Shown one piece after another: positions 1 through 64,000 of a DNA stretch of 64,000 nt. Numbering within the stretch: position 1 is the stretch's first letter; every line of letters begins with the position of its first letter. Source of the stretch: Patescibacteria group bacterium. GTDB lineage: Bacteria > Patescibacteriota > Saccharimonadia > Saccharimonadales > JAZKJC01. Made by a program: the position numbers and the translations under genes. The notes under the pieces are model-generated. The model was not told where the DNA came from, did not search any database, and was given only the letters and a program-made list of their open reading frames with translations. The stretch is taken from the NCBI GenBank assembly GCA_040384565.1, contig JAZKJC010000005.1, positions 12,796-76,795 on the forward strand. Reading direction: 5' to 3'.

Positions 1-408
1 AGTAAACCCAAAATTGTTATTGATACCAATGTTTTTATCTCAGCACTGGCGTTCGGAGGTAAGCCTCGCGAAATAACTAAGCTTATTGCAGACAAGTCCA
101 TTATATTGGTCATCTCCGAAGATTGTCTGAGTGAACTACGGCGTAAAATTATTTCCAAATTTCCTGAATTTATTAACGAACTGGTACGACTTGAACGGTT
201 AATGGGTCGCCGGGCTATATTTGTAAAACTTGGGCTTCCTAGCGTCACGGCTAGTCGTGATGAGGACGACAACAAATTTATCGAAACAGCCGTGCTTGGC
301 CAATGCGATTATATTGTTAGTGGCGACAAGGACTTGCTGGATGTTGGTAAGTATCGAGACATTCACATCGTAAATCCATCGGAATTTTTAAAACTTATCA
401 ATGTCTAA
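1..408 (+). CDS. PIN-domain protein (putative toxin component), 5' end cut by window edge
   Basis: Frame 1 is open from base 1 and continuous with listed ORF 106..408. KIVIDTNVFISAL near the N-terminus and DEDDNKFIETA...YIVSGDKDLL near the C-terminus fit the PIN nuclease acidic pattern. Confidence 0.6.
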   Translation, partial: SKPKIVIDTNVFISALAFGGKPREITKLIADKSIILVISEDCLSELRRKIISKFPEFINELVRLERLMGRRAIFVKLGLPSVTASRDEDDNKFIETAVLGQCDYIVSGDKDLLDVGKYRDIHIVNPSEFLKLINV

Positions 409-430
409 ATATCTACTGCCTACCTCGAGG

Positions 431-595
431 TATACCCATGTGAAATTGCTTTTCGGTTTTTAGGGTCGATGCTTTGCGAGTAAGAAAGTTTTGAGATTTT
501 ATCAGCATACCCTTGCGGTACGGTTATCAAATTTCGGAGACTTCTGGCCGGAAAGGGCGAGCCTAAAGGCCGGAAAGTAATTTCTCGTGGGTATA
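431..595 (+). repeat. Family-A long imperfect palindrome, copy A1 (MITE-like or structured-RNA element)
   Basis: Termini are TATACCCATG...CGTGGGTATA. The 26-nt outer arms pair with 22 Watson-Crick pairs, 3 G:U and 1 mismatch (hand count). It shares internal blocks with A2-A4: cttttcggtttttagggt, attttatcagc, tacggttat, aaatttcgg. Confidence 0.8.
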
Positions 596-804
596 AATGG
601 CCTTGCCATCAACATACACCGTTCCCAGTTCTTCTAACTTTTCGTACAGTAAACTTGCATAGAGTGAGTGCCAACTATCGCACACAGAACCCACTACTTT
701 ACACGTTTTATTCCTTGTGATGGGCCATGCAGGCTACTTGCTTAAGTGTGGTAATTTTTTGGCACTTTTCTCAGATAACATAAACGTTTACACTATAGGG
801 GACT

Positions 805-2241
805 ATGGAATCGACTAATAAAGCACCAAACGTGCCAATTGCTAGCTTTAAGCGAACAAAGATAATCGCTACTGTTGGGCCGTCAACTGATAGCTATGAA
901 GCTATTCTGGACATGATAAAGGCCGGCGCCAATGGAATTAGGCTTAACTTTAGCCACGGTAACCAAGAAGAACGTATTAAGCAGATTCAGTGGATACGCA
1001 AAGCCTCTAAAGAATATGGTAAGCCAGTAGCAATAATTCAGGACTTACAGGGACCAAAAATTCGGCTGGGAGACTTTGACGGCATCATAACGGTGCAAGC
1101 TGGCCAAGACCTCAGGTTTCAGTACAAAGCAGATTACGCGCTAACAGGGTATTTGCCAACTCAATATGATCTGAGTAAAAAAGTTAAACGCGGCGAGCGC
1201 ATGTATCTGTACGACGGCACAATAAAGACCACTATCACCAGCGTAAAAGATGGCGTTGTGCACGCGCGTGTAGAGAACGACGGCTTGCTGATCAAACGTA
1301 AGGGCATAAACCTACCTGACACTAATCTGGGCGGTGATATTATCACCAAAAAGGATAAGTCTGATCTGGCTTTTGGCTCGGAGCACGATATTGACTATGT
1401 CGCTCAAAGCTTTGTCCAAACTCCCCAAGATGTCAGGAATATGCGAAAACTCATAAAAAATCTAGGGATGGATGCCAAACTTATAGTGAAATTTGAAACA
1501 AGACTGGCCGTGGAACACATGGAAGCGATTGTTGAGGAGGCCGATGTTTTGATGATTGCCCGAGGAGATTTGGCGGTTGAAACCCCAGCAGAATCAGTGC
1601 CAATAGTGCAGCGCCAGCTGATTGGGCTGGGCATGAAACACGCCACGCCAACAATAGTAGCAACGCAAATGCTTTTTAGCATGACCGAGACACCTGAACC
1701 TACCCGGGCTGAAGTCTCAGATGTGGCCACAGCGGTAATAGTTGGTGCGGACTGTGTGATGTTGAGCGATGAAACCGCTAACGGTAAGTATCCTATCGAG
1801 TCAGTCGCATTTATGAAGAAAGTTATTTTGTATACTCAGGCTAACAATCCTTTACATGCCGTTTTCTCTTACGGGCATGCTCACCAAGGTAAGCAAGCGG
1901 CTATTTGTGAGGCAGTAATAAATTTAGCCGAAATGGTAAAATCTAAAGCAATTGTCACAGAAACTAAATCCGGCGCTACTGCACTTGAAATAATTTCACG
2001 CCGCCCATGGCAACCAGTTATTGCCGTGACTTCAGATGCACGGGTCGCACAGCAGCTATCTATAGTTTATGGCACTAAAGGGTTTGTGAGGCCGGTTAAC
2101 GCATTAGCAGCTGTGCGAATGACCGACTGGCTTAAACAAAAGAAAATACTAAAAAAGGGTGATATGGTGGTGACAACCTCAGGCCAATACCCAGGTGTGG
2201 TTGGCACAACGGATACTATAAAAGTACGGGTGCTGGAATAA
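805..2241 (+). CDS. pyk: pyruvate kinase
   Basis: 478-aa ORF. KIIATVGPS, GANGIRLNFSHG and MIARGDLAVE motifs are typical of pyruvate kinase. Confidence 0.9.
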   Translation: MESTNKAPNVPIASFKRTKIIATVGPSTDSYEAILDMIKAGANGIRLNFSHGNQEERIKQIQWIRKASKEYGKPVAIIQDLQGPKIRLGDFDGIITVQAGQDLRFQYKADYALTGYLPTQYDLSKKVKRGERMYLYDGTIKTTITSVKDGVVHARVENDGLLIKRKGINLPDTNLGGDIITKKDKSDLAFGSEHDIDYVAQSFVQTPQDVRNMRKLIKNLGMDAKLIVKFETRLAVEHMEAIVEEADVLMIARGDLAVETPAESVPIVQRQLIGLGMKHATPTIVATQMLFSMTETPEPTRAEVSDVATAVIVGADCVMLSDETANGKYPIESVAFMKKVILYTQANNPLHAVFSYGHAHQGKQAAICEAVINLAEMVKSKAIVTETKSGATALEIISRRPWQPVIAVTSDARVAQQLSIVYGTKGFVRPVNALAAVRMTDWLKQKKILKKGDMVVTTSGQYPGVVGTTDTIKVRVLE

Positions 2242-2306
2242 GAAATATGGAATACGAAATGTGGGAAAGCAAGTATCAACTTAGGTGCTTGTTTGATTCT
2301 CTTTTC
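2242..2306 (+). repeat. imperfect heptamer array (gaaatat ggaatac gaaatgt gggaaag) plus pyrimidine partner arm
   Basis: Four 7-nt units start directly after the pyk stop codon. The purine arm 2256-2273 can pair with cttgtttgattctcttttc (2288-2306), mostly through G:U pairs on the plus strand. Confidence 0.35.
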
Positions 2307-2323
2307 TGGGAGCGAAGCGACTA

Positions 2324-3625
2324 ATGGGCTTCTGGAAAAAAACCGTTAATGACATAGATATCGATAACAAGCGGGTATTATTACGAGTTGACTACAATGT
2401 GCCAATGGATGAATCCGGCGATATTACTGATGATTACCGGCTTCAGAAATCTTTGCCAACTATAGAATATTTGCTGGAACACGGCTGTAGCCTGGTATTG
2501 GCATCCCATTTGGGCCGTCCGGATGGCAAGGTTGACCTGGCTTTTAGTTTAGAGCCAGTCGCCAAGCGTCTTAGTAAACTTTTAGGCAAAGAGGTTATTT
2601 TTCTAAAATCATGCGTCGGCGAAGCCGTATCCAAAGCTACAGCTGATGCCAAACCAGGACAAATTTTTATGCTGGAAAACGTCCGCTTTTATAAGGAAGA
2701 AGAAATCAATGACGAAGAGTTTGGCAAGCGGTTGGCTGAGGATAGCCATGCAGAGGTCTTTGTACAGGACTGCTTTGGGGTAGTGCATCGGGCGCACGCG
2801 TCAATTGTTGCGGTTACCCACTATTTGCCCAGTGTAGCGGGGCTGCTTGTGGAAAATGAGGTAACTACTATTCTAGGGGTTATGGACAATCCCCAGCGCC
2901 CCCTTATGGCCATAATTGGCGGGGCAAAAATAAGTGACAAAATTGACGCCTTGAACCGCTTTATAGATATTGCCGATTTTGTGGCGGTGGGCGGGGCAAT
3001 GGCAAATACGTTTTTGTTGGCTCAAGGCTTCAAAATTGGCAAGAGTGTGGCTGAACCCAAAGAAATCGCGACAGCTAAAAAAATCCTTAAACGGGCAGAG
3101 GCCAAAATCAAAGAACAAAACTTTATATTCTATTTGCCACAAGACGGTGTAGTGGCAACCAGTCTGGATAGAACCGCACAGACCAGGATTGTTGATTGGG
3201 ATGCTCATGTGATAGCCGCTATAGAAAACTATCCTAGACAAGCCCCCAGGCGTACAGAGCATGTGCTGGCGGACGAACTCATCCTGGATATTGGACCATT
3301 TTCCGGGGCTTTTATTGCTGGGGGTATGCAGCTTGCCAAGACCGTCATCTGGAATGGGGCAATGGGTGTAACCGAAACTAAGGCTCTGCATGGGCCAGTA
3401 GGGCCATTCGCTCACGGCACGGAGCTGGTAGTGGACGCAATGCTTGGTGAATACGGCCATAAGCCTTTTACGGTGTTGGGTGGTGGCGATACGGTGAGCT
3501 ATATTGAAGACCGCAAACTAACTGATTGCTTTGACCATGTCTCAACTGGCGGTGGGGCTAGCATGGAGCTGATGAGTGGCAAAAGTTTACCTGGCGTAGA
3601 CGCACTTATGGACAAGGATGGTTAA
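2324..3625 (+). CDS. pgk: phosphoglycerate kinase
   Basis: 433-aa ORF. RVDYNVP, SHLGRPDG and C-terminal GGGDTVS...STGGGAS motifs. Confidence 0.9.
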   Translation: MGFWKKTVNDIDIDNKRVLLRVDYNVPMDESGDITDDYRLQKSLPTIEYLLEHGCSLVLASHLGRPDGKVDLAFSLEPVAKRLSKLLGKEVIFLKSCVGEAVSKATADAKPGQIFMLENVRFYKEEEINDEEFGKRLAEDSHAEVFVQDCFGVVHRAHASIVAVTHYLPSVAGLLVENEVTTILGVMDNPQRPLMAIIGGAKISDKIDALNRFIDIADFVAVGGAMANTFLLAQGFKIGKSVAEPKEIATAKKILKRAEAKIKEQNFIFYLPQDGVVATSLDRTAQTRIVDWDAHVIAAIENYPRQAPRRTEHVLADELILDIGPFSGAFIAGGMQLAKTVIWNGAMGVTETKALHGPVGPFAHGTELVVDAMLGEYGHKPFTVLGGGDTVSYIEDRKLTDCFDHVSTGGGASMELMSGKSLPGVDALMDKDG

Positions 3626-3695
3626 AACCACTCCGGGCTGCTCATTCCCTGTATAATCGTGTACAATAAACCTAAGCATAAGTAGTATGAATTAA

Positions 3696-4496
3696 ATGAA
3701 CAAAACGCTGATAGTTGGAAACTGGAAAATGAACAATGATGTGCACCAAGCTAGCTTGCTGGTGCATCGTTTATCCAGTGAAGTAAGAATTCATCGTGAT
3801 ATTGAGATTGTTTTAGCACCGAGCTTTGTATGCCTGCAGCCAGTTGCCTTGCAGCTGGATCATCGCAAATTTCGTCTGGCTGCCCAGAACGCATATCACA
3901 AAGACGAAGGTGCTTTTACCGGAGAAATTAGCTTTAATATGCTGAGAGGAATTGTGGATTACGCTATAGTTGGGCATTCTGACAGGCGTTATAAGTTTGG
4001 TGAAAGTCTGGAAACAATTCGGGATAAGGTTGCAGCAAGCGTGCGCAACAATATAACCCCCATTCTCTGCGTAGGAGAGACTAAGCAAGAACGGCTGGAC
4101 AAAGAAACCCGACAGGTATTGCACGATCAAGTCACAACTGCCCTGAGTGACCTGACAGCCGAAGAAGTAGAGGGCATGGTAATAGCCTACGAGCCAGTCT
4201 GGGCGCTTAGTAATGGCAAAGATTTTGCTCACCACGAAATTCCTACTCCTGATCTAATCAAAAATGCTATAGCGGTAATCCGTAATAATATCCGTCATCT
4301 GTATGGCAAGGAAGTCGCCGAAAACGTCCGAATTTTGTATGGCGGCAGTTCCAGCTCTTCCACAGCCTACGGGCTTTTAGCTGTCCCGGGCGTAAACGGG
4401 CTATTGGTCGGCGGCGCTAGCCTAAATTACAAAGAATTCGCAGGTATTGCCGAGGCAGCTTATGGCGTTAAGCACAAGGCAGATAATCATGGCTAG
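3696..4496 (+). CDS. tpiA: triose-phosphate isomerase
   Basis: 266-aa ORF. GNWKMN, VGHSDRR, AYEPVWA and YGGS motifs. Confidence 0.9.
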   Translation: MNKTLIVGNWKMNNDVHQASLLVHRLSSEVRIHRDIEIVLAPSFVCLQPVALQLDHRKFRLAAQNAYHKDEGAFTGEISFNMLRGIVDYAIVGHSDRRYKFGESLETIRDKVAASVRNNITPILCVGETKQERLDKETRQVLHDQVTTALSDLTAEEVEGMVIAYEPVWALSNGKDFAHHEIPTPDLIKNAIAVIRNNIRHLYGKEVAENVRILYGGSSSSSTAYGLLAVPGVNGLLVGGASLNYKEFAGIAEAAYGVKHKADNHG

Positions 4497-5094
4497 TGAA
4501 AAAGATACTAAGAAGTCCATGGACATCTCACGTCCAGGAAAAACCCCACCAGATGAATCATCGCGGCCTGTTGTTGTATCTCACCGCCCAATGATGCAAG
4601 ATCCCATGATGATCAAGACTGACACAAAAGCACCAGAAGAAGAAACCCCAGCAACTAAATCCATAGAACCACCAAGCCATAGCAGTAAAGTTATTCAACC
4701 ACTGAACGAACAAGCTTCGGAAGATGATAATAAAACGCCAGCTAATACTGTGGAAGAAATAGAATCCACCACCAAAGATGAAGAAACCAAAGCGCCAGAA
4801 TCAAGCGAATCCGCAGTAGTAGATGCCGTTGTTGACCAAGTGGGCGCTGGCAAGAAAAAGGGCGGTGGTCTTAGCGAGGCCGATAAAGCCAAGCAAGATG
4901 CCTTGCAAAAACTTATCACCGAAAAAAAGTACTTTTTGCCAATTGGCCATGGACATCATAGCGGTAAGAAATCCAGCCCAATAGCTTTGATATTACTTGT
5001 CTTATTAGTTGCAGCCGCAGGTTTCTATCTGGCAGTCGATGCCGGCCTAATAGGCTCAAACATTAAATTACCAATCGATATTATTAAATCTTAA
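4489..5094 (+). CDS. hypothetical tail-anchored low-complexity protein
   Basis: The in-frame ATG at 4489 overlaps the tpiA stop (ATGGCTAG). The body is acidic and Lys/Pro-rich, with a single C-terminal TM helix (IALILLVLLVAAAGFYLAV). Confidence 0.5.
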   Translation: MASEKDTKKSMDISRPGKTPPDESSRPVVVSHRPMMQDPMMIKTDTKAPEEETPATKSIEPPSHSSKVIQPLNEQASEDDNKTPANTVEEIESTTKDEETKAPESSESAVVDAVVDQVGAGKKKGGGLSEADKAKQDALQKLITEKKYFLPIGHGHHSGKKSSPIALILLVLLVAAAGFYLAVDAGLIGSNIKLPIDIIKS

Positions 5095-5148
5095 GAATTT
5101 CAAATTAGCGGCTTGATAAATAAGTATTGCTGTGTATTTTCGAGCCAC

Positions 5149-5157
5149 TGTTAAAAT
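5149..5157 (+). promoter_or_regulatory. extended -10 box TGtTAAAAT, 6 nt before the GTG start of the helicase gene
   Basis: tgttaaaat is followed by gattaa and then GTG at 5164. The spacing fits a leaderless transcript. Confidence 0.35.
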
Positions 5158-5163
5158 GATTAA

Positions 5164-7323
5164 GTGTTAGAAAATCTATTGATAGGACTAAATCCAGAAC
5201 AGCAACGGGCGGTGGAGACTACTGAGGGTCCACTGCTAATATTGGCCGGAGCAGGCACTGGCAAGACCAAGACACTGACGCACCGGATTGCCAATTTGAT
5301 TGCTAGCCGCCGCGCCACGCCGTTTAATATTTTGGCAGTTACGTTTACTAATAAAGCCGCCAAAGAAATGCGCGAGCGGGTGGCAGCACTTATAGGTGAT
5401 AATGCCCAAAACCGATCTTTTATGCCTTACATGGGTACATTTCACGGTATTTGCGTGAGGATTCTTAGGCAAGATGGTGAATATGCCTCTGTCCCTAAAA
5501 ACTTTGTGATTTTTGATGAGGGTGATCGCCAGAGTGCCATTAAGCAAGCCAGCAAGCAGCTAATGCTGGATGAAAAGTCTTTTCCTGCACGTACGCTCTC
5601 CAGCCTGATCAGCAGTGCCAAAAATGAACTAATAAGCCCTGTAGACTTTGTGGGTAAGGGCAGCGGACCTGTGCATGCAGCCGCTGCCAAGGTTTATCCG
5701 CTTTACCAAAAAATCCTCAAAGATAACGGTGCGCTGGATTTTGACGATCTTATCGGCAGAGTTGTCCATATGCTGCAAACTAATCAAGAAATTCGAACCA
5801 AATGGCAGACACAGTTTGCCTACATCATGATTGACGAGTATCAGGATACTAACGCAGCCCAATATAAACTCATTAAACTGCTTACCAACGACAAGCATAA
5901 TATAGCTGTGGTTGGGGATGACTGGCAATCAATATATTCGTGGAGAGGTGCGGATTTCCGTAATATCCTAAACTTCGAGAAAGATTATCCAAAGGCAACA
6001 ATTATCAAGCTGGAGCAAAACTACCGCAGCACCAAAGCAATTCTGGATGCCGCTCACGCTGTCATCACCAAAAACGCTCAGCGGTCTGACAAAAAACTAT
6101 GGACTGACGCGGGCATGGGCAAGCCGCTGCAGATTATGCAAGTCCAAAGCGAACGTGCCGAGGGCGAATCCATTATCCGTCGCATTAAAACAGCCACGGA
6201 CTTACGCGCCCAGAACTTTAATGATTTCGCGGTGTTGTACCGTACCAATGCTCAAAGCCGCGCGGTGGAAGAGTCTTTTATACGCTACGGTATACCTTAT
6301 AAAATTGTCGGCGGCCAGCGCTTTTATGACCGCAAGGAAATAAAAGACATCATGGCGTATTTACGTCTAATCTATCAACCAAATGACCGTGTCAGTTTTG
6401 AGCGCGTCGTAAATGTGCCAACCCGGGGCATCGGCACTAAATCCGTAGAAAATTTCTATTCCTGGATGGCTGTACAAGGACAGTCCTTGTACAGTAGCCT
6501 TGGGCGGGTAGCCGAATGTAATGAGCTGACTACTAAGGCTCGTAATGGCTTATCAGAACTTGGAAATATATTGGAAAGTTTCCGCGAGCTTATGGACACG
6601 ACACCCTTGCCAGTGTTGTTAGACAGCTTGATCAGGCGGATTGACTATATGGCTTATCTGGATGATAAAACGCCGCAAGGAGAGGCCAGGCAAGAGAACG
6701 TTCGTGAGCTATTAAGCGTGGCTAAAAGCTACCAGGAATTCGGGTTGGAGGGCTTTTTGGAAGAAACCTCTCTAATTAGCGATATTGACAGTGCGGATTT
6801 TGGTTCCAACGCAGTAACCTTGATGACTCTACATGCCGCAAAGGGTCTGGAGTTCCCGGTAGTGTTCATGGTTGGAATGGAAGAAACCATCTTTCCTCAC
6901 TCCCGGGCAATGTATAACCAGTCCGAGATGGAAGAAGAGCGCAGGTTGTGCTACGTAGGCATGACCAGGGCAAAAGAAGAGTTATATCTCCTACATGCTA
7001 CAAGCCGCTTGCTATACGGCGGCATGCAGCATAATCCACCCAGCAGGTTTTTGAGTGAGATAGACGGCGAAGTACATTTGGCCTCCGGCCTAGACAACGA
7101 CTTCTCTAAGCTTTCCCATTTCCAAGATTTCCAAGGCCCGGCCTTGGAAATAGCGGGCGAACCACGTTATATTCCTGAGCTATTGGAGGGGGATGGTGTT
7201 AAACACCAACTGTTTGGAATGGGCACTGTGCTGGAGATAGAGGGCGACAACGCTACCATCTATTTCAAAGGCAAAGGTACAAAGAAATTGAATGTAGCTT
7301 TCGCGCCGTTGGAAAAGTTGTGA
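5164..7323 (+). CDS. pcrA: ATP-dependent DNA helicase, UvrD/PcrA family
   Basis: 719-aa ORF. Walker A AGAGTGKT, DEYQDTN, QNYRST and TLMTLHAAKGLEF superfamily-1 helicase motifs. Confidence 0.85.
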   Translation: MLENLLIGLNPEQQRAVETTEGPLLILAGAGTGKTKTLTHRIANLIASRRATPFNILAVTFTNKAAKEMRERVAALIGDNAQNRSFMPYMGTFHGICVRILRQDGEYASVPKNFVIFDEGDRQSAIKQASKQLMLDEKSFPARTLSSLISSAKNELISPVDFVGKGSGPVHAAAAKVYPLYQKILKDNGALDFDDLIGRVVHMLQTNQEIRTKWQTQFAYIMIDEYQDTNAAQYKLIKLLTNDKHNIAVVGDDWQSIYSWRGADFRNILNFEKDYPKATIIKLEQNYRSTKAILDAAHAVITKNAQRSDKKLWTDAGMGKPLQIMQVQSERAEGESIIRRIKTATDLRAQNFNDFAVLYRTNAQSRAVEESFIRYGIPYKIVGGQRFYDRKEIKDIMAYLRLIYQPNDRVSFERVVNVPTRGIGTKSVENFYSWMAVQGQSLYSSLGRVAECNELTTKARNGLSELGNILESFRELMDTTPLPVLLDSLIRRIDYMAYLDDKTPQGEARQENVRELLSVAKSYQEFGLEGFLEETSLISDIDSADFGSNAVTLMTLHAAKGLEFPVVFMVGMEETIFPHSRAMYNQSEMEEERRLCYVGMTRAKEELYLLHATSRLLYGGMQHNPPSRFLSEIDGEVHLASGLDNDFSKLSHFQDFQGPALEIAGEPRYIPELLEGDGVKHQLFGMGTVLEIEGDNATIYFKGKGTKKLNVAFAPLEKL

Positions 7324-7829
7324 AATCTTTGTGGCAAAAACTCGGCACGGCTGCTTTCTGGGCTAGCTGGCCTTTGCTTTGGATTTATTTGCGGGTTACT
7401 AAAAGGACTCGCCTACTGCTGGTTTGCGGAGATGAATTTCTGGCAGTACGGGGATGGCTCAGTAGTGGTAAATGGGGATTGCCAGGAGGTGGCTTGCGCT
7501 GGAAAGAAGATCCTCACGTGGGAACACTGCGGGAACTACATGAAGAAACAAATGTAGTATTAACCGCCAAACAGTTGCGTTTCATGTTTGAAAAAAGATA
7601 TAAAGAATATGGGTTGCCTATTGATTGCTACTGTTTTTTCGCAGAAATTAAAAAAAAGCCCTCTATAAAACCAAGATTATTTGAAATTACGGATGTCCAC
7701 TGGTTGCCGCTTAAAAACAAAGAAAGTTTTACAAAAGATGCTGCATCGGCACTGTCATGGTGGCAAAATCCCAGGAATGCGTCTAAAAAATTAGCTTCTA
7801 AATCTGATTCATCCTTACCCCATAACTAA
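7320..7829 (+). CDS. Nudix hydrolase
   Basis: Nudix box GGGLRWKEDPHVGTLRELHEETN. The GTG start overlaps the helicase stop (GTGA). Confidence 0.75.
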   Translation: MKSLWQKLGTAAFWASWPLLWIYLRVTKRTRLLLVCGDEFLAVRGWLSSGKWGLPGGGLRWKEDPHVGTLRELHEETNVVLTAKQLRFMFEKRYKEYGLPIDCYCFFAEIKKKPSIKPRLFEITDVHWLPLKNKESFTKDAASALSWWQNPRNASKKLASKSDSSLPHN

Positions 7830-7917
7830 CAGTTTAGACAGCTCCCGGGCGATTTGTTACACTAAAGGATGGCTCAGGTGAGTACTGTTTGTTAATTCTG
7901 TCACCAACCAACTGGCT

Positions 7918-9102
7918 ATGAATAAGAAAAAACTATCTATAAGACAGGGCTTAAAAGCTCGTGGTGTCCACAAGCATCCTTTTGTGGTGCCGGTGATAAC
8001 GCTTGTTGTTTTGAGTTTTTTATCGATGATTGCATCTGTGGTTCTAAATAGCCAAACTATCGGAGCAGCTGATACCCACATTGTCCAATTATCGCTGGAC
8101 GGTGAGAAACAAAATGTATCGACACGCGCAAAAAACGTAGAGGAATTTCTGACACGTGTACAAGTTAATCTACAAGACGGTGATGTAGTTGAGCCAGCCC
8201 AAGATACACCCATTGAAGATGATAATTTTAGGATCAATATCTACCGGGCTCGACCAGTAACAATTTTTGACGGCGAAAAAAGGATTCTGGCTTTAAGCGC
8301 GGCCACCACTCCGCGCAGCGTAGCGGCGCAGGTGGGCATAGAGGTTTTCCCGGAAGATAAGCTCAAACAAAACGTTTCAGATGACTTGCTGCGTGACCAG
8401 GTTATCGGTGAAAAAATTGTGATTGAACGGGCAACTCTAACCAACCTTAACCTTTACGGTACGCCGGTGGCGGTTCGTACGCACGCGAAGACAGTTGGCG
8501 AACTTTTGAAAGAAAAAAACATCATTCTGGCAAACGGGGATACGGTGCAGCCTGAAGCTACAACACCAGTGAAGTTAAACCTACAAGTTTTTGTGACGAG
8601 GTTTGGCACCCAAATTATCACTAGTGAAGAATCGATTCCCATGAAAACGGAAATTATTGAAGATACTTCCCTTAGCTTTGGCACAGTCGCCATCAGGCAA
8701 AAAGGCAGCCCCGGCAAAAAAATGGTGACCTATCAACTGGAGCTGCAAAACGGCAAAGAAGTAACTCGTCACATTATACAAGAGGTACGGATACTTGAAC
8801 CCGTAACGCAAATTACTGCCCGCGGAGCGCAAGGATCATTTGGCCAAGCACTAGCACTCTTAAGAAAATGTGAATCAGGCGGAAATTACGCTATAAATAC
8901 TGGCAATGGTTTCTACGGAGCTTACCAATTTGATCAAAGTACATGGCAAAGCAATGCGCCCCCTCCTTATAACACACAACGACCAGATCAAACACCACCC
9001 GATATTCAGGATATAGCCGCAACCACATTGTATAAACGACGTGGCTGGCAGCCATGGCCTGGTTGCACGTCAAAATTTGGCCTTCAGGATATTTACCGCT
9101 GA
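7918..9102 (+). CDS. rpfB: RpfB-like resuscitation-promoting-factor / transglycosylase-like wall hydrolase
   Basis: N-terminal signal anchor and repeated DUF348-like segments, then a G5-like segment. The C-terminus carries CESGGNYAINTGNGFYGAYQFDQSTW (Rpf/transglycosylase-like motif). Confidence 0.7.
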   Translation: MNKKKLSIRQGLKARGVHKHPFVVPVITLVVLSFLSMIASVVLNSQTIGAADTHIVQLSLDGEKQNVSTRAKNVEEFLTRVQVNLQDGDVVEPAQDTPIEDDNFRINIYRARPVTIFDGEKRILALSAATTPRSVAAQVGIEVFPEDKLKQNVSDDLLRDQVIGEKIVIERATLTNLNLYGTPVAVRTHAKTVGELLKEKNIILANGDTVQPEATTPVKLNLQVFVTRFGTQIITSEESIPMKTEIIEDTSLSFGTVAIRQKGSPGKKMVTYQLELQNGKEVTRHIIQEVRILEPVTQITARGAQGSFGQALALLRKCESGGNYAINTGNGFYGAYQFDQSTWQSNAPPPYNTQRPDQTPPDIQDIAATTLYKRRGWQPWPGCTSKFGLQDIYR

Positions 9103-9338
9103 ATCTATGGTTGCTTATGCGCGGAAACATGGCGGTTGATAAGGCTCCTACAATTACTGGGTTGCCCACCATCATTGGTAGTAATAATGAGAGAACCGGG
9201 ATAGGTTCTCTCACCCTACCCCACGAAACAGGCAGTTTCATGGGGACCCCGTATCGCTCAGGGAAATGTGCTCCATTTCTCTGGCTGCTCTTTCCTGAAG
9301 CGGAAAACAAAAAGCCCGGGGAAACCCGGGCTTTTTGT
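9103..9338 (+). ncRNA. structured non-coding region (candidate sRNA or structured 3' UTR) ending in an intrinsic terminator
   Basis: No credible ORF is present. Consecutive hairpins are gagagaacc/ggttctctc (9189-9212), ccccacgaaac/gtttcatgggg (9218-9245) and gggaaatg/catttctc. The region ends with a GNRA-capped terminator. Confidence 0.3.
9309..9338 (+). terminator. rho-independent terminator
   Basis: gcccggg-GAAA-cccgggc is a perfect 7-bp GC stem with a GAAA loop, followed by tttttgtt. Confidence 0.7.
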
Positions 9339-9390
9339 TGCTTAAAATTTGGTGCTGTAGTTAGCAGGTTTCCAAGATGCAATTCCTCTC

Positions 9391-9399
9391 TGTTATAAT
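9391..9399 (+). promoter_or_regulatory. extended -10 box TGtTATAAT, 7 nt before the rsmA ATG
   Basis: tgttataat is followed by cagccag and then ATG 9407. This implies a leaderless rsmA mRNA. Confidence 0.45.
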
Positions 9400-9406
9400 C
9401 AGCCAG

Positions 9407-10204
9407 ATGAGTGAAGAGATTGTGGCGAAGAAAAGTTTAGGGCAGCACTGGCTAAATGATCCGGTTACGCTTGAAGCTATTTGTGATGCGGGTGATGTCG
9501 CAGATGGCGATGAGGTGCTTGAGGTAGGGCCGGGTACGGGGACTTTGACAGAAAGCTTGCTGAACCGTGGTGCTCATGTGACTGCGGTAGAACTCGATCC
9601 GGTTCTGGCCGTAACGCTGCCATCTAAATTCAGCGGCCGAAAGTTTGATCTAATAGAGGGAAATATATTGGAGTTTGATTTTGAGAAGATGGCTACTAGC
9701 TACAAGGTCGTAGCCAACATCCCGTATTACCTTACCAGTAACCTGATCCGGGTACTTTCTGAAACACCTAACCAAGCCAGCAAAGTCGTGATTCTGGTGC
9801 AAAAAGAGGTGGCACAGCGGGTAGCGGCAGCACCTGGAGATATGTCGTTACTATCCGTTAGTGCTCAGTTTTATTGGCAAATAAGTCTGGGGCAAATTGT
9901 ACCTGCCAAGCTGTTTACTCCACCACCCAAGGTTGATTCGCAGGTGCTAATTATGGAGCGTAGAAAGGAACTTATCTATCCTAAGGTTGATCATAAAAAA
10001 TTCTTTCGTCTTGTAAAAGCTGGCTTTGCGGCAAGGCGTAAAACACTACTCAACTCCTTAGCAGGGGGGCTCCGAACAGACAAACAACAGATAGAAAAGA
10101 TTCTCGCTGAGGCGAATATTTCATCTGGCTTACGTCCTCAGAATTTATCCCTAGATGATTGGCACCGAATTTATGAAGTTGCCTCAACGCCCAAAACTAG
10201 GTAA
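9407..10204 (+). CDS. rsmA: 16S rRNA (adenine1518/1519-N6)-dimethyltransferase
   Basis: SAM-binding VLEVGPGTGTLT and NIPYY motifs. ATG 9407 is preferred over 9377 because the -10 box lies inside the longer ORF. Confidence 0.85.
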   Translation: MSEEIVAKKSLGQHWLNDPVTLEAICDAGDVADGDEVLEVGPGTGTLTESLLNRGAHVTAVELDPVLAVTLPSKFSGRKFDLIEGNILEFDFEKMATSYKVVANIPYYLTSNLIRVLSETPNQASKVVILVQKEVAQRVAAAPGDMSLLSVSAQFYWQISLGQIVPAKLFTPPPKVDSQVLIMERRKELIYPKVDHKKFFRLVKAGFAARRKTLLNSLAGGLRTDKQQIEKILAEANISSGLRPQNLSLDDWHRIYEVASTPKTR

Positions 10205-10222
10205 TCCCCTGCCCTGTGCATA

Positions 10223-10257
10223 AATACTTGACGTGTTAAGTATTATCTTCGTATACT
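10223..10257 (+). promoter_or_regulatory. sigma70-like promoter (TTGACG-18-TATACT) with overlapping palindrome AATACTT-N8-AAGTATT (candidate MarR operator)
   Basis: The -35 is at 10228-10233 and the -10 at 10252-10257. The inverted repeat 10223-10229 / 10238-10244 overlaps the -35. An AAGGAGG RBS follows. Confidence 0.45.
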
Positions 10258-10281
10258 TTTGATAAAGGAGGAAAGCTGGAT

Positions 10282-10764
10282 ATGGGGCCAACAAGAAACA
10301 CCGGATATATGCTTCAGCACCTCTCTTCTGTGCTTGCTAAGCAATCTGATCAAGCCTTGCGGGAACGTTTGGGGATAGGCTTGTCTCAGCTAAAAATTCT
10401 TTGGGCACTTGAGGGCTCGCCAAACCCTTATGCTGCTCGCTTGCAACAAAAAGAAATTGCCGAATGTTTAGGCCAAACAGAAGCTAGTATCAGCCGGCAA
10501 ATTAAGCTAATGCATGAAAAGGGGCTCTTACAAACAACGATTAACCCTACCAATAAGCGCGATCACCTGACAGCCCCAACCGCCAAAGGTCTGCGCATCA
10601 GCGAGGAAGCCATGGATATTTTGAACAATTACCATGCGCCAATGTTTGAAGATCTGGGCGAAAAAAAGCAACAACAATTACTGGAAATATTCACGCAAAT
10701 GCACAAATTATCCTGCCAACCCGGCAAAACTGGTGCCTGCCATCGCCCGTTTAGTGTTGAATAA
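10282..10764 (+). CDS. MarR-family transcriptional regulator
   Basis: 160 aa. The winged-helix segment QKEIAECLGQTEASISRQIKLMHEKGLL is typical of the MarR family. Confidence 0.75.
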   Translation: MGPTRNTGYMLQHLSSVLAKQSDQALRERLGIGLSQLKILWALEGSPNPYAARLQQKEIAECLGQTEASISRQIKLMHEKGLLQTTINPTNKRDHLTAPTAKGLRISEEAMDILNNYHAPMFEDLGEKKQQQLLEIFTQMHKLSCQPGKTGACHRPFSVE

Positions 10765-10781
10765 AGTAAAGGGAGAAAGCT

Positions 10782-12113
10782 ATGAAAGATAAGCTCAAAG
10801 AAAAACTGGAAAGCAAAGTCCTCCCGATAGTACTATTTACAATTTTTATTGATTTAGTGGGCGTGGGACTGCTGATTCCAGTGATTCCGCAGCTACTGGG
10901 TAATCCTGCCTCTGGTTTTTATCTTCTGCCGGCTGGCTGGAACTACAAAGATGGTCTGGTGTTACTAGGTTTTTTGTTTGCTATTTACCCTTTCATGCAA
11001 TTTCTTTCTACCCCAATCCTCGGTCAACTATCTGACCGTTTTGGCCGTAAAAAAATTCTGGCTTTTTGCCTGGCCGGTACGTCACTTGGTTATGTTTTGT
11101 TCGCCATTGGCATTATTACCCGCAATATTCCGCTATTGTTCTTTGCCCGGGCTTTTGATGGCTTTACGGGTGGAAACCTTAGTGTGGCCCAAGCAGCCGT
11201 GGCAGATGTAACCCCCCCGGAACGCCGCACCCGTAACTTTGGATTAGTCGGCGCCATGTTCGGTTTGGGCTTTGTGTTAGGGCCATATATTGGTGGTAAG
11301 CTAGCTACATCAGGGGTAACGTTGTTGAATATCGGACCCATCGAAGCTTTCACAACACCATCCTGGTTTAACGCGGCCACCCCGTTTTGGTTTGCCGCCA
11401 TACTTAGTGCCCTTAATTTCCTGATCGTAGTATTTAGGTTTCCCGAAACTCTCATGAAAGTACAAAAAGGCTTGCGCATACAGTGGAACAAGTCTGTCCA
11501 TAACATCATTAGCGCAGCTACAGCCCCGGGTTTGCGGACGGTATTTCCAACTATATTTCTGTTTTGGGGTGGTTTCACATTCTTCACCACTTTCTTTGGT
11601 GTCTACGTAACCGATAGATTAGGGTTCAATGCCAACAACTTGGGCGATTTCTTTGCTTATATTGGTCTCTGGATTGCCTTTACTCAAGCCGCGATTACAC
11701 CGATTCTTGCCAAACGTTTTGCCAACTGGCAGATTGTGCAATTTAGCACGATTGGCTTGAGCTTGGCGCTACTACTTAACTTCATACCAACTAACACTAC
11801 ACAGCTACTTCTCTTAACTCCCCCAATCATGATTTTCGTGGGCCTAATGATAGCCAATTCAACAGCGCTTGTCAGCCGCACAGCTAGTGCCAAAATCCAA
11901 GGAGAGGTCCTGGGCATTATGGCGAGTGTCCAGGCTTTAGCTCAGGCAATTCCTGCCGCCCTAACGGGTTACCTCGGAGGCATCAACCGCAACGCTCCAA
12001 TAATCGTGGCATCAATTACCATCGCTATCGGTGGCATTCTGTTCTGGCTAATATATAAACCTTCCCGCAATGTTGATACTCCAGATCCCGCAGAACCAGC
12101 AGTTGCGCACTAG
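10782..12113 (+). CDS. MFS transporter (drug:H+ antiporter-like)
   Basis: 443 aa with about 12 hydrophobic helices. An MFS motif-A-like GQLSDRFGRKK is present. Confidence 0.8.
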   Translation: MKDKLKEKLESKVLPIVLFTIFIDLVGVGLLIPVIPQLLGNPASGFYLLPAGWNYKDGLVLLGFLFAIYPFMQFLSTPILGQLSDRFGRKKILAFCLAGTSLGYVLFAIGIITRNIPLLFFARAFDGFTGGNLSVAQAAVADVTPPERRTRNFGLVGAMFGLGFVLGPYIGGKLATSGVTLLNIGPIEAFTTPSWFNAATPFWFAAILSALNFLIVVFRFPETLMKVQKGLRIQWNKSVHNIISAATAPGLRTVFPTIFLFWGGFTFFTTFFGVYVTDRLGFNANNLGDFFAYIGLWIAFTQAAITPILAKRFANWQIVQFSTIGLSLALLLNFIPTNTTQLLLLTPPIMIFVGLMIANSTALVSRTASAKIQGEVLGIMASVQALAQAIPAALTGYLGGINRNAPIIVASITIAIGGILFWLIYKPSRNVDTPDPAEPAVAH

Positions 12114-12130
12114 ACATAAGCGTTGTAATT

Positions 12131-12139
12131 TGCTATAAT
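12131..12139 (+). promoter_or_regulatory. extended -10 box TGcTATAAT upstream of tmRNA
   Basis: tgctataat lies about 30 nt before the mature tmRNA 5' end, consistent with a processed precursor. Confidence 0.4.
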
Positions 12140-12168
12140 ACGTATTCCGTCGATTAGACGGATCATAC

Positions 12169-12552
12169 GGGGCTGAATTTAAGCTCGACGTTGGACTTTA
12201 ACGGTTAGATCAGCAGGTCGCTTGTCAGCGTATAGACGAACCCAAATAGTTGTAAAACTTTTTGATCGCGCAAAGACTTTTGTAGCGAGTGCTTTTGCAC
12301 CCGCCAAGTCTTTCGCAATAGCTTAAGTTACGACTTAAGCCGTGCCTGACATGACATCAGATAGTGCCAAGGTACGTCAAATCATCTGATTGCTCTAAGT
12401 GACTGATCCATAAACTTAGCTAAGATAATGGATTAACCTGTAAAACTTTTTGGTCATTTCTATGTTTTACAGAATTCAAATGACATATACCTGTAGGATA
12501 GACTAACCAGTTAAACTAGCGGACCCGGAGGCGGTATCCGGCAGCTCCTCCA
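12169..12552 (+). ncRNA. ssrA: tmRNA (SsrA)
   Basis: The 5' GGGGCTGAATTTAAGCTCGACG pairs with the 3' CAGCTCC, giving a G3:U wobble in a 7-bp acceptor stem. A T-arm-like CCGGAGGCGGTATCCGG is present and the 3' end is TCCA. An internal tag frame reads ...AKTFVASAFAPAKSFAIA-TAA. Confidence 0.85.
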
Positions 12553-12557
12553 AAAAC

Positions 12558-12590
12558 GCATCAGAAGATAATTCTGGTGCTTTTTTGTTT
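12558..12590 (+). terminator. rho-independent terminator after tmRNA
   Basis: gcatcagaa / ttctggtgc forms a 9-bp stem (one G:U) followed by tttttt. Confidence 0.65.
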
Positions 12591-12625
12591 GTAGGCGGGG
12601 GCAATGTCTATTACAATCTAAGCAC

Positions 12626-13318
12626 ATGTCAAAAAATAAATATGTGATTGTTGGAATAGTGTTTGGTCTAATAGGGCTAGCTGGAGTGGCATGGGCAGTT
12701 GTACCGAGCCAGAACACACAGTTGGTGGAGCAAAAGGTTTCAAACGTGCAAGGAACATCAACGGGAGGACTTTTAGAGACGAGTGACCCAAATAGCATTC
12801 CCCTTAATCGTCCTCGTCAAAGTAATTTATCATCAGGCGGACTTAGCGTAACCAATGGCTCGAGCGCCAATAACCTTGGGCAATTGACGCCTGACAGCAG
12901 TAATTCAAATAAATCATCTTCAAAACCTCAATCTAACCCGTTTGATCCAACAACTTTCGGGCAATACGATAAGTATAAAGAAGAGACAAGCGCGTTGTTT
13001 GGCGAAGTGCAGGTGGGTACGGGTGATGAATTAACTGCCGGTAAAAAAGCAGCTGTTTACTATAAGGGCTGGCTCACTGATGGCCAACTATTTGATACGA
13101 CACGTCCAGACAAAGATGGAAAACTACAACCTTTTGTATTTGAAATGGGCGCTAACCAAGTTATTCCTGGCTGGGAGCAAGGCTTAGCTGGCATGAAAGT
13201 GGGCGGTACGCGGCTTGTGATTGTTCCGCCAGCGGTTGGCTATGGCCCATCAGGCCAGGGTCCTATACCCGGCAATGCAGTCCTAATTTTCCAAGTCCAA
13301 CTCGCTGCTGTGGAGTAA
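12626..13318 (+). CDS. membrane-anchored FKBP-type peptidyl-prolyl isomerase
   Basis: N-terminal TM helix and a Ser/Asn-rich linker, then a C-terminal FKBP domain (VYYKGWLTDGQLFD, FEMGANQVIPGWEQGL, GYG). Confidence 0.8.
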   Translation: MSKNKYVIVGIVFGLIGLAGVAWAVVPSQNTQLVEQKVSNVQGTSTGGLLETSDPNSIPLNRPRQSNLSSGGLSVTNGSSANNLGQLTPDSSNSNKSSSKPQSNPFDPTTFGQYDKYKEETSALFGEVQVGTGDELTAGKKAAVYYKGWLTDGQLFDTTRPDKDGKLQPFVFEMGANQVIPGWEQGLAGMKVGGTRLVIVPPAVGYGPSGQGPIPGNAVLIFQVQLAAVE

Positions 13319-13319
13319 T

Positions 13320-13656
13320 TTACGAGGATTTACTCTTTTCAAACCATTCTTTTGGGCGATTAAATTGCCAGGGGTCGCGCACATTGCATTTATGGACTTC
13401 AACGCTTTCCCAGACTTTTGCTGTCACGTAAGGCTCTCGGTCTAACCAATCCTGCAGTTCACTCTTGGATGGAAAATCCATGATCAGCATTGATCCAACC
13501 ATCTGGTCATTGTCATCCCAAAGTACCGCGCCATACCACATGTTTCCAGCTTGTCTAAGCTGTTCGCCTAAGTCAATATGAGCTTGCCGGGGCCGCTAAT
13601 CGTCTTTGTTGCGCTTTATCGTCTCGGCGGTCTTGTCCAATTATTAGAAATTGCAT
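13320..13656 (-). pseudogene. YciI-like protein gene interrupted by a +1 frameshift in a C4/G4 run
   Basis: ATG at 13656 gives MQFLIIGQDRRDDKAQQRRLAA and then a stop. Deleting one base of GGGG 13589-13592 restores ...RQAHIDLGEQLRQAGNMWYGAVL, joining listed ORF 13320..13541 into a ~111-aa YciI-like protein. Confidence 0.55.
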
Positions 13657-13677
13657 TTAACTCTCGGTTCTAAAATC

Positions 13678-13956
13678 TTAGTGAGCGAATTTAACGTCAA
13701 TACGTTCGGCAGCCTGTTCAACCCAAGCATGCAAACGGGTTAGTTGATGAGCCATAACCAATCGTTCATCATCAGATATTTCCAGGCGTTTTTCTATGCT
13801 GTCAAGATGGTTAAGAATGTTATGAGTTTGTTTTTGTGCCGTTTCCAAACTCGTCTCAATTTTGTTAAATCTCTCATCAATTCTGGCCATCATCGTATCA
13901 AGTACCTGTAGCACATCATCTATATCTTTTGTTGTTGCGCCAGCCTTTGTCGTCAT
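13678..13956 (-). CDS. hypothetical coiled-coil protein
   Basis: 92-aa ORF with a heptad-like helical sequence and no recognisable motif. Confidence 0.45.
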   Translation of the reverse strand: MTTKAGATTKDIDDVLQVLDTMMARIDERFNKIETSLETAQKQTHNILNHLDSIEKRLEISDDERLVMAHQLTRLHAWVEQAAERIDVKFAH

Positions 13957-13985
13957 TTAATTATTATAGCACTGGGCTAAGACGT

Positions 13986-14240
13986 CTAATAAACAACCTG
14001 AACTTCTTTTAGCCAGATTTTTTCTGGGCGGGTTAGCATGAAGACTATTACGTCGGCCAAATCTTCCGGACTTGTAAACTTTTCAATTTCAAAATCATCA
14101 CCGGCTTTAGCAAACATTTTTGTATTTGTTCCGGCTTAGTAGACGGCAGCAATACGTATTGGATCGTTTTTGGTATCCTGGTGCAACACATCAGTAAAAC
14201 CTTTCATGCCGTATTTAGTGGCGGTGTATACTGACTGGTA
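13986..14240 (-). pseudogene. short-chain dehydrogenase (SDR) C-terminal fragment with in-frame stop
   Basis: The minus-strand frame reads ...YQSVYTATKYGMKGFTDVLHQDTKNDPIRIAAVY-TAA-AGTNTKMF...SPEDLADVIVFMLTRPEKIWLKEVQVVY. It contains the YxxxK catalytic motif and an SDR C-terminus. The N-terminal ~140 aa are missing. Confidence 0.5.
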
Positions 14241-15302
14241 ATGGCCACGGTTATTAAAAGATTTTGGGCTTCGGGGTTGTTGATTGTGTTAGCGGTTTCT
14301 GCTATTGGGGCGCGGGTTGTTGTTCAGCAGCTGCCTGTTAAGACTAGTGTTCCAGCGTCGATTGTTAGCTGTGCACACCAGGCTAATGATTTTGATTGTT
14401 GGAAAGAACGATACAAAGCTATGGTTGAGCAGGATTCACCCAAAGCAGCGTTTGCTGATCTGCGGCAGTCCTACGAAAGCAGTGATTACGTGCGTAGCCA
14501 GTGCCATCAAATTGTCCATGTGATTGGACGTACGGCCGCGGCAAAATACAGCGACACAGTATCTGCATACGATCAGGGCGATAACTTTTGCTGGTCTGGT
14601 TACTACCATGGTGTAATGGAGGGCGTTGCGGACAAGTTGGGCGCGGATGAAGTAATGGCCACCATGACTACTATCTGCGAGAGCGCTAAACAAAAGAGCC
14701 CATATGGTTTTTATCATTTTAACTGTGTGCATGGGTTGGGCCATGGGCTGATGGCAATTAATGGTGATGAATTATTCGATGTGCTGGAGCTGTGTCGTAA
14801 ATTCAGCGACCAGTGGGAGAGGGAGTCTTGCTACGGAGGTACATTCATGGAAAACATCATGAGCTCCCAGAACGCCAGGCACTCTACTAAATATATAAAA
14901 CCTGACGACGCGTTATATCCTTGCACGGCAGTGGATGTGGAGTTTAAGCAGCAGTGCTACCTAATGCAGACTTCGCACGCTCTACAAGTCGAAAACGGCG
15001 ATTTTGAAAAAGTCTTTGTGCTTTGTGCTGGTGTAGAAGCACCCCTAGACGTAATTTGTTATCAAAGCTTAGGCCGCGATGCATCTGGCCGATCTATTAG
15101 CAACGTGGCTTCCACCAAAACGACATGTCTGTTGGGGCAATCTGACACTGCCCAAAGCAATTGTGTAATTGGAGCCGTCAAAGACTTCATAAGCTATTTT
15201 CACAGCGATAAACAGGGCATGGAATTATGCAAATCGTTTGATAGCCCAAGCCTCAGCGCAACATGTACTAGTACGGCCCAACAATATTATTCGACGTTTT
15301 AA
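14241..15302 (+). CDS. secreted Cys-rich repeat protein, function unknown
   Basis: Signal anchor followed by about 7 spaced units, each with a conserved Cys: CHQIVHVIGR, CWSGYYHGVMEG, CVHGLGHGLM, CYGGTFMEN, CYLMQTS, CYQSLGRD, CVIGAVKDF. Confidence 0.6.
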   Translation: MATVIKRFWASGLLIVLAVSAIGARVVVQQLPVKTSVPASIVSCAHQANDFDCWKERYKAMVEQDSPKAAFADLRQSYESSDYVRSQCHQIVHVIGRTAAAKYSDTVSAYDQGDNFCWSGYYHGVMEGVADKLGADEVMATMTTICESAKQKSPYGFYHFNCVHGLGHGLMAINGDELFDVLELCRKFSDQWERESCYGGTFMENIMSSQNARHSTKYIKPDDALYPCTAVDVEFKQQCYLMQTSHALQVENGDFEKVFVLCAGVEAPLDVICYQSLGRDASGRSISNVASTKTTCLLGQSDTAQSNCVIGAVKDFISYFHSDKQGMELCKSFDSPSLSATCTSTAQQYYSTF

Positions 15303-15324
15303 GCTGTAGAATAGTTGATAAGAC

Positions 15325-16164
15325 ATGAACATAGAGCCATTAATCTCGGTAATATTGCCTACTTACAACCGCGCCCATACAATCAGTAAGGCTGTTCAGA
15401 GTGTTCTGGAGCAAACCTATCAGAAATGGGAGCTAATCATTGTTGATGATGGCTCAACCGACAACACCAAAGAAATAGTTGGATCCATAAATGATTCAAG
15501 AATCCACTATTACTACAAAGCCAATGGTGGCCCGAGTAAGGCCAGAAACTATGGCATCTCGAAGTCTAAAGGCAAATGGATCATATATTTAGACAGTGAC
15601 GATCTGTTGCTACCTAAATGTGCCGAAACAATGATCGAGCATCTCACGCGAAATCCTCAAGCAGTATTCGCCTTTCCGCGCTCTATCAGGACTTTGGAGC
15701 TTTATGAAAACGGAAAGCTTACGAAATCCATCGATGATTCAGGCGATACTCCAATGGAATTCACGCTTCAGGACATTTTTAATCGTAAAGCTGGCCATTC
15801 GCCGAATGGGTTTACGCATCTTAAAAGGCTCTATAGCGAAGGACTACGGTGGGATGAAGACCTTACCCTCATGGAAGATTGGGAGATCATGTTATCAATA
15901 GGTGAAAAATATCCAGATGGGTTTTTATATGTACCGGTCGTGTTGCAAAGTTATTCGCAGCGTTTCGGCAGTGATAACCTAGTTTCTAATACACAATATG
16001 ATTCTTGGGCTGCAGCGTTTGAATACATTTACCAAAAACACAAAAATGACAAAATGATGATGGGACAAACTTGGTACCCATCAAAAGTGGAAAAGTGGAG
16101 CCACCGCCAGCAGGAATTTGAAGCTGGTACGCGCCCACCATACCAGTATCACTATTTCCAATAA
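15325..16164 (+). CDS. family-2 glycosyltransferase
   Basis: ISVILPTYNRA, IVDDGSTD and YLDSDD motifs of GT-A fold GT2 enzymes. Confidence 0.8.
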   Translation: MNIEPLISVILPTYNRAHTISKAVQSVLEQTYQKWELIIVDDGSTDNTKEIVGSINDSRIHYYYKANGGPSKARNYGISKSKGKWIIYLDSDDLLLPKCAETMIEHLTRNPQAVFAFPRSIRTLELYENGKLTKSIDDSGDTPMEFTLQDIFNRKAGHSPNGFTHLKRLYSEGLRWDEDLTLMEDWEIMLSIGEKYPDGFLYVPVVLQSYSQRFGSDNLVSNTQYDSWAAAFEYIYQKHKNDKMMMGQTWYPSKVEKWSHRQQEFEAGTRPPYQYHYFQ

Positions 16165-16321
16165 CAACACCTCTCAGACTTAACATTTTGTACCCGATCG
16201 AGTATGTTTTGTTAAGTCATTTTGACTGCTTTTAAAGCAAATCAACTTCTACGTCTCGCCAATCATATATTCAAGCAAGCTTTATGCTAATGTTGTTTAT
16301 TGATGCCCAATAAAAGCTTTA

Positions 16322-16330
16322 TGGTACATT
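16322..16330 (+). promoter_or_regulatory. extended -10 box TGgTACATT, 6 nt before ATG 16337
   Basis: tggtacatt is followed by gtttaa and then ATG. The spacing fits a leaderless mRNA. Confidence 0.4.
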
Positions 16331-16336
16331 GTTTAA

Positions 16337-16813
16337 ATGATAACTTGTGTTTTTGAAGATGGTGGCAAAGGTAAACTGCGTCATGTTGTTGCAGACACCA
16401 TCGTGCTAAAAGATGACAAGATTCTAATGGTTAAACGATCCCCAAATCTGTTGGAAGGGGGTAAATGGGGGCTAATTGGTGGTTATGCGGAGCGCGACGA
16501 GACCATTGTAGGCACTGTAGGCAGGGAAGTCATGGAAGAAACGGGCTGGGCGGTTGAAAATATAACCCTGTTAGCCATAGTTGATAATCCAGATCGAGCA
16601 AACGAAGATAGGCAGAACGTCGTATTTGTATACTTTTGTGATGCCACCAAAAAAGTTGGTGAAGCCGATGACGAATCTGAAGAAGTTAAATGGTTTGTAT
16701 TAGATAAATTGCCATCCAAAGAACAAATTGCCTTCGACCACGCCGAGCACATCGAACTTTATAAACAGTACCTAGAAGGAGATGTTAAGCTACCAATTAT
16801 GAGCAAAGGATGA
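16337..16813 (+). CDS. Nudix hydrolase
   Basis: Nudix box GGYAERDETIVGTVGREVMEETG. Confidence 0.75.
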   Translation: MITCVFEDGGKGKLRHVVADTIVLKDDKILMVKRSPNLLEGGKWGLIGGYAERDETIVGTVGREVMEETGWAVENITLLAIVDNPDRANEDRQNVVFVYFCDATKKVGEADDESEEVKWFVLDKLPSKEQIAFDHAEHIELYKQYLEGDVKLPIMSKG

Positions 16814-17319
16814 GCGACAATGAAATATCGGTGGTGGTTGACGAGAATGATAACGTAATTGAATACAAATTGCGTCTGCAGCTATTGCCAACTGAGCGGA
16901 TTAGAATAATCGCAGTATGGATAGAAAATAGTCAAGGACACGTTCTTATTGCTCAACGAGCTTTGAGTATGAAAATGGATCCAGGCTGTTGGGGGCCAGC
17001 TGCAGCTGGGACAGTTGAAAAAGGTCAAAGCTATGAAAATTGTGCTCTGAAAGAACTTGAAGAAGAGCTGGGCATTAAATTTGTCACGCTGAATGCCTTT
17101 CAAAAGCAAATCTATGTGTCGACTCGAGGACACAAACGGGTATGTCAATGGTTCAAGTTGATTTGGGATCATCCAGTCACCGAGCTTAAACTGCATCCGG
17201 ATGAAGTTGAAGCAGCAAAATGGATAGAGAAGAGTGATTTAGCCAGAGAGACACAAGTTAACCCAGACAGTTTTGTTGGCAGTGCGAGTATGTGGCCAGA
17301 ACTATTCAAATTGATTTAG
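16810..17319 (+). CDS. Nudix-family hydrolase (IPP-isomerase-like subtype)
   Basis: GTVEKGQSYENCALKELEEELG box. The start has a 4-nt overlap with the upstream Nudix gene. Confidence 0.65.
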   Translation: MSDNEISVVVDENDNVIEYKLRLQLLPTERIRIIAVWIENSQGHVLIAQRALSMKMDPGCWGPAAAGTVEKGQSYENCALKELEEELGIKFVTLNAFQKQIYVSTRGHKRVCQWFKLIWDHPVTELKLHPDEVEAAKWIEKSDLARETQVNPDSFVGSASMWPELFKLI

Positions 17320-17848
17320 CTTGGCCAAAATCAAGACCGGCGCCGTTGAGTAAGTCGAAGCCTTTTAAGATTGATCGAAACTCTGGATCATCACCTGGAT
17401 TTGCTTGGGTGACATGCTCGGTTGGTATCAACCTGTCGCTGTTGGCCACAACTTCAGCGCGGGTGAACCAGCCTATGGAGGCATGGTCTTCTGGGTTGAA
17501 TTTGATCTGATCCAGCGGGTCGGTAAAACTCGCGAAATATATAACTTCCACGGAGTGAGAGCCCTTGATCAAGTTTTGATATGTAAATGCCGCGAAGGCA
17601 TCACCGACATTGACGTTCATCTCAAACTCTTCGCTGACCTCACGTTTTAGTGCCACGACCAAATCCTCTCCAAAGTCCACATGCCCACCAGGCAGTTCAT
17701 AAATTCCGGGCAAAAACTTTTTGGTCAGAGCTCGCATAGGCAGAAAAACCTTTAAAACCCCATCAAACTTATAATGGATAAACGCGCAGACGCTAATAAC
17801 CTGCTGCCCATGTGCTGGAGTCGCGCTATCATGAATAATCTTCACCAT
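17306..17848 (-). CDS. Nudix hydrolase
   Basis: Nudix box LPGGHVDFGEDLVVALKREVSEEFE. It is convergent with, and overlaps, the 3' end of the previous gene. Confidence 0.75.
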   Translation of the reverse strand: MVKIIHDSATPAHGQQVISVCAFIHYKFDGVLKVFLPMRALTKKFLPGIYELPGGHVDFGEDLVVALKREVSEEFEMNVNVGDAFAAFTYQNLIKGSHSVEVIYFASFTDPLDQIKFNPEDHASIGWFTRAEVVANSDRLIPTEHVTQANPGDDPEFRSILKGFDLLNGAGLDFGQAKSI

Positions 17849-17864
17849 TATTGGTTATTATAAG

Positions 17865-17895
17865 TCAGACAACTCAGACAACTCAGACAACAGAC
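17865..17895. repeat. tandem 9-mer array (TCAGACAAC x3.5)
   Basis: tcagacaac tcagacaac tcagacaac agac lies directly upstream of the minus-strand Nudix start. Confidence 0.8.
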
Positions 17896-17986
17896 TTTGT
17901 TAGATAATTTATAGCTCTTATTCGGAGTCACCTTATACTAGAATTTGCCTATGGAGGGGTAGGCGCAAGCAAAGGAGCGATTGCCA

Positions 17987-18088
17987 ATGGGTAATTATAC
18001 GGATGATGAGATTGATATGGATCTGGACGAGTTCCTGAAAGCACAATTACAGGATATGGATGGCCCATTTTATGAGCAAGGGGATTAA
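17987..18088 (+). CDS. small acidic ORF (33 aa)
   Basis: MGNYTDDEIDMDLDEFLKAQLQDMDGPFYEQGD. An AAGGAG box lies 8 nt upstream and a terminator hairpin lies directly downstream. It is below the ORF-track size cutoff. Confidence 0.3.
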   Translation: MGNYTDDEIDMDLDEFLKAQLQDMDGPFYEQGD

Positions 18089-18106
18089 AATCTCCCCTGT
18101 TTTTTG
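18080..18106 (+). terminator. rho-independent terminator
   Basis: gggga/tcccc stem followed by tgtttttt. A second hairpin, cctaa/ttagg plus T7, lies at 18128-18150. Confidence 0.5.
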
Positions 18107-18128
18107 GGCTAACTAATCTTAAGAAGAC

Positions 18129-18188
18129 CTAAGTAGCTTTAGGTTTTTTTGGTTTTCTGACCTCTTTACGGCCTTTATCCTTAGACAT
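18129..18188 (-). CDS. tiny Lys-rich ORF (19 aa), doubtful
   Basis: MSKDKGRKEVRKPKKPKAT, preceded by AAGGGGGG 5 nt upstream of the ATG. Its 3' part overlaps a plus-strand terminator hairpin. Confidence 0.2.
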   Translation of the reverse strand: MSKDKGRKEVRKPKKPKAT

Positions 18189-18385
18189 AATTTCCCCCCT
18201 TACGTAACATGGAGTATGCACGCTGGCGATGATATTTTCAATAACTTTCCGTAAATGGTTGAAAATCTGCAGGCAATGTGCTATTATAAGGGTAATTGTT
18301 TTAGATGAATCCGGGTCTGTTAGTTATTTACTCGATTTCATTTCAGGCAAAACGAGTAAATATAACAAGACAGGATTCTTTTTTT

Positions 18386-19591
18386 ATGCAAAGTTCTACA
18401 TATTCATTTCGCGGCAGCCGCCGCCCAGGTGTAGCTAATAATAATCGCCGCCGTAACAGTGCTCCAAGATCAGGAAATAGGCATGGCCAATATATTGACC
18501 CGGCGCGTTTTGTGCAGGTTGCCAAAGCTACTGAAATTGAGGCCTACATAGCCATCCATCAGTTTGACGACTTTTTGATTGAGCCAATACTGAAAGCTAA
18601 TTTATCTGCTAAAGGCTACGTGACGCCATCACCCATTCAGGATCAGACAATTCCGGCCGGCTTGGAAGGCAGGGATATCATTGGTGTTGCTAATACCGGT
18701 ACCGGCAAGACAGCGGCATTTGGTGTCCCAATCCTCAACAAATTGATTCTTGATAAATCCTCCAGAGTGCTTGTAATTGCCCCTACCCGCGAGCTGGCAG
18801 AACAAATCCAAGACGAATTCCGTTCACTGGGTAAGGGTAGCGGACTGTTCGGCGCGTTACTAATAGGTGGTTCAAGCATGGGTTTGCAACTGCGCGATCT
18901 GCGCGACAGACCGCGTATTGTTATAGGTACACCGGGACGCATTAAGGATCACCTTGAACGCGGTAGCTTACAACTGAACAGTTTTAATACGATAGTTTTG
19001 GACGAGGTTGACCGTATGCTGGACATGGGTTTCATCAATGATGTGCGCCATATTCTGAACCAACTTAATCCTCAGCGTCAATCCTTTTTCTTTTCCGCGA
19101 CGCTTGATAGCAAGGTTAACAGCCTGATTCAATCATTTTCTAACGATCCTGTTACGATATCCTTGAAAGCAGGGGCTAGTAGTGATAACGTTCATCAGGA
19201 TGTAATTAAATACAACTCGCCACATGACAAAATGGATAAACTACACGATATTTTACTACGTGGTGATGTTGCAAAAATTATTGTTTTTGACGAAACTCAG
19301 CGTAAAGTAGAAAAACTTAGCCAAGAACTTTCAAGCCGAGGATTCTCCGCAGACGCCATACATGGTGGCAAATCACAGGGTCAACGCCAAAGAGCCCTAA
19401 AACGCTTTAAGGTAAACGAGGTCAATATTTTAGTTGCGACTGATGTAGCAGCCCGCGGCATAGACGTCGTAGACATTACGCATGTTATAAACTTCTCATT
19501 GCCTAATTCCTACGACGATTATGTTCACCGTATAGGTCGAACAGGTCGAGCCGGAAAAATAGGCCACGCCCTGACCTTTGTAAATGGTTAA
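18386..19591 (+). CDS. DEAD-box RNA helicase
   Basis: Motifs are ANTGTGKTAAF, PTRELA, DEVD, SAT and HRIGRTGRAG. There is an Arg-rich N-terminal tail, and ATG 18386 is preferred within listed ORF 18305..19591. Confidence 0.85.
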   Translation: MQSSTYSFRGSRRPGVANNNRRRNSAPRSGNRHGQYIDPARFVQVAKATEIEAYIAIHQFDDFLIEPILKANLSAKGYVTPSPIQDQTIPAGLEGRDIIGVANTGTGKTAAFGVPILNKLILDKSSRVLVIAPTRELAEQIQDEFRSLGKGSGLFGALLIGGSSMGLQLRDLRDRPRIVIGTPGRIKDHLERGSLQLNSFNTIVLDEVDRMLDMGFINDVRHILNQLNPQRQSFFFSATLDSKVNSLIQSFSNDPVTISLKAGASSDNVHQDVIKYNSPHDKMDKLHDILLRGDVAKIIVFDETQRKVEKLSQELSSRGFSADAIHGGKSQGQRQRALKRFKVNEVNILVATDVAARGIDVVDITHVINFSLPNSYDDYVHRIGRTGRAGKIGHALTFVNG

Positions 19592-19670
19592 AAACTTCAC
19601 CACCGGCATATTTTGCCAGCCCTAATTTGTGGCTTGACTTGCCTGGCGTGACTACTCTAGGCTGTGGGTA

Positions 19671-20930
19671 ATGATGTTAGACATACCCAAGGAATTTGCT
19701 CGCAAATTTTGGCCAGGCAATGTAAAGCTTTCCGGCGCAGATGTGGCGCCGGCGCGTGATTACATTAATGCCTATTGGCACAAGTTGCAGCGCTCACATC
19801 CCAAAGACGACGAAAGTCTGGTGGGCCTGCCCCATCCTTATTTGGTGCCGGCTCATGAGGAAGGGCATGATTTTGATTTTAACGAGCTCTATTACTGGGA
19901 CAGCTATTTTATGGTCCAAGGCATGCTGGATGATCAGCACAAAGAACTAGTGATTGGGATTTTAAATAATTTGACATCACTGTTTAAGCGCTTTAAGGTA
20001 ATCCCAAATGCTTCACGAACCTATTTAACGGGGCGGTCGCAGCCGCCATTTTTAACCACATTTATTTGGGACATTTATAAAAGCTACGATCTGGATGAAA
20101 AATGGTTGACAACACACATGAAGATTGCCGAACAGGAATACGAAAGCGTCTGGATGGGCAAGACAAAGCCTAATGCAAGACAGGTTTTTCGGGGCTTGTC
20201 CCGTTACTACGATATTAACTTGCTTAATGATTTGGCAGAGGCAGAAAGCGGCTGGGATATGACACCACGATTTGGCCGCAAGGCTTTAAGTTTTGTGCCG
20301 GTTGATTTAAATGCATTGCTTTACAAGTACGAGGAAGACTTAGCAAAATATTACCGTTTGATTGACGATGTTCGCAGTGCTGCAAAGTGGGAAGTAGCTG
20401 CGGCGCACCGTAAAAAAACCATGAATGAACTGATGTGGAGCAACATACGTGGACTTTACTATGATTACAATTACGATAAGCAGCGCAGAGGTACAGTTAG
20501 TTCCTTGGCTGGCTTTTATCCGCTTTGGGCAGGCATGGCTACCAAAAAGCAAGCCGAGCAAATGGTCAAAGCCTTGCGGCGGTTTGAAAACCGTGGCGGT
20601 TTGGCTACAACCGATGTCCAACAACTTAGCCAATTTGTACCAGGCGCCATTCCAACTCAATGGGCATATCCCAACGGTTGGGCGCCTTTGCATCTTCTAA
20701 TTGTCCAAGGTCTGGAGCGCTATGGCTATCATGATGACGCCCGTCGAATCGCCATGAAATGGCTCAAAACCAACCTAAGTTGGTTTAACGAACATGGTGT
20801 ATTCCTAGAAAAGTATAATGTTGTTTCGCCAGACAAACCACCAGCCAAAGGCTTGTATCCTTCTCAAACCGGTTTTGGCTGGACAAACGCTGTTTTTGAA
20901 AGATTTTGTAAAGAGTATATAGACAAATGA
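19671..20930 (+). CDS. alpha,alpha-trehalase (GH37-like)
   Basis: LYYWDSYF and QWAYPNGWAPLH resemble the two trehalase signature regions. Confidence 0.8.
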   Translation: MMLDIPKEFARKFWPGNVKLSGADVAPARDYINAYWHKLQRSHPKDDESLVGLPHPYLVPAHEEGHDFDFNELYYWDSYFMVQGMLDDQHKELVIGILNNLTSLFKRFKVIPNASRTYLTGRSQPPFLTTFIWDIYKSYDLDEKWLTTHMKIAEQEYESVWMGKTKPNARQVFRGLSRYYDINLLNDLAEAESGWDMTPRFGRKALSFVPVDLNALLYKYEEDLAKYYRLIDDVRSAAKWEVAAAHRKKTMNELMWSNIRGLYYDYNYDKQRRGTVSSLAGFYPLWAGMATKKQAEQMVKALRRFENRGGLATTDVQQLSQFVPGAIPTQWAYPNGWAPLHLLIVQGLERYGYHDDARRIAMKWLKTNLSWFNEHGVFLEKYNVVSPDKPPAKGLYPSQTGFGWTNAVFERFCKEYIDK

Positions 20931-20994
20931 GACACCTAGAAAGTTACTTGTCTTACCCAATGAAACTGGCTTTAAGGTATTAAGGTTAGTCTAG

Positions 20995-21156
20995 ATGGAA
21001 GATTCAGAAACTATTCTGCCTTGCGCAGATAAGCTGAGCTTTGATACCAAAACTGAAGCCGAAAGGTCAGCTATTGTTGCGGAGTGGCAGCATGGCAGTA
21101 AGCTCAAAGTCTATAAATGTCGCCACTGTCAGCTTTGGCATCTAGCCACAAACTAA
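20995..21156 (+). CDS. small putative zinc-ribbon protein (53 aa)
   Basis: MEDSETILPCADKLSFDTKTEAERSAIVAEWQHGSKLKVYKCRHCQLWHLATN. An N-terminal Cys plus a C-terminal CxxC are present. It is below the ORF-track cutoff. Confidence 0.35.
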   Translation: MEDSETILPCADKLSFDTKTEAERSAIVAEWQHGSKLKVYKCRHCQLWHLATN

Positions 21157-21167
21157 CCCATCTAATC

Positions 21168-21176
21168 TGTTACAAT
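21168..21176 (+). promoter_or_regulatory. extended -10 box TGtTACAAT, 11 nt before the metG ATG
   Basis: tgttacaat is followed by agataagagtt and then ATG 21188. Confidence 0.4.
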
Positions 21177-21187
21177 AGATAAGAGTT

Positions 21188-22636
21188 ATGAATTATTTTG
21201 TTACCACCTCTATTCCCTATGTCAATGGCGAACCGCATATTGGTCACGCGCTGGAATTTATCATGGCTGACGTTTTGGCTAGAGCGGCTAGAGCAAAAAA
21301 GGGAACTGTACTTTTTGCTACGGGGACAGATGAGCATGGTGGCAAAATGGCCGAGAAAGCCAAAGAATTAGGGATTATGCCTAAAGAGTTTACCGACCAA
21401 ATGAGTCAGAAATTCCGGGATTTAGCAAAAGCACTTAACATTAGTAACGACCGCTTTATCCGAACTACTGATCCCGGACATGAGCAACGCGCTCAATTAA
21501 TTTGGAAAGCGCTTGAAAAAGACATTTATAAAGGCAAATATACCGGCTGGTACTGCACGGGTGACGAGGCTTTCTTCACGGAAGCAATTGTAAAAGCCAA
21601 TAACGGCATTTGTCCCAACCATAATCGCAAATACGAAAAAATAGAAGAAGATAACTATTTTTTCAAACTTAGCGCGTATGCGCCCAAAATTCAGCAAGCT
21701 ATAGAAAACGGTGCTTTCAGAATTATTCCGGCCACTCGCAAACACGAAATTTTGAATCTTTTTAAGCAAGGGCTAGAGGACATTAGTATTTCGCGTCCCA
21801 AGGACAGTATTTCCTGGGGTATTCCAGTACCGGGAGATGACGCTCAGGTGATGTATGTCTGGTTTGAGGCGCTAATGAACTATATTACAGTGCTGGGATA
21901 TCCTGAACATGAGGATTTTAAGAAGTTCTGGCCAGCCAGCGTCCAGGTTATCGGCAAGGACATATTGCGTTTTCATGCGGCTATTTGGCCGGGAATTCTA
22001 CTGGGCCTGGGCCTGCCTTTGGCCAAAACGCTCTACGTTCACGGATTTATCAATGCTGAGGGCGGTGTAAAAATGAGCAAAAGCCTGGGCAATTCTGTGG
22101 CACCCTCAGAGATTATTGATAAGTATGGCACCGACGCTTTCCGTTATTTTTTACTGAGACATATTCCATCGTATGATGACGGTGATTTTAGCTGGGACAG
22201 GCTATTGACGGTCTATAACACTGAGCTTGCCAATGAACTAGGAAACGCAGTTCAAAGAACCGTTGCCATGATAGTGCAATATCAAAACGGAATTATCGGT
22301 TTAACCCCGCAGGCCGAGCATGATCAGGCCCAGTACTGGGAAGCGCTAGAAAACTGCCGGTTTGATCGCGCGCTGGAAGAAGTCTGGGATCAGGTTCATG
22401 GGCTGAATCAATATATTGATGAGCAAAAACCATGGGCCATCAATAAAACAGGTGACAAAGAACATTTACGAGAAGTTTTAGCCTACCAGGTCAGCTGTTT
22501 ACTTGAAATTGCCGAAATGCTGGCGCCATTTATGCCAGAAACCTCCCAAAAAATCCGGCATGCCTTTGAGGAAGGGATAATCAGGAAGTCCGAAACGACT
22601 CTTTTCCCAAGAAAAGAAACTACCGCAAAGGCATAG
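21188..22636 (+). CDS. metG: methionyl-tRNA synthetase (short form)
   Basis: HIGH-type PHIGHALE and KMSKS motifs. 482 aa. Confidence 0.9.
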   Translation: MNYFVTTSIPYVNGEPHIGHALEFIMADVLARAARAKKGTVLFATGTDEHGGKMAEKAKELGIMPKEFTDQMSQKFRDLAKALNISNDRFIRTTDPGHEQRAQLIWKALEKDIYKGKYTGWYCTGDEAFFTEAIVKANNGICPNHNRKYEKIEEDNYFFKLSAYAPKIQQAIENGAFRIIPATRKHEILNLFKQGLEDISISRPKDSISWGIPVPGDDAQVMYVWFEALMNYITVLGYPEHEDFKKFWPASVQVIGKDILRFHAAIWPGILLGLGLPLAKTLYVHGFINAEGGVKMSKSLGNSVAPSEIIDKYGTDAFRYFLLRHIPSYDDGDFSWDRLLTVYNTELANELGNAVQRTVAMIVQYQNGIIGLTPQAEHDQAQYWEALENCRFDRALEEVWDQVHGLNQYIDEQKPWAINKTGDKEHLREVLAYQVSCLLEIAEMLAPFMPETSQKIRHAFEEGIIRKSETTLFPRKETTAKA

Positions 22637-22637
22637 A

Positions 22638-23453
22638 GTGGAATTAGTAGACACGCATTGTCATATTCATGAGGCCAGTCCGTTAAGTGGGGATAATTTT
22701 GTTCATAATAAGTGGACCGAAGCCGGTATCAGTGATCCTCAGTCCTTAGTTGACGAGGCAATTAATGAGGGTGTTAGTAGATTAATATGTGTGGGTACGA
22801 CATTTGAAGATAGTAATTTGGCGGTAAATTTTGTCCAACAACGGTCAAATTGCTGGGCGAGTGTAGGCATACACCCTCATGAAGCTAAAGATTACACTCA
22901 TGAACCTGCTAAATTAAAAGTATTTGCCAAGCTTGCCACAAAAAATAAAGTAATCGCAGTAGGTGAGTGCGGACTGGATTATTTCTATACTCATTCATCA
23001 AAAGCTGACCAGAGGAAGATCTTGGAGTTTCAGCTTGATTTAGCTCAAAAGCACAACTTGCCCCTTATTTTTCACGTGCGGGAGGCATTTGAGGACTTTT
23101 GGCCGATTCTGGACAATTTTAAGGCTGTTAGAGGGGTTATACATAGCTTTTCTGCCAAAACATTGGAGTTGAACCAAATCCTGTCCAGGGAGCTATATGT
23201 CGGCCTGAACGGCATAATGACATTTACTAAAAAAGAGGAACAGCTAATTGCCGCAAAGGCAATCCCATTAGACAGTTTACTTCTTGAAACTGATGCTCCT
23301 TTCTTGACACCAGCTCCACAGCGTGGTACAATCTGTAGACCAAAGCATGTTTTGCATGTTGCGGAGTTTTTAGCAGGCCTTCGGGGCGAAACAATGGCAG
23401 AAATAGCCAATCAGACAACCCAGAATGCCTGCAATTTATTTGGGCTAAAATAG
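22638..23453 (+). CDS. tatD: TatD-family metal-dependent DNase/hydrolase
   Basis: GTG start. DTHCHI and GECGLDY motifs, with an overall TatD pattern. Confidence 0.85.
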   Translation: MELVDTHCHIHEASPLSGDNFVHNKWTEAGISDPQSLVDEAINEGVSRLICVGTTFEDSNLAVNFVQQRSNCWASVGIHPHEAKDYTHEPAKLKVFAKLATKNKVIAVGECGLDYFYTHSSKADQRKILEFQLDLAQKHNLPLIFHVREAFEDFWPILDNFKAVRGVIHSFSAKTLELNQILSRELYVGLNGIMTFTKKEEQLIAAKAIPLDSLLLETDAPFLTPAPQRGTICRPKHVLHVAEFLAGLRGETMAEIANQTTQNACNLFGLK

Positions 23454-23462
23454 AGTAAGATT

Positions 23463-23816
23463 ATGAATTTATATAATAGATCACAATTATCCCCCTCACC
23501 CAGTCAAGAACGGGCTCGTGTTCCAGCACCAGTAAGCTCCAGAATTGTCGTACTTAACCTCGCCAAAGAATTTATAGAAAATGCTGTTGCTACTTATCCT
23601 GCGACAAGCACGGCCACGACCAGCCAGGAAACATCCCTAAGCCCTAATACGCACAATGTAGACTTCCACCATTCACCAGCCGCAATTATCCAGCCAGACA
23701 AGGATACTACAAGCAATACCGGTATTGATGTTGTGGCAGCAGCTACTATAGCTTTAGCCGAAGCCACATCATCTAACCAAACGCTTGCGGCCATGGGAGA
23801 AACTTTAAATGCTTAG
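23463..23816 (+). CDS. hypothetical protein
   Basis: 117-aa Ser/Thr/Ala-rich ORF in operon context with no recognisable motif. Confidence 0.4.
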   Translation: MNLYNRSQLSPSPSQERARVPAPVSSRIVVLNLAKEFIENAVATYPATSTATTSQETSLSPNTHNVDFHHSPAAIIQPDKDTTSNTGIDVVAAATIALAEATSSNQTLAAMGETLNA

Positions 23817-24177
23817 TAAATTACTAGGGAGTGTTGCTAAACAAAAGGCCATAAACCGTGATGCCGAGCTATATCGTAACTTAATCCGTCATGAAGCAAA
23901 AATTGGTGGCCAAGTCTTTGGTCCGGTTCCTGCAGGCGTTAGGCGTGAGTTCTTTTGCTTAGATGAACACACCTGGGTATGGCACGAGGAATGGCGGGAC
24001 GCTAAGGGTCAGCAATGTGTCCGGACAACCCGTTATGATGTCCGTCCTGACGGCATTTTGAAAGCTCAAGGCGGACAGTATCAGCGGCTTAACGCTAGAG
24101 AAGCAGGTAGACTGGGTCAGGCGGTTGAGATATACATGAGCCGTGTTAAAAACGAAATGTACGCTAACCTCGCCTAG
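23809..24177 (+). CDS. hypothetical protein
   Basis: 122-aa ORF whose start overlaps the upstream gene by 8 nt. No motif recognised. Confidence 0.5.
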   Translation: MLSKLLGSVAKQKAINRDAELYRNLIRHEAKIGGQVFGPVPAGVRREFFCLDEHTWVWHEEWRDAKGQQCVRTTRYDVRPDGILKAQGGQYQRLNAREAGRLGQAVEIYMSRVKNEMYANLA

Positions 24178-24187
24178 GGCCCAATTA

Positions 24188-24275
24188 ACTGTTTCTCGTT
24201 CACCATGATCTGTTTACCATTGAAAACAGAAAATAGATAACGTACGGTAAACGCAAAATAGTAAACTGTAAACGG
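24188..24275 (+). promoter_or_regulatory. GTAAAC-box module U1 upstream of cysteine desulfurase (shared with the mnmA upstream region)
   Basis: The blocks ttcaccatg, tttacc, gtaaacgca and agtaaa-n2-gtaaacgg occur in the same order as at 42513-42626. The GTTTAC/GTAAAC boxes are arranged as inverted heptamer arrays. Confidence 0.45.
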
Positions 24276-24280
24276 AATCT

Positions 24281-25435
24281 ATGAATAATATTTATCTTGA
24301 TTATGCGGCTGCTACACCTCTGGATGACCGTGTATTCGAGGTTATGAGCCCGTATCTTTCTGATAAGTTTTATAACCCATCGGCCACATATACTGCCGCT
24401 AAACAAGTAAAAAAAGCGTTGGAATCGGCCAGGGCATCTGTGGCCGCGATACTTGGGGTTAAATCGCCTGAAATTATTTTTACAGCCGGTGGGACTGAAG
24501 CAAATAATATAGCACTGGTAGGTGTTTTGCGAGCATATCCCGGCACCCACATAGTAACCAGTGCCTTAGAGCATGACTCTGTTCGAGCTCCGGCATTGGC
24601 ACTTGCAAGTAATGGATGGTCGCATAGTGAAATATTGCCACAAGTGGATGGCAGGCTAGATGCTAAAAAAATTGCTGAAGCCGTAACGGATAAAACTGTA
24701 CTGGTAAGCATTATGTACGCTAATAATGAGATCGGTTCTGTCCAGCCACTAAAGCAAATTGCTGCTGAACTTGAGTTAATCCGAAAGGCACGTCGTCAGG
24801 ATAAGAATAGCTTGCCACTTTACTTTCATACTGACGCGGCGCAAGCCCCAAATTACCTTGATTTGCATGTTAATCGCTTGGGTGTAGATTTGATGACCTT
24901 AAATGGCGGCAAAATCTATGGGCCTAAACAGAGTGGCATACTTTATGTGGATAGTAGCGTAAGGCTGTTGCCTATTTTATACGGCGGCGGTCAAGAGCGA
25001 GGTTTGCGCAGTGGTACTGAAAACTTGGCATCGTGTATAGGTTTCGCTAAAGCTCTGGAAATGGCTCAAGAGTTGCGATTTGGCGAATCCGCACGCCTTC
25101 AAAAACTACAATTACTTTTTATTTCTCTAATTAACAGCAAACTGCGCAATGTTACAGTAAACGGCTCACTTAAGTTCCGTTTGCCAAATAACTTGCATAT
25201 TACTTTGCCAGGCCAAGATAACGAGCGTCTATTGTTTGCCATGGATGAGCGGGGTATCCAATGTGCGGCGGGATCAGCTTGCAACGCTAGTCATGAAGAA
25301 TCATCTCATGTCCTGAAAGCGCTTGGATTAACAGATAAGCAAGCAAGGGCATCGCTGCGTTTTAGCTGCGGACGTCAGACAACCGCGAAAAATATTCAGG
25401 ATACAGTGCAAGTACTCTCTGAAATAGTTGCTTGA
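24281..25435 (+). CDS. cysteine desulfurase (class V aminotransferase, NifS/IscS-like)
   Basis: HTDAAQA, PLP-lysine context NGGKIYGPK, SGTEN, and catalytic-loop CAAGSACNAS. Confidence 0.85.
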   Translation: MNNIYLDYAAATPLDDRVFEVMSPYLSDKFYNPSATYTAAKQVKKALESARASVAAILGVKSPEIIFTAGGTEANNIALVGVLRAYPGTHIVTSALEHDSVRAPALALASNGWSHSEILPQVDGRLDAKKIAEAVTDKTVLVSIMYANNEIGSVQPLKQIAAELELIRKARRQDKNSLPLYFHTDAAQAPNYLDLHVNRLGVDLMTLNGGKIYGPKQSGILYVDSSVRLLPILYGGGQERGLRSGTENLASCIGFAKALEMAQELRFGESARLQKLQLLFISLINSKLRNVTVNGSLKFRLPNNLHITLPGQDNERLLFAMDERGIQCAAGSACNASHEESSHVLKALGLTDKQARASLRFSCGRQTTAKNIQDTVQVLSEIVA

Positions 25436-25582
25436 CATCGCTTGTCAGTTTATAATGGTAATGGTTACTGACTGCCTATGTTAAAGATAAAAATCAAGAA
25501 GCAATCTACTGGTTTGGCGCATTTCGCCCGAAAATCTGCGTTCCAATTCTCACGTGCTGGTCATGTACGCTCCGATTCGGTA

Positions 25583-25616
25583 CCCCGCCTGTCTTTCCGA
25601 CAGGACGGACAGGTCG
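25583..25616 (+). repeat. 34-nt conserved hairpin motif, copy 1
   Basis: ccccgcctgtctttccgacaggacggacaggtcg matches 26529-26562 at 33 of 34 positions. The core ccgcctgtc/gacagg-a-cgg folds as a 9-bp stem with one bulge. Confidence 0.7.
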
Positions 25617-25648
25617 ATTTTCGGACAAACTACATCCAAACCAGTAAA

Positions 25649-26482
25649 TTGCGAGAGTATATTTCATGGCAACGGCTATTTGCCTCTGCCACGCTATGCC
25701 TGCTAATTATTCTAAGTGCGGCACAGTCATTAAGCGCCCAGAATGTTACGTCTGGTTACGATTCAGATCAGCCTATTCAGCGAGGCATGATTGTACGTCT
25801 CAAAAAGGATGATGCAACCAAAGTTGAACCGGTTAACAAGGAGAACGCGGAACATATTCATGGCGTAGTAGTAAGTGCCAACGATGCCCCTTTGTCAATT
25901 GCAGTTGATGGTCAAAAAGTGTTTGTATCCAAAACCGGACGCTATGATGTGCTTGTTAGCTCTCAAAACGGTGCTATCAGCCAAGGTGATTACATCGCCG
26001 TATCAGCCTTTGCGGGAATAGGCATGAGAGCTGGCGACACTGAGCCCTACATCATAGGTCGGGCACTGGCGAACTTTAATGACAGTACGGATGTAGTCAG
26101 CACCAGCCAAGTCAAAGATAGTACTGGCGCAAACCGAGATATTAAGATTGGCCGAATATCCCTAGACATTGGAGTTGCCAAAAACCCCTTACTCAAAGGC
26201 TCCAAGGCAGACTTGCCGGAATTTTTACAAAAAGCTGCGACTACAGTTGCCGGCAAACCAGTAAATGCTGTTCGCGTTTATATAGGGATTTTGATTTTGG
26301 CAATAACCACGGTAGTAGCGGGTAGCCTTCTTTATGGAGGGGTGCGTAGCGCCCTAATTTCGATTGGGCGTAACCCGCTTAGTAGGAAATCAATTATACG
26401 AAGCATGTTCCAGGTTATTATTACTGGTTTAATTGTTTTCATTACCGGTGTTTTTGGAGTATATTTAATATTGAGATTATGA
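25649..26482 (+). CDS. secreted-domain protein with C-terminal ATP-synthase c-subunit-like TM hairpin (no carboxylate)
   Basis: Listed ORF 25478..26482. TTG 25649 gives a proper signal peptide (REYISWQRLFASATLCLLIILSAAQSLSA). The C-terminus GSLLYGGVRSALISIGRNPLSRKSIIRSMFQVIITGLIVFITGVFGVYLILRL resembles the c-subunit helix-RQP loop-helix. The gene sits directly upstream of atpF. Confidence 0.55.
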   Translation: MREYISWQRLFASATLCLLIILSAAQSLSAQNVTSGYDSDQPIQRGMIVRLKKDDATKVEPVNKENAEHIHGVVVSANDAPLSIAVDGQKVFVSKTGRYDVLVSSQNGAISQGDYIAVSAFAGIGMRAGDTEPYIIGRALANFNDSTDVVSTSQVKDSTGANRDIKIGRISLDIGVAKNPLLKGSKADLPEFLQKAATTVAGKPVNAVRVYIGILILAITTVVAGSLLYGGVRSALISIGRNPLSRKSIIRSMFQVIITGLIVFITGVFGVYLILRL

Positions 26483-26488
26483 GGACTT

Positions 26489-26626
26489 ATGTACTTGGCA
26501 CATTTTGATTCAAAAGCTGCGCTTCGCACCCCGCCTGTCTTTCTGACAGGACGGACAGGTCGCCGTACCTTAGAGTACGGCTCCCTTGTGATGCTCTCTT
26601 TTGAGCCAAACTGCGCTCAAGTACAT
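26489..26626 (+). promoter_or_regulatory. 138-nt structured leader upstream of atpF
   Basis: The closing helix atgtacttg/caagtacat is 9 bp and perfect. It encloses ttttga-n-tcaaaa, conserved hairpin copy 2, and the ccgtac/gtacgg hairpin. It ends 32 nt before the atpF ATG. Confidence 0.45.
26529..26562 (+). repeat. 34-nt conserved hairpin motif, copy 2
   Basis: ccccgcctgtctttctgacaggacggacaggtcg differs by one nucleotide from copy 1. Confidence 0.7.
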
Positions 26627-26658
26627 AGGTCCTAAAGTTAACTGGGGTGGGCGCATAA

Positions 26659-27279
26659 ATGGACATACTGGGCTTAATACTTATTCTAGGCACTATACTG
26701 GCGGCGACGCTGGCTTTTGTGTATTTGGCTTTTCAGCTGCAAAAGGGTGGTGGCAAAGGTAAGGGTAAAGGCGATCCATTTACAGATCTTGCCGAAAAAG
26801 ACGTTGAGCATATCTTTAATGATGAATTCCGCGAGGAGCTGCGTAACCGTGGGCGTCTGCATTTTGAGAAAATTATTGGCGAAAATTCAATGTTCTTGCA
26901 GCAAGATTTGCGGCTGACGACATCACAGCTTAACGAATACATGAAGAGCGAAATTACCAAGAAACTACAAGAGGAATTTGCCAAATACGAACAATCCATC
27001 ACCGACGCCAAAGAGTTAGCGATTGAATCAATCACAAAGACGCAGGAAGCTATTGAGCAACAGAGGCAGATGATGTCCCAACAGCTTACCCAAGAAATTG
27101 CCGCAGAAAAAACCCGCTTACTAAAGCGCTTTGAAGACAATATGGCAGATATTGTGAATCACTACGTACTGGCTGCGATTGGAAATCAAATTGATTTGAA
27201 TGACCAGCTGGAATATATCCTGAGTGAACTTAATGAAAATAAAAAAGAAATCCTAGAGGATATTACTCATGGCGGATGA
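26659..27279 (+). CDS. atpF: ATP synthase b-like stator subunit
   Basis: A single N-terminal TM helix is followed by a long charged coiled coil. The position before atpH-atpA is as in F-type operons. Confidence 0.6.
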   Translation: MDILGLILILGTILAATLAFVYLAFQLQKGGGKGKGKGDPFTDLAEKDVEHIFNDEFREELRNRGRLHFEKIIGENSMFLQQDLRLTTSQLNEYMKSEITKKLQEEFAKYEQSITDAKELAIESITKTQEAIEQQRQMMSQQLTQEIAAEKTRLLKRFEDNMADIVNHYVLAAIGNQIDLNDQLEYILSELNENKKEILEDITHGG

Positions 27280-27826
27280 ACAAACCCGTTCCGTGCAGCT
27301 TCAATTGCCAATTGGCTTAGTGACACGCATGGATGCTGGCCGGCTAGCAGGTGAGGCCGAAGCAGTTGATAATTTCCTGCGTCAAGCTGCTATCAGGGCT
27401 CCTGGCACCAGCGTGCAGTTACCCAAAACTAGCCGCTTATTTGATGAAATGGTCTCAATAAATAATTTGAATATGCTCCAAGAGCTTGACCGGCAAAGGC
27501 TAACTCAGTTCTTGCAGGCTGTCAGGACTACAGCTCCGATTCTACATATCAGCTTTAACGTGGACCCTTCACCGATTTTTCAGCAGCGTCTAACTACTTG
27601 GATTCGCCAACAAATGCATCCGTTTATACTGTTGCAAATAGGTCTTCATCCAAATATTGGGGCGGGTTGCGTAGTTAGGGCTACCAATAAATATTATGAT
27701 TTTAGCTTACGGCAACGATTTAAGGACCAAAAGATGCTGCTGATTTCAAAATTGACAGGCGCGGATGAGCTGGCTAAAACTCCTGTAGCGGCATCCTTAC
27801 CGGCGACGGAGACTCCAGCCAAATGA
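27269..27826 (+). CDS. atpH: ATP synthase delta (OSCP)-like subunit, divergent
   Basis: The C-terminal pattern NVDPSPIF...[22 protein letters not shown] matches the delta C-terminus. The operon position fits and the N-terminus is atypical. Confidence 0.6.
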
Positions 27827-29346
27827 ATTCGGGCAACCAACACTTTGACAAACTAGTAGCTGCGGGCAACCCTGTTGGCGAAGTTGTAGCCGTAGATAAA
27901 TTCTTGCTGCGTGTAAGTGGGCTACAGCCCTGTAATGTTCATGCGCTAGTAATGTTTGAAGACGGTAGCAAGGGCTTTGTTCATCAAGTCAACGCCGATC
28001 ATGTAGTTGTGCTCCACCTGGGCAGCATAACTCTCCGCACCGGCATAGTCGCGGTCATCCAGCACCAAGAGCTTGTTTGTAAAGTTGGCAAAGATTTTAT
28101 TGGACGGGTTGTATCTGTCATGGGTGAGCCGCTTGACGGCAAAGGCCCTATCGCCGCGGACGCGATTTGGCCGGTATTTAATACGGCTCCACCACTCTAT
28201 ACCCGTAAACTGTTAGATACGCAGCTAGAGAGTGGCGTTACGGCTATAGACGCTTTATTCCCGGTCTTGCGCGGCCAACGTATGGCCCTGCTGGGTGATG
28301 GCAAGTCCGGCAAAAGCACGCTCGTAACCCAGCTGACCATTAACCAAAAAAACACTGATCAAATTGTTGTTTACGTACTAATTGCTAAACGTCGAAGCGA
28401 TATTGACACCTTGCTCACCAGTCTTCAGAAAAACGGAGGCATTGAAAAAGCTATCGTGGTGGTAAGTACCATGTTTGAATCGCTTATTATGAGCTATATT
28501 GCCCCTTACGTAGGTGTAGCCTTGGCGGAGTACTTATGGCAGCAGTTAGCCCAGGACACCATAATTATCTATGATGACCTCACTAGCCATGCCCATGCCT
28601 ACCGCGAAGTCGCCCTGATGTCAGGCGTTAGCCCTGGAAGAGACTCTTATCCGGGCGACATGTTCTACGCACATTCATCGCTTCTGGAAAGAGCAGGACG
28701 ACTGGACAGTAATGGCGCACACCTCACTAGTTTGCCACTGGTAAACGCGGCGGGTGGTGACATTACTGCTTATTTGCCAACTAATATCATGTCTATTACT
28801 GACGGCCAATGGATTTTGGATATGGATATTTTCCGCAATGGTATTCGCCCTGCCATTAATATTGGGCTTAGTGTTACGCGTGTTGGTGGAGTTGGCCACA
28901 ACAAGCGTCAAAAAGCATTGGCGGCTCAAACACTCAAAATGCTTGCTGATTACCGTCAGGCTGAAGAATTCTCCCACTTTGGCTCAGAACTTGCGTTGGA
29001 AGCTAAAAAAGCTTTGCAAACGGGTAAATATATTTTCGAGATGCTTACCCAAAGCCCATCAGATACATATTCACTAATAGCCCAACAGCTAATGCTTGAT
29101 ATTATTTTAAATATGGGTGACGGCGAAACTCTCGATATATCAGCCATGAAGCTCAATATCGTAGAATATGCCGCCAAGGTAACTGGTGATGATAATTACG
29201 AAAATATCAGAACCGAACTAAAATCTAAATCAGTAGTAGAGCTTAAAGGTGCCCCAAGCAAACCAACAACAGAGCTTGCAAAACCTGAAGAGCCACTAAC
29301 TAAATCCGAAGAAAAAGCCAAGAAGAAAGAAGAGGCTAAGAAATGA
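27823..29346 (+). CDS. atpA: ATP synthase F1 alpha subunit, divergent with Lys/Glu-rich C-terminal tail
   Basis: Walker [31 protein letters not shown] and ITDGQ motifs. Confidence 0.85.
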
Positions 29347-29353
29347 GCAAATT

Positions 29354-29418
29354 AGCTTACAGCTTACAGCTTACAGCTTACAGAGAAGAACTGTCTACCG
29401 TCTACTGTTTACTGTATG
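29354..29418. repeat. tandem heptamer arrays (AGCTTAC x4 perfect, then CYGTNTA x4)
   Basis: agcttac x4 at 29354-29381, followed by ctgtcta ccgtcta ctgttta ctgtatg at 29391-29418. Both lie in the atpA-atpG spacer. Confidence 0.85.
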
Positions 29419-29440
29419 CTTGCAGATCGGAGATCTGCCT

Positions 29441-30304
29441 ATGAAGCGGCCATCAGAAATAGAACGCGAAGAAATGGCTATGGGCACATTAGCCGAGTTA
29501 ACTAATGTGTTTGAGGGTATAGCCAGTATGCGCATAGCTCAGATTAAAAACCAAGTTTTGCAGGCGACACTCTTTTTCAACGAGCTCTGGGGTATTTACT
29601 CCCAATTAAAGGTAAGCGCTATTTTTGGCTTTGGACGTAATAATGCGGAGGTCGAGGTAAGTGATAAAGAACTTTATATTATTATCACAGCTGAGGGTGG
29701 CTTTAGTGGGGACATTGACCAAAAACTCATAACGCTTATGCTTAAAACATATGATCCCGCCAAAAACGAGATTATAGTAATTGGCCATCATGGAGCAATC
29801 CAGCTGGCACAGCGAAGCATCGCATATAAAAAGTACTTTAAATTGCCTACCAAGGATCAAAATATTAATGTATTGCCAATCATACGCGAAGTCCAACAGT
29901 ATAAGAACACTAGCGTGTTCTATCAGGAATATATCTCACTGATGGTTCAAGACGTAAAACGTATCGAACTTTCTAAGGCCGTTCAGCAAAAAGGCCAGCA
30001 GACAGAGGAGACCGATGATATCATAAGCGAAGCAAACTATATTTTTGAGCCAAGCACATATGACGTCGTTGACCACCTTGAGAGGTCTATGATGAATATT
30101 GCTATGAGCCAGTTGATTCTGGATTCAAAGCTGGCTCAATATGCTTCAAGATTTCGGGCCATGAGTGCCTCTAACCAAAGAGCCAACGAAGCCAAAACTG
30201 ACCTTCACCTAGACTATAATCGTGCCAGGAGGGCAATTAAAGACGAACGTTTGAAAGAAATCATCAACAGTATCAAAAAAAGCAGAGCGAGCGCATCAGT
30301 ATGA
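29441..30304 (+). CDS. atpG: ATP synthase F1 gamma subunit
   Basis: N-terminal ...GIASMRIAQ and C-terminal ASNQRANEAKTDLHLDYNRARRAIKDERLKEII fit the gamma pattern. ATG 29441 is preferred within listed ORF 29420..30304. Confidence 0.8.
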   Translation: MKRPSEIEREEMAMGTLAELTNVFEGIASMRIAQIKNQVLQATLFFNELWGIYSQLKVSAIFGFGRNNAEVEVSDKELYIIITAEGGFSGDIDQKLITLMLKTYDPAKNEIIVIGHHGAIQLAQRSIAYKKYFKLPTKDQNINVLPIIREVQQYKNTSVFYQEYISLMVQDVKRIELSKAVQQKGQQTEETDDIISEANYIFEPSTYDVVDHLERSMMNIAMSQLILDSKLAQYASRFRAMSASNQRANEAKTDLHLDYNRARRAIKDERLKEIINSIKKSRASASV

Positions 30305-30361
30305 AAAATAAATACAATTTCACATTTTCCAAACAAGTTTCAGGCCATCGTCTTATCTGGC

Positions 30362-31739
<1,378 letters not shown>

Positions 31740-31745
31740 CGAGAT

Positions 31746-31777
31746 ACGTAGAACGTATAACGTATAACGTAGTACGG
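31746..31777 (+). repeat. heptamer array ACGTAKA x4.5, 5' arm of an outer hairpin enclosing A2
   Basis: acgtaga acgtata acgtata acgtagt acgg. The segment cgtataacgtagtacgg pairs with cctactacgttatacg at 31958-31973. Confidence 0.75.
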
Positions 31778-31794
31778 TTGAAACCAAGCCGTTA

Positions 31795-31957
31795 TATACC
31801 CATGATAAGCCACTTTTCGGTTTTTAGGGTTAAAGTTTTATGAGTCAGAAGTTTTTGAAATTTTATCAGCGTACCGGTAGTACGGTTATTAAATTTCGGG
31901 AAGTTCTGGCTATAAAAGGCGAGTCTAAGAGCCGGAAAGTGGTTTATCATGGGTATA
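31795..31957 (+). repeat. Family-A long imperfect palindrome, copy A2
   Basis: TATACCCATGATAAGCCACTTTTCGG...CCGGAAAGTGGTTTATCATGGGTATA. The outer arms pair with 24 Watson-Crick pairs and 2 G:U (hand count). It lies between atpD and atpC. Confidence 0.85.
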
Positions 31958-31983
31958 CCTACTACGTTATACGTACTACGACC
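31958..31983 (+). repeat. 3' arm of the outer heptamer hairpin flanking A2
   Basis: cctactacgttatacgtactacgacc is complementary to the 31761-31777 array units. Confidence 0.7.
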
Positions 31984-31999
31984 ATTCGGGGCTCATGTT

Positions 32000-32305
32000 A
32001 TGGCTGATCCGGTAAAAGAACCATCATCAGATTCCAGACCATCTACGCCTACTGGTGATGGCAAGCACATGCATGTTAAGGTCTATGCGCCATTTAAGGT
32101 CTATTTTGATGGCCAGGCAGAAAGCATTTCAGCCGAAAACGATACCGGACCATTCGATATATTAGCCGGTCACCATAACTTCATGACGCTGCTGAGCGCC
32201 GGTGAAATAACGGTGCGTAATGAAGGCAAAGAAGAAAAGATAAAGATAAACCATGGCATAATGCACGTAAAAAAAGACGAAGTCGTGGTCTTTCTGGATG
32301 TCTAA
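32000..32305 (+). CDS. atpC: ATP synthase F1 epsilon subunit (beta-sandwich domain only)
   Basis: VKVYAPFKVYFDGQAESISAENDTGPFDILAGHHNFMTLLSAGEITV fits the epsilon N-domain. ATG 32000 is chosen because the longer ORF start lies inside repeat A2. Confidence 0.75.
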   Translation: MADPVKEPSSDSRPSTPTGDGKHMHVKVYAPFKVYFDGQAESISAENDTGPFDILAGHHNFMTLLSAGEITVRNEGKEEKIKINHGIMHVKKDEVVVFLDV

Positions 32306-32311
32306 CCAACG

Positions 32312-33289
32312 CTAGTCAATAACAATGTAGTCGAAGCTAAAGCTTCCTGAAGATAAAGCAGGACCGCTGAAGCATAGCTGAAAGTTGCCGGTTGTACGGT
32401 TAACGTAATAATTTATGTTGGCAGCACCGGCGCCAACCGGAGTGACAACCACATGGGGTACAGAATTAAACGCCTGAGTAAAGTTGGCGGTCACAAAGCA
32501 GCCACTACTCGGGCTACCACCACCAATATTAACCGTAATTGTACCTGCAGTGTCTGTGCCGCTTATACTGACAGTACCGCCTGAGCCGAGACCGTTTCCG
32601 TCAACTTTGCCTGGCGTGGTACCCCCGGCATCGATATGCCGGTTCAACTGCAAATCCCCGGTTAGCTGAAAGCTTTGCACTGTGATTTGTGGTGCGGAAA
32701 TGGGACCGCCAAAGCTACCACCACCGGTAACAGTTAGGCCTTTTTGCGCGGTTAGCTGCCCCTGTATATTAGTGTCTCCCGCAACTGTCAGCTTATTGGC
32801 CTGAACTATATCAAAACCACTTGTGCCGGAAACGGTAATACCCGGCAGGCTCAAAGGTCCTCCGACCTTAATACCGCCAGCTACATCTAGCGAGTCACGG
32901 ATTAGCACTTTGCCGCTAAAAATTGCGTTAGATTCAACTGAAAGTGTCTGCTTAGGATCCCCAACTGACACATCACTATTGTTTAGCTTTTTTAAATCCT
33001 CTGGTGATAAATCTTGGGTTGTAATGGTTGTTGGCGCGGCTTCTTTACGGTTACTCTGAATACTTATCAACGTAAAACCAATCGCCACGACAACGATTAA
33101 TATAAAAAGCAGAAGATAAATATTAAGACGGCCGATTAGTGAACGAACACGTCCGCCTGCGCTTTTAGATTTTTTCTTGGGTTCAGGGATGTTATTATTA
33201 GATGGATTGCTATCGCCACCAACAACAACACTAGTCTCCGGACTTTCCAGAGAGCTCAGCTCACTATTTTCGGCTGTTTGGTTTTCCAT
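32312..33289 (-). CDS. membrane-anchored Gly-rich beta-helix-like repeat protein
   Basis: Cytoplasmic N-tail, one TM helix (IYLLLFILIVVVAIGFTLISI), then repeated G-x-(V/I/L)-x-V/G strands (bactofilin/beta-helix-like periodicity). Confidence 0.6.
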   Translation of the reverse strand: MENQTAENSELSSLESPETSVVVGGDSNPSNNNIPEPKKKSKSAGGRVRSLIGRLNIYLLLFILIVVVAIGFTLISIQSNRKEAAPTTITTQDLSPEDLKKLNNSDVSVGDPKQTLSVESNAIFSGKVLIRDSLDVAGGIKVGGPLSLPGITVSGTSGFDIVQANKLTVAGDTNIQGQLTAQKGLTVTGGGSFGGPISAPQITVQSFQLTGDLQLNRHIDAGGTTPGKVDGNGLGSGGTVSISGTDTAGTITVNIGGGSPSSGCFVTANFTQAFNSVPHVVVTPVGAGAANINYYVNRTTGNFQLCFSGPALSSGSFSFDYIVID

Positions 33290-33470
33290 ATATCAATCTT
33301 ATGCTTATGCCTACTAATTAATCTTATAATACTATGATAGGCATTAAAAACATAAACACATTGTAAATATTTGCTTGTTCTGCCATAATTGGCAATGATA
33401 AAGCACATTTAATTTTGCAACCAGCTGCTAAAAAATCATCATGATAGATGAAAACAAAATGATTTCTAAA

Positions 33471-33639
33471 TTAATAGACTCCTTCCGGAATAAAAACCCC
33501 GATGAAAAAACGAGGATTTTTGTTCCAAAGTTTTCAATAATTCGTAAAGCGTATCTGGATACGGTTTACGAATTTTGGGAAGTTTGGGGTAAAAAGGACG
33601 TTTTTTGGCGGGGGAGTTATTCCGGAAGGAGTCTAATAT
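33471..33639 (+). repeat. Family-B long imperfect palindrome, copy B1
   Basis: The perfect 19-bp termini are tagactccttccggaataa / ttattccggaaggagtcta. The interior pairs with several U:G wobbles on the plus strand. Mirror-image ORFs on both strands are an artefact of the palindrome. Confidence 0.8.
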
Positions 33640-33695
33640 CTTGTAGTGATTATCCCCATCTGGGTAAGGCCACACGGGATTTTTAAAGAGTATAT

Positions 33696-34376
33696 ATGCC
33701 CCGCTATTACCGTGAAAGCACATATCACCGGCAAATCCGGTTTATACGAATAATCCGGCGTCTTGTTTTGGTAATAGTGACTATACTATTCGGAATAGGC
33801 GCTTTTATTTCTTACGATACATGGCGTGCATCTAAGCAGGCTAGTCGGCCCAGTGCAACTACCGCTCCATCTAAATCTACTTTTGTTTCGAGCTTGGAAA
33901 TATATCGAACGCAATATTTTCAGTTTCAAGCTAGCAAAACCTGGCGAGCAATTGCTAACGAATCGACGGCGACAAAGTTTATGTACCGTAAGTTCAACTC
34001 TAATCTGGTAGAAGCGCAGCTTGCTATATACGTCAATGAACCAGCAGATAAGAACATTGATGCCAATAGAGTCTTGCCAGTTACTTTCAGTCCTGCCAAT
34101 GATAAGCTCAATGCCTTATTTGTATCCGATCATTGTGGCAAGGATGCTAAAGAAAAAGGCTATAAAATGGTCAAACTTCAAGATGTGACTTTCCGTTGCC
34201 TAACAGACTCGGCTGATTACAGTCTGCTCATTGGTAAAGAGGGCGGCACTACTAAGCTGGAAATGGTTCGTGCTGACGGCACTCTAATAACTTATGTTAT
34301 TCATTTTCGTGATCTCAGAGCAATTGCGGATGCGCAGGATATTGAGGATATAGTTAACAGCTTCCAAGTACGCTGA
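33696..34376 (+). CDS. hypothetical membrane-anchored extracytoplasmic protein
   Basis: 226 aa with a basic N-terminus and one TM helix (LVLVIVTILFGIGAFISY). Confidence 0.55.
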   Translation: MPRYYRESTYHRQIRFIRIIRRLVLVIVTILFGIGAFISYDTWRASKQASRPSATTAPSKSTFVSSLEIYRTQYFQFQASKTWRAIANESTATKFMYRKFNSNLVEAQLAIYVNEPADKNIDANRVLPVTFSPANDKLNALFVSDHCGKDAKEKGYKMVKLQDVTFRCLTDSADYSLLIGKEGGTTKLEMVRADGTLITYVIHFRDLRAIADAQDIEDIVNSFQVR

Positions 34377-34390
34377 GCATTAAATGCTTA

Positions 34391-34399
34391 TGATATAAT
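34391..34399 (+). promoter_or_regulatory. extended -10 box TGaTATAAT, 11 nt before ATG 34411
   Basis: tgatataat is a perfect consensus. Confidence 0.45.
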
Positions 34400-34410
34400 A
34401 TCCTCATAGT

Positions 34411-35181
34411 ATGTTAGTAAGACAAATAAGAAAAATAATAATAGGTTTTGTGCTTGCGGTGTCCATGACTCAGCCCGTTTTTGCTCAATCTTCATCTCCA
34501 AGTTATAAAGTTGAAGAGACTTATTTTGGCAGCGGTGGCGCAGTAGACCTATCCTCTCCTGGCTACCAAGGACAAGCTGGTCTAGGCAGTTTAGGCGTTG
34601 GATCATCCTCAAGCGCTAACTATGATGCTGAAGCTGGATTCTACACTCCGAACCAGGTTTTTCTAGAATTTGTCGTGACTGGAGCTACAGTAGAACTCGG
34701 CGTACTATCCCCGTCCGCGCCATCATCAGGCGCTGCGCAGGCGGGTACCTGCAACTGCTCATTTTATGTCAGAAGCTATCTGTCATCTGCTTATATTGTT
34801 ACCACAATTAGCAATCCGCCAACCAGTGAAAGTGGCCATTCTTTTGCTGCCAAGGCAACGACTGGAGCGCCATCAACTGACTCGACAGTGGAGGAGTTTG
34901 GTATTAACGTAGTTGCTAACACCTCGCCAGTTCTAGGAGCAAATCCGTTCAACGATCCAAGTGGTATGTTTGCAGATGGCACAGCAGCCGCTGGGTACAA
35001 TGTAGCTAACCAATTCAAATATGGCATAGGAGATAATATCGCACGCTCCCCTGCAACCGTTGGTAATCAAGGAACCGGTAAGACTAACTTTACAATTTCC
35101 TACATTATAAAACCCAAAAATACAACCCCAGCAGGTACCTACCGTATGGATCATGTCCTGGTTGCGATACCGACATATTAA
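34411..35181 (+). CDS. secreted fimbrial-subunit-like protein (paralogue 1 of 3)
   Basis: Signal peptide ending VFA-QS. It shares with 37965 and 39290 the internal ...N-Q-(L/V)...(F/V)(C/V)VG...(L/F)G block and a C-terminal G-x-Y...aromatic end (AGTYRMDHVLVAIPTY). Confidence 0.6.
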   Translation: MLVRQIRKIIIGFVLAVSMTQPVFAQSSSPSYKVEETYFGSGGAVDLSSPGYQGQAGLGSLGVGSSSSANYDAEAGFYTPNQVFLEFVVTGATVELGVLSPSAPSSGAAQAGTCNCSFYVRSYLSSAYIVTTISNPPTSESGHSFAAKATTGAPSTDSTVEEFGINVVANTSPVLGANPFNDPSGMFADGTAAAGYNVANQFKYGIGDNIARSPATVGNQGTGKTNFTISYIIKPKNTTPAGTYRMDHVLVAIPTY

Positions 35182-35236
35182 AAAAATTCACGTAAAGATA
35201 TATTTTTGCTATGCTTAAAGCAAAATAAGGTATTTA

Positions 35237-37861
35237 ATGAAAAAGTTAGCAGTGATGATTCGTAGATACCATGCATTTTTATTGATTCTTACCTTGGGTT
35301 TTACAATTCTCCCTTTGACCAAATCAGAAGCTCTTGTTGGCTCAGGCCCCCTTTGGTTAGTAAGTGTAAACAATTCAGGTGTTCAGGGGACTAACCCCAA
35401 TTACGCACCTACAAGTAATATGCCGACAATTAGTGCCGATGGCCGTAATGTTGCATTTTATTCAACCGCACGACTCGTGCCAGAAGACACCAACACATTT
35501 GCTGATGTATATGTTCGTGATGTACAAGCAGGAATAACCAAAAGAGTTAGCATAGCCAGTAATGGAGACCAGGCCGATGGACCAAGTGAAACAGCCGCCA
35601 TTAGCGCAAACGGTCGCTTTGTTGTCCTTAGATCTGATGCGACCAATCTTGTAACAGGTGATACCAACAATCACACAGATTTTTTTGTACATGATTTACA
35701 GACAGCGATTACGACTATTGAGAGTATAAGCACAAGCAGTACCCAAGCAAATAACTCAAGTACTCTAGCTTCTATTAGCGCTGATGGCCGTTACATAGTT
35801 TTTGATTCTTTGGCAAGCAATTTGGTGCCCAATGATACAAATGGACGATCTGATATATTCTTACGCGATCGTCAAAATGGAGTTACTAGTAGAGAAAGTA
35901 TCAATCTATCAGGTAATCAAGCTAATGAAACGAGCTTTGAACCAGAAATTAGCGCTGATGGCCGTTACATAGTTTTTAGTTCGTTTGCTTCTAATTTATT
36001 GGTTGGAAACCAAAATCCTAATGATTCGAATGATGCATACGATATTTTCGTACGCGACCGGCAGACAGGTACGAACAGAAGAGTCAGCGTTGGCAGCAAT
36101 GGTCTACAAGCGAATGGGGGTAGTCAACGTCCACAAATCAACGATTCTGGTACACGGATAGTTTTTGATTCAGACGCAAGAAATCTAGTTCCAGAGAACA
36201 TTCCTCTTCCTTTTGGTTCACAGTATGCCCAGAATGTTTATATGCATGATTTAACAACAAACACCACAAGCCTTTTAAGTAAAAGTATTAATGGTAGTAC
36301 AGGGGGTAACTTTCATAGCAACCAGCCTGCTATTAGTGGGGATGGCGAATTTGTGGTTTTCACATCATCTGCAAATGACTTAGTCTCTGGAGATTCTGGA
36401 ATTATTGGGGAAGGGAGTGGCGATGTTTTTGTTAGAGAGATCGTTACAGACACTACCAAAAGGATAAGTCTTTCAAATAATGGCGAGGAAGGAAACGATA
36501 ACAGCTATTATCCAAGTATAAGTTTTGATGGAAATTATACTGTTTTTGCTTCACAAGCATCAAATTTTGTAACCCCAGATATTAATGGTTACGATATATT
36601 TTTGTACCAGAATTCTATACCTGATACACAACCCCCTATTGTAATGGGTTCCCCAGATCGAGAAGCTAATTCACACAACTGGTATAACGCGGATGTGACG
36701 ATAGATTGGACGGCTATTGACCCTGCGCCAAGCTCCGCCACTCCGACAGACCCACCCAATACAACTGCAAGCACTGAAGGAGCCAATGTTACTTATACTA
36801 GCGGGCAAAGCTGTGATCCTGATAATAACTGTGCTGCGGGCTCGCTAGCTCTATCAATAGACAAAACCGCGCCAACCATTACGGCCACCATAACGTCAGC
36901 GCCAAATAGCAGTGGCTGGAATAAAGACGAAGTGACCGTCACGTTTGCTTGTACCGATTTATTATCTGGGATAGATTTTTGTCCAGCTCCCTTTACGGTT
37001 TCTAACGACACAGCAAGTCAAACAGTCTCCGGTTCTGCAATAGACAAAGCAGGCAATACCGCAAACGCGTCCGTGGTTGTGAAGATAGATAAAACAGTGC
37101 CAACTATAACTGCCTTTGTCGTACCAGCCTCTAATTTAAATGGTTGGAATAACAATGATGTTACGGTGACATTTACGTGTAATGACGTGTTATCTGGGAT
37201 AGATTCGTGTTCCAGCCCCATTACAGTGAGCGGTGAAGCCAACAACCAGGCAATTACAGGAACGGCAGTTGATAACGCCGGAAATATAACAACGATAACA
37301 GTAACACTCAATATTGATAAGACCTTACCGACCATAACAACTGCTGTGACGCCTGCTCCAAATGCTAAAGGCTGGAATAACTCTAATGTTACGATAACAT
37401 TAACATGTTCAGACACTCTATCGGGCGTTGATACATGTAGTGCTCCTATTACTCTAACAAACGAAAGAGATGGACAAGTTGTGTCAGGAACTGCAGTTGA
37501 TAACGCCGGAAACAGCATAAATGTTACCCAAACTATCCGCATTGATAAAACTATCCCAACTGTTGGTGCTATAAGCTTTAATACACCAGGTAATCAGGGA
37601 GTAAAAACCTTGAATCAGACAATTACGGTGTCAGCACTTGCAAATGATGTTCTATCAGGTATAGATGGCGGAGAATACTTTGTAGATGTTGACCCAGGCG
37701 CAGGTAACGGTACGCCTATGACTATATCTGGACTGAATATTACAGGTACAATAGGTACAAACCTTACACCAGGTTCGCATCAGATATATGTTCGTTCTAA
37801 AGATGCAGCTGGCAACTGGAGTATTCTGTCTTCTCGGCGGTTAGTTGTCCTTCCATTCTAA
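35237..37861 (+). CDS. secreted PD40/TolB-like beta-propeller protein with tandem Ig-like domains (putative adhesin)
   Basis: Signal peptide followed by at least 7 repeats of the I-S-(A/G)-D-G-R-(Y/F)-(I/V)-(V/A)-F type, then four ~76-aa IDKT.PTIT...GWN...VT(V/I)TF.C.D.LSG(I/V)D.C units. Confidence 0.7.
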   Translation: MKKLAVMIRRYHAFLLILTLGFTILPLTKSEALVGSGPLWLVSVNNSGVQGTNPNYAPTSNMPTISADGRNVAFYSTARLVPEDTNTFADVYVRDVQAGITKRVSIASNGDQADGPSETAAISANGRFVVLRSDATNLVTGDTNNHTDFFVHDLQTAITTIESISTSSTQANNSSTLASISADGRYIVFDSLASNLVPNDTNGRSDIFLRDRQNGVTSRESINLSGNQANETSFEPEISADGRYIVFSSFASNLLVGNQNPNDSNDAYDIFVRDRQTGTNRRVSVGSNGLQANGGSQRPQINDSGTRIVFDSDARNLVPENIPLPFGSQYAQNVYMHDLTTNTTSLLSKSINGSTGGNFHSNQPAISGDGEFVVFTSSANDLVSGDSGIIGEGSGDVFVREIVTDTTKRISLSNNGEEGNDNSYYPSISFDGNYTVFASQASNFVTPDINGYDIFLYQNSIPDTQPPIVMGSPDREANSHNWYNADVTIDWTAIDPAPSSATPTDPPNTTASTEGANVTYTSGQSCDPDNNCAAGSLALSIDKTAPTITATITSAPNSSGWNKDEVTVTFACTDLLSGIDFCPAPFTVSNDTASQTVSGSAIDKAGNTANASVVVKIDKTVPTITAFVVPASNLNGWNNNDVTVTFTCNDVLSGIDSCSSPITVSGEANNQAITGTAVDNAGNITTITVTLNIDKTLPTITTAVTPAPNAKGWNNSNVTITLTCSDTLSGVDTCSAPITLTNERDGQVVSGTAVDNAGNSINVTQTIRIDKTIPTVGAISFNTPGNQGVKTLNQTITVSALANDVLSGIDGGEYFVDVDPGAGNGTPMTISGLNITGTIGTNLTPGSHQIYVRSKDAAGNWSILSSRRLVVLPF
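36857..37540 (+). repeat. three tandem 228-bp coding repeats (Ig-like domain units), with a fourth degenerate unit following
   Basis: Units begin at 36857, 37085, 37313 and 37541, each with the IDKT codons, giving an exact 228-nt period. Confidence 0.85.
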
Positions 37862-37964
37862 ACCTGTGGATAACCGCTTGCTTAGGTAAAATGCTTGTGT
37901 TACATTAGCTCCGTAACTTTCAACATTACAAATAAAAAGTATCAAAACAAAAGGAGATCATAAG

Positions 37965-39236
37965 ATGCAAAGTTTCATAAATATAAAAGATAGAACGGCT
38001 TCGTTGCTTATTGCGACAGTATTAGTTCTATTTAGTGTGCTATTGGCTGTTTTGCCATTTGCAAAAGTATCAGCATACTCAACCCTCAATGAGCGAAAGA
38101 TCCAACTCGGCAGCTCAAAAATAAGTCAAACAGACGTTACATATGACGTAAGTTTCAAACCAACCACAACTGGTAACATCCGCACAATCATTATTGATTT
38201 TTGTGATAGCCCATTGATTGGTACTGTTTGTAACGCGCCAGCTGGCTTTAGCTCAGTCGAGTCAACTTTGATTGTCTCAGACCTCACGGGTCTAGCTGGA
38301 ACTTGGTTAGTTGATCAAACCGAAACAACTACCAATACCATTTTCATTAAAAACGCTACAGGAGGCAGTATAGCTGCAGGTTCAGAAGCTAGCTTCGACC
38401 TTGGTTCAACAGGTGGTACCGATGGTGTTACAAACCCATCTGCAACTGGAACCTTCTATGCTCGCATTCTAACCTATACTACAGATACTGCGGGTGACGC
38501 CTATGATTCTTCGAGTACAGGTGCCAACAACCCTCCTGCCGCTACAGTTGATGCCGGAGGTGTAGCCCTTAGTACTGCTAACCAATTGACCATCAATGCT
38601 ATCGTGCAAGAACAACTACAGTTTTGTGTCGGTACTATAAATGGTGCAGCCCCTGCTGACTGCACAGGCTTAACTGGCAGTACTGTTAACCTTGGTGTTG
38701 TGGACTCAACGGTCAGTAGTATTTCCCCAGTTGCTGCTGCTAGCGGTGGCAACAACTTAAACGGTGCCGCTATGGTGCGAACCAATGCAGCTAATGGCGT
38801 AGTTATTGAATACTTCGCTGAAGTAGCATCAGGCACTAACCATACACGAGCACTACGTGTACCTGGCGCTACTTGTAACGCTGGTGTCGTAGACACTGAC
38901 CAATGTTTTAACTCACCAGATACTCAAATTTCGTTTGCAACCGCAGGCTTCGAAGGCTTCGGGGTTACGTCTACCCTAGATACTAGTAGTGGTAGTACTA
39001 CAAACGTCGTGAGAGACGCGAACTATGACGGTGATGGTACCGCAGCAGTTGGCTTTGCCTGGAGAGAATCAGGTGCATTCGCTACCCTGGCTTCTTCTAC
39101 GGGTGGTGCACAACCTGAAAACCGAGTGGTCGAAGACGAGATGCTTGTCCTAAGATTTGCAGCTCGTGCTGACGCGACAACTCCAACTGGTTCCTACAGT
39201 GTAGTAAGCACATACGTAGCAACCTCATCGTTCTAG
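37965..39236 (+). CDS. secreted fimbrial-subunit-like protein (paralogue 2, probable major subunit)
   Basis: Strong AAGGAG RBS and a signal peptide. The N-terminal block L.ER.I.LGSS...FCDSPL...C.AP.GF is paralogous to 39290. The C-terminus is PTGSYSVVSTYVATSSF. Confidence 0.65.
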   Translation: MQSFINIKDRTASLLIATVLVLFSVLLAVLPFAKVSAYSTLNERKIQLGSSKISQTDVTYDVSFKPTTTGNIRTIIIDFCDSPLIGTVCNAPAGFSSVESTLIVSDLTGLAGTWLVDQTETTTNTIFIKNATGGSIAAGSEASFDLGSTGGTDGVTNPSATGTFYARILTYTTDTAGDAYDSSSTGANNPPAATVDAGGVALSTANQLTINAIVQEQLQFCVGTINGAAPADCTGLTGSTVNLGVVDSTVSSISPVAAASGGNNLNGAAMVRTNAANGVVIEYFAEVASGTNHTRALRVPGATCNAGVVDTDQCFNSPDTQISFATAGFEGFGVTSTLDTSSGSTTNVVRDANYDGDGTAAVGFAWRESGAFATLASSTGGAQPENRVVEDEMLVLRFAARADATTPTGSYSVVSTYVATSSF

Positions 39237-39289
39237 AACTATCAGTTCCAGTTACAATTTAGTCAATAATACCTTAAACTAGAAGACAA

Positions 39290-40330
39290 ATGATAAGGTA
39301 CAAGACATCTCAGTTTAGCTGGTTCATAGCGGTACTAATCCTCGGATTAGTACCGCTAGTTCGCGTATTAGAGGCAGATGCAGCAACTTTACAAAATCGG
39401 TCAATTAGGGCTGAAAGTTCCCAGGTCAATGCCAACACTATACATGTGTTTAATTATAATATTCCAAGCATATCGGTGGTTGGTTCAACGGTCTTTGAGT
39501 ACTGCGCGAATGATCCATTGTTACAAACTCCATGTACGCCTCCGTTAGGCCTAGATGTTTCAGTATCAAACCTTGACTCAGAAGCAGGCGATGTAGGTTA
39601 TAGCATCCACGCCTCAACTACATCTAACCGGCTAATACTAACAAGACTGCCCGTTTTAAGTATTCCAGGGGCGGCTCAGTATGTTTTCAGCAATATTATT
39701 AATCCATCTTCTATTGGAACAGTCTATGTACGTATATCTCTGCACGCAAGTGTTGACGGAACTGGTCCTTATGGCGATGGCGGGGGTGTTGTTTTTAGTA
39801 TTGCCAACCAGTTATCTACACAAGCTTTCGTACCTCCATTTTTAATATTTTGTGTTGGTGTTACTGTGGCCAACGATTGCTCGAGTTCTACTGGCAGCAA
39901 TATAGATTTTGGTGAGTTATCCAGAACTAGCCCGAAGACGGCGACTTCACAATTTGCAGGTGCTACTAATGACGCGACAGGATTCTTTACGAACATAGTC
40001 GCGAATACAATGACCTCAGGCAATCAAGTTATTAATCCACTAATAGTTCCAACTAATAATGCACCAGGTACTAGTCAGTTCGGACTAAATATGCGCGCAA
40101 ATAGCAATCCAAGCGTTGGACAAGATCCAGTAGGTATAGGTAGCTCGACAATTCAGCCAGATTATGCTATTCCAAATCAATTTATTCTGAAAGATGGCGT
40201 AGTAACCAGCTCGCCGTTACCAACAGACTTTAACGCGTTTACAGTTAGTTATTTGGTCAACGTAGCAGCTAATCAAGCCCCAGGTGTCTACAACACAACC
40301 TTAACTTATGTGGCTACCGCTGCTTTCTAA
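39290..40330 (+). CDS. secreted fimbrial-subunit-like protein (paralogue 3)
   Basis: Signal peptide. Blocks LQNRSIRAESS...YCANDPL...C.PPLGL and FSIANQLSTQAFVPPFLIFCVGV...IDFGEL. The C-terminus is PGVYNTTLTYVATAAF. Confidence 0.65.
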   Translation: MIRYKTSQFSWFIAVLILGLVPLVRVLEADAATLQNRSIRAESSQVNANTIHVFNYNIPSISVVGSTVFEYCANDPLLQTPCTPPLGLDVSVSNLDSEAGDVGYSIHASTTSNRLILTRLPVLSIPGAAQYVFSNIINPSSIGTVYVRISLHASVDGTGPYGDGGGVVFSIANQLSTQAFVPPFLIFCVGVTVANDCSSSTGSNIDFGELSRTSPKTATSQFAGATNDATGFFTNIVANTMTSGNQVINPLIVPTNNAPGTSQFGLNMRANSNPSVGQDPVGIGSSTIQPDYAIPNQFILKDGVVTSSPLPTDFNAFTVSYLVNVAANQAPGVYNTTLTYVATAAF

Positions 40331-40416
40331 ACTTCCTATAACATACACGCATTTACAAAAGACACGCCAATGCTTATACTTAGGCCAGAATGTATAAAAA
40401 TTAGCGGAGGTTTCTA

Positions 40417-41397
40417 ATGATACGTCGTAAATTATCAATTTTGTTATGTCTAGCAATTCTTGGCGTTGGTTTGTTGTGGGTGCCAGTAAGGGCCCAACAG
40501 GAAACAGGTGGCAGTGGTTTGCAAATATCACCTACAAAAACTGATATAAGCATTGTTGCTGGCGATCAGCGTGATTTCACTATCGCCGTTAAAAACGTTA
40601 CTCAAGGTGACTTGACGGTAAAGACTTTTATAAATGATTTTGAATCAGATAACATTACCGGCAATCCAAGATTGCTGGCTGACACAACAAAAAGAACGGC
40701 TTATTCACTGGCTGAAATAATAAAAGGGCTCAACGACTTTGAATTAAAAGCCCAAGAGAGCAAAGAAATAAAACTTACTGCTATCGTCCCGGCTAATGCT
40801 TCACCTGGAGCATATTTTAGTGCTGTGCGTTTTACGGCTATTCCTAAAAATCAGGCTTCTGAAGCAACGCAAGATGGCGGACAAGTTGCTCTGACGGCAA
40901 GTCTCGCTCATCTGGTTCTTATTGAAATTCCCGGTGAAATAAATGAACAGATTCAGCTAGAAAGCCTTAAATTCCAAAGTAGTGGCAAGGGTGGATCATT
41001 TTTCTTAAGTAGTCCCGATAAAGCAAACCTAGCTATTAAGAACCTTGGAAACGGTTTCTCGCGTCCATTCGGTAAGGTAACTATCAGTAGATTTGGCAAA
41101 GAGGTGTTTGCGTATGATGTTAACAACACCGATCCAAAAGCTATTGTTCTGCCCAAATCCAGCCGTACGCTCATTAATGACGTAAAGAATATAAAATCTC
41201 CCGGTAAATATACGGCGGTTGCATCAGTTGCTTACGGTAATGGAGCAGAAGTTATTAACCAGGAAGTTTCATTCTGGTATGTACCAGCCTGGTTGATAGC
41301 TTTGATACTGGCAATAATTCTAGCAGTGGTAATTGGTTCGTATCTGATGTATCGCAAGCGTTTTGGCAAGCGTCAGGCTAAAAAGAATCGTCGGTAA
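40417..41397 (+). CDS. two-domain surface protein with C-terminal TM anchor (CscA/DUF916-DUF3324-like, chaperone-like strand pattern)
   Basis: GGAGG RBS and a signal peptide. Blocks LQISPTKTDISIVAGDQRDFTIAVKNVT...TFINDF, PGAYFSAVRF and SPGKYTAVASV. The C-terminal TM helix is followed by YRKRFGKRQAKKNRR. Confidence 0.6.
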   Translation: MIRRKLSILLCLAILGVGLLWVPVRAQQETGGSGLQISPTKTDISIVAGDQRDFTIAVKNVTQGDLTVKTFINDFESDNITGNPRLLADTTKRTAYSLAEIIKGLNDFELKAQESKEIKLTAIVPANASPGAYFSAVRFTAIPKNQASEATQDGGQVALTASLAHLVLIEIPGEINEQIQLESLKFQSSGKGGSFFLSSPDKANLAIKNLGNGFSRPFGKVTISRFGKEVFAYDVNNTDPKAIVLPKSSRTLINDVKNIKSPGKYTAVASVAYGNGAEVINQEVSFWYVPAWLIALILAIILAVVIGSYLMYRKRFGKRQAKKNRR

Positions 41398-41404
41398 GCG
41401 TAGT

Positions 41405-41567
41405 CATACCCATGATAAACCACTTTCCGGCTCTTAGACTCGCCTTTTATAGCCAGAACTTCCCGAAATTTAATAACCGTACTACCGGTACGCTGATAAA
41501 ATTTCAAAAACTTCTGACTCATACAACATCAACCCTAAAAACCGAAAAGCAATTTATCATGGGTATA
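41405..41567 (-). repeat. Family-A long imperfect palindrome, copy A3 (inverted relative to A2)
   Basis: The reverse complement of 41406-41523 is identical to 31839-31956 (118 nt, hand alignment). The remaining arm differs but still pairs through five G:U wobbles on the minus strand. Confidence 0.85.
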
Positions 41568-41598
41568 GCAATCCGAATTAGTTTACGTTTATGCTAAT

Positions 41599-42510
41599 AT
41601 GGGGATAGTAGGAACACCCATGAAACTAAAAAATCTAACTTTGGTAGTAATTACCCCATTAATTACAGTTTTGCTTGCCATCATTTTTGTAAGTATTAGT
41701 TCGAGTGTCTACGCGGCCCAAGATTCGGGATCAATTGGTATAGAAGGCCGTATTTCGGCGCCTCCACCTACTCAAGGCGCTACAATTAGTTTGCCAAGAG
41801 ACGGACAGGCTTTTACCACTGTGCCAATTGACGTTAGCGGTATATGCCCGGTAGGGCTGCTCGTGAAGCTGTTCAAAAATAACATTTTTTCAGGTTCACA
41901 GATGTGTACAAATGGTAGCTTTTCTATAAAGGTTGATCTATTTACTGGTACCAACGAGCTTGTGGCACGCGTCTATGATGCCCTAGATCAACCAGGGCCG
42001 GACTCTAACAAAGTTACAGTGAGTTTTAATGATAATAAACAGGGCGCCGGTTCCCGCGTTTCGCTAACCAGTAACTTTGCCAAAAGAGGTGCTAATCCCG
42101 GGCAGACTCTAACTTGGCCAATAATTTTATCCGGTGGCCAAGGCCCATACGCAATTAGTGTTGATTGGGGGGATGGCAAAGCGCCCGATCTTAAGAGTGT
42201 TGAAAATCCCGGTACGTTTAGTATTGAGCACATATACGATAGCCCGGGCGTATACAACATTATCATCAAGGCAACCGACAAGAACGGGGTAAGCGCTTTC
42301 TTGCAGCTTGTAGGTGTAGCCAACGGAGCCTTAAGCCAGGAAAATGGCACTAAAACTGACGGTGATAATGCCGGAGGGACAAGAACCCGTATAATTTGGC
42401 AGCCCGCGGCAATTTCTATCCCGTTCATCATATCGACGTTTTGGCTGGGCAAGCGCTACGAGCTTAAGATGCTGAAGAGGAAAATAGAACGCGGCGACAG
42501 ACCGTTCTAA
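41599..42510 (+). CDS. PKD-domain surface protein with C-terminal TM anchor
   Basis: Signal anchor and a PKD-like ISVDWGDGKAPD...HIYDSPGVYNIIIKATDKNG. The C-terminal TM helix is followed by a basic tail. An alternative start is ATG 41620. Confidence 0.6.
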   Translation: MGIVGTPMKLKNLTLVVITPLITVLLAIIFVSISSSVYAAQDSGSIGIEGRISAPPPTQGATISLPRDGQAFTTVPIDVSGICPVGLLVKLFKNNIFSGSQMCTNGSFSIKVDLFTGTNELVARVYDALDQPGPDSNKVTVSFNDNKQGAGSRVSLTSNFAKRGANPGQTLTWPIILSGGQGPYAISVDWGDGKAPDLKSVENPGTFSIEHIYDSPGVYNIIIKATDKNGVSAFLQLVGVANGALSQENGTKTDGDNAGGTRTRIIWQPAAISIPFIISTFWLGKRYELKMLKRKIERGDRPF

Positions 42511-42512
42511 GG

Positions 42513-42626
42513 CTGTTTACGGTTTACTATTTCCCCTTCACCATGCATTTACCGTTTTCTGTTTTCCATGGCAAACGGCTCAAGTGTAAACGCATAGAAA
42601 ACAGTAAATGGTAAACGGCAAAACAG
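42513..42626 (+). promoter_or_regulatory. GTAAAC-box module U2 upstream of mnmA
   Basis: Three GTTTAC-type boxes are followed by four GTAAAC-type boxes. The blocks ttcaccatg, tttacc, gtaaacgca and agtaaatggtaaacgg occur in the same order as U1. The outer arms ctgtttacggtttact / agtaaatggtaaacgg..aaaacag are complementary. Confidence 0.45.
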
Positions 42627-42631
42627 GTATC

Positions 42632-42640
42632 TGGTAGAAT
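42632..42640 (+). promoter_or_regulatory. extended -10 box TGgTAGAAT, 9 nt before the mnmA ATG
   Basis: tggtagaat is followed by agagcgact and then ATG 42650. Confidence 0.45.
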
Positions 42641-42649
42641 AGAGCGACT

Positions 42650-43831
42650 ATGAAAACAGTGTATGTTGGGATGAGTGGTGGGGTGGATAGCTCTGTGACG
42701 GCGGCTTTGCTTAAAGAGCAGGGGTATACAGTTGTGGGCGTGTATATGAAAAACTGGAGCCAGGACTTGCCGGGCATGCCATGTACATGGAAAGAGGATT
42801 ATCAGGATGCTAAGCGGGTGGCCGTGCAGCTTGGTATTGACTTTAAGGTGTATGATTTTGAAAAGCAGTACCGGCATAAGGTTGTGAACTATATGCTTAA
42901 CGAGTACAAAGCTGGTCGTACCCCAAACCCTGACATAATGTGCAACCAGGAGATCAAATTCAAACTTTTTTTAGAAACCGCTCTCGAGGATGGCGCGGAC
43001 TTGATTGCCACCGGGCACTACGCCCGGATAGGACGAGCAATGAGCCATGAGCAACGAGCAAAGAACGAAAAGGGGGCTGATTCGTTGCTCACTGCTCACT
43101 GCTCACTGCTCACGGCAGCCAACAAAGAGAAAGACCAGACTTATTTTTTGTATAGGGTAACTAAAGAAGCGCTGTCAAAAAGTCTAATGCCTATAGGAGA
43201 ATTTGAGACTAAAAATGAAGTCAGACTGTTGGCTAAAAAAATGGGCCTGGCTACGGCGGATAAAAAAGACAGTCAGGGGATTTGCTTTGTCGGAAAGGTC
43301 GGTATCAAAGATTTCTTGCTGCATGAGCTGGGGCCTCAACCAGCTGGTGCCATTCTGAATCAGAACGGCCAAGAAATTGGCGAACACGACGGAGCGATAT
43401 TTTATACTATTGGTCAGCGACACGGTTTGGATGTTGGGGGCGGTTTGCCGTATTACGTGGTTGGAAAAGATATGTCAAAGAATCAAGTATTCGTCACGAC
43501 TGACTTGCAGGATGAAAAGCTCTGGCAGGACACCTTGAATCTTACGGATGTACACTGGATCAGTGGTGAGCCTTTAGCTCTGAGCAATGAGCAAAGAGCA
43601 ATCCATTCGACAAGCTCAGGACACGTGAGCAATGAGGGACTACAGGTTCGGACTCGTTATAGGGCTCCATTGGTGAGAGCTACGCTACAGGTGGTGACTT
43701 CTAGCGCCAAAAATAGCGAAACCACGCTACAGGTAGTGTTGTCTGATCAAGTCCGTGCCGTAACCCCGGGTCAGTCAGCAGTTATATATGCTGGCGAGCA
43801 GGTACTTGGCGGCGGCATAGTCTTATATTAA
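42650..43831 (+). CDS. mnmA: tRNA-specific 2-thiouridylase
   Basis: PP-loop GMSGGVDSS, plus TGHYAR, KDQTYFL, DSQGICF and TPGQSAV motifs. It contains two heptamer-repeat insertions (see repeats). Confidence 0.9.
   Translation: MKTVYVGMSGGVDSSVTAALLKEQGYTVVGVYMKNWSQDLPGMPCTWKEDYQDAKRVAVQLGIDFKVYDFEKQYRHKVVNYMLNEYKAGRTPNPDIMCNQEIKFKLFLETALEDGADLIATGHYARIGRAMSHEQRAKNEKGADSLLTAHCSLLTAANKEKDQTYFLYRVTKEALSKSLMPIGEFETKNEVRLLAKKMGLATADKKDSQGICFVGKVGIKDFLLHELGPQPAGAILNQNGQEIGEHDGAIFYTIGQRHGLDVGGGLPYYVVGKDMSKNQVFVTTDLQDEKLWQDTLNLTDVHWISGEPLALSNEQRAIHSTSSGHVSNEGLQVRTRYRAPLVRATLQVVTSSAKNSETTLQVVLSDQVRAVTPGQSAVIYAGEQVLGGGIVLY
43035..43113 (+). repeat. Family-C heptamer palindrome, copy C1, in-frame inside mnmA
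   Basis: Arm gagcaat gagccat gagcaac gagcaaa gaacgaa, loop aagggggctga, arm ttcgtt gctcact gctcact gctcact gctcac. It is translated as RAMSHEQRAKNEKGADSLLTAHCSLLTA. Confidence 0.75.
43582..43636 (+). repeat. Family-C heptamer array, copy C2 (direct units only), in-frame inside mnmA
   Basis: gagcaat gagcaaa gagcaat at 43582-43602, and gagcaatgag again at 43627-43636. It is translated as SNEQRAI...VSNEG. Confidence 0.6.
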
Positions 43832-43840
43832 GATTACGGT

Positions 43841-45016
43841 ATGGGAAAACGAGATTGGATTGTCACTGCATTTATAGTTCTGGTAGGGCTAGGACTGGCT
43901 GGTTTTCTTCAGAATAGCTTAAAAAGTGGTCTTAAGCCGGCAAATATAAGCACTTCTACCCTTTCCACTGGTGCTCAAGCAGTTGAACCAAAACTTACCT
44001 CCGAAACATTACTTAGCGGATTGTCTAACGTTTGGGACATAGGCTTTTTGTCGGATGGCACGGCCTTGTTTACAGAACGATCCGGCACTATCAGTAAAAT
44101 CGACAATAATAAAAAAGTCGTTGTTTATACAGTAAACGATGTAGTAGCCAAAGGCGAGGGCGGGCTGATGGGTTTGGTGGTAGATCCGGATTTTACAACC
44201 AACCGTTTTGTCTACGCCTGCTACAACACCGCTAACGATATTCGGGTATCACGCTGGAAAGTTGATGCAACCGCCACGGCGCTAACTGATCAGATCAATA
44301 TTATTACTGGCATGCCGGTCAATAAAACAACCTTTCCGGGGCGACACTCTGGTTGCAGGCCACGCTTTGGCGCGGACAATAAGCTTTGGGTTGGTACTGG
44401 CGACGTTGCTATTGGCACCAATCCGCAGGATCCTAAAAGCTTAGCCGGAAAGATTTTGCGAGTTGACCGCGACGGCAAGGCTGCAGAGGGAAATCTGAGC
44501 GCTCCGTTTGACGCGCGTATTTATAGCTACGGTCACCGTAATGTACAGGGTTTGGCATTACTGAATGAGCCCAAAAATGGTGTATTTGGTTACAGCGTCG
44601 AACATGGATCTGCCAGAGATGACGAAATAAATCCCATGAAATCCGGCAATTTTGGCCGTGACCCAATACCAGGCTACAACGATAACGCCCCTATGACAGA
44701 CAAGACAAAGTTTCCGCAGGCAATTGAGGCAGTCTGGTCATCAGGCGAACCAACCATCGCTCCGTCCGGCGCCACAATTATCACGGGCAACAAGTGGGGA
44801 ACATACGAGGGCAGTCTAGTCGTAGCAGTACTCAAAGCCAAGCATCTAAGGCTTTTTACCTTTGACCAATCAGGCAAAATAACGGCAGAAAAGGAACTAT
44901 TCAAAGAAGAATTTGGTCGCATCCGTAGCGCCGTCATGGGTCCAAATAACGACCTATACCTTACAACCGACAACGGTAACAGCTCAGACAAAATAACCAG
45001 AGTTACAGTTAAATAG
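43841..45016 (+). CDS. PQQ-dependent (soluble aldose) sugar dehydrogenase-like beta-propeller protein
   Basis: N-terminal TM/signal. GLMGLVVDPDF, HSGCRPRFGADNKLWVGTGD and YGHRNVQG motifs. Confidence 0.75.
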   Translation: MGKRDWIVTAFIVLVGLGLAGFLQNSLKSGLKPANISTSTLSTGAQAVEPKLTSETLLSGLSNVWDIGFLSDGTALFTERSGTISKIDNNKKVVVYTVNDVVAKGEGGLMGLVVDPDFTTNRFVYACYNTANDIRVSRWKVDATATALTDQINIITGMPVNKTTFPGRHSGCRPRFGADNKLWVGTGDVAIGTNPQDPKSLAGKILRVDRDGKAAEGNLSAPFDARIYSYGHRNVQGLALLNEPKNGVFGYSVEHGSARDDEINPMKSGNFGRDPIPGYNDNAPMTDKTKFPQAIEAVWSSGEPTIAPSGATIITGNKWGTYEGSLVVAVLKAKHLRLFTFDQSGKITAEKELFKEEFGRIRSAVMGPNNDLYLTTDNGNSSDKITRVTVK

Positions 45017-45034
45017 ATTGACATCGGCAGGGCT

Positions 45035-45880
45035 TTATTTCATAAGTAACAAACCGGCAAGTGCTACCACGCTCCCAAAAATTTTGCGGGGCAGATCATC
45101 CCGCTCATTAAGGAGTAGCGCTGCAGCTACAAAAATTACCACCACCTTAAAGGTAGTTACCGCAGATACAACGCTCAGGTTTCCAATCACCAATAACAAA
45201 AGCACCCAGGACAATGCCTGTAGAAATTTTAGTGCGCCGGTAATCACTGATTCGCGTACGGTGTACGTGGTGTGGCTTTTAAAGATTAGTGCAGCAACTC
45301 CCAGGCTTATGGCCTGAGCCCACCAGCTAATAAGCGTACCTGCCGCAAATCCGGTTGTTTTCATCAGTGCTCGTTCGGCGCTCAAAGCAACGCCAAGCAA
45401 AACGCCACTAAAAAGCATCATCCAAAAGTACTTGTCGAACCTAAAGCGCCCTAAACGATGCTTCTTAGATATCAAAAGTATGGAAATAAATAACAGCAAT
45501 GCTCCAATAATCTGTAAGGGGCGTAATCCCTCGTGAAGAAAGATGGTAGCAATAATTATGGTTACAGGAGTATAAACGTTCATAAGCAGCGTGGTTAAAC
45601 CCGCGTCTACATGCTTTTGAGCACTGTAGCTAAAAACAAAAAAGCCTGCTCCACAAAAGCCGGCAACAAAGGCTAAGGCAATCAACCGGGCAACACTGCC
45701 AGTAATAGCGAAAGGAAAAAAGAATAATAACCCCAAGCCAAAAATGGCCACGATTGCCATTGTTTGGAAAGCAAAAGCAATCTGCCCGCCACCGTCTCGT
45801 TTCGTAGCGAGCCAGCGCCGTTGCAGCGGCGAAGCACTTGCTGCCACAAAATAAAACAGATAAGCCAATAAAATAATCAC
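45035..45880 (-). CDS. EamA/DMT-family transporter
   Basis: 281 aa with about 10 hydrophobic helices in two similar halves. Confidence 0.75.
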   Translation of the reverse strand: MIILLAYLFYFVAASASPLQRRWLATKRDGGGQIAFAFQTMAIVAIFGLGLLFFFPFAITGSVARLIALAFVAGFCGAGFFVFSYSAQKHVDAGLTTLLMNVYTPVTIIIATIFLHEGLRPLQIIGALLLFISILLISKKHRLGRFRFDKYFWMMLFSGVLLGVALSAERALMKTTGFAAGTLISWWAQAISLGVAALIFKSHTTYTVRESVITGALKFLQALSWVLLLLVIGNLSVVSAVTTFKVVVIFVAAALLLNERDDLPRKIFGSVVALAGLLLMK

Positions 45881-45936
45881 CGTGCAAGTATATCAGTCTG
45901 TGGCTTGAAGTAGATTTGTTGTAGACTATAACAGAT

Positions 45937-47820
45937 ATGAATGCGCAGGAAATTCGGAAAGCTTATTTAGAATTTTTTAAGAAGCGGGGACATGAAGTCA
46001 TCCCGCGGGCTTTGTTGGTGCCGCAGAATGATCCGACTACGCTGTTTACGGGCTCTGGTATGCAGCCGCTTATACCTTATTTACTGGGCGAAGCACATCC
46101 TATGGGTACACGACTAGTGAACAGTCAAACCTGTTTGCGGGCACAGGATATTGAGGAAGTCGGCGATAACCGGCACACCACCTTTTTTGAAATGCTTGGT
46201 AACTGGTCTTTAGGTGATTACTTTAAAACGGAGGAAATTCCGTGGCTATTTGAGTTTCTAACAGATGTTGTTGGGCTTGATCCAGCTAAACTCTATATAA
46301 CATGTTACATAGGTAACAAAGAATTTGATATTCATAAAGATACGGAAGCGGCTCAGCTTTGGACAGAGCTTTTTAAGCAAAAGGGCATAGAAACCAACCA
46401 GGTAGATATAGGTTCTGAAGTTGATGGTTACAAAAACGGCATGCAGGGTGGCCGGATATTCTTTTATGATGGCAAGAAAAACTGGTGGAGTAGGGCCGGT
46501 GATGAAGTTTCTACGCCCATAGATGATCCGGGGGGTCCGTCCACGGAAGTATTCTATGATTTTGGCATACCCCACGACCCTAGGTGGGGCGAACATTGCC
46601 ACCCTAACTGTGACTGCGGTCGGTTTACGGAGATTGGCAACAGTGTATTCATGACCTATAAACGAACTGAAGGCGGTGTAGAGCCGCTGGCTAAACCAAA
46701 CGTGGATTTTGGCGGTGGTCTGGAGCGTCTGGCTTCAGCCGCAATTAATGACCCTGATATGTTCAAAATCAGCGTTATGTGGCCAATTATCGAAAAGCTG
46801 GAGATAATAAGTGGCAAAAATTACGATAGCCACACCGAAAGCATGCGGGTAATTGCAGATCATTTACGTGCGGCTACGTTCCTGGCAGTTGATGGAATTG
46901 TTCCAAGCAACAAAGAGCAAGGCTACGTCATGCGGCGATTAGTTCGGCGGGCTATCCGGTACGCCTTTGAACTTGGCGTCGAACAAAACTTCCTGGAACA
47001 GATCGTACCGGTTATTGCTGACCTGTATAAAGATGATTTCCCGGAAGTGGCTGCTAAACGCCAAGAAGTGATTGCTATACTGGCAAAAGAAGAAAAAGTT
47101 TTCCGCCAGACACTGCGGGCAGGGGTACGTGAACTAAGTAGATTGAGTAAAGACGGATTGACAGGCCAAGAAGTATTTAAGCTTTATGATACCTACGGAT
47201 TCCCCGTGGAGCTGAGCGTAGAAGAGGCTTTCAAACAAGATATCAAAATTTCACAAAACTGGCGTCAGGAATTTGAGAAACTCATGGCCCAGCAGCGTGA
47301 ACGAAGTCAAACAGCCAGCAAAGGTACATTCAAAGGCGGCCTTGGCGGCCAAACCTTGCAACATAAGAAGTATCACACCGCTACACATCTGATGTACCAG
47401 GCATTAAGAGATGTCCTAGGAGACCATGTTATTCAAAGGGGAAGTAACATTACCGAAGAACGGCTCAGATTTGACTTTAGTCACTCTGAAAAGATGACGC
47501 CAGAGCAGATAGAGCAAGTTGAAAATATTGTCAATGTACAGATCAAAAAGGACCTGAAAGTATCGTTTATGGAATACCCCACCAAGGTTGCGGTTGAAGA
47601 AAAAGGCGCATTAGGCCAGTTTGGCGACCGTTACGGTGACACGGTAAAAGTCTACAAAATGATTGCCGACGGCGCAGACAAGCCATTCAGCTTTGAAATC
47701 TGCGGTGGCCCCCACGTTGACCACACGGCCCAACTGGCAGAAGACGGTAAAAAATTTAAAATTATCAAAGAAGAATCCTCATCCGCCGGCATCCGCCGCA
47801 TCAAAGCTATCTTGTTATGA
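45937..47820 (+). CDS. alaS: alanyl-tRNA synthetase, short form ending after the editing domain
   Basis: Class II core motifs, then the editing-site HTATHLM (HxxxH) and CGGPHV. It ends ...SAGIRRIKAILL with no C-Ala domain. Confidence 0.9.
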   Translation: MNAQEIRKAYLEFFKKRGHEVIPRALLVPQNDPTTLFTGSGMQPLIPYLLGEAHPMGTRLVNSQTCLRAQDIEEVGDNRHTTFFEMLGNWSLGDYFKTEEIPWLFEFLTDVVGLDPAKLYITCYIGNKEFDIHKDTEAAQLWTELFKQKGIETNQVDIGSEVDGYKNGMQGGRIFFYDGKKNWWSRAGDEVSTPIDDPGGPSTEVFYDFGIPHDPRWGEHCHPNCDCGRFTEIGNSVFMTYKRTEGGVEPLAKPNVDFGGGLERLASAAINDPDMFKISVMWPIIEKLEIISGKNYDSHTESMRVIADHLRAATFLAVDGIVPSNKEQGYVMRRLVRRAIRYAFELGVEQNFLEQIVPVIADLYKDDFPEVAAKRQEVIAILAKEEKVFRQTLRAGVRELSRLSKDGLTGQEVFKLYDTYGFPVELSVEEAFKQDIKISQNWRQEFEKLMAQQRERSQTASKGTFKGGLGGQTLQHKKYHTATHLMYQALRDVLGDHVIQRGSNITEERLRFDFSHSEKMTPEQIEQVENIVNVQIKKDLKVSFMEYPTKVAVEEKGALGQFGDRYGDTVKVYKMIADGADKPFSFEICGGPHVDHTAQLAEDGKKFKIIKEESSSAGIRRIKAILL

Positions 47821-48203
47821 GGCGTCGAGTGCTTGTAGTCTTTATTGTGCTAACAGGTTTGATTTTTTTAATATGGCCCCGTCCCTTGCACCATGTTATC
47901 AATCATCTAACCTGTCCATCATACACATGTGATAACCGAAAAACTGTAACATTTTGGAAAATAGGAGGGGGTTTTGATGTAATTTGTACGCTTGTACGAT
48001 CCGATAATCCATTCGCAAAAAGGTATAGATTTGATTTAAGTTACTTCGAGCCTTGCGTAGAACTGAGACCCTACAGTGTGAGCGTTAATGACTACTATTT
48101 TGATGCTGAGTTTAATGTACTGATTCCTACAATAGGCTCATTGATTTTAGCTGGAGGTTTGACATTTGGGTATCTAAGGTTATCCAAACGAAAAACATCC
48201 TGA
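47817..48203 (+). CDS. hypothetical membrane protein
   Basis: 128 aa with N- and C-terminal hydrophobic helices. Its start has a 4-nt overlap with alaS. Confidence 0.4.
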   Translation: MRRRVLVVFIVLTGLIFLIWPRPLHHVINHLTCPSYTCDNRKTVTFWKIGGGFDVICTLVRSDNPFAKRYRFDLSYFEPCVELRPYSVSVNDYYFDAEFNVLIPTIGSLILAGGLTFGYLRLSKRKTS

Positions 48204-48220
48204 TTCTCCACCTCTGTTTA

Positions 48221-48229
48221 TGCTATACT
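48221..48229 (+). promoter_or_regulatory. extended -10 box TGcTATACT, 10 nt before the ftsA ATG
   Basis: tgctatact is followed by taataagatt and then ATG 48240. Confidence 0.45.
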
Positions 48230-48239
48230 TAATAAGATT

Positions 48240-49550
48240 ATGCTTGATAAGATAAAGAGAATTCCTGGCTCTGCCGCAGCTTTTGCTAAAAGCAAGAAAA
48301 AGAATAAAAAAGCTGGCTCAACGCAATATATGGTTGCGCTGGATATTGGGACGGAGTTTGTAAAAGCTTTAGTAGCCAAAGTAGAGGGCGACAAGTTATC
48401 AATCATTGGTGTTGGCCGTAAGCGCCAAGGATTAACAGACATGCAAGCAGGTGCTATTTCTGACATTGCTGGTGTGGTAAAAAACTGTGACGCAGCCTTA
48501 AACGAGGCTGAACAGCAGGCTGGTGTAAGTGTCCGGACGGCTATTATAGGCATAGCCGGAGAACTAGTAAAAGGCACAACTACAACGGTGAGAGTACGGC
48601 GCAAAAACCCAAGCAAACAGCTGGATATGGAAGAAACCGAACAGATTATCGGCTTGGTGCAAGAACGGGCTCAGATTAAAGCCAAACAACAACTTGCCTG
48701 GGAGCTGGGCGGTAAGGATGTTGAGATACGGCTTGTTAACAGTGCGCTAGTGCGGATTGACATTGATGGATATCCGGTAACAAACCCGATTGGGTTCCAG
48801 GGTAAAGAAGTCATGGTGCAGCTCTACACCGCCTTTGCTCCGCTAATTCACATCGGCGCTCTGGAACGCACGGCTCAAGAACTGGATATGGATCTCATCG
48901 CCGTAGCGGCTGAGCCTTTCGCAGTGGCCCGCTCGGTCATTGGTAACGAACAAGACGCTAGTATGAACGCAGTGCTGATGGACGTGGGCGGTGGAACTAC
49001 CGATATAGCCGTATTACAGGACGGTGGTGTCCAAGGAACTAAGATGTTTGGTATTGGCGGGCGGGCATTTACACGTGCAATCGAGCGTGAAATGAGTGTT
49101 CCATTTAAACAAGCCGAAGATTACAAGCTGGCATACGGTGCGCACCATGTAACCGCTGCCCAAGGCACTGCAATCAAGCACGCGCTAGATAAAACTCTTG
49201 ATGTATGGATAAGCGGTATTGAACTAGCTCTAGGTGAATTTACCATGAATGATCACTTGCCTAATCAGCTTTTACTTTGCGGCGGTGGTTCTTCGCTTGA
49301 TATGCTGATGGAGAAGCTCGAACAAGGCAGTTGGTACCGGGAGCTGCCATTTACCAAACGCCCAATAGTACAGCATATCCAACCAGAAGATGTCGTAGGT
49401 ATTACAGATAAAACCGGGGCGGTAGATGACCACACATTTATTACGGCAATGGGGCTACTAAGAGTAGGATTAGACACTCTGCAAATGCAGACTGGCTCTG
49501 AAACCACGGGCAGCATAAAGCAGCGACTAAACAGGATGTTACAGATATGA
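48240..49550 (+). CDS. ftsA: cell-division protein FtsA (actin-like ATPase)
   Basis: ALDIGTEFVKALV and DVGGGTTDIAV phosphate-binding motifs, with an overall FtsA layout. Confidence 0.8.
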   Translation: MLDKIKRIPGSAAAFAKSKKKNKKAGSTQYMVALDIGTEFVKALVAKVEGDKLSIIGVGRKRQGLTDMQAGAISDIAGVVKNCDAALNEAEQQAGVSVRTAIIGIAGELVKGTTTTVRVRRKNPSKQLDMEETEQIIGLVQERAQIKAKQQLAWELGGKDVEIRLVNSALVRIDIDGYPVTNPIGFQGKEVMVQLYTAFAPLIHIGALERTAQELDMDLIAVAAEPFAVARSVIGNEQDASMNAVLMDVGGGTTDIAVLQDGGVQGTKMFGIGGRAFTRAIEREMSVPFKQAEDYKLAYGAHHVTAAQGTAIKHALDKTLDVWISGIELALGEFTMNDHLPNQLLLCGGGSSLDMLMEKLEQGSWYRELPFTKRPIVQHIQPEDVVGITDKTGAVDDHTFITAMGLLRVGLDTLQMQTGSETTGSIKQRLNRMLQI

Positions 49551-49669
49551 TAACAGCTAAGAGTAATGAGCTAAGAGCAATGAGCAATGAGTTTTTGGTT
49601 GCAGTTGAAGCCAAATCACTGCTCACTGCTCACTGCCCACTGCTCACTTTGTCGGGAGAGAAGCTATGA
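49547..49669 (+). CDS. 40-codon mini-ORF formed by Family-C element C3, ATGA-coupled at both ends
   Basis: MITAKSNELRAMSNEFLVAVEAKSLLTAHCPLLTLSGEKL. Its ATG overlaps the ftsA TGA and its TGA overlaps the next gene's ATG. It uses the same heptamer reading phase as C1 in mnmA. Confidence 0.35.
   Translation: MITAKSNELRAMSNEFLVAVEAKSLLTAHCPLLTLSGEKL
49559..49648 (+). repeat. Family-C heptamer palindrome, copy C3
   Basis: Arm gagtaat gagctaa gagcaat gagcaat gag, loop of about 24 nt, arm tcactgc tcactgc tcactgc ccactgc tcact. Each unit pairs 6 of 7 with one A:C, which would be G:U on the minus strand. Confidence 0.8.
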
Positions 49670-51354
49670 GCGGTACGGCGAAAGATACCATCTATATTGA
49701 TCCAGAAGATGAGATAACAGGCATCATTGAAAAGGTCAGAAGCTCCGAGTCCAAGATTGTGGCTCTGGTACTGCCCAAGCGGGCTACTTCTTTGCAGTCA
49801 ATCGTTAATCTCAAGCTTTTAAAGCGGACAACAAGCGAAGCAAAAAAGAACTTAGTGCTAATTACTTCTGATGCGGCACTCATGCCAATAGCGGGTGCAG
49901 TCGGTTTGCATGTTGCTAAGACGCTTCAAAGCAAGCCAGTAGTACCGGTGGCTCCTAAGCTTAACACCAGCCCGGAAACTATAGATGATGAAACTCCATT
50001 GCTGGATGAAGATGTCCCACTGGATCCTCACGCTTCAATTGGACAATTAGCGGGGCATGTTGCCGCGGAAGAGACTATTGAGTTGGATAATGACACCAAA
50101 GCGGAGGTTGCGGCTGGGGCTGAGGGCTCAAAAGCTGTATCGGGTAAAAAATCATTAAGCAAGAAGTTAAAAGTCCCTAATTTTGATCGTTTTAGGCTGC
50201 TAATATTCGCGGGCGCAGGGCTACTGGTGTTACTTATTGTCGGTAGTATATTTGCGTTCATTATTCTTCCCAAAGCCAAAATAACTATCAAAACCGATAC
50301 ATCAAACGTAAGTACCGACATTGTCATTACCGGTAAGACTGACGCCAAAGAGGTGGATGCCAAGCAGCTAATTCTGCCTGCGACCAACAAAGAGCTAAAA
50401 AAAGTTGAGGTGGAAAAAGTTCCGGCAACAGGGCAACGAGACGAGGGTACAAAAGCCACAGGAACGGTCACGCTCACCAACTGTTATAAAGAAGAAGAAA
50501 GTGTAACCATACCAGCAGGAAGCGTGCTGAGTACTAGCGCCAATGGGACTGCCTACGCGTTTTTAACTAACGAATCCGTAACTATTCCGCAAAGTAACTT
50601 TACTGGCACCGGAGTTTGCAAGAATGATTCATTTAAAAATGTTAATGTAACGGCCCAAGCGGCCGGAGGCCAGTATAATTTGAGCGCTAAACGTACTTTT
50701 AGTATCTCCGTATCTGGTGTAAGCGGTACTGACAGTAGTGCTATGGCCGGCGGCACCAGTAAAATTGTGCAAATAGTCAGTCAGGGCGATGTAGACAATG
50801 CCAAACAAAAAGCCATAGACAGGATGAATAGCGCGGCAACCAACGAATTAAAAACGCAATTTGAGTCTGAAAAATTCCAACCTCTAGCTGAAACCTTTGC
50901 AGCGGGTACCCCGGCGGTTACAAGTATGCCCAACGTTAATGATCCCGCAAGCGAGGTAGCTGTAACCGTAACTATCGTTTATAAAGAATTTGGAGTCAAA
51001 CAAGATGATCTGAAGCAGATAGTTGAGGAAGACATAAAAAAGCAAATTGATACCAGCAAACAAACTATCCAGGATAATGGTTTGCAAAAAGCAGAATTAA
51101 GAGTTACTGACAAAAAGCCCGTAGAAGTAAAGTTTAACTATAAATCCATAGCTGTGGCCGGGCCCCAGCTTGACGGTGAGGGTATCAAAAAACAGATTGC
51201 AGGCAAGAAAAAAGGAGAAACAGTCAGGCTAATACAAGAACGACCAGGTATCAGGGATGTAGAAATAAATTATAGTCCTTTCTGGGTATTCTCTACTCCC
51301 AAAAGCACCAAAAAGATAACCATAACTTTTGACCAAAACAATGTCAAAAACTAA
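49666..51354 (+). CDS. hypothetical bitopic membrane protein
   Basis: 562 aa with a cytoplasmic N-domain, a TM helix (LLIFAGAGLLVLLIVGSIFAFIIL) and a large Thr/Val-rich external domain. Confidence 0.55.
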   Translation: MSGTAKDTIYIDPEDEITGIIEKVRSSESKIVALVLPKRATSLQSIVNLKLLKRTTSEAKKNLVLITSDAALMPIAGAVGLHVAKTLQSKPVVPVAPKLNTSPETIDDETPLLDEDVPLDPHASIGQLAGHVAAEETIELDNDTKAEVAAGAEGSKAVSGKKSLSKKLKVPNFDRFRLLIFAGAGLLVLLIVGSIFAFIILPKAKITIKTDTSNVSTDIVITGKTDAKEVDAKQLILPATNKELKKVEVEKVPATGQRDEGTKATGTVTLTNCYKEEESVTIPAGSVLSTSANGTAYAFLTNESVTIPQSNFTGTGVCKNDSFKNVNVTAQAAGGQYNLSAKRTFSISVSGVSGTDSSAMAGGTSKIVQIVSQGDVDNAKQKAIDRMNSAATNELKTQFESEKFQPLAETFAAGTPAVTSMPNVNDPASEVAVTVTIVYKEFGVKQDDLKQIVEEDIKKQIDTSKQTIQDNGLQKAELRVTDKKPVEVKFNYKSIAVAGPQLDGEGIKKQIAGKKKGETVRLIQERPGIRDVEINYSPFWVFSTPKSTKKITITFDQNNVKN

Positions 51355-51760
51355 CATTTTGGCGCTTGATGTTGGTACCAAAAGGGTTGGAGTAGCTCTA
51401 GCCCGTGCTGCTGTTCGAGTGCCCGTCGCGCTGGAGACCTTGGATCGACAAAGTCCTGACTTCTGGGACCAATTAAAAAAACTTACGACTGAGCACGGTA
51501 TAAGCCAGCTTATAGTTGGTCTGCCCCGTGGACTTAATGGGCAGGAAACAGCCCAAACCAGAGACGTAATTACGTTTGCTGAAAGGCTTAAAAAACAAAT
51601 AGCTCTGCCAATAGTCTGGCAAGACGAAGCACTTACCTCCGTCAAAGCCGAATCTGTATTGAATAACGGGAAACCCTACCAAAAAAGTCAGGTTGACGCT
51701 TTAGCTGCCTGCTTTATACTGGCAGATTACCTGGAGGGAGAGGAAGTCGCATTATTATGA
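51341..51760 (+). CDS. ruvX: Holliday-junction resolvase-like RuvX/YqgF
   Basis: ILALDVGTKRVGVAL and LPRGLNGQET motifs. ATG 51341 is preferred within listed ORF 51329..51760. Confidence 0.8.
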   Translation: MSKTNILALDVGTKRVGVALARAAVRVPVALETLDRQSPDFWDQLKKLTTEHGISQLIVGLPRGLNGQETAQTRDVITFAERLKKQIALPIVWQDEALTSVKAESVLNNGKPYQKSQVDALAACFILADYLEGEEVALL

Positions 51761-52821
51761 AAAGATATGCAGTCGGTGCTTCAAGACGACGTTGGTCAAG
51801 AATTTGGCTAGGTCTTCTTATGATAACTTTGGTAGTAGCTGGGGCGACTGTTTTTATGGTTAGACGATCATATAACCAGAACTTACGTCCTATCAGCGCG
51901 TCGGAGCGAGCAGTAGTGGTTACAGTTAAACCTGGCTCTACGGTACAGGACATAGCCAAACAACTGCAGGAGCAAGGGATTATTCGTTCCTCATGGGCTT
52001 TTGAATGGTACGTGCGCATTAATGATCTGCGCGATCGCCTGCAAGCTGGCACATATTCGTTGCGTCCAAGCCAAAGCATACAAGATATAGCTAGTATTCT
52101 GACTCACGGTAAAGTAAATGTCAGCCAGGTAACAATATTCCCCGGCAAGAGAATTGATCAGGTAAGAGAATCTCTAATTAATGATGGTTTTTCGCCGGAG
52201 TCAGTTGACGCAGCCTTGGAGCCGGGCCAATACGCTGATAGTCCGGCACTATCCGATAAGCCCAAAAACGCAAACTTGGAAGGTTATTTATATCCGGAAA
52301 CATTCCAAAAAACGGCTGATACTAAACCAGAAACAATTATTAGGGCCTCATTAGACGAAATGCACACATACCTGTCACCAGAAATTCGAGCGGGCATAGC
52401 CAGGCAAGGTTTGACAGTGCATCAGGGGGTGATCTTGGCCTCTATAATTGAACGAGAGGTTGGCAATCCTGTGGACAGGCCAAAGGTGGCACAAATTTTT
52501 CTAAAAAGAATTAAATCTGACATAGCCTTAGAATCAGATGCGACGGCTGGCTATGGTGCCATACTGGCAGGGGCAGAGCCCAGTATTTTCTATGAATCTG
52601 CTTACAATACCTATAAAAACAAAAATCTTCCACCCGGCCCTATTAGCAATGTTACCAAAACAAGTCTAGAGGCAGTCGCAAACCCAGCTATGACCGATTT
52701 TCTGTACTTTGTATCTGGGGATGATAATGAAAACGGTGTATCAATAACGTATTTTTCTAAAACGTTGCCAGAACATGAAGCGAATGTCTCGGCACATTGC
52801 CGTAAAAAATGCGGACGATAG
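51757..52821 (+). CDS. mltG: endolytic murein transglycosylase MltG (YceG-like)
   Basis: N-terminal TM helix. EGYLYPETF, ASIIEREV and YNTYKNKNLPPGPISN motifs. Confidence 0.85.
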   Translation: MKRYAVGASRRRWSRIWLGLLMITLVVAGATVFMVRRSYNQNLRPISASERAVVVTVKPGSTVQDIAKQLQEQGIIRSSWAFEWYVRINDLRDRLQAGTYSLRPSQSIQDIASILTHGKVNVSQVTIFPGKRIDQVRESLINDGFSPESVDAALEPGQYADSPALSDKPKNANLEGYLYPETFQKTADTKPETIIRASLDEMHTYLSPEIRAGIARQGLTVHQGVILASIIEREVGNPVDRPKVAQIFLKRIKSDIALESDATAGYGAILAGAEPSIFYESAYNTYKNKNLPPGPISNVTKTSLEAVANPAMTDFLYFVSGDDNENGVSITYFSKTLPEHEANVSAHCRKKCGR

Positions 52822-52824
52822 TAA

Positions 52825-52985
52825 TAGACTTCTTCTAAAACCCCACCTTACCAATACCAATTTTCAGGGCAATCCGTTAGTTTTCTGTCTCAAATAGTAG
52901 CCACGGCTACAATTTGAGCCATAAAACCACCAGCTTACTCCTGAAAATAGCTATTGCCAACAGATGGGGTTTTAGAAGAAGTCTA
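52825..52985. repeat. Family-B long imperfect palindrome, copy B2
   Basis: The termini tagacttcttctaaaacccca / tggggttttagaagaagtcta form a 21-bp perfect pairing. The apex is ctcaaatagtagcc-acg-ggctacaatttgag. It starts 4 nt after the mltG stop. Confidence 0.8.
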
Positions 52986-52998
52986 ATATTTTTTACAG

Positions 52999-53093
52999 TA
53001 ACAGAGGTCAAAACGCTTATAAAAACTTGTTGTAATCGCACTTTTTTGGTATACTAGTTGCCGTAACTCGCTCATCTGTTAACAGAGGTCAAA
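52999..53093 (+). promoter_or_regulatory. promoter (TTGTTG-17-TGgTATACT) bracketed by two TAACAGAGGTCAAA direct repeats
   Basis: The 14-mers lie at 52999-53012 and 53080-53093. The -10 is at 53050-53055 with TG at 53047-53048. A third ACAGAGG lies at about 53105. Confidence 0.4.
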
Positions 53094-53212
53094 CTCTTGA
53101 GCAGACAGAGGAGTTATATCTATTATTGCTATAAATCTCAAGATATCAGCGTAAGGTGGTCGAACTCCTTACATAAAATAACTAAGATCCAGTAATAGAG
53201 CGTCCTTAGTAA

Positions 53213-54340
53213 TTGGGACAGGAGAAGTTTATTCGTACTTCCTCACGCACGCTAAGCCGACGATTAATTGGCAATCGCAGCAAGAAACGGCCATTAAGTC
53301 GTCGTTTACAAAGAATATTTACTAGATCCCGCAAGCGTTTTATACGTTTTGCATTGTTAAGTGCTAACTTAGCGCTGCTTATTGGTGTTGTCGCTTTTGT
53401 GGCAGAGACTCCTAGTAGTGGCCAAGCCGCTCAATCAGTGGCCACAATTTCTTCAAGTTCCGAAACCGAAACAGGTCCTTTAGATCAAGTTTCTTCGGCG
53501 GATATTGCTGTACACCTTGCGCGTGTAACTGGATTACCAGAAGCCGTATCCGTAGTCAATCATGCGGACTCAATTAGTGCTATTGAAGCAACTGCTCCAG
53601 CCGATACAAGTGTTGTCGCTAAACCACAAGTCGTGTCGAGTGCCTTACCAACACGTAACGATATTCAAAAATACGTAACCCAACCTGGTGATACTCTAAG
53701 CTCGCTCGCAACAAAGTTCGGGGTAACATCCGATAGCATTAGGTGGAGTAATAGTATTACCGGTAGTACAGTTGCCATAGGTATAGAGATTGTAATGCCC
53801 CCTAACGGGATGAATGGTATTGTATACACTGTTAAAGCTGGCGATACGCCCGATAGCCTTGCCAAAAAATACAACGCCAATAAAGATTTGATTACATCAT
53901 TTAATGATGCCGAGGTTGTGGGGCTTAAGCCTGGCGAACATATAATGATTCCTGATGGTTCTATTGTGGCTGTCGCAGCAGCCAGCACTTACAATTATTA
54001 TGCTTACGTCTTTCCAGGAGGAGGTGGTTATGACAGAGGCTGGTGTACTGACTATGCTTCTAGAAAAGGTGGTGCTCCTGGTGGTTGGGGTAATGCAAAT
54101 ACATGGGCTATTTTTGCGGCGCGAACTCCTGGCTGGGTAGTAAGTTCTATCCCTAAGCCTGGGGCAATTGCACAAACTAGCTATGGTTGGGCGGGGCATG
54201 TTGGGATTGTAGAATCGGTCTCCGAAGATGGAGCTATGATTAAATATTCTGATATGAACGGGGTGGCAGGTTTTAACAGAGTTGGTTATAGTGATTGGGT
54301 TCCTGTACATTCAGCTTTCCAAAAATTCATCTATCGTTAA
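53213..54340 (+). CDS. LysM-domain CHAP/NlpC-P60-like peptidoglycan hydrolase
   Basis: Arg-rich N-terminus and a TM helix. There are two LysM repeats (YVTQPGDTLSSLATKFGV, YTVKAGDTPDSLAKKYNA). The C-terminus carries GWCTDYA...GHVGIVES. The start codon is uncertain (TTG 53213). Confidence 0.75.
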   Translation: MGQEKFIRTSSRTLSRRLIGNRSKKRPLSRRLQRIFTRSRKRFIRFALLSANLALLIGVVAFVAETPSSGQAAQSVATISSSSETETGPLDQVSSADIAVHLARVTGLPEAVSVVNHADSISAIEATAPADTSVVAKPQVVSSALPTRNDIQKYVTQPGDTLSSLATKFGVTSDSIRWSNSITGSTVAIGIEIVMPPNGMNGIVYTVKAGDTPDSLAKKYNANKDLITSFNDAEVVGLKPGEHIMIPDGSIVAVAAASTYNYYAYVFPGGGGYDRGWCTDYASRKGGAPGGWGNANTWAIFAARTPGWVVSSIPKPGAIAQTSYGWAGHVGIVESVSEDGAMIKYSDMNGVAGFNRVGYSDWVPVHSAFQKFIYR

Positions 54341-54343
54341 TAG

Positions 54344-54464
54344 GACTTCTGTAAAACAGCACATTTCGGCCGAAAGCTTTCGCTTTGCTGTTCGACGTAC
54401 CTTTCGGTTGGGTGCGCCTGCGCTGCTCAGCTTTTAACTAAAACAGCACTATTTTACAAATGTC
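54344..54464 (+). promoter_or_regulatory. multi-hairpin region upstream of obg with mutually exclusive pairings
   Basis: The outer pairing is gacttctgtaaaa / ttttacaaatgtc. In the inner tttcgg-ccgaaag-ctttcg, ccgaaag can pair with either neighbour. taaaacagcac occurs twice (54352 and 54438). Confidence 0.3.
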
Positions 54465-54516
54465 TTAAGACACCTCAGCCCTAGACTCTGCCCTAAATTC
54501 TCTGTACTCTAAGGGG

Positions 54517-55788
54517 ATGTTTGTTGATGTTGCGGTAGTTAAAGTTAAGGCAGGTGATGGCGGCAATGGGGTTGTCAGTTTTCGGCATGAGAAATTTATT
54601 GACCGTGGTGGGCCGGATGGTGGGGACGGTGGTAAAGGTGGCGACGTCATACTTATGGCCAGCCGCAATCAAAACACCCTTGCCAACTTTAGATTCCAGA
54701 GGGAGCTAAAGGCAACCGAAGGCCAAGCAGGTTCCAAAAGGCGCAAGCATGGCCGTAATGGTATTGATTTAGTTGTACCAGTTCCACTCGGAACGAGTGT
54801 CTTGGGCGTGGACGGCAATGTACTGGCAGATTTAACAATAGAAGACCAGCCGTTGATACTTGCCAAAGGCGGTAAGGGCGGTTTTGGCAATGCTCACTTT
54901 GTTAGCAGCACCCGTCAAGCTCCACGGGTAGCAGAAAAAGGCGAACAAGGTGATGAATTAACTGTAACACTAGAACTTAAGATGATCGCGGATGTTGGCC
55001 TGATTGGTCTGCCAAACGCCGGCAAGTCCACCTTGCTCAGCGTTGTCAGCAATGCCCACCCGGAAATAGCTGATTACCCATTTACCACTCTGACTCCAAA
55101 TCTGGGAGTTGTGGATATTGACAAAAAATCTTCGCTGCTGATAGCCGATATTCCGGGTCTTATAGAGGGTGCCAGTAGTGGCAAAGGTCTAGGGGATGAA
55201 TTTTTGCGTCATGTTGAACGTACTCGGGTACTTTTGCATTTGATTGATATATACCAAGATAATATCGCCACTGCCTACAAGACCATACAGGGCGAACTAG
55301 CTGCCTATAAAACAGATTTAGCAGGCAGGCCTCAAATAGTTGTTCTAACCAAAGCTGACGGTCTAGACGAGGAAATTATCGCAGATCGATTAGCGGAACT
55401 AAAAAAGCTAGTACCAAAAAACACACCACTTTTTGCGATATCCGCTCATAGTAAAGCTGGCTTAAAAGAACTTTTGTTCGCCCTTCAAAAAATTGTTGCA
55501 ACAGATCAGAAACAAGTTGCCAAGAAAACTAAAGAAAAAATCCCAGTCTTGACCCTCGGAACCGATGACGCCTGGAAAGTTAAAAAGATAGGCCCTGGGT
55601 TTACGATTACAGGTAAAAAAATTGAACGCTTCGCGGCTAGAACTGACTTTAGCAGCTTTCATGGTCAGCAGCGCCTGCGAGATATTATGCGCAAAATGGG
55701 CATCATGCACGAACTACGCCGTCAGCAAATTGAGCCAGGTTCTAAAATCACAATAGGTAGTCCCTCTCTGGGCTCTATTGAATATTAG
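54517..55788 (+). CDS. obg: GTPase Obg
   Basis: Gly-rich Obg fold (GGDGGKGG). G1 GLPNAGKST, G3 DIPG and G4 TKAD motifs. Confidence 0.9.
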   Translation: MFVDVAVVKVKAGDGGNGVVSFRHEKFIDRGGPDGGDGGKGGDVILMASRNQNTLANFRFQRELKATEGQAGSKRRKHGRNGIDLVVPVPLGTSVLGVDGNVLADLTIEDQPLILAKGGKGGFGNAHFVSSTRQAPRVAEKGEQGDELTVTLELKMIADVGLIGLPNAGKSTLLSVVSNAHPEIADYPFTTLTPNLGVVDIDKKSSLLIADIPGLIEGASSGKGLGDEFLRHVERTRVLLHLIDIYQDNIATAYKTIQGELAAYKTDLAGRPQIVVLTKADGLDEEIIADRLAELKKLVPKNTPLFAISAHSKAGLKELLFALQKIVATDQKQVAKKTKEKIPVLTLGTDDAWKVKKIGPGFTITGKKIERFAARTDFSSFHGQQRLRDIMRKMGIMHELRRQQIEPGSKITIGSPSLGSIEY

Positions 55789-55946
55789 TATACCTTAGCA
55801 GAAATTGGTTTTCGGGGTTGATGATTTCCTGGTCAGAAGTTTCTGAAATTTTATCAGCATATCCTTTGGTATGGTTATCAAATTTCGGGAAGTTCTGGCT
55901 GGAAAGGACAAGTCAAAAAGTCGGAAAGTAGTTTCTGTTGGGTATA
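55789..55946 (+). repeat. Family-A long imperfect palindrome, copy A4
   Basis: It starts at the base after the obg TAG. The termini are tataccttagcagaaattgg... / ...tagtttctgttgggtata. It shares the internal blocks attttatcagcata and ggttatcaaatttcgggaagttctgg. Confidence 0.8.
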
Positions 55947-55955
55947 TGCTAGACT
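55947..55955 (+). promoter_or_regulatory. extended -10 box TGcTAGACT, 6 nt before the sbcB ATG
   Basis: tgctagact is followed by ggctgc and then ATG 55962. It lies immediately after the right end of A4. Confidence 0.45.
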
Positions 55956-55961
55956 GGCTGC

Positions 55962-57410
55962 ATGACCCAAAGCCTGTTTTTCTACGACCTGGAAACTTCC
56001 GGATTTAACCCACGAGAGCAACGGATTATGCAGTTTGCGGGGCAGAGAGTTGATATGCGGTTCAAGCCCTTGGGTGAACCTCATAACTACTTAATCAAGA
56101 TGACTGATGACATACTCCCAGACCCTGATGCTGTATTGATTACAGGGATTACACCACAGGTGACAATTGCGGAGGGCATTACTGAAGTGGCTTTTCTGAA
56201 AATATTTACGGAAGAAATCTCAATACCAGGAACTATTTTTGTGGGCTTCAATAGTATCAGATTTGACGATGAGTTCATGCGTTTTTTGCATTACCGTAAC
56301 TTCTATGACGCCTATGAATGGCATTGGGTGGATGGCCGTGGCCGCTGGGATATGCTGGATGTGGTGCGTATGACCAGAGCGCTTAGGCCTGATGGGATTA
56401 AGTGGCCGGTAGATAGTAAGGGCATTCCAGCAAACCAATTGACCATGCTCACGTCTATAAATGGTCTGGATCACAAAAATGCCCATGATGCGCTTAGTGA
56501 TGTTCAAGCAACCATAGCGTTGGCACAATTGCTTCGTGAGACTCAGCCCAAACTTTTTGACTATCTTCTGGAAATGCGTGATAAGAAAAAGGTAGCAGAA
56601 CTGGCACTTGCCAGAGAACCATTCGTGTATACGAGTGGTAAATATTCAAGTGAACATGAAAAAACAACTGTTGTTGTAACAGTCACTGAGCACCCTAAAA
56701 AAGCTGGCGCTGTTGTCTATGATTTACGCCATGACCCGACACCCTATCTAAATATGAAACCTGAACAGTTGGCTAAAATCTGGCACCATTACTGCAAAGA
56801 TCATCCCTGCAAGCATGACAGGCTGCCAGTAAAAACGCTTCAATTCAATCGTTGCCCGGCTGTGGCTCCACTCGGTGTTTTTAATAATGATAGCCAAAAA
56901 CGTTTGCAGCTGAGTCTTAAGACAGTCCAAAAACACCTTAAGTTACTCAAGCAATCCACTACATTTGCCCAAAATCTGATTAAGACTATCGACTTACTGG
57001 ACAAAGAACAACAGGCCAGGCTTATATACGACGAACTAGACGCGGACGCTAAGCTCTATGATAGTTTTATAGATAACAGTGATAAAGCCGGACTTAAAAA
57101 AGTTAGAGAAGTTGCCCAAGACGATCTGCATAAGCTGAAGCCTGATTTTAAAGATGAGAGGTTAAACGCATTGTTGCCGCTATACAAAGCCCGCAATTTC
57201 CCCAAAGTTTTGCGTGACGACGAGCGTGAAGCCTGGGAGCGTTTCCGTGAAAGGCGTCTATTGGGTGGCAAAAAAGACAGCCGAGCCGCCCGCTTTTTCA
57301 ACCGTCTGGCAGAGCTAGCCGCCAACCCAAAACTTATAGGCCAGCAGCAATATTTGCTAGAAGAGCTGCAACTTTACGGCCAAAGCATCCTCCCCACAGA
57401 ACCCGAATAG
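55962..57410 (+). CDS. sbcB: exodeoxyribonuclease I
   Basis: DEDDh motifs FFYDLETSG, NSIRFDDEF and HDALSDV. The size (482 aa) fits exonuclease I. Confidence 0.85.
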   Translation: MTQSLFFYDLETSGFNPREQRIMQFAGQRVDMRFKPLGEPHNYLIKMTDDILPDPDAVLITGITPQVTIAEGITEVAFLKIFTEEISIPGTIFVGFNSIRFDDEFMRFLHYRNFYDAYEWHWVDGRGRWDMLDVVRMTRALRPDGIKWPVDSKGIPANQLTMLTSINGLDHKNAHDALSDVQATIALAQLLRETQPKLFDYLLEMRDKKKVAELALAREPFVYTSGKYSSEHEKTTVVVTVTEHPKKAGAVVYDLRHDPTPYLNMKPEQLAKIWHHYCKDHPCKHDRLPVKTLQFNRCPAVAPLGVFNNDSQKRLQLSLKTVQKHLKLLKQSTTFAQNLIKTIDLLDKEQQARLIYDELDADAKLYDSFIDNSDKAGLKKVREVAQDDLHKLKPDFKDERLNALLPLYKARNFPKVLRDDEREAWERFRERRLLGGKKDSRAARFFNRLAELAANPKLIGQQQYLLEELQLYGQSILPTEPE

Positions 57411-57414
57411 CAAC

Positions 57415-57461
57415 CTGACTCTACAAGGGCTACATTGCAAGGACGGTTCTTGCAAAGTCAG
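57415..57461. terminator. hairpin between convergent genes (possible bidirectional terminator)
   Basis: Outer stem ctgact/agtcag and inner stem ttgcaag/cttgcaa. There is no strong U tract. Confidence 0.35.
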
Positions 57462-57475
57462 TAAAGGGAAATAGG

Positions 57476-59971
57476 TTAGAGGTCTTTTAGGAGTTTCTGG
57501 AGGTCGTTTACTTGCTGAGGGATAGATTTTCTATCGTCTAGCAGGACTGGTTTGCCGAATTTTATAGTGACTTTGCCGGATCTTGGGAACTGGATGGCAT
57601 CACCTGCCATGATGTTTTCAAAGCCGCTGTGTTTGATAGGGATTATCGGGACTTTCATTTCATTTACAATCCAGCCTATGCCGCTACGAAATGGCTGTAA
57701 CTCCCCGCTTGGGGAATGTTCACCTTCAGGGAAAAATAGAATATGCCATTTTTTATCCAGCAGTTCGCCAGTATAGGCCAAGCTATTCTTAAAACCAGTA
57801 TTTTTTGGGAAAGGGTATGCATTTACCATCACACTGGCGTAGGCATAATAAAAATTCAGCTGCAAGCGGCGCAAAAATTTGTTCTGGGAAAAACTCTGGC
57901 CTTCATTTTCAAAATATTCTTTCCAGGCGGCCGGGGCAATTCTTTGCCTTATACTCCACGGCAGCGACATAATGATGGCCGGGGCGTCAAAGTAACCTAC
58001 GTGGTTAGCAATAAATATAACCGGACCATTCAGATTCTTCAGGTTTTCACGGCCTATTACGCGGCGGCGTACAAACACCCGCAATAAATTATCGGCTAGT
58101 ATGAGGTTAAAGCCACCTCTTATGATGCGTAGAGGCGATGATAGCAACCAACGCCTAAAAATATTGGATTCATGCACCTTAGCCCGTTTTTTGACTATAT
58201 CTTCCAACTCTTTGACGGTGGTTGTGGCGTTGATATCATCTTCTTTGATATCAATGTTGAACTCTTGCTCAATAAACGCCACCAACTCAATGCGGTTCAC
58301 GGATGTAAGATGCAAATCTAAGGCCAATGTAGATGTTGGCTTAACTTCGCTTACGTCAACATCGCAGACTCTGGCAATCAAGCTGTGGAGTTTAGACGCG
58401 CTATCAGCCGGTGGTGGCGTGGATAATTTGGCTTGATTGCCGGTAACTTCTGCCAGTACCAGCGGTTTTTTAATTTTCATGGTTGTTGTGCGTGGAAAAT
58501 CTTCTTTAGCCCATTTTCCATAAGAAGTTATGCGCTGGCTTTCGTTCAGATCCAGGTTGGCAGCAGTTACTACCTTTTTAATATCTAGCTTTGGATCTAG
58601 TGGCAATATTTCGGCGTGGACTTGTTCTCCCTGACTGCTCGGCAAGCCAACTACGCAAACATCGCGTACGCCTTTCTGGCGCATTAGGGCAGTTTCAACA
58701 TCTTCCGGATAAACGTTCATGCCGGCAGCCGTTACTATTACGTCTTTTTTCCGGCCCTTTAAGAATAAGTAGCCATTATTATCTAGGTTACCTATATCAC
58801 CAGTGTTCATCCAGCCTTGTTCGAACAGTTCTTTGGTCTGTTGAGGCTTCTGGAAATAACCCTGGGTGATATTTGTGCCTTTTGCCAGCACTTCACCCAC
58901 TTTATTCAGGCTAAGCTTGACACCAGGAATTGGTTTGCCAACCGACCCAACAACCGATGTTTCGAGGGGGTTTACGGTTAGAACGGGGGAGCATTCAGTC
59001 AGCCCATAGCCTTGTACGATCCTAAACCCCAAACCAAACCAAAACTTTTGTAAATCATCACTTAAGGGCGCGCCACCGCAGATGAAATAACCAAAATGTT
59101 TACCAAATTTTTTATGAACTGGCTTAAATAAAACTTTTTTGAGGCTTCTTGGCGCATTGAGATTAAGGATTTTTTCAAAGGTATGAGTTTTGCCTTTAGC
59201 CTCAACTTCGCGGCGAATGCTGGTTTCAAAAAGTTTTAATAGTCTAGGAACCAACACAATATTGGTAATGCGTTCCTCGGCCAGAACCTTAAATATAAGG
59301 TTAGGCCGTAGCCCCCTCATATACACGACTGTGCAGCCAGCACTCAGCGGTGCTAAAAAGCCTGGGTTTTGTTCAAACAAGTGGCTCATGGGCAGTACTG
59401 ACAAAAATGTCTGGGATGGGCTGACATCAACCACTTTTTTAATGGCTACAACATTACTTATCAGGTTGCCGTGTGTAATGATAACGCCCTTTGGATCACC
59501 GGTGGTGCCGGACGTATAGACGATTTCTAATATATCAGCGGGATTAACAAGAGCGCGTTTTTTGTAAACATCAAGATCCTGAATGTAATGGTTAAGGTGC
59601 TCAATGACAAGATCCTTAACGCCAAGCTTCGGTAAAAGCTTGAATTCGGAATGGAAAATCAGCTTTGCTTTGATCTGCTGCTGAATTTTGCCCACAAAAT
59701 CTCCTGTTGCCAAAAAATCTATGGGAACTACAATAACTCCCTTTAGTGCTGCTGCTAAAAATACCGTTCCCCACTGAGGGCTGTTGTAGCCCCAAATGAT
59801 CAGTTTGTCGCCTTTGCTTAGCCCAGCATTTTCTAAAAGTGTCGCAGTTCGCAGAATATCTTGATGAAACTCCCGGTAGCTATGTTTAAATGTGCGGTAG
59901 CCTGTCTTTTGGACAACTGCTGTTTTGTCCCACTCCTCAAAACTTTTTATGAGGTCAACAACTGTTTTCAT
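57476..59971 (-). CDS. tri-domain acyl-AMP/CoA ligase - carrier protein - lysophospholipid (PlsC-type) acyltransferase fusion
   Basis: The adenylation domain has YTSGTTGDPKGV, GYGLTECSP, TGDIG and KIKK motifs. The carrier-like segment is LALDLHLTSVNRIELVAFIEQEF. The acyltransferase motifs are NHVGYFD (HxxxxD) and FFPEGEHS. Confidence 0.8.
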   Translation of the reverse strand: MKTVVDLIKSFEEWDKTAVVQKTGYRTFKHSYREFHQDILRTATLLENAGLSKGDKLIIWGYNSPQWGTVFLAAALKGVIVVPIDFLATGDFVGKIQQQIKAKLIFHSEFKLLPKLGVKDLVIEHLNHYIQDLDVYKKRALVNPADILEIVYTSGTTGDPKGVIITHGNLISNVVAIKKVVDVSPSQTFLSVLPMSHLFEQNPGFLAPLSAGCTVVYMRGLRPNLIFKVLAEERITNIVLVPRLLKLFETSIRREVEAKGKTHTFEKILNLNAPRSLKKVLFKPVHKKFGKHFGYFICGGAPLSDDLQKFWFGLGFRIVQGYGLTECSPVLTVNPLETSVVGSVGKPIPGVKLSLNKVGEVLAKGTNITQGYFQKPQQTKELFEQGWMNTGDIGNLDNNGYLFLKGRKKDVIVTAAGMNVYPEDVETALMRQKGVRDVCVVGLPSSQGEQVHAEILPLDPKLDIKKVVTAANLDLNESQRITSYGKWAKEDFPRTTTMKIKKPLVLAEVTGNQAKLSTPPPADSASKLHSLIARVCDVDVSEVKPTSTLALDLHLTSVNRIELVAFIEQEFNIDIKEDDINATTTVKELEDIVKKRAKVHESNIFRRWLLSSPLRIIRGGFNLILADNLLRVFVRRRVIGRENLKNLNGPVIFIANHVGYFDAPAIIMSLPWSIRQRIAPAAWKEYFENEGQSFSQNKFLRRLQLNFYYAYASVMVNAYPFPKNTGFKNSLAYTGELLDKKWHILFFPEGEHSPSGELQPFRSGIGWIVNEMKVPIIPIKHSGFENIMAGDAIQFPRSGKVTIKFGKPVLLDDRKSIPQQVNDLQKLLKDL

Positions 59972-60321
59972 ACCTCTAATATTACCATAGCAACCGCGTA
60001 ATTGTGATCGTGGCTAATGCTAACGTCGCATGATTTATACTTTTGCCACTGCGGCGTAACGACAATTTTGGGACGGCCAGATGGCTCATAAGCAATTTGA
60101 ATGTCATGTAGTTTAGGTACCATGCCGAGCGCCTTAAAAAACGCTTCCTTGGCTGCGAGCACTCCGGCTAGGTGCTCCATGCTTACACTAGTTCTTTGGG
60201 AAGTAATCTCCGGATTGGATAGCTCATCGGCATGGAATAACTTTTTTAGCATCAGCTCGTCTTTAAAAAGCTTAATCATATCAGGAATAAATACAATGTC
60301 TGTGCCACAGCGGATTGCCAT
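59968..60321 (-). CDS. acpS: holo-[acyl-carrier-protein] synthase (4'-phosphopantetheinyl transferase)
   Basis: 117 aa. N-terminal GTDIVFI and central EAFFKAL match the AcpS pattern. It has a 4-nt overlap with the downstream fusion gene. Confidence 0.8.
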   Translation of the reverse strand: MAIRCGTDIVFIPDMIKLFKDELMLKKLFHADELSNPEITSQRTSVSMEHLAGVLAAKEAFFKALGMVPKLHDIQIAYEPSGRPKIVVTPQWQKYKSCDVSISHDHNYAVAMVILEV

Positions 60322-60322
60322 A

Positions 60323-61006
60323 TTATTTCCGACCCTTTGATAATTTGCTTAGAATTTCCAAGACCTTTTTTTCAACTGTCTTATCAAAAACAATTTTATG
60401 ATGGCCATTTACCGGGATGATAATATTTTCAGCACCTTTCAGATAGCTTCCGGTTTCATGCCAAATGTGATTATCATACGCGGGAATAATTGAGTAAACA
60501 TGCTTATTAACATGCCCCTGATCATGAAGGTTCGTAATACTCGTGCTTCCGGATGTCATTTCCTTAAATGCTTTGTGAGGCACAATTCCGGCAAGTCTAG
60601 TACCACTAAAAGGCGTGGCGATAGCTATCACGGACTTAATACGTCCATCTTTATTGTAATGTGCAAGTAACTGTTTGCCGATCAAACCACCTTTGCTATG
60701 ACCAACTATAATAACGTTTCTTAAATCCTGTTCTACTATCAACCTGTGTACTAATTCAGCAGAAGTATCTACACTAAGTAAATTCCTACCCAGCCTTTTT
60801 GCTACATAAACCGGATGGCCGACCAACGAGATTTTATTGCCAAGTTGCTTTAAAAAGTGCCATTTTAGGCTGATGCCTGGCAGTAAGATCACGGGTATTT
60901 TATTTTCCTTTGTAAAGCCAAGGTAGTGTTTAGGTACGCTGCGTTTAAACGTCAGTCCTGCTTTTGCGCGGTAAGCATAGTCAACTACCCAATCTTTTAC
61001 AGCCAC
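60323..61006 (-). CDS. alpha/beta-fold hydrolase (lipase/esterase-like)
   Basis: Nucleophile elbow GHSKGG, 227 aa, and a C-terminal H in NGHHKIVF as a possible triad histidine. Confidence 0.7.
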   Translation of the reverse strand: MAVKDWVVDYAYRAKAGLTFKRSVPKHYLGFTKENKIPVILLPGISLKWHFLKQLGNKISLVGHPVYVAKRLGRNLLSVDTSAELVHRLIVEQDLRNVIIVGHSKGGLIGKQLLAHYNKDGRIKSVIAIATPFSGTRLAGIVPHKAFKEMTSGSTSITNLHDQGHVNKHVYSIIPAYDNHIWHETGSYLKGAENIIIPVNGHHKIVFDKTVEKKVLEILSKLSKGRK

Positions 61007-61009
61007 AAC

Positions 61010-61423
61010 CTAACTTCCTTTCATTGATTGTTTTATTCGTTTATAACGGTCGCGATTGCCCAGCAGAAATGTGATGCCAGTGAACACTGCGAACAAACCC
61101 AGGGATATCATCCAGAGTGCACTGTGACGTTGTAGCCAGAAAGCGCCCAGGAGAACTAGTGGTGGTGCGAGAATATCGTAAGCTAACTGAATCTTTGGGT
61201 TTTTGACAAAGATGTAATCACCTAGTTTATCCGCGTGCTTTTTCAGTAAGTCTATGTAACGTTTGGCCCAGGCGTGGTGAACAGCCAGTAACGTCAGACT
61301 CAGAATTAATAGCGGTATTCCACCCGGTCCGGGTAAAGGGCTGGTAAGCGCAGCCAGTATCATAAGTACAACAGCCAGCGCATCAAATATTATAACTTTC
61401 CAAAATCGCATAACACGTCGCAT
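61010..61423 (-). CDS. small PGPGW-type membrane protein
   Basis: 137 aa with about 4 TM helices and an SPLPGPGGIPLL motif. Confidence 0.55.
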   Translation of the reverse strand: MRRVMRFWKVIIFDALAVVLMILAALTSPLPGPGGIPLLILSLTLLAVHHAWAKRYIDLLKKHADKLGDYIFVKNPKIQLAYDILAPPLVLLGAFWLQRHSALWMISLGLFAVFTGITFLLGNRDRYKRIKQSMKGS

Positions 61424-61474
61424 GTAGATAAGTATACGGTACCAGGCAAACTACTGGCATTTTACTCTGTTTTT

Positions 61475-61483
61475 TGGTACAAT
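61475..61483 (+). promoter_or_regulatory. extended -10 box TGgTACAAT directing transcription into A5 and uvrA
   Basis: tggtacaat ends 1 nt before the left end of A5. The predicted start site falls in the A5 terminal repeat. Confidence 0.45.
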
Positions 61484-61484
61484 C

Positions 61485-61645
61485 CATTACCATGATAAAT
61501 TGCTTTTCGGGTTTTCAGGCTTGATGATTTTTGTCCCAGATCTTCCAGAATTTGCGGAGCATATCTGGATATGTGTAGCAAATTATGGAAGATCTGGGAC
61601 AAAAAGGGCAAGTCTGGAAAGCGAAAAGTAGTTTATTATGGGGAT
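61485..61645 (+). repeat. Family-A long imperfect palindrome, copy A5 (divergent interior)
   Basis: The termini cattaccatgataaattgcttttcg / cgaaaagtagtttattatggggat are conserved. The interior tttttgtcccagatcttccagaatttgc / gcaaattatggaagatctgggacaaaaa is unrelated to A1-A4 yet fully self-complementary. Confidence 0.75.
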
Positions 61646-61654
61646 CGCGTCAAC

Positions 61655-64000
61655 ATGACTGATGTTATTAGAGTACAGGGGGCGAGGGAACATAACCTCA
61701 AAAATGTGGACGTCGAAATCCCACGCAATAAGCTGGTAGTTATAACTGGTTTGTCTGGCTCTGGCAAATCAAGCCTAGCGTTTGACACCATTTATGCCGA
61801 AGGTCAACGCCGCTACGTGGAGAGTTTAAGCGCCTACGCCCGGCAATTCCTTGGACTGATGGAAAAGCCAGACGTTGATCTAATCGATGGCTTGAGCCCA
61901 GCGATTTCTATTGACCAAAAGTCTACTAGCCGTAATCCACGCAGTACCGTTGCTACCGTCACGGAAATATATGATTATTTACGCCTACTATTCGCTCGTA
62001 TTGGGGTACCGCACTGCCCGCTTTGCGACAAGCCAGTTACGCGCCAAACCTCGAATGCCATAGTCGACCAAGTTGTTGCTTTACCTAATGGTGCCCGGCT
62101 AATGGTATTGTCCCCTGTCGTTGAAGATAAAAAAGGTGCCTTTGAACACATCCCGGAACAATACATGCGCGCTGGTTTTGCCCGCGCCCGAGTCGATAGC
62201 GTGGTCTACTCATTAGACGAATTCCCAGAACTCGACAAAAATTACAAACATAGCATTGAAATAGTGGTAGACCGGGTAGTCAATGATGAAACTAGCCGGG
62301 GCAGGCTAGTCCAAAGCATCGAGCAAGCCTTGGCGCTCGCCGATGGAAAACTCAAAGTATTAGACGTTGATAATAGCAGGGAACACACCTATTCACTTAT
62401 GTATGCCTGCGTGGATCACCCTGACGTAGGTATTCCGGAGCTAGAACCGCGTACCTTTAGTTTTAACAGTCCGCATGGTGCCTGTCCGGTTTGCACGGGG
62501 CTTGGATCACGGCTAGAAGTTGACCCAGAGTTAGTTATTCCCAACGGACGGCTTACAATTGCCGAAGGCGCCATCAGGCCGTTTAACCGCGTTAATTCAG
62601 ACGCTTGGTATACCAAAAAAATGCAAGCTGTTGCTGACAAATATAACTTTTCCTTGCAGCAGCCAACCAGCGAACTAAGTAAAGAAAACATTAACAGAAT
62701 TTTGTATGGTACTGGTAGCGAAACTTATAAGATTTCACTTGGAATTGGCCGGACTTTTCAAACAACCTATGAGGGCGTAATCCCTAATCTTGAGCGTCGT
62801 CACAAAGAGACCGAGAGTGATTTTATGCGCCGTGACATAGAGCGTTTCATGCGCGAACGGCCTTGCCACGAATGCAAAGGCCGACGTCTTAAGCCAGAAG
62901 TATTAGCGATTAGAGTTGCCTATCACTCCATTATGGACATTTGCGAACTGTCCATTGACGAAGCCATAGATTATTTTAAGAACCTGAAACTTAACGATAG
63001 GGATTCACAAATTGGTTACCAGGTTATTAAGGAGATAAATGCCCGTCTTAAGTTTATGCAGGACGTTGGACTTAATTATCTTAATTTGTTGCGGAGCGCG
63101 GTGACTTTATCTGGTGGTGAGGCACAGCGCATCAGACTTGCTACCCAGATCGGTTCGGGCTTGCAAGGCGTTTTGTATGTTTTAGATGAACCAAGTATAG
63201 GCTTGCATCAGCGCGATAACGCTCGGCTGATTAAGACATTAAAACATCTGAGAGATATTGGTAATACGGTAATAGTGGTTGAGCACGACGAAGAGACGAT
63301 CCGTACAGCCGACTATTTGCTTGATATAGGGCCGGGCGCCGGAATCCACGGTGGTGAGGTGGTTGCCGCTGGTACACCAGAAGAAGTTGCTCATAATTCA
63401 AAAAGTATTACTGGCGAATACTTAATTGGTAAAAAGCAGATTGCAGTTCCTAAAAAGCGCCGGGCTGGTAACGGTAAAAGTTTAGTCATAAAAGGCGCAC
63501 GCGAAAACAACCTCAAAAATATTACAGTGGAGATTCCTCTGGGCAAGTTAGTAGTTGTAAGCGGTGTATCGGGCTCCGGCAAATCAAGCCTAATCAACGA
63601 TATTTTGGCCAAAGAACTTTCGGCTAGACTGATGCGTGCCAATGAAGTACCCGGTGCGCATGATGACATTGAGGGCATCAAAGAACTCGATAAGGCAATT
63701 GTGATTGACCAGTCACCGATTGGCCGTACCCCGCGTTCTAACCCAGCGACGTATACCGGCTTGTTTATGCCTATTCGAGAACTATTTTCGAGTGTACCTG
63801 AAGCAAAGTTGCGTGGCTACAACCCGGGACGATTTAGCTTTAATGTACGTGGTGGCCGCTGTGAAAACTGCTCCGGTGATGGCATCATCAAAATTGAGAT
63901 GCATTTTTTGCCAGATGTGTATGTTCCTTGTGAAGTGTGTCACGGTAAGCGTTATAACCGCGAAGCCTTAGAAATACACTACAAAGGCAAAGCCATCAGC
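61655..64000 (+). CDS. uvrA: excinuclease ABC subunit A, 3' end cut by window edge
   Basis: It is not in the ORF track because no stop occurs in the window. ATG 61655 gives [18 protein letters not shown]...[28 protein letters not shown]. CPxC zinc-finger pairs and a second Walker [11 protein letters not shown] are present, and the frame is open for 782 codons. Confidence 0.9.

What the first reader, a model, noticed from the sequence alone, without database searches (positions are those of the whole stretch)
31795..31957. Family A: five ~160-nt long-hairpin elements with conserved termini, strand-specific G:U pairs and compensatory changes
The copies are at 431-595 (+), 31795-31957 (+), 41405-41567 (-), 55789-55946 (+) and 61485-61645 (+). 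All have termini TATACCCATGATAA...TTATCATGGGTATA, with small variations, and fold end-to-end into one imperfect hairpin. In the 26-nt outer arms I count 3, 2 and 5 G:U pairs (A1, A2, A3) on the element's sense strand. These would be A:C mismatches on the other strand. Arm sequences differ between copies with compensation, for example gccac/gtggt versus attgc/gtaat. A5 has a completely different interior that is still fully self-complementary. All copies are intergenic. A4 starts at the base after the obg stop, A2 sits between atpD and atpC, and A5 lies between a TGgTACAAT promoter and uvrA. TA dinucleotides flank or terminate most copies. The features fit either a MITE (TA-target, IS630/mariner-like ends) or a family of structured RNAs. 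The wobble bias favours selection at the RNA level. I do not recognise it as a named RNA family.
Basis: seen in the sequence. Interest (0 to 1): 0.7.

Follow-up and report, generated by a model that had tools for sequence, protein, structure and literature searches.

The report
Mobile long-hairpin repeats in a Saccharibacteria genome
Five ~160-base repeats that each fold into one long hairpin are small mobile insertions (MITE-like) in a candidate-phyla-radiation bacterium; their pairing is preserved on one strand only, so a single-stranded form, probably RNA, is under constraint. This is a new example of a known kind of element.

Summary
Five family-A copies lie at the stated coordinates and no others are in the window. 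Each folds end to end into a hairpin of 64-71 pairs.

The fold is much stronger on one strand: -67 to -91 kcal/mol with 6-14 G:U pairs, against -25 to -63 with 0-2 G:U on the other. Across nine related elements I count 87 G:U against 6 A:C. Among variants seen in individual copies, 25 Watson-Crick pairs became G:U and 4 became A:C, and 11 pairs show full compensatory changes.

The elements are insertions. In related Patescibacteria/Saccharibacteria genomes the same gene junctions are empty: atpD|atpC is 1-35 nt against 260 nt here, and obg|sbcB is 4-9 nt against 173 nt. About 136 kb of relatives holds no copy.

Two further copies exist in other metagenomic Saccharibacteria-type DNA. There is no Rfam match, no transposase in the window and no readable target duplication.

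A second family (B, two copies) shares a ~90-nt core with family A, so the elements are modular.

Best reading: a non-autonomous, MITE-like palindromic element whose hairpin is kept on one strand, most likely as co-transcribed RNA; a single-stranded DNA intermediate is the main rival. This is a new member of a known kind and of moderate interest.

The parts
431..595 (+). Family A copy A1 (165 nt), between a PIN-domain gene (106-408) and pyruvate kinase (805-2241)
   Evidence: nhmmer E=5.5e-48. RNA fold -79.3 kcal/mol with 11 G:U on this strand, against -46.0 with 2 G:U on the other. Pfam context. A short-read contig (L033) breaks inside it.
31795..31957 (+). Family A copy A2 (163 nt), the finding itself, between atpD and atpC
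   Evidence: Exact termini. Fold -86.7 kcal/mol with 10 G:U, against -52.2 with 1 G:U. The orthologous atpD|atpC gap is 10, 1, 2 and 35 nt in L029-L032, against 260 nt here.
41405..41567 (-). Family A copy A3 (163 nt), 95% identical to A2, antisense to both flanking + genes (WxL-like 40417-41397, PKD 41599-42510)
   Evidence: Inverted-repeat pair I1, 168 nt at 95%. Fold -80.9 kcal/mol with 14 G:U on the minus strand, against -40.4 with 1 G:U. The orthologous gap is 90 nt (L031) and 30 nt (L032), against 201 nt here.
55789..55946 (+). Family A copy A4 (158 nt, with a 6-nt deletion in the 5' arm), starting at the base after the obg stop and lying upstream of exonuclease I (55962)
   Evidence: nhmmer E=5.7e-42. 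Fold -66.6 kcal/mol with 12 G:U, against -25.4 with 0 G:U. The obg|sbcB gap is 6, 4 and 9 nt in L035-L037, against 173 nt here.
61485..61646 (+). Family A copy A5 (162 nt), the most diverged copy, filling the space between a promoter-like site and the uvrA start codon (61655)
   Evidence: nhmmer E=9.5e-38. Fold -91.3 kcal/mol with 6 G:U, against -62.8 with 0 G:U. Covariance-model hit on its core, 76 bits. Fully assembled in an independent short-read contig, L034.
61454..61483 (+). Promoter-like site CTGGCA-18-TACAAT with TG before the -10 hexamer, ending 2 nt before A5. This predicts that A5 is the 5' leader of the uvrA mRNA.
   Evidence: Consensus scan. This is a prediction only.
33472..33638 (+). 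Family B copy B1 (167 nt; termini TAATAGACTCC...GGAGTCTAATA). Its inner ~88 nt (33512-33599) is homologous to the family A core.
   Evidence: Inverted repeats I3 and I5. Fold -88.1 kcal/mol with 6 G:U, against -68.9 with 0 G:U. Core alignment to A5. Covariance-model hit of 85.7 bits. The orthologous gap is 104-134 nt in relatives, against 406 nt here.
52822..52988 (-). Family B copy B2 (167 nt), with the same termini as B1 and an unrelated interior. Its G:U-rich, more stable strand is the window minus strand. It starts at the base after the YceG TAG stop.
   Evidence: Inverted repeat I7. Fold -87.8 kcal/mol with 5 G:U on the minus strand, against -67.9 with 1 G:U on the plus strand. B1/B2 alignment.
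31747..31980 (.). Outer hairpin made of 7-nt repeats (ACGTAGA/ACGTATA x4 ... TACGTTA/TACGTAC) that encloses A2. A2 sits in its loop, so this is a nested insertion.
   Evidence: Inverted repeats I8 and I11. With A2 removed the flanks fold at -34.6 kcal/mol. The whole 260-nt block is absent from relatives.

Best explanation
Family A is a non-autonomous, MITE-like palindromic mobile element of a Patescibacteria (probably Saccharibacteria) lineage; family B is its relative.

Copies have landed in very short gene spacers and have multiplied in this lineage only. Some sit directly after stop codons, one sits inside an operon junction and one sits in the loop of another hairpin.

The ends read TATA...TATA (family A) and TAATA...TAATA (family B). 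This fits a TA-rich target that is duplicated, but that step is inferred, not shown. No transposase is in the window, so mobilisation must be in trans, by an enzyme not identified here.

The whole 160 nt, not just the termini, is kept as a hairpin on one strand. That strand carries about 18% G:U pairs, single changes that keep pairing, and full compensatory changes. Something therefore acts on a single-stranded form of that strand.

I think the most likely form is RNA. Copies inside operons (atpD|atpC, obg|sbcB) and in the predicted uvrA leader must be transcribed. Seven of nine elements lie sense to the neighbouring genes. So many G:U pairs are well tolerated in RNA and are poor in DNA.

The likely consequence, by analogy only, is a very stable intercistronic or 5'-terminal stem, acting as an exonuclease barrier or RNase III substrate as for Correia, ERIC and REP elements.

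Shown here: repeat family, fold, strand asymmetry, covariation, insertion polymorphism, modular core. Inferred: TA target, RNA as the selected form, effect on mRNA.
For: - **Copies and fold:**
- **Strand asymmetry:** 87 G:U against 6 A:C over nine elements. On the 7-sequence alignment, 93.3% of cells pair on the sense strand against 79.0% on the antisense strand.
- **Changes in individual copies:** WC to G:U 25, WC to A:C 4 (binomial p=1e-4), WC to transversion mismatch 11, compensated WC to WC 11, G:U to WC 8. 25 of 40 single changes keep the pair, against 0.25-0.33 expected (p between 6e-7 and 1.5e-4).
- **Covariation:** 12 pairs have changes on both sides, against 6.0 +/- 1.8 in shuffles (1 of 500 reach it). 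19 cells do so, against 7.5 (0 of 500). Slid structures pair only 36-55%.
- **Not a genomic strand bias:** elements have GC skew +0.22 to +0.39, while intergenic DNA outside them has -0.006. B2 has its G:U-rich strand on the opposite genomic strand.
- **Empty sites:** the A2, A3, A4 and B1 junctions in relatives are too short to hold a copy (1-35, 30-90, 4-9 and 104-134 nt). The uvrA upstream spacer is only 58-106 nt there, though its gene neighbourhood differs.
- **No copy in relatives:** nhmmer and the covariance model find none in about 136 kb.
- **Independent copies elsewhere:** L019 (an uncultured Candidatus Saccharibacteria MAG) and L028.
- **Modularity:** the A5 core matches the B1 core.
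- **Precedents:** MITEs fold into long RNA stem-loops, are co-transcribed and affect mRNA stability; ERIC-type elements have TA at both ends; bcr1 shows compensatory changes at the RNA level (PMC3184786). REPINs show compensatory changes in a long hairpin (PMC3116915).
Against: - No target-site duplication could be read, because the intergenic DNA of the closest relatives (AtpD 94-95% identical) is too diverged to align base by base.
- No transposase, HUH enzyme or reverse transcriptase was found among 30 window ORFs scanned, and no longer element with the same ends occurs in the window.
- Only seven distinct family A sequences exist, two of them 95% identical. Many G:U pairs are shared by descent, so the raw 87:6 count overstates independence.
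- Sense orientation relative to genes is confounded with replication direction, because nearly all genes in the window are on the + strand.
- A3 and B2 lie antisense to their neighbours, which an RNA-function model does not predict.
- No transcript data are available.
Confidence: 0.6

Rival explanations
1. Single-stranded-DNA hairpin element. The copies are moved by an HUH or Y1-type enzyme (as for IS200/IS605 or REPIN/RAYT), or by another enzyme that handles one DNA strand exposed on the lagging-strand template. The strand asymmetry would then reflect G:T tolerance in that DNA hairpin rather than RNA.
For: With DNA energy parameters the sense strand is also more stable than its complement, for example -41.8 against -28.8 kcal/mol for A2. 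Seven of nine elements have their sense strand on the window + strand, which has positive cumulative GC skew and so would be the lagging-strand template. REPINs show compensatory changes along a long hairpin predicted in ssDNA or mRNA (PMC3116915). Insertion of A2 into the loop of another hairpin fits a structure-seeking mechanism.
Against: The REPIN architecture is not met: neither arm folds on its own better than shuffled sequence, so there are no REP units. No conserved GTAG or CGTC tag is present. No Y1/HUH domain was found in the window ORFs scanned. About 18% G:T pairs would make a weak DNA hairpin. B2 and A3 have the opposite genomic orientation.
Confidence: 0.22
2. Ordinary cut-and-paste MITE of a DDE transposon with a TA target (IS630/Tc1-mariner-like), with no selection on any single strand. 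The G:U excess and pairing would be inherited from founder copies, or renewed by conversion between the arms or between copies.
For: TA is at both ends of families A and B. Size, copy pattern and lineage-specific spread are typical of MITEs (PMC3184786). A2 differs from A3 by four adjacent transitions in one arm (GCCA against ATTG), which looks like one conversion event rather than four substitutions.
Against: A double-stranded mechanism gives no reason for 25:4 G:U over A:C among copy-specific variants, nor for compensatory changes along the full length beyond the termini. Arm-to-arm conversion would produce Watson-Crick pairs, not G:U. The same polarity appears independently in family B, with its different termini and, in B2, a different core. 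No matching transposon was found.
Confidence: 0.1
3. A family of free-standing structured small-RNA genes, each transcribed on its own, which happen to be multi-copy.
For: Strand-specific fold with covariation and a conserved apical stem-loop, AGCRUAYC-loop-GRUAYGGUU, in all family A copies and in B1.
Against: No Rfam family matches at gathering scores, and only chance miRNA-like hairpin hits appear at relaxed thresholds. There is no consistent promoter-like site in or before the copies and no terminator-like T run after any of them. The copies sit at operon junctions that are 1-10 nt long in relatives. They are absent from close relatives, which is not expected for a conserved RNA gene.
Confidence: 0.05
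4. Neutral by-product of strand-biased mutation (C to T and A to G on the exposed strand) acting on old palindromes.
For: Most copies have their sense strand on the strand with positive GC skew.
Against: Intergenic DNA outside the elements shows no skew (GC skew -0.006, AT skew -0.019), while the elements show +0.22 to +0.39. B2 has the same polarity on the opposite genomic strand. Full compensatory changes, including G-C to C-G, are not produced by a transition bias.
Confidence: 0.03

Closest known systems
Correia / NEMIS elements of Neisseria (MITE)
   Same: Similar size (~104-157 bp against 158-165 nt). The ends begin and end with TA. They lie in intergenic spacers and at gene ends, are co-transcribed with neighbours and fold into long RNA hairpins. 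They are lineage-specific and have no known transposase (size and class from PMC3184786; the rest from my own knowledge of the Correia literature).
   Different: There is no sequence similarity. In Correia elements the pairing is mainly the 26-bp terminal repeats, whereas here the whole length pairs, with ~18% G:U on one strand only. IHF sites, internal promoters and RNase III cleavage are documented for Correia and were not tested here.
ERIC / IRU elements of Enterobacteriaceae (MITE)
   Same: Imperfect palindromes of ~127 bp with TA at both termini. They are transcribed with neighbouring genes, and their effect on mRNA stability depends on the RNA fold (PMC3184786).
   Different: Different sequence and phylum. 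ERIC copies are largely fixed and orthologous among close relatives, whereas these copies are absent from relatives at 88-95% protein identity.
bcr1 (Bacillus cereus group repeat, ~155 bp)
   Same: Almost the same size, mobile-element behaviour with a fixed short flanking repeat, transcribed, and with compensatory changes that keep an RNA structure (PMC3184786).
   Different: bcr1 folds into a two-stem cruciform-like shape with 5-bp TTTAT direct repeats. Family A is a single end-to-end hairpin and its target duplication is not established.
REPINs (REP doublets forming hairpins) with RAYT transposases
   Same: A long hairpin spanning the whole element, compensatory changes in the stem, intergenic location and within-genome populations (PMC3116915).
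   Different: The arms contain no REP-type local palindromes, there is no GTAG/CGTC tag, and no RAYT was seen. REPINs are mostly known from Proteobacteria and number in the hundreds per genome.
Rickettsia palindromic elements (RPE)
   Same: Palindromic repeats of 105-146 bp in a reduced genome (PMC3184786). In this window the heptad-repeat hairpins, though not family A, occur in frame inside mnmA, as RPEs do in Rickettsia genes.
   Different: Family A and B copies are all intergenic, and there is no sequence similarity.

Membership tests
Bacterial MITE (non-autonomous DNA transposon) | Short (<~400 bp), multi-copy, no transposase ORF | tested here: met
   158-167 nt. Five family A and two family B copies lie in 64 kb. 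All six frames are short, or broken by stops in most copies.
Bacterial MITE (non-autonomous DNA transposon) | Terminal inverted repeats | tested here: met
   TATACCCA...TGGGTATA is conserved in 6 of 7 family A sequences. Family B has (TAATA)GACTYCTTC...GAAGRAGTC(TAATA).
Bacterial MITE (non-autonomous DNA transposon) | Presence/absence polymorphism at orthologous sites | tested here: met
   The A2, A3, A4 and B1 junctions are empty in relatives, and no copy occurs in ~136 kb of relatives.
Bacterial MITE (non-autonomous DNA transposon) | Target-site duplication flanking each copy | tested here: inconclusive
   The ends are TA/TATA (A) and TAATA (B) on both sides. This could be a duplicated TA-rich target or part of the repeat. 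Empty sites in the closest relatives are too diverged to decide.
Bacterial MITE (non-autonomous DNA transposon) | Cognate autonomous element with the same ends | tested here: inconclusive
   None in the window (Pfam on 30 ORFs).
IS630 / Tc1-mariner-derived MITE | TA duplicated on insertion; ends matching an IS630-family transposase's repeats | not testable with these tools
   This needs a near-identical empty site and the transposon. Only the terminal TA is seen.
REPIN / RAYT system | Two inverted REP units, each a short palindrome able to fold on its own | tested here: not met
   Each 75-nt arm folds no better than shuffled sequence with DNA parameters, for example A2 -1.3 and -4.3 kcal/mol against -3.5 and -3.9.
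REPIN / RAYT system | Single-copy RAYT (Y1 transposase) gene flanked by the repeats | tested here: inconclusive
   No Y1_Tnp hit among the window ORFs scanned. The whole genome was not available.
IS200/IS605-type PATE | Distinct subterminal hairpins at the left and right ends rather than a full-length palindrome | tested here: not met
   The element is one continuous hairpin and the arms have no local structure.
Any Rfam RNA family | Match at or above the family's gathering score | tested here: not met
   Zero matches in the window at gathering scores. Relaxed search gives only sub-threshold miRNA-precursor-like hits, best E=0.017 at 27 bits against a gathering score of 84.
Intrinsic terminator | G+C-rich stem followed by a T run | tested here: not met
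   No terminator-like site at or after any copy.

The most novel reading that the evidence does not exclude
The ~90-nt core hairpin, with its conserved apical stem-loop (AGCRUAYC-loop-GRUAYGG), is the functional unit of a mobile element that propagates through a single-stranded intermediate (RNA or one DNA strand). The enzyme would be one not yet linked to such elements in candidate-phyla-radiation bacteria. The core is shared by families with unrelated termini and perhaps by the conserved hairpin upstream of the atp operon. On this reading the outer arms are acquired by nested insertion into other hairpins, as seen for A2, and the copies act as RNA modules inside operons of a reduced genome.
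Probability: 0.15. Interest if true: 0.7.

Novelty: new member of a known kind. Interest (0 to 1): 0.4.

Why it matters
Small palindromic mobile repeats are well known in Neisseria, enterobacteria, Bacillus and Pseudomonas. I found no description of them in Saccharibacteria or Patescibacteria: no paper in the searched library holds both 'Saccharibacteria' and 'miniature inverted-repeat'.

These genomes are very compact. The spacers hit here are 1-10 nt in relatives, so a 160-nt insertion between atpD and atpC, or directly after the obg stop, must be read through by RNA polymerase. That makes the clade a clean place to ask whether such elements are tolerated or used as RNA structures.

The one-strand wobble signature is unusually clear. 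It gives a direct test between RNA-level and single-stranded-DNA-level constraint once a full genome census is available.

Practically, the elements break short-read assemblies: L001 and L033 both end inside copies. They are therefore probably under-represented in MAG collections.

Tried and rejected
- **Rfam.** Nothing at gathering scores and only chance hairpin hits at relaxed scores.
- **Phage and plasmid collections** (blastn, distant mode). No match.
- **Collection pattern scans for more copies.**
  - The 16-mer GGTTATYAAATTTCGG in viral contigs gave 16 single matches. An nhmmer screen of the loci gave only one marginal fragment among them (L003, E=0.12), so I treated them as chance.
  - AYGGTTATYAAATTTCGGRRA in 185,579 species genomes gave 5 loci, of which 1 is real (L019).
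  - GGTTATYAAATTTCGGNNNNTTC in metagenome contigs gave 6 loci, of which 1 is real (L028).
  - The weak two-strand hits in two Bacteroidales loci (L018, L021) fold poorly and were dropped.
- **Six-frame peptide profile.** I searched a profile of the element's six reading frames against 5.8 billion proteins, hoping gene callers had translated other copies. Nothing scored E<=1.
- **Extending the window.** Encoding-contig look-ups returned only short-read contigs of the same organism, adding ~7 kb on the right with no new copy. The window's own UvrA was not on record.
- **REPIN architecture.** Rejected, because the arms have no local palindromes.
- **Mutation-bias explanation.** Rejected, because intergenic DNA has no skew and B2 has the opposite orientation.
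- **Internal promoter or terminator function.** No consistent sites.
- **Base-accurate target-site reading from empty sites.** Failed, because the intergenic DNA of relatives is too diverged.

Full report
**What is there.** A profile built from them finds no further full copy in the window. Mean column identity is about 80-84%. A2 and A3 are 95% identical, and A5 is the most diverged. The 14-nt terminal motif is exact only in A2 and at one end of A3. What is conserved in six of the seven family A sequences is TATACCCA...TGGGTATA.

**The fold and its strand asymmetry.**
- Each copy folds end to end into one hairpin of 64-71 pairs.
- On the element's sense strand the RNA minimum free energies are -66.6 to -91.3 kcal/mol, with 6-14 G:U pairs. 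On the complementary strand they are -25.4 to -62.8, with 0-2 G:U.
- I aligned each 5' arm to the reverse complement of its 3' arm.
- Over nine elements (seven family A sequences and two family B) the totals are 541 Watson-Crick, 87 G:U, 6 A:C and 76 transversion mismatches.

**Allowing for shared ancestry.** Many G:U pairs are shared by descent, so I also counted distinct variant states per pair against the majority state.
- Watson-Crick to G:U: 25
- Watson-Crick to A:C: 4 (p=1e-4 against 1:1)
- Watson-Crick to transversion mismatch: 11
- Compensated Watson-Crick to Watson-Crick: 11
- G:U to Watson-Crick: 8

So 25 of 40 single changes at Watson-Crick pairs keep the pair, against 0.25-0.33 expected without constraint.

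**Covariation on the 7-sequence alignment.**
- 93.3% of cells pair on the sense strand, against 79.0% on the antisense strand.
- 12 pairs carry changes on both sides, against 6.0 +/- 1.8 in shuffles (1 of 500 shuffles reach this).
- Slid structures pair only 36-55%.
- Examples include CAUGAU/AUCAUG (A2) against CACCAU/GUGGUG (L028), which contains a G-C to C-G flip.

**Not a mutational artefact of the chromosome strand.** The elements have GC skew +0.22 to +0.39 and AT skew about -0.1 on their sense strand. The 6 kb of intergenic DNA outside them has GC skew -0.006 and AT skew -0.019. Family B copy B2 shows the same polarity with its sense strand on the opposite genomic strand.

**The organism.** The window's AtpD and UvrA are 100% identical to proteins of an NCBI 'MAG: Patescibacteria group bacterium' on a 144-kb contig. 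Homologues at 84-85% identity carry 'Candidatus Saccharibacteria' names. Short-read Logan contigs from SRR26324625 are the same organism. Two of them end inside A1 and A4, and a third carries A5 intact. The repeats are therefore not an assembly artefact, and they do break short-read assemblies.

**They are insertions.** I fetched the orthologous regions of related genomes (AtpD 90-95% identical, UvrA 87-88% identical).

| Junction | Relatives | Window | Element |
|---|---|---|---|
| atpD to atpC | 10, 1, 2, 35 nt | 260 nt | A2 |
| WxL-like to PKD gene | 90, 30 nt | 201 nt | A3 |
| obg to exonuclease I | 6, 4, 9 nt | 173 nt | A4 |
| B1 spacer | 104-134 nt | 406 nt | B1 |
| upstream of uvrA | 58-106 nt | 231 nt | A5 |

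For the uvrA row the gene neighbourhood differs in the relatives, so that comparison is weaker. Neither nhmmer nor a covariance model of the core finds any copy in about 136 kb of relatives. Those relatives have very few long close inverted repeats of any kind. The window has seven elements in 64 kb. This is the pattern of a lineage-specific burst of a mobile element.

**Copies elsewhere.** Pattern scans of 185,579 species genomes and of the metagenome collection each gave one genuine copy. One is in an uncultured Candidatus Saccharibacteria MAG (L019:3694-3857) and one in a short metagenome contig (L028:189-352). Both have the same termini and fold.

**What could not be established.**
- The intergenic DNA of even the closest relatives does not align base by base, so the target duplication cannot be read.
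- The ends are compatible with a duplicated TA or TATA (family A) and TA or TAATA (family B), and equally with those bases belonging to the repeat.
- No transposase, HUH enzyme or reverse transcriptase appears among 30 window ORFs scanned with Pfam.
- No longer element in the window shares the termini.

**Modularity.**
- A second family has termini TAATAGACTYC...GRAGTCTAATA: B1 at 33472-33638 and B2 at 52822-52988.
- B1's inner ~88 nt is homologous to the family A core and is closest to A5 (covariance-model hit of 85.7 bits). B2 has the same termini with an unrelated interior.
- All family A copies and B1 share an apical stem-loop, AGCRUAYC-loop-GRUAYGGUU.
- A2 itself sits in the loop of another hairpin made of 7-nt repeats, and the whole 260-nt block is missing from relatives.
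- Nested insertion into hairpin loops would explain how one core acquires different outer arms. This is an inference.

**What it is not.**
- No Rfam family matches.
- There is no consistent promoter-like site in or before the copies, and no T run after them. A free-standing RNA gene or an intrinsic terminator is therefore unlikely.
- The only suggestive signal is a TG-extended -10 (TACAAT) ending 2 nt before A5, with the uvrA ATG 9 nt after it. This predicts that A5 forms the 5' leader of uvrA.
- The REPIN architecture is not met, because the arms contain no local palindromes.

**Mechanism.**
- The element is best described as a MITE-like, non-autonomous palindromic repeat. Correia/NEMIS, ERIC, bcr1 and REPINs are the nearest known kinds.
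- The literature records long RNA stem-loops, TA-flanked ends, co-transcription, effects on mRNA stability and compensatory changes for those families (PMC3184786; PMC3116915).
- What stands out here is that the whole length is kept paired on one strand, with about 18% G:U.
- I favour RNA as the constrained form. The operon-internal copies must be transcribed, seven of nine elements are sense to their neighbours, and that many G:T pairs make a weak DNA hairpin.
- A single-stranded-DNA intermediate remains a serious rival, because gene orientation and replication direction coincide in this window.
- The antisense copies A3 and B2 fit neither model neatly. A3 is a recent copy of an A2-like element.

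**Verdict.** It is a new member of a known kind, apparently undescribed in this phylum within the searched library. Interest is moderate.

Noticed in passing
window 43035-43127, 43562-43591 and about 43690-43720, inside mnmA (42650-43831): The window's MnmA is 393 aa, against 342 aa in the L031 orthologue. It carries three in-frame insertions. The first (21 aa) is a hairpin built of 7-nt repeats (GAGCAAT-type x4 facing TGCTCAC x4). This is a palindromic repeat inside a coding sequence, reminiscent of Rickettsia RPEs.
   Followed up: partly
window 29354-29420, 30370-30420, 31747-31980 and 49562-49647; L038:275-360 and L038:1685-1698: Hairpins or arrays built from about four tandem 7-nt units, with different heptamers at different sites, occupy several intercistronic spacers. 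These are atpA|atpG, atpG|atpD, atpD|atpC, and the spacer between the ftsA-like gene and the next gene. A 95%-AtpD relative (L038) has a GAGCAAT/TGCTCAC-type hairpin between atpG and atpD, and its contig ends in heptamer-like sequence just after atpD. Origin and function are unknown.
   Followed up: partly
window 26483-26640; L029:4808-4935; L030:6172-6300: A third long hairpin (~125-150 nt) lies upstream of the atp operon. It is conserved at the orthologous position in the window and two relatives, degenerate in L032 and absent in L031. It is more stable on the minus strand in L029 and L030. Its apex (AGCCGUACUCUAAGGUACGGC) resembles the family A apex, and the covariance model gives a marginal hit (E=0.09).
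   Followed up: partly
window 25582-25616 and 26528-26562: A 35-nt sequence, ACCCCGCCTGTCTTTC(C/T)GACAGGACGGACAGGTCG, occurs twice at 97% identity, 946 nt apart. One copy lies near the start of ORF 25478-26482. The other is inserted near the apex of the atp-upstream hairpin, and that insert is absent from the L029 and L030 versions.
   Followed up: no
window 55786-55791 and 52819-52824: A4 and B2 both begin at the base immediately after a TAG stop codon (obg and yceG). This probably reflects the only tolerated landing sites in spacers that are 4-9 nt long (obg|sbcB) in relatives.
   Followed up: partly
L031:19592-19717: A relative carries an unrelated 126-nt palindromic element with perfect 25-nt terminal inverted repeats (TTCTAACAGATAGCACTCACTACTA), between a PKD-like gene and mnmA. 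Other lineages of this clade may therefore have their own small palindromic elements.
   Followed up: no
window 57476-61423 (minus strand): A block of four minus-strand genes lies between sbcB and uvrA: an AMP-binding/PP-binding/acyltransferase protein, a phosphopantetheinyl transferase, a hydrolase and a small membrane protein. Three relatives have an ExoD gene there instead. This is a lineage-specific rearrangement or acquisition next to A4 and A5.
   Followed up: no

Follow-up and report, generated by a model that had tools for sequence, protein, structure and literature searches.

An inverted pair of probably MITE-like hairpin elements brackets atpC and a surface-protein block in a reduced CPR genome

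Short palindromic repeats are known from several bacterial groups. Bacterial MITEs are typically 100-200 bp long, have terminal inverted repeats and 5'-TA-3' termini, and are transcribed into long stem-loops with effects that depend on RNase III or RNase E (PMC2229807, PMC10969869). The Correia or NEMIS elements, a Neisseria MITE of approximately 100-160 bp with terminal inverted repeats and 5'-TA...TA-3' termini, are dispersed over intergenic sites and can lie between co-transcribed genes, and their transcripts form long stem-loops that are RNase III substrates (PMC2229807, PMC2649163). The ERIC or IRU elements of enterobacteria are 127-bp imperfect palindromes with TATAC...GTATA-type ends (seen in locus L058), which are intergenic and co-transcribed and have orientation-dependent effects on mRNA stability (PMC2229807). 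In the reduced genomes of Rickettsia, palindromic repeats of 100-150 bp (RPEs) lie inside genes (PMC2229807).

Here we describe a family of hairpin elements, family A, in a 64-kb window (the whole stretch of DNA analysed) that contains atp genes and an adjoining block of surface-protein genes, whose AtpD matches, at 100% identity, a MAG protein at NCBI labelled 'Patescibacteria group bacterium'. Two of its members, A2 and A3, form an inverted pair around atpC and the block. These are probably two copies of a dispersed, approximately 165-nt hairpin element that behaves like a bacterial MITE, and the best label for the family is a new MITE-like family of the Correia/ERIC type in a reduced CPR genome.

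A covariance model (R1) was used to search the window and returned at least seven family members of 158-168 nt at unrelated intergenic sites (Table 1). The original prediction had named five copies (A1-A5), all of which hold; A6 and A7, the latter found with filters off, had been overlooked. An element 20-mer matches the window four times, where chance predicts 0.02 matches. Five of the seven copies are sense to, and shortly upstream of, the next gene and the other two run antisense to the adjacent genes; none of the family-A copies seen lies within a coding region. Beyond the window, copies occur in two Saccharibacteria-type contigs (L003, the Saccharibacteria MAG CAZWFS010000001.1, and L007), and a truncated copy in L006. 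An IS3 in L006 is an unrelated insertion into an element copy. Public data contain few members of the family: its diagnostic 20-mer has one true match in 185,579 species genomes, two in JGI metagenomes and none in viral contigs. The element is not protein-coding: a frame-shifting indel distinguishes element copies, and among 5.8 billion proteins there is no homologue of its translated frames. Rfam returned no match at the gathering threshold over the whole window, only chance-level matches to miRNA hairpins (E ~1).

Table 1 Coordinates of family-A elements and neighbouring features in the 64-kb window
Feature	Position	Strand	Evidence or remark
A1, family-A copy between PIN-domain gene and pyruvate kinase	431..595	+	R1 163 bits
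atpD (F1 beta subunit)	30432..31739	+	Pfam ATP-synt_ab, E = 6.5e-62
Outer inverted repeat enclosing A2	31747-31771 / 31956-31980	+	Inverted-repeat pairs I7, I9
A2, family-A hairpin element between atpD and atpC	31795..31962	+	R1 174 bits; empty site in 5 relatives
118-nt identical tract in A2	31839..31956	+	Exact string match; differences cluster outside tract
atpC (F1 epsilon subunit)	32000..32305	+	Pfam ATP-synt_DE_N, E = 1.2e-17; start matches relatives' ATGGCAGA
Surface/secreted protein block, 7 genes: 325 aa (-), then 226, 256, 874 (PD40), 423, 346 and 326 aa (WxLIP_PGBD-like)	32312..41397		Signal peptides, S/T/G/A-rich
A6, diverged copy, ends TAATAGACT...AGTCTAATA, in divergent spacer between (-) 325-aa and 226-aa genes, inside block	33473..33637	+	R1 88 bits
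A3, family-A hairpin element between WxLIP_PGBD-like gene and PKD-domain gene	41400..41567	-	R1 173 bits
Partner of identical tract, in A3	41406..41523	-	Exact string match
PKD-domain membrane protein, first gene past A3	41599..42510	+	In relatives directly after WxLIP-like gene
A7, diverged copy, ends like those of A6, antisense to the yceG and LysM-CHAP genes on either side	52823..52987	-	R1 49.8 bits, E = 3e-10
A4, family-A copy between obg and sbcB	55787..55948	+	R1 137 bits
A5, diverged family-A copy, 7-9 nt upstream of uvrA start (61655)	61483..61648	+	R1 128 bits

Direct string comparison confirmed that a tract in A2 equals the reverse complement of its partner in A3 at 118 of 118 positions. 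The whole elements form an ungapped inverted repeat with 168-nt arms that are 95% complementary and separated by 9437 nt. The tract spans the apex and 3' arm of the element and in both copies ends, towards the gene block, 6 nt short of the element terminus. A2 and A3 are 95% identical over the element, and all remaining family pairs only 57-85%, in agreement with the earlier observation that these two copies are unlike A1, A4 and A5. Of their eight differences, seven lie within 45 nt of the start of the 5' arm and the remaining one at the 3' terminus; an identical run this long has a probability of 1.7e-4 if the differences were placed at random. No other pair comes near A2 and A3 in similarity, and differences clustered in this way are what a conversion or recombination tract leaves behind; the mosaic fits a recent copy plus gene conversion, much as originally suggested (recent duplication or gene conversion). 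The pair was also said to enclose atpC and eight surface genes; atpC and seven of these stand, and the eighth (33441-33686, 81 aa) is a spurious ORF running through A6. For atpC, a start at 31949 was rejected in favour of 32000.

Every copy is a nearly full-length imperfect palindrome with ends 5'-TATACCC...GGGTATA-3', in which terminal arms of 33 nt are 88% complementary and pairing runs on over the whole length. The predicted RNA folds have minimum free energies of -67 to -95 kcal/mol (z ~ -12), and one strand consistently folds better than the other: -87 (z = -12.7, plus strand) versus -55 kcal/mol for A2, -81 (sense, minus strand) versus -40 for A3, -88 versus -69 for A6, and -87.8 (minus strand) versus -69 (plus strand) for A7. 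The fold is also backed by covariation, with 93.3% of cells paired and 12 pairs with double changes, a number reached in 0 of 500 shuffles. Over nine copies there are 87 G-U pairs versus 2 A-C mismatches, and 38 pair columns are polymorphic for Watson-Crick/G-U versus 9 for Watson-Crick/A-C (p = 2.5e-5); the strand asymmetry persists under DNA energy parameters. At the A2 site all 260 nt of the atpD-atpC spacer (31740-31999) form a nested hairpin (-119 kcal/mol and z = -13.9 for 31740-31990), with an outer-repeat motif that within the window is seen at this site only. The apex motif CGTAC...GTACG and conserved purine-purine 1x1 mismatches are common to three subfamilies and to a second family, C, in relatives, of which a copy upstream of the atp operon is orthologous in the window and L008, with compensated pairs.

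Family A resembles Correia/NEMIS elements in size, terminal inverted repeats, TA...TA termini and intergenic dispersal, and ERIC elements in being an imperfect palindrome with ends of the TATAC...GTATA type. Polarity is among the differences from these closest described systems. Correia/NEMIS elements have no sequence similarity to family A and carry 24-26-bp terminal inverted repeats around a core, whereas the family-A palindrome extends over the whole element. Family A further differs in its strong excess of G-U over A-C and its reduced CPR host, and no target-site duplication, promoter or IHF site was recognised in it. In a control, a single ERIC copy from E. coli showed a small asymmetry between strands (-70.7 versus -62.0 kcal/mol, 3 versus 1 G-U pairs); in family A the strands are 29-41 kcal/mol apart (in A6 and A7, 19-20) and have 5-14 versus 0-2 G-U pairs, and the sequences are unrelated to ERIC. 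RPE sequences are likewise unrelated to family A. A second palindrome family in the window (43035-43104) lies in-frame within mnmA and so resembles RPEs in its position inside a gene.

Several features expected of a MITE are present. The element is small (within ~50-500 bp) and non-coding, has terminal inverted repeats and multiple dispersed copies, and its predicted transcript would be a stable long stem-loop. Six of seven A-type copies (five in the window plus those in L003 and L007) start with TA and finish with TA. As a target-site duplication, at most a possible TA within the TATA ends is seen, with no longer direct repeat; in the relatives, divergence of the spacers prevents an empty site from being placed to the base. 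Neither a transposase nor an autonomous partner was found in the window and ~8 kb of adjoining sequence. A REP/RAYT system (20-40-nt palindromes plus a Y1 RAYT transposase) was considered and rejected, given an element of ~165 nt and no Y1_Tnp-type protein in the window.

Presence or absence of A2, A3 and A6 is polymorphic at orthologous sites in the relatives, as expected of mobile elements; for this we compared five loci (L008-L011 and L057) with AtpD 90-94% identical. In all five, atpC follows atpD at a distance of 2-35 nt without an element. The A6-orthologous spacer is 105-135 nt and empty in four relatives, and the A3 site is empty in two (spacers of 90 nt in L010 and 30 nt in L011). A family-A search of the relatives gave no match, only weak matches to the second hairpin family. 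The two long relatives, L010 and L011, have atpC, the surface genes, WxLIP, PKD and mnmA in the same order and orientation without the repeats, and synteny extends partly to L008 and L009. With its place and orientation unchanged in relatives that lack the repeats, the block is ancestral and has kept its orientation, and A2, A3 and A6 are later insertions.

This comparison bears directly on two other explanations of the inverted pair. IS- or MITE-flanked composites and repeat-mediated inversions also involve two inverted copies around a block, which homologous recombination would invert. In one explanation, the two element copies mobilised the intervening DNA into the site, as an acquired cassette (raised in the original prediction) or composite transposon. 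MITE pairs do flank mobilised DNA elsewhere, for example in Acinetobacter integrons (PMC10969869), and the block lies between two copies of one mobile-type repeat. Its composition does differ from that of the window, with a GC skew of ~0 and the window's maximum tetranucleotide distance (12 versus a mean of 8.7). However, the orthologous blocks of L010 and L011, which lack the repeats, show the same skew anomaly, and it hence probably belongs to the genes; synteny shows that the block was not mobilised; atpC, although inside the interval, is part of the atp operon; and no direct repeats surround the composite. An acquired cassette is therefore extremely improbable, and the gene order of relatives refutes, by the test that the original prediction had set, the suggestion that the repeats mark its borders. 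The other explanation takes A2 and A3 as the recombination sites of an invertible 9.4-kb segment that switches the surface-protein locus by programmed or frequent inversion (phase variation). The perfect 118-bp inverted repeat immediately flanks the block with its identical ends facing it, and surface proteins are typical targets of phase variation. Furthermore, short-read (k = 31) contigs stop precisely at the repeats, and assemblies of this kind are therefore compatible with either orientation. Against this, all relatives covering the region have one orientation and lack the repeats, the second orientation being unobserved among them; the repeats belong, as ordinary members, to a dispersed family and are not dedicated sites; the block genes are co-oriented with the flanks; and inversion would carry atpC off from the atp operon. 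Invertons and shufflons combine flanking inverted repeats, which are present here, with a dedicated site-specific recombinase nearby, and Pfam scans of 49 window proteins found no recombinase, invertase or transposase (of ~55 genes, the six predicted at 9054-9398, 10782-12113, 25478-26482, 26659-27279, 27269-27826 and 27823-29346 were left out). A switch is thus very unlikely. A 118-bp perfect inverted repeat is sufficient for RecA-type recombination, and inversion of the 9.4-kb block by that route, as originally proposed, is physically plausible, although nothing observed supports it. Such an inversion would be accidental and not a programmed switch, and selection would act against it, since the atp operon would be broken.

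The strand polarity raises a further question, given that ordinary cut-and-paste transposition of double-stranded DNA does not predict it. Both antisense copies keep the same polarity, which indicates that it was inherited from the source copy and not imposed locally. From the strong excess of G-U over A-C, kept during family divergence, we infer, within the preferred MITE-like interpretation too, selection on one single-stranded form of the element, either a transcript or a single-stranded DNA intermediate. In an alternative reading, the elements might be primarily functional single-stranded hairpins, that is, RNA processing or stability modules, or movers via a folded single-stranded DNA or RNA intermediate, rather than conventional double-stranded DNA MITEs. 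The strong polarity maintained during divergence, the apex and mismatches common to the subfamilies and family C, the position of five copies close upstream of and sense to a gene, and the compensated family-C copy kept upstream of the atp operon all point in this direction. The two antisense copies, the absence of family-A copies from orthologous sites in relatives, the lack of Rfam matches and the lack of an HUH/Y1 transposase or reverse transcriptase in the window point away from it, and we consider it unlikely. A broader proposal, which we hold to be quite unlikely, is that the hairpins with the CGTAC...GTACG apex (subfamily A, A6/A7 and family C in relatives) constitute a lineage-specific superfamily in which a single strand, with its polarity fixed, is the form that is active or selected. 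If true, the superfamily would consist either of elements that move as a folded single strand of DNA or RNA, or of RNA processing modules that have been domesticated in Saccharibacteria operons, and it would represent an as yet undescribed kind of mobile structured element for CPR bacteria.

Under the preferred MITE-like interpretation, A2 and A3 would stem from a recent copy event, and a later gene-conversion or recombination event would have left the 118-nt identical tract beside a diverged 5' arm. A co-transcribed element would yield an RNA hairpin of ~70 bp, a likely RNase III target or barrier to translational coupling, and A2 would hence probably uncouple atpC expression from atpD.

Inverted identity such as this is what a repeat family ordinarily gives rise to, and it has little significance as originally posed; the cassette and switch readings are not to be carried forward. 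Given that the repeats break short-read assemblies exactly at their borders, the orientation of such blocks in MAGs rests on very few spanning reads. Mobile DNA is usually described as scarce in reduced CPR and Saccharibacteria genomes. In the present case, long palindromic insertions make up approximately 2% of a 64-kb housekeeping region, and one of them splits the normally translationally coupled atpD-atpC junction, and the strong strand polarity of the hairpins provides a handle on whether such elements are selected as RNA.

Direct comparison confirms the inverted identity reported in the original prediction, with 31839-31956 matching the reverse complement of 41406-41523 at 118 of 118 positions, and a repeat finder delimits the pair as 31795-31962 and 41400-41567 (168 nt, 95% complementarity, 9437 nt between). 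Three further family sites named there (431-595, about 55783-55946 and 61483-61648) are likewise present. Each arm of the pair, A2 between atpD and atpC and A3 between the genes for a WxLIP_PGBD-like and a PKD-domain protein, is an imperfect palindrome over almost its full length, with the ends 5'-TATACCC...GGGTATA-3'. R1, a covariance model of this family A built on seven copies, retrieves the five known copies in the window and two diverged copies, A6 and A7, whose ends, TAATAGACT...AGTCTAATA, are unlike those of the other copies. The earlier list of surface genes loses one entry, given that the 81-aa ORF at 33441-33686 is an artefact running through A6; it matched only itself in a protein database. 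Window copies share 73-80% identity among themselves and 79-85% with the outside-genome copies, the exceptions being A2/A3 (95%) and the diverged A5 (57-63%).

Diverged family-A copies located with R1, and members of family C
Feature	Sequence	Position	Strand	Basis
A6	window	33473-33637	+	R1, diverged
A7	window	52823-52987	-	R1, diverged
Family C	L008 (relative's atp locus)	2612-2733		R1, filters off
Family C	L008 (relative's atp locus)	4807-4932		R1, filters off
Family C	L009 (relative's atp locus)	3970-4092		R1, filters off
Family C	window	26482-26633		family C member
Family C	window	about 54345-54470		family C member

The window's AtpD has 100% identity to a protein from an NCBI MAG labelled 'Patescibacteria group bacterium'. 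We compared the locus with those of five other assemblies (L008-L011 and L057), in which AtpD orthologues are 90-94% identical. All five have 2-35 nt and no element between the atpD stop and the atpC start, a spacer that in the window measures 260 nt, holds A2 nested in an outer inverted repeat (31747-31771 / 31956-31980) and folds as a whole at -119 kcal/mol. In the two longer loci, L010 and L011, order and orientation are those of the window: atpC is followed by a ~320-aa gene on the reverse strand, genes for several secreted proteins, the WxLIP_PGBD-like and PKD-domain genes, and mnmA. The WxLIP-PKD spacer, where A3 lies in the window, is 90 nt in L010 and 30 nt in L011, the A6 site is empty in four relatives (105-135 nt), and R1 found no family-A copies in 76 kb of the relatives' loci. 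The closest relative (L056, AtpD 95%) stops 14 nt past atpD and thus offers no readable empty site. Because synteny holds without the repeats, atpC and the surface-protein block are ancestral at this locus and in ancestral orientation, and A2, A3 and A6 were inserted later. This gene order, which the original prediction had proposed as a check, refutes its suggestion that the pair marks the borders of an acquired cassette. The proposed check on composition does find a deviation, with a GC skew of about 0 in the block against +0.05 in both flanks; tetranucleotide distance from the window as a whole also peaks in the block, at about 12 versus a mean of 8.7. However, the skew likewise drops in the orthologous blocks of L010 and L011, which lack the repeats, to -0.03 and -0.02 versus +0.04 to +0.15 in their flanks, so the anomaly is probably due to the S/T/G/A-rich surface genes and not to recent acquisition.

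Gene content within the syntenic block turns over quickly, its genes being replaced or diverging fast, as is typical of surface proteins. The block's second gene lacks orthology across the relatives: the 226-aa gene at 33696-34376 matches a 230-aa protein of L011 (36% identity) and not the second-gene proteins of L008-L010 (245-249 aa), and the 874-aa PD40 protein has no same-sized counterpart in L008-L011.

The identical tract faces the block in both A2 and A3, stopping 6 nt short of the element end, and a perfect inverted repeat of 118 bp suffices for homologous recombination. Inversion of the block between the two copies is nevertheless unproven as such and unlikely as a designed switch: the assembled orientation is the ancestral one, Pfam scans of 49 proteins from this housekeeping region showed neither an invertase or other recombinase nor a transposase or reverse transcriptase, and an inverted block would carry atpC to its distant end, on the other strand. 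Independent Logan contigs of SRR26324625 (k = 31) reach exactly 30 nt into the identical tract at either side and stop there. One of them (L001) matches window 31928-41435 without a mismatch; together with L054 and L055, also 100% identical to the window, it accounts for ends in A1 (442), A2 (31928), A3 (41435) and A4 (55870). Family-A repeats thus fragment short-read assemblies of the source genome, and since k = 31 contigs break within the repeats, short-read graphs cannot orient the block; only spanning reads can.

The original prediction was right in regarding the pair as a product of recent duplication or conversion. Of the eight aligned positions at which A2 and A3 differ, seven belong to the initial 45 nt of the 5' arm and the eighth is 3'-terminal, and an identical run this long has P = 1.7e-4 under random placement. 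In the 5' arm, A3 has the family consensus (ATTGC, GATG) and A2 has derived states (GCCAC, AAAG); the shared 3'-arm GTGGT forms Watson-Crick pairs with GCCAC of A2 but only wobble pairs with ATTGC of A3. Most simply read, the two copies share a recent origin and a boundary of conversion or recombination lies near position 45; a possible alternative is that A2 underwent compensatory change after a recent transposition.

As RNA, A2 folds at -87.3 kcal/mol on the + strand (z = -12.7) and at only -55.1 on the - strand. Across the family-A alignment 93.3% of cells are paired, compared with 36-55% after sliding the 3' partners by 1-3 columns, and 12 pairs are altered on both sides, a number equalled in 0 of 500 shuffles; covariation therefore supports the hairpin. 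The sole recurrent open frame, in the 3' arm, persists in most copies but is shifted between copies by a 2-nt indel, which rules out a protein-coding reading, and the translated frames of the element (antisense-frame alignment) have no relatives in 5.8 billion proteins. Rfam gave no match at the gathering threshold over the whole window, nor at an E-value threshold for the element; a tRNA/tmRNA scan returned nothing, and promoter and terminator consensus scans near A2, A6 and A3 were uninformative. Separately, the window carries a tmRNA gene at 12169-12552 (+) that was missed by both ARAGORN and the Rfam gathering-threshold scan (RF00023, 43 bits versus a gathering threshold of 47, E = 2.9e-15).

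The pairing has a marked strand polarity. On the sense strand nine copies contain 87 G-U pairs versus 2 A-C juxtapositions, each of the latter being a G-U pair on the opposite strand. Polymorphism of Watson-Crick with G-U is seen in 38 pair columns and of Watson-Crick with A-C in 9 (p = 2.5e-5), and canonical cells make up 93% on the sense and 79% on the antisense strand. Conserved 1x1 mismatches are of the types G-G and G-A. In one control copy of E. coli ERIC the asymmetry is far smaller (-70.7 versus -62.0 kcal/mol; G-U 3 versus 1). A3 and A7 are antisense to their adjoining genes yet retain the polarity, which makes it a property of the element lineage and not of local transcription. The asymmetry also remains under DNA energy parameters, indicating a single-stranded form of fixed polarity, be it RNA or DNA. 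This suggests selection acting on the single-stranded form, and is the sole feature that a plain double-stranded DNA MITE does not predict.

Outside the window, a search of 185,579 species genomes with a diagnostic 20-mer yielded a single genuine copy, carried by L003, a MAG of an uncultured Saccharibacteria member, and JGI metagenomes yielded two (L007 and L006); matches in L002, L004 and L005 were due to chance. In viral contigs the 20-mer had 0 matches, and of 42 loci matching a looser 18-mer the covariance model confirmed 0. With 1.3 kb between its element halves, L006 was considered as an autonomous parent and rejected, because an IS3-family insertion truncates the copy. This IS3-family element lies at 107-1450 of the metagenome contig, on the reverse strand (orfA of 96 aa, rve-type orfB of 344 aa), inside a family-A copy lacking its 3' half. 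Extending the source contig by ~8 kb via Logan contigs revealed no further copy and no transposase.

With filters off, weak R1 matches in relatives define a family C (~125-150 nt) whose apex, GCCGTAC...GTACGGC, is similar to that of family A. Its copy 5' of the atp operon in the window occupies a site orthologous to one in L008, and the stems differ by compensated pairs, so this insertion is old and the family-A insertions are young. Such a gradation is consistent with hairpin elements having been gained repeatedly in the clade. The atpG-atpD spacer at 30305-30431 (127 nt, with AATGATAAATGA-like short repeats) is another lineage-specific insertion within the atp operon; the two genes overlap by 4 nt in L008-L011 and L057. 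Compared with its L010 orthologue, mnmA (42650-43831) has 21 aa inserted in frame, coincident with a DNA palindrome (43035-43104; arms GAGCAATGAGCCATGAGCAACGA / TCGTTGCTCACTGCTCACTGCTC); in L056 the spacer between atpG and atpD is filled by a similar palindrome, GAGCAA.../...GCTCAC. Rickettsia RPEs likewise occur in-frame within genes, and these palindromes are a second palindromic family able to do so. Two additional in-frame insertions in mnmA measure 17 and 11 aa. A GTAAAC/GTTTAC-rich inverted pair (24190-24280 / 42515-42620, ~100 nt, about 76% identical), upstream of an aminotransferase gene and of mnmA, encloses the atp operon and the surface block.

The element is dispersed, non-coding and palindromic, has TA ends and shows insertion polymorphism; PMC2229807 and PMC10969869 summarise these as features by which bacterial MITEs are operationally recognised. 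A literature search gave no account of MITEs, or of hairpin repeats, for Saccharibacteria or Patescibacteria. Family A thus represents a new family of MITE-like elements, here in a Saccharibacteria genome, and its unusually strong strand polarity is its only unexpected trait. The genes on either side of A2, atpD and atpC, are normally translationally coupled. If co-transcribed, A2 would place a hairpin of ~70 bp between the two genes, or ~100 paired positions including the outer repeat. This hairpin could cause the transcript to be processed or destabilised, by analogy with Correia elements (RNase III) and with ERIC (RNase E), and would uncouple atpC.

Follow-up and report, generated by a model that had tools for sequence, protein, structure and literature searches.

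The window, i.e., the whole stretch of 64,000 nucleotides that was analysed, carries at positions 42650-43831 of its forward strand an intact mnmA gene that encodes a protein of 393 residues and contains two inserts, as judged from the ORF list, Pfam, PDB and an AF2 model; the NCBI record of this MnmA is MES2971116.1. The 393-residue ORF matches the Pfam domains tRNA_Me_trans, tRNA_Me_trans_M and tRNA_Me_trans_C, as well as solved MnmA structures in the PDB (E = 6e-90); its AF2 model compares with 2hma and 2der at TM values of 0.78-0.86, and the PP-loop and the Cys98/Cys212 columns are invariant in the MnmA alignment. The linker that joins the TGHYA and KDQTYF motifs (43025-43129, + strand) comprises 35 codons versus 14 in most relatives, an excess of 21 residues that corresponds to 63 nt or nine heptamers; it is also 16 residues longer than in the MnmA chains 9hlv and 2hma. 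A preliminary description of this DNA had regarded the linker as extended, and both comparisons agree with it.

Within this linker lies an imperfect palindrome of 79 nt (43035-43113), in which a short loop separates four to five heptamers of the GAGCAAT type from four TGCTCAC heptamers. Its description as a heptamer-built palindrome was confirmed with TRF, which detected GAGCAAT x3.9 at 43035-43061 and TGCTCAC x4.0 (100% matches) at 43086-43113, by inverted-repeat arms of 23 nt each at 43035-43057 and 43082-43104 (87% complementary, 24 nt apart), and by the fold of the 89-nt stretch as RNA. This fold has an energy of -40.2 kcal/mol on the + strand (z = -5.35, 0/200 shuffles as good) and of -44.4 kcal/mol on the - strand (z = -6.32). 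According to TRF, the inverted repeat I3, the codon layout and the fold, the left arm (43035-43062, + strand) is composed of the units GAGCAAT, GAGCCAT, GAGCAAC and GAGCAAA. The loop, or GAACGAAAAGGGGGCTGATTC region (43063-43081, + strand; delimited by codon layout and fold), encodes NEKGADS; it includes GGGGCTGATTC, which is unchanged in L001, the closest orthologue of the window MnmA (loci of relatives are given here as L numbers), and it may be a remnant of the native turn codons. The right arm (43082-43113, + strand; from TRF and codon layout) consists of TCGTTGCTC followed by (ACTGCTC)x3 and AC, and encodes LLTAHCS-LLTA; it shares its register with the native CTG CTC ACG GCA (LLTA) codons, and reads on as LLTAHCS-LLTAAN. 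The complete element is translated as RAMSHEQRAKNEKGADSLLTAHCSLLTA, as had been given previously.

The second in-frame insert (43574-43624, + strand) has 17 residues and no counterpart in L001; it holds a direct array of GAGCAAT, GAGCAAA and GAGCAAT at 43582-43602 (TRF, TGAGCAA x3.1 at 43581-43602), so the second array announced in the preliminary description is real. This array does not fold as a hairpin (z = -1.8 and -0.7). Directly 3' of the second insert there is an additional GTGAGCAATGAG patch of 1.7 units (43625-43636, + strand; inverted repeats I11 and I14).

The AF2 model retains the strands 126-130 and 150-154 on either side of the hairpin insert, and its pLDDT values are 57-60 in this insert and 49-59 in the second one. 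The position between two β-strands and the low confidence are as expected for a surface excursion, in agreement with the surface loop that had been anticipated. On the best reading, the 21 residues form a poorly ordered excursion from a β-hairpin at the surface of the catalytic domain, which the enzyme tolerates, and at the level of the protein the insert is probably neutral.

At position 43055, the only one in the left arm where a T would create an in-frame TGA, there is a C, which the fold pairs with G43084. Likewise, the last base of the middle unit in the second array is A; a T at this position would produce an in-frame TGA. Altogether, in three arrays the sole unit in which T produces this stop codon has C or A instead; the replacement of the T in all three indicates that the element is translated and has been selected to stay open.

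The same turn in other Saccharibacteria

The alignment of MnmA orthologues from 81 Saccharibacteria loci upholds the earlier view that the segment is an insertion and not ordinary MnmA sequence. A 14-residue linker, R[IV]xDGQLLTAxNxx, is found in 51/81 loci, and inserts of +3 to +61 residues occur at the same turn in 30/81. The sequences of these inserts are unrelated; 7 is the clear best period in 13 of the 30, and in all 30 insert-bearing relatives the length of the insert is divisible by three. Some of the inserts are one-sided tandem arrays (L013, L046, L047 and L048), and full hairpins are present in L071, L059, L002, L001 and the window; L014 and L016 carry other palindromic elements within mnmA. 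In the MnmA tree, the insert-bearing lineages are dispersed among sisters that have no insert. Since hairpins of unrelated heptamers and arrays that are only tandem are scattered over the tree, these results point to a generic process that generates repeats and to a permissive site. A loop similar to the native turn is found in three lineages (L071, L059 and the window); these loops, and the register that the right arm shares with the native codons, suggest that the arms flank host codons and did not arrive as one block. Given that most loci have no insert and the others have unrelated sequences, the insert is dispensable for mnmA.

Hairpins are more frequent in mnmA than in the neighbouring genes; nevertheless, this locus was picked for its insert and the enrichment is therefore partly expected, so that no mnmA-specific targeting is claimed. 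The linkers of the window and L001 have the same length, and the arm units that pair differ. In both, the stop-avoiding C is paired with a G, at the price of a Thr-to-Ala change in L001. The element is older than the divergence of the window lineage from L001. The number of units is equal in three assemblies of the window mnmA, which gives no direct sign of ongoing slippage.

Heptamer arrays beyond mnmA

Seven is the sole tandem period enriched in the window, where GAGCARTGAGCARTGAGCA, with up to three mismatches, is found 13 times versus 0.04 expected; all 13 matches are confined to 43035-43118, 43575-43600 and 49561-49645. The last of these regions is an intergenic hairpin (49561-49645, + strand) located between the stop of an ftsA-like gene at 49550 and the start of the following gene at 49666, with a GAGCAAT-type arm, an unrelated 24-nt loop and a TCACTGC arm. 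The repeat is therefore present at a further locus of the genome; neither its absence from other loci nor an ordinary, conserved MnmA segment, both of which would have spoken against the preliminary description, was found. In an orthologous copy of this hairpin (L023:15487-15564), the arms are nearly the same and the loop is unrelated. The loops at 43063-43081, at 49594-49615 and in L023 are mutually unrelated, the lengths of the elements differ, and the heptamer arms alone are common to them. Directly 5' of mnmA there is another heptamer-periodic hairpin (42515-42625, + strand; inverted repeat I2) that belongs to a different unit family, GTTTACN / GGTAAAC, with fold z-scores of -2.75 on the + strand and -3.97 on the - strand. 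A scan for terminators and promoters gave no terminator-like call at 42515-42625, 43035-43113 or 49561-49645, and Rfam 15 detected nothing at the gathering score across the window. When ten motif-bearing loci were compared with Rfam, the hairpins yielded only sub-threshold look-alikes of miRNA precursors, and the one real match was a tRNA.

Heptamers are also the commonest period in 1.47 Mb of Saccharibacteria DNA, where 45 arrays of at least 2.8 copies have period 7, 14 have period 6 and six have period 8 (inverted repeats in this DNA were identified with a seed-and-extend inverted-repeat finder). Nineteen of the 45 heptamer arrays are in no ORF, 15 are in mnmA and 11 are in other ORF calls, some of which are doubtful. 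The spacer downstream of ftsA, which has 0-20 nt in most species, holds heptamer arrays of differing units in at least nine, and in another species (L069:12578-12605) an in-frame heptamer array is present in an ORF similar to alanyl-tRNA synthetase. Saccharibacteria genomes hold a class of heptanucleotide-array hairpins that lies mainly between genes.

Over 120 contigs from soil metagenomes also carry the GAGCAAT motif; one of them was identified as Acidobacteriota, and most of the others are in its GC range. The motif was not found in viral contigs. In the metagenome family, 123/126 copies are outside long ORFs, and the unit, the number of units per arm (4-5) and the approximate size of the loop are those of the window element. 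The stem has a 7-nt period, with five to six paired bases per unit and mismatching spacers, and the flanking genes are co-directional in 25 cases, convergent in 12 and divergent in three. That the GAGCAAT unit recurs at three places within 64 kb, in L023 and also in these contigs would be improbable if every array had arisen from the sequence around it, and this speaks against a purely local origin by slippage; it requires either transfer between loci or sequence-specific maintenance.

Origin of the hairpin

We consider it somewhat probable that the mnmA insert is a heptanucleotide simple-sequence hairpin that was produced by slippage and template switching, and that it is translated and tolerated on a surface β-hairpin. 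The hairpin would have grown, or would have been seeded, at the tip of this β-hairpin in the catalytic domain, where the native CTGCTCACNGC that encodes Leu-Leu-Thr-Ala already contains the 7-nt proto-repeat. Replication slippage in a 7-nt register would then create a tandem array; a template switch, either inside the strand or onto a second array of that family, would write the inverted arm and keep the arms matched; and selection would retain the stop-free versions whose added length is divisible by three. The one-sided arrays and the full hairpins of the relatives are the stages that this model predicts. Heptanucleotide repeats, and their explanation by polymerase slippage, have been recorded for other bacteria (PMC4679880), and template switching has been documented to make hairpin stems and to maintain their pairing (PMC8794818).

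Among the known systems, the element class is closer to the heptanucleotide simple-sequence repeats, laid out as inverted arrays. Bacterial 7-nt repeats include the cyanobacterial STRR arrays and the TAACTGA repeats of Beggiatoaceae and Cyanobacteria (PMC4679880), and heptanucleotide long simple-sequence repeats (LSSR) are covered by the survey of Mrázek et al. 2007, of which PMC4679880 gives a summary. As in those systems, there are tandem 7-nt units in 3-5 copies, mostly intergenic, with several unit families per genome and the same units at many loci; for those systems, an origin by slippage in steps of 7 nt has been put forward (PMC4679880). At least three units are arranged head to tail, the unit is present at three loci in 64 kb, and the family is mostly outside genes, although the copy at 43035-43113 is itself genic. 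In contrast to LSSR and STRR, the arrays described here are typically paired, inverted and hairpin-forming, and belong to a reduced CPR genome. Moreover, units that are not a multiple of three avoid coding regions, according to the part of the surveys that is summarised in PMC4679880, whereas this copy and at least 14 arrays in relatives are in-frame within the gene of an essential enzyme. The element may resemble the hairpins made by template switching, or quasipalindrome correction, in that an inverted copy is placed beside existing sequence (PMC8794818; for coding sequences, PMC8604942) and that multi-base changes maintain the complementarity of the arms; the C-G pair of the stop-avoiding unit is consistent with this. 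However, that literature deals with single stems and not with arrays of short units, and the dispersal of a unit family is outside its model.

Neutral slippage and template switching do not obviously explain the conservation of third codon positions in the hairpin. Between the window and L001, these positions are identical in 23/27 cases inside the hairpin and in 164/348 outside (p = 1e-4); synonymous sites elsewhere are near saturation, and the conservation is sharply bounded by the element. A recombination tract was discarded as the cause, given that third-position identity is at background in the flanking blocks of nine codons on both sides. A second pair, L002 and L203, shows 19/25 inside the hairpin versus 180/346 outside (p = 0.02). 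It is therefore possible, albeit doubtful, that the hairpin is a functional cis-acting RNA or DNA element with arms under purifying selection that became embedded in coding sequence by chance; candidates are a protein-binding or a REP-like stem with an effect on mRNA stability, processing or translation pausing. In a more specific form, which we hold with the same reserve, the arms would be a sequence-specific element with GAGC cores every 7 nt, bound by a trans-acting factor or acting as structured RNA/DNA, and codons 129-155 of mnmA would be dual-coding under purifying selection. In two independent pairs of orthologues, synonymous conservation stays within the element, which favours a function, as do the intergenic copies of the window and L023 (with randomised loops between near-identical arms), the C-G pair kept in both orthologues despite the Thr-to-Ala change, the abundance in metagenome contigs, mostly after genes, of a family with a GAGC core every 7 nt, and the repeated gain of hairpins at one site of mnmA. 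On the other hand, mnmA works without the insert (51/81 loci have none and the rest unrelated ones), and the variable positions of the metagenome hairpins pair no better than shuffled units (572 versus 560 ± 10). There is neither a terminator-like tail nor an Rfam family, 12/16 heptamer hairpins (four non-independent GAGCAAT copies among them) give a more stable fold in the antisense strand than as mRNA, and template switching also yields compensatory pairs without selection (PMC8794818).

Comparison with other palindromes bears on the same issue. The heptamer hairpins resemble REP/BIME, ERIC and Correia sequences in being short imperfect palindromes after genes, in many copies per genome and with no need of coding capacity; like REP/BIME, they are rare between divergent genes. 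REPs are fixed, imperfect palindromes of 20-40 nt that carry a conserved tetranucleotide at their 5' end and are associated with RAYT transposases, whereas the stem described here is 7-nt periodic and not a fixed palindrome. An intrinsic terminator, with a GC-rich stem and a T-run, was not recognised at the three window hairpins. In the coding palindromes of Nematomorpha mitochondria, inverted repeats within translated genes are also under a dual constraint of protein and secondary structure; nevertheless, these repeats are perfect and long, up to 284 bp, and conserved portions of the proteins are encoded in their arms (PMC6649704), in contrast to the mnmA hairpin, where both arms are inserted, non-conserved sequence. 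Two specific roles were set aside. Autoregulation of mnmA through a tRNA mimic disagrees with loops of at least 14 nt that are unrelated across lineages and with the lack of an insert in most species; a relation to the codons for Lys, Glu and Gln that MnmA-modified tRNAs read, considered in view of the E, Q and K residues encoded in the left arm, disagrees with the inserts of other lineages, which are not consistently rich in them.

It seems unlikely that a discrete non-autonomous mobile element, similar to a MITE or an RPE, was moved into mnmA as a block by a transposase. The preliminary description had drawn the analogy with the Rickettsia palindromic elements (RPEs), and it stands as regards the in-frame palindrome at a permissive, fold-compatible position and the intact housekeeping gene; indeed, RPEs prove that in-frame palindromic insertions can persist (PMC10969869). 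Mobility also agrees with the recurrence of the heptamer family elsewhere in this genome and in further ones, with a genuine MITE-like family of palindromes that the genome contains (~165 nt, 4 copies, 80% identity) and with the palindromic elements in mnmA of L014 and L016. However, RPEs have ~100-150 bp and form families that are alignable over their full length, each with a conserved peptide (PMC10969869), whereas the mnmA element has 79 nt (63 nt net), shares only 7-nt units with other copies, which vary in loop and length, and apparently grew around native codons. Apart from the arrays themselves, neither 43035 nor 43113 shows terminal inverted repeats, and no direct repeat that could be a target-site duplication is present in the flanks, which end in ATAGGAC before the element and start with GGCAGCC after it; the entire arms are arrays. 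The arms surround apparent native turn codons, with the right arm continuous with native codons, other lineages carry one-sided tandem arrays at the same site, and the viral contigs gave no copy of the motif.

A stable hairpin within a coding region could also be removed or bypassed, by ribosomal hopping or as an intervening sequence, and bypassed hairpin inserts are known from phage T4 gene 60 and the yeast mitochondrial byp elements. We find this very improbable for the mnmA hairpin: the frame is open throughout the element, there are no in-frame stops and no pairs of take-off and landing codons, the length of the insert is a multiple of three in 30/30 relatives, and the TGA-avoiding substitution in each of three arrays would be pointless if the stretch were skipped. 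An ordinary variable loop, with a repetitive look due to chance or to an assembly artefact, can practically be dismissed even though the length of this linker varies naturally among bacteria, in view of the 13 pattern matches versus 0.04 expected, the fold z-scores of -5.4 and -6.3, and the presence of the same element in L001, P0001 and L205. P0001, a protein from another contig that differs by one residue from that of the window, has the same insert, and the insert is also present in the Logan assembly L205, which shows identity to the window over 6105 nt; it is therefore not an assembly artefact.

Heptamer hairpins in CPR genomes and proteins

A search of the available literature revealed no heptanucleotide repeats described for Saccharibacteria/Patescibacteria or for Acidobacteria, and none for the literal repeat strings. 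The genomes of CPR bacteria are very small and are regarded as strongly streamlined; a process that keeps writing 7-nt arrays and hairpins, not only into spacers but even into essential genes, would be a source of change in CPR genomes and in the length of their proteins. At a single β-turn of MnmA there is a natural series that goes from no insert to a one-sided array, a full hairpin and a hairpin with a nested palindrome. This series allows the conversion of simple-sequence DNA into new protein loops to be studied, and it shows that stop codons are edited out. A role of the mnmA hairpin at the level of the nucleic acid is possible; if the arms were indeed a bound element, the repeated capture of hairpins at the mnmA turn would reflect a use, e.g., control of the mnmA mRNA, beyond mere tolerance. 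The arms are more conserved than the coding of the peptide demands, and the motif is present in soil metagenomes that include at least one member of the Acidobacteriota; together, these findings raise the question of a sequence-specific function, which the heptamer-array hairpins, observed over decades in cyanobacteria and beyond, may have.

A heptamer-built hairpin inserted in MnmA

The mnmA gene (42650-43831, + strand, 393 aa) encodes a protein that carries all three MnmA Pfam domains and hits known MnmA structures with E = 6e-90. Judged by the names of homologues, the organism belongs to Saccharimonadales/Patescibacteria. The DNA between the TGHYAR and KDQTYFL motifs contains the element under study (43035-43113), whose left side is formed by GAGCAAT, GAGCCAT, GAGCAAC, GAGCAAA and GAACGAA, followed by AAGGGGGCTGATTC and by a right arm that reads GTTGCTC, ACTGCTC, ACTGCTC, ACTGCTC, AC. 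Both arms are period-7 arrays detected with Tandem Repeats Finder (x3.9 and x4.0, the latter with 100% matches), and they are 87% complementary over 23 nt. The heptamer motif occurs 13 times in the whole window versus 0.04 expected, and the hairpin stretch folds at -40.2 kcal/mol (z = -5.35) on the + strand and at -44.4 kcal/mol (z = -6.32) on the - strand, which bears out the in-frame heptamer palindrome reported in the preliminary description. The second in-frame array claimed for mnmA was recovered with Tandem Repeats Finder at 43581-43602, as a direct array that showed no hairpin potential on folding. The repeat was found elsewhere in the window too: the motif is confined to three places, which include an intergenic copy at 49561-49645. 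Over 32 nt, the first hairpin's right arm (43082-43113) and the array of the second site (43566-43597, 452 nt downstream) are 78% complementary, so the two could form a long-range pairing in the mnmA mRNA.

Alignment of the orthologues revealed a 14-residue linker, R[IV]xDGQLLTAxNxx, in 51 of 81 Saccharibacteria mnmA loci; the linker has 35 residues in the window, which indicates an insertion, and exceeds the MnmA chains of 9hlv and 2hma by 16 residues. In the AlphaFold model (pLDDT 82, pTM 0.82), whose top structural matches are the MnmA structures 2hma and 2der/2det/2deu, strands 126-130 and 150-154 are retained and the inserted residues are placed between them with pLDDT 57-60, in agreement with the surface-loop location anticipated earlier; the second insert (about residues 309-328) shows pLDDT 49-59. 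From the alignment and the predicted structure, the hairpin segment is an insertion at a putative surface turn of MnmA. The closest orthologue with DNA, L001 (80% amino acid identity), carries the first insert at equal length and lacks the 17-residue second insert; the first insert thus predates the divergence of the window and L001, and the second came later.

A perfect (GAGCAAT)3 array gives rise to TGA in every frame. In the first array of the window, the sole unit with its last base at codon position 1 is GAGCAAC, read as CAA CGA, and the same stop-avoiding C substitution is present in L001; the corresponding unit of the second array is GAGCAAA, read as CAA AGA. Stop codons are retained in the intergenic copy. 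In both orthologues the stop-avoiding C is base-paired to a G of the opposite arm (C43055-G43084 in the window, C31-G67 in L001), and in L001 this G costs a Thr-to-Ala change. Judged from its sequence, the mnmA hairpin segment is translated.

Recurrent arrays in mnmA of related species

Inserts of +3 to +61 residues are present at the same turn in 30 of the 81 loci, and 7 is the clear best period in 13. One-sided tandem arrays are found in L013 (AGAGCCA), L046 (CAACGAC), L047 (CGAGACT) and L048, and full hairpins in L071 (GTTCGNA/ACGAACT), L059, L002/L203/L204 (CATGNNN family) and the window with L001; in L014 a different palindrome is nested beside heptamers. In a neighbour-joining tree, the lineages with an insert are dispersed among sisters without it. 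The right arm continues directly into the native CTG CTC ACG GCA codons (LLTAHCS|LLTAAN), and the loop is similar to the native turn residues in the window, L071 and L059; from these features we infer that one arm grew on either side of codons of the host gene. In both L071 and the window, the unit of the first site is found again in the second variable loop of mnmA, and in L002 one unit family occurs both upstream of mnmA and within it. Further palindromes inside mnmA of relatives (L014:2899-2950; L016:10946-11015 and 10393-10465) comprise a perfect 22-bp hairpin and a heptamer-built one in the C-terminal barrel region, plus, at the first site, a palindrome of the GTCATCCTGAAC type.

The mnmA gene makes up 6.4% of the coding DNA and holds 15 of 45 heptamer arrays as well as 9 compact hairpins; this excess is partly due to the starting point of the study, a gene whose tolerance of an insert was known beforehand. 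Heptamer arrays also occur in frame outside mnmA: an alanyl-tRNA-synthetase-like ORF (L069:12578-12605) carries AGAATCA/AGAGTCA x4 (ENQESRVKSQ). Several MnmA homologues (P0003, P0031, P0075) have similar QESR-type peptides in their second variable loop.

Heptamer arrays in Saccharibacteria and in metagenome contigs

Seven is the sole enriched tandem period in the window and, counting arrays of at least 2.8 copies, the commonest in 1.47 Mb of Saccharibacteria DNA (45 arrays versus 14 of period 6, 6 of period 8 and 29 of period 9). Several spacers of the window are heptamer-periodic, often with inverted arrays, for example those at 42511-42649, 24178-24280, 29347-29419, 30305-30431, 31740-31771 with 31954-31980, and 49551-49665. 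The last of these follows an ftsA-like gene and is a second recurrent array site, also seen in L023 (15479-15568), L016, L017, L021, L025, L040 and L071; this spacer has 0-20 nt in most species, and in at least nine species it holds arrays or hairpins built from differing heptamers. The units of L021 (AAATTTC), L040 (AAACTTC) and L016 (AAGTTTC) show a single-base difference throughout the array, the pattern expected under concerted evolution. In hairpins 43030-43118, 49556-49650 and 42515-42625 the - (antisense) strand is 4-9 kcal/mol more stable, because the A·C mismatches of the + strand are replaced by G·U pairs; in the Saccharibacteria loci as a whole, the antisense strand is the more stable in 12 of 16 heptamer hairpins versus 34 of 94 other hairpins.

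The window also contains four intergenic copies of a MITE-like palindrome of ~165 nt with ends TATACCCATGA...TCATGGGTATA (430-594, 31794-31956, 41398-41570 in reverse orientation, and 55789-55950), with 80% mean column identity, each folding as a long near-perfect hairpin. The copy at 31794-31956 is flanked by inverted ACGTATA arrays (31746-31771 and 31954-31980), i.e., it lies in a heptamer-hairpin loop, and similar nesting occurs within the L014 mnmA. In Nostoc, small dispersed repeats are nested in heptamer arrays, a parallel to this arrangement. Window genes are almost all on the + strand, the 512-nt spacer 12114-12625 is strongly structured, and no tRNA or tmRNA genes or Rfam matches at gathering score were found in the 64 kb.

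In metagenome contigs, at least 120 stretches match the pattern GAGCAAYGAGC-N10-40-TGCTCACTGCTCA; these contigs (L083-L202, e.g., L140:5716-5778 and 10439-10500) hold a large (TGAGCNN)n hairpin family. Among the matches listed, which include soil and peat contigs, most contigs have 55-60% GC, 123 of 126 copies lie outside long ORFs, the hairpins have 4-5 units per arm with a conserved GAGC core, and their spacers pair no better than chance; these hairpins follow genes and are depleted between divergent ones (25 co-directional, 12 convergent, 3 divergent). L140 encodes a TopA with 91-93% identity to proteins that for the most part bear the names Candidatus Sulfotelmatobacter or Solibacter, which places this one contig in the Acidobacteriota. 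Searches of viral contigs for the motif, of Rfam for the hairpin family and of the searchable literature for a description of the heptamer-hairpin motif found none.

Maintenance and origin of the hairpin

Third-codon-position identity between the window and L001 is 23/27 inside the hairpin versus 164/348 outside (Fisher p = 1e-4), and at background in the flanking 9-codon blocks; for a different heptamer family, L002 versus L203, it is 19/25 inside versus 180/346 outside (p = 0.02). Likewise, the hairpin in the spacer behind the ftsA-like gene has almost identical arms in the window and L023, with an unrelated 24-nt loop. The arm sequence is maintained in some way, possibly by selection for a role at the nucleic-acid level or by ongoing conversion to a family consensus. 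Of the two main rival readings, that of a functional nucleic-acid element is rather unlikely. Classical transposition, the other, is quite improbable, given that copies of the GAGCAAT family have only arms in common, their loops (43063-43081, 49594-49615 and that of L023) being unrelated, and that no target duplication was seen in the sequence at the mnmA element. The element is a member of a heptamer-array class and probably not a discrete mobile element. The proposed analogy with Rickettsia palindromic elements is partly supported and holds in a single respect, in that a housekeeping enzyme bears a palindromic repeat in frame at a site that permits it (PMC10969869); however, the mnmA element does not show the size, the family similarity along the whole length, the terminal repeats or the target duplication by which these elements and MITEs are recognised. 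It agrees with the definition of a heptanucleotide simple-sequence repeat, but differs from such repeats in its inverted arrays and in-frame position in coding sequence.

For the heptanucleotide repeats of other bacteria, a proposed source is slippage in a 7-nt register (PMC4679880), and template switching can place an inverted copy beside a sequence and maintain the pairing of stems (PMC8794818). The heptamer array would arise by such slippage, and the inverted second arm would come from template switching, which would also keep the stem paired; the series of no insert, one-sided array and hairpin at a single turn fits this route. The best explanation, which we regard as moderately probable, is a translated and tolerated heptamer-array hairpin made by slippage and template switching. 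An origin from local sequence alone would be insufficient, and the GAGCAAT unit at three places of the window, together with the reuse of units in L002 and L071, suggests that the arrays seed or convert one another over short distances.
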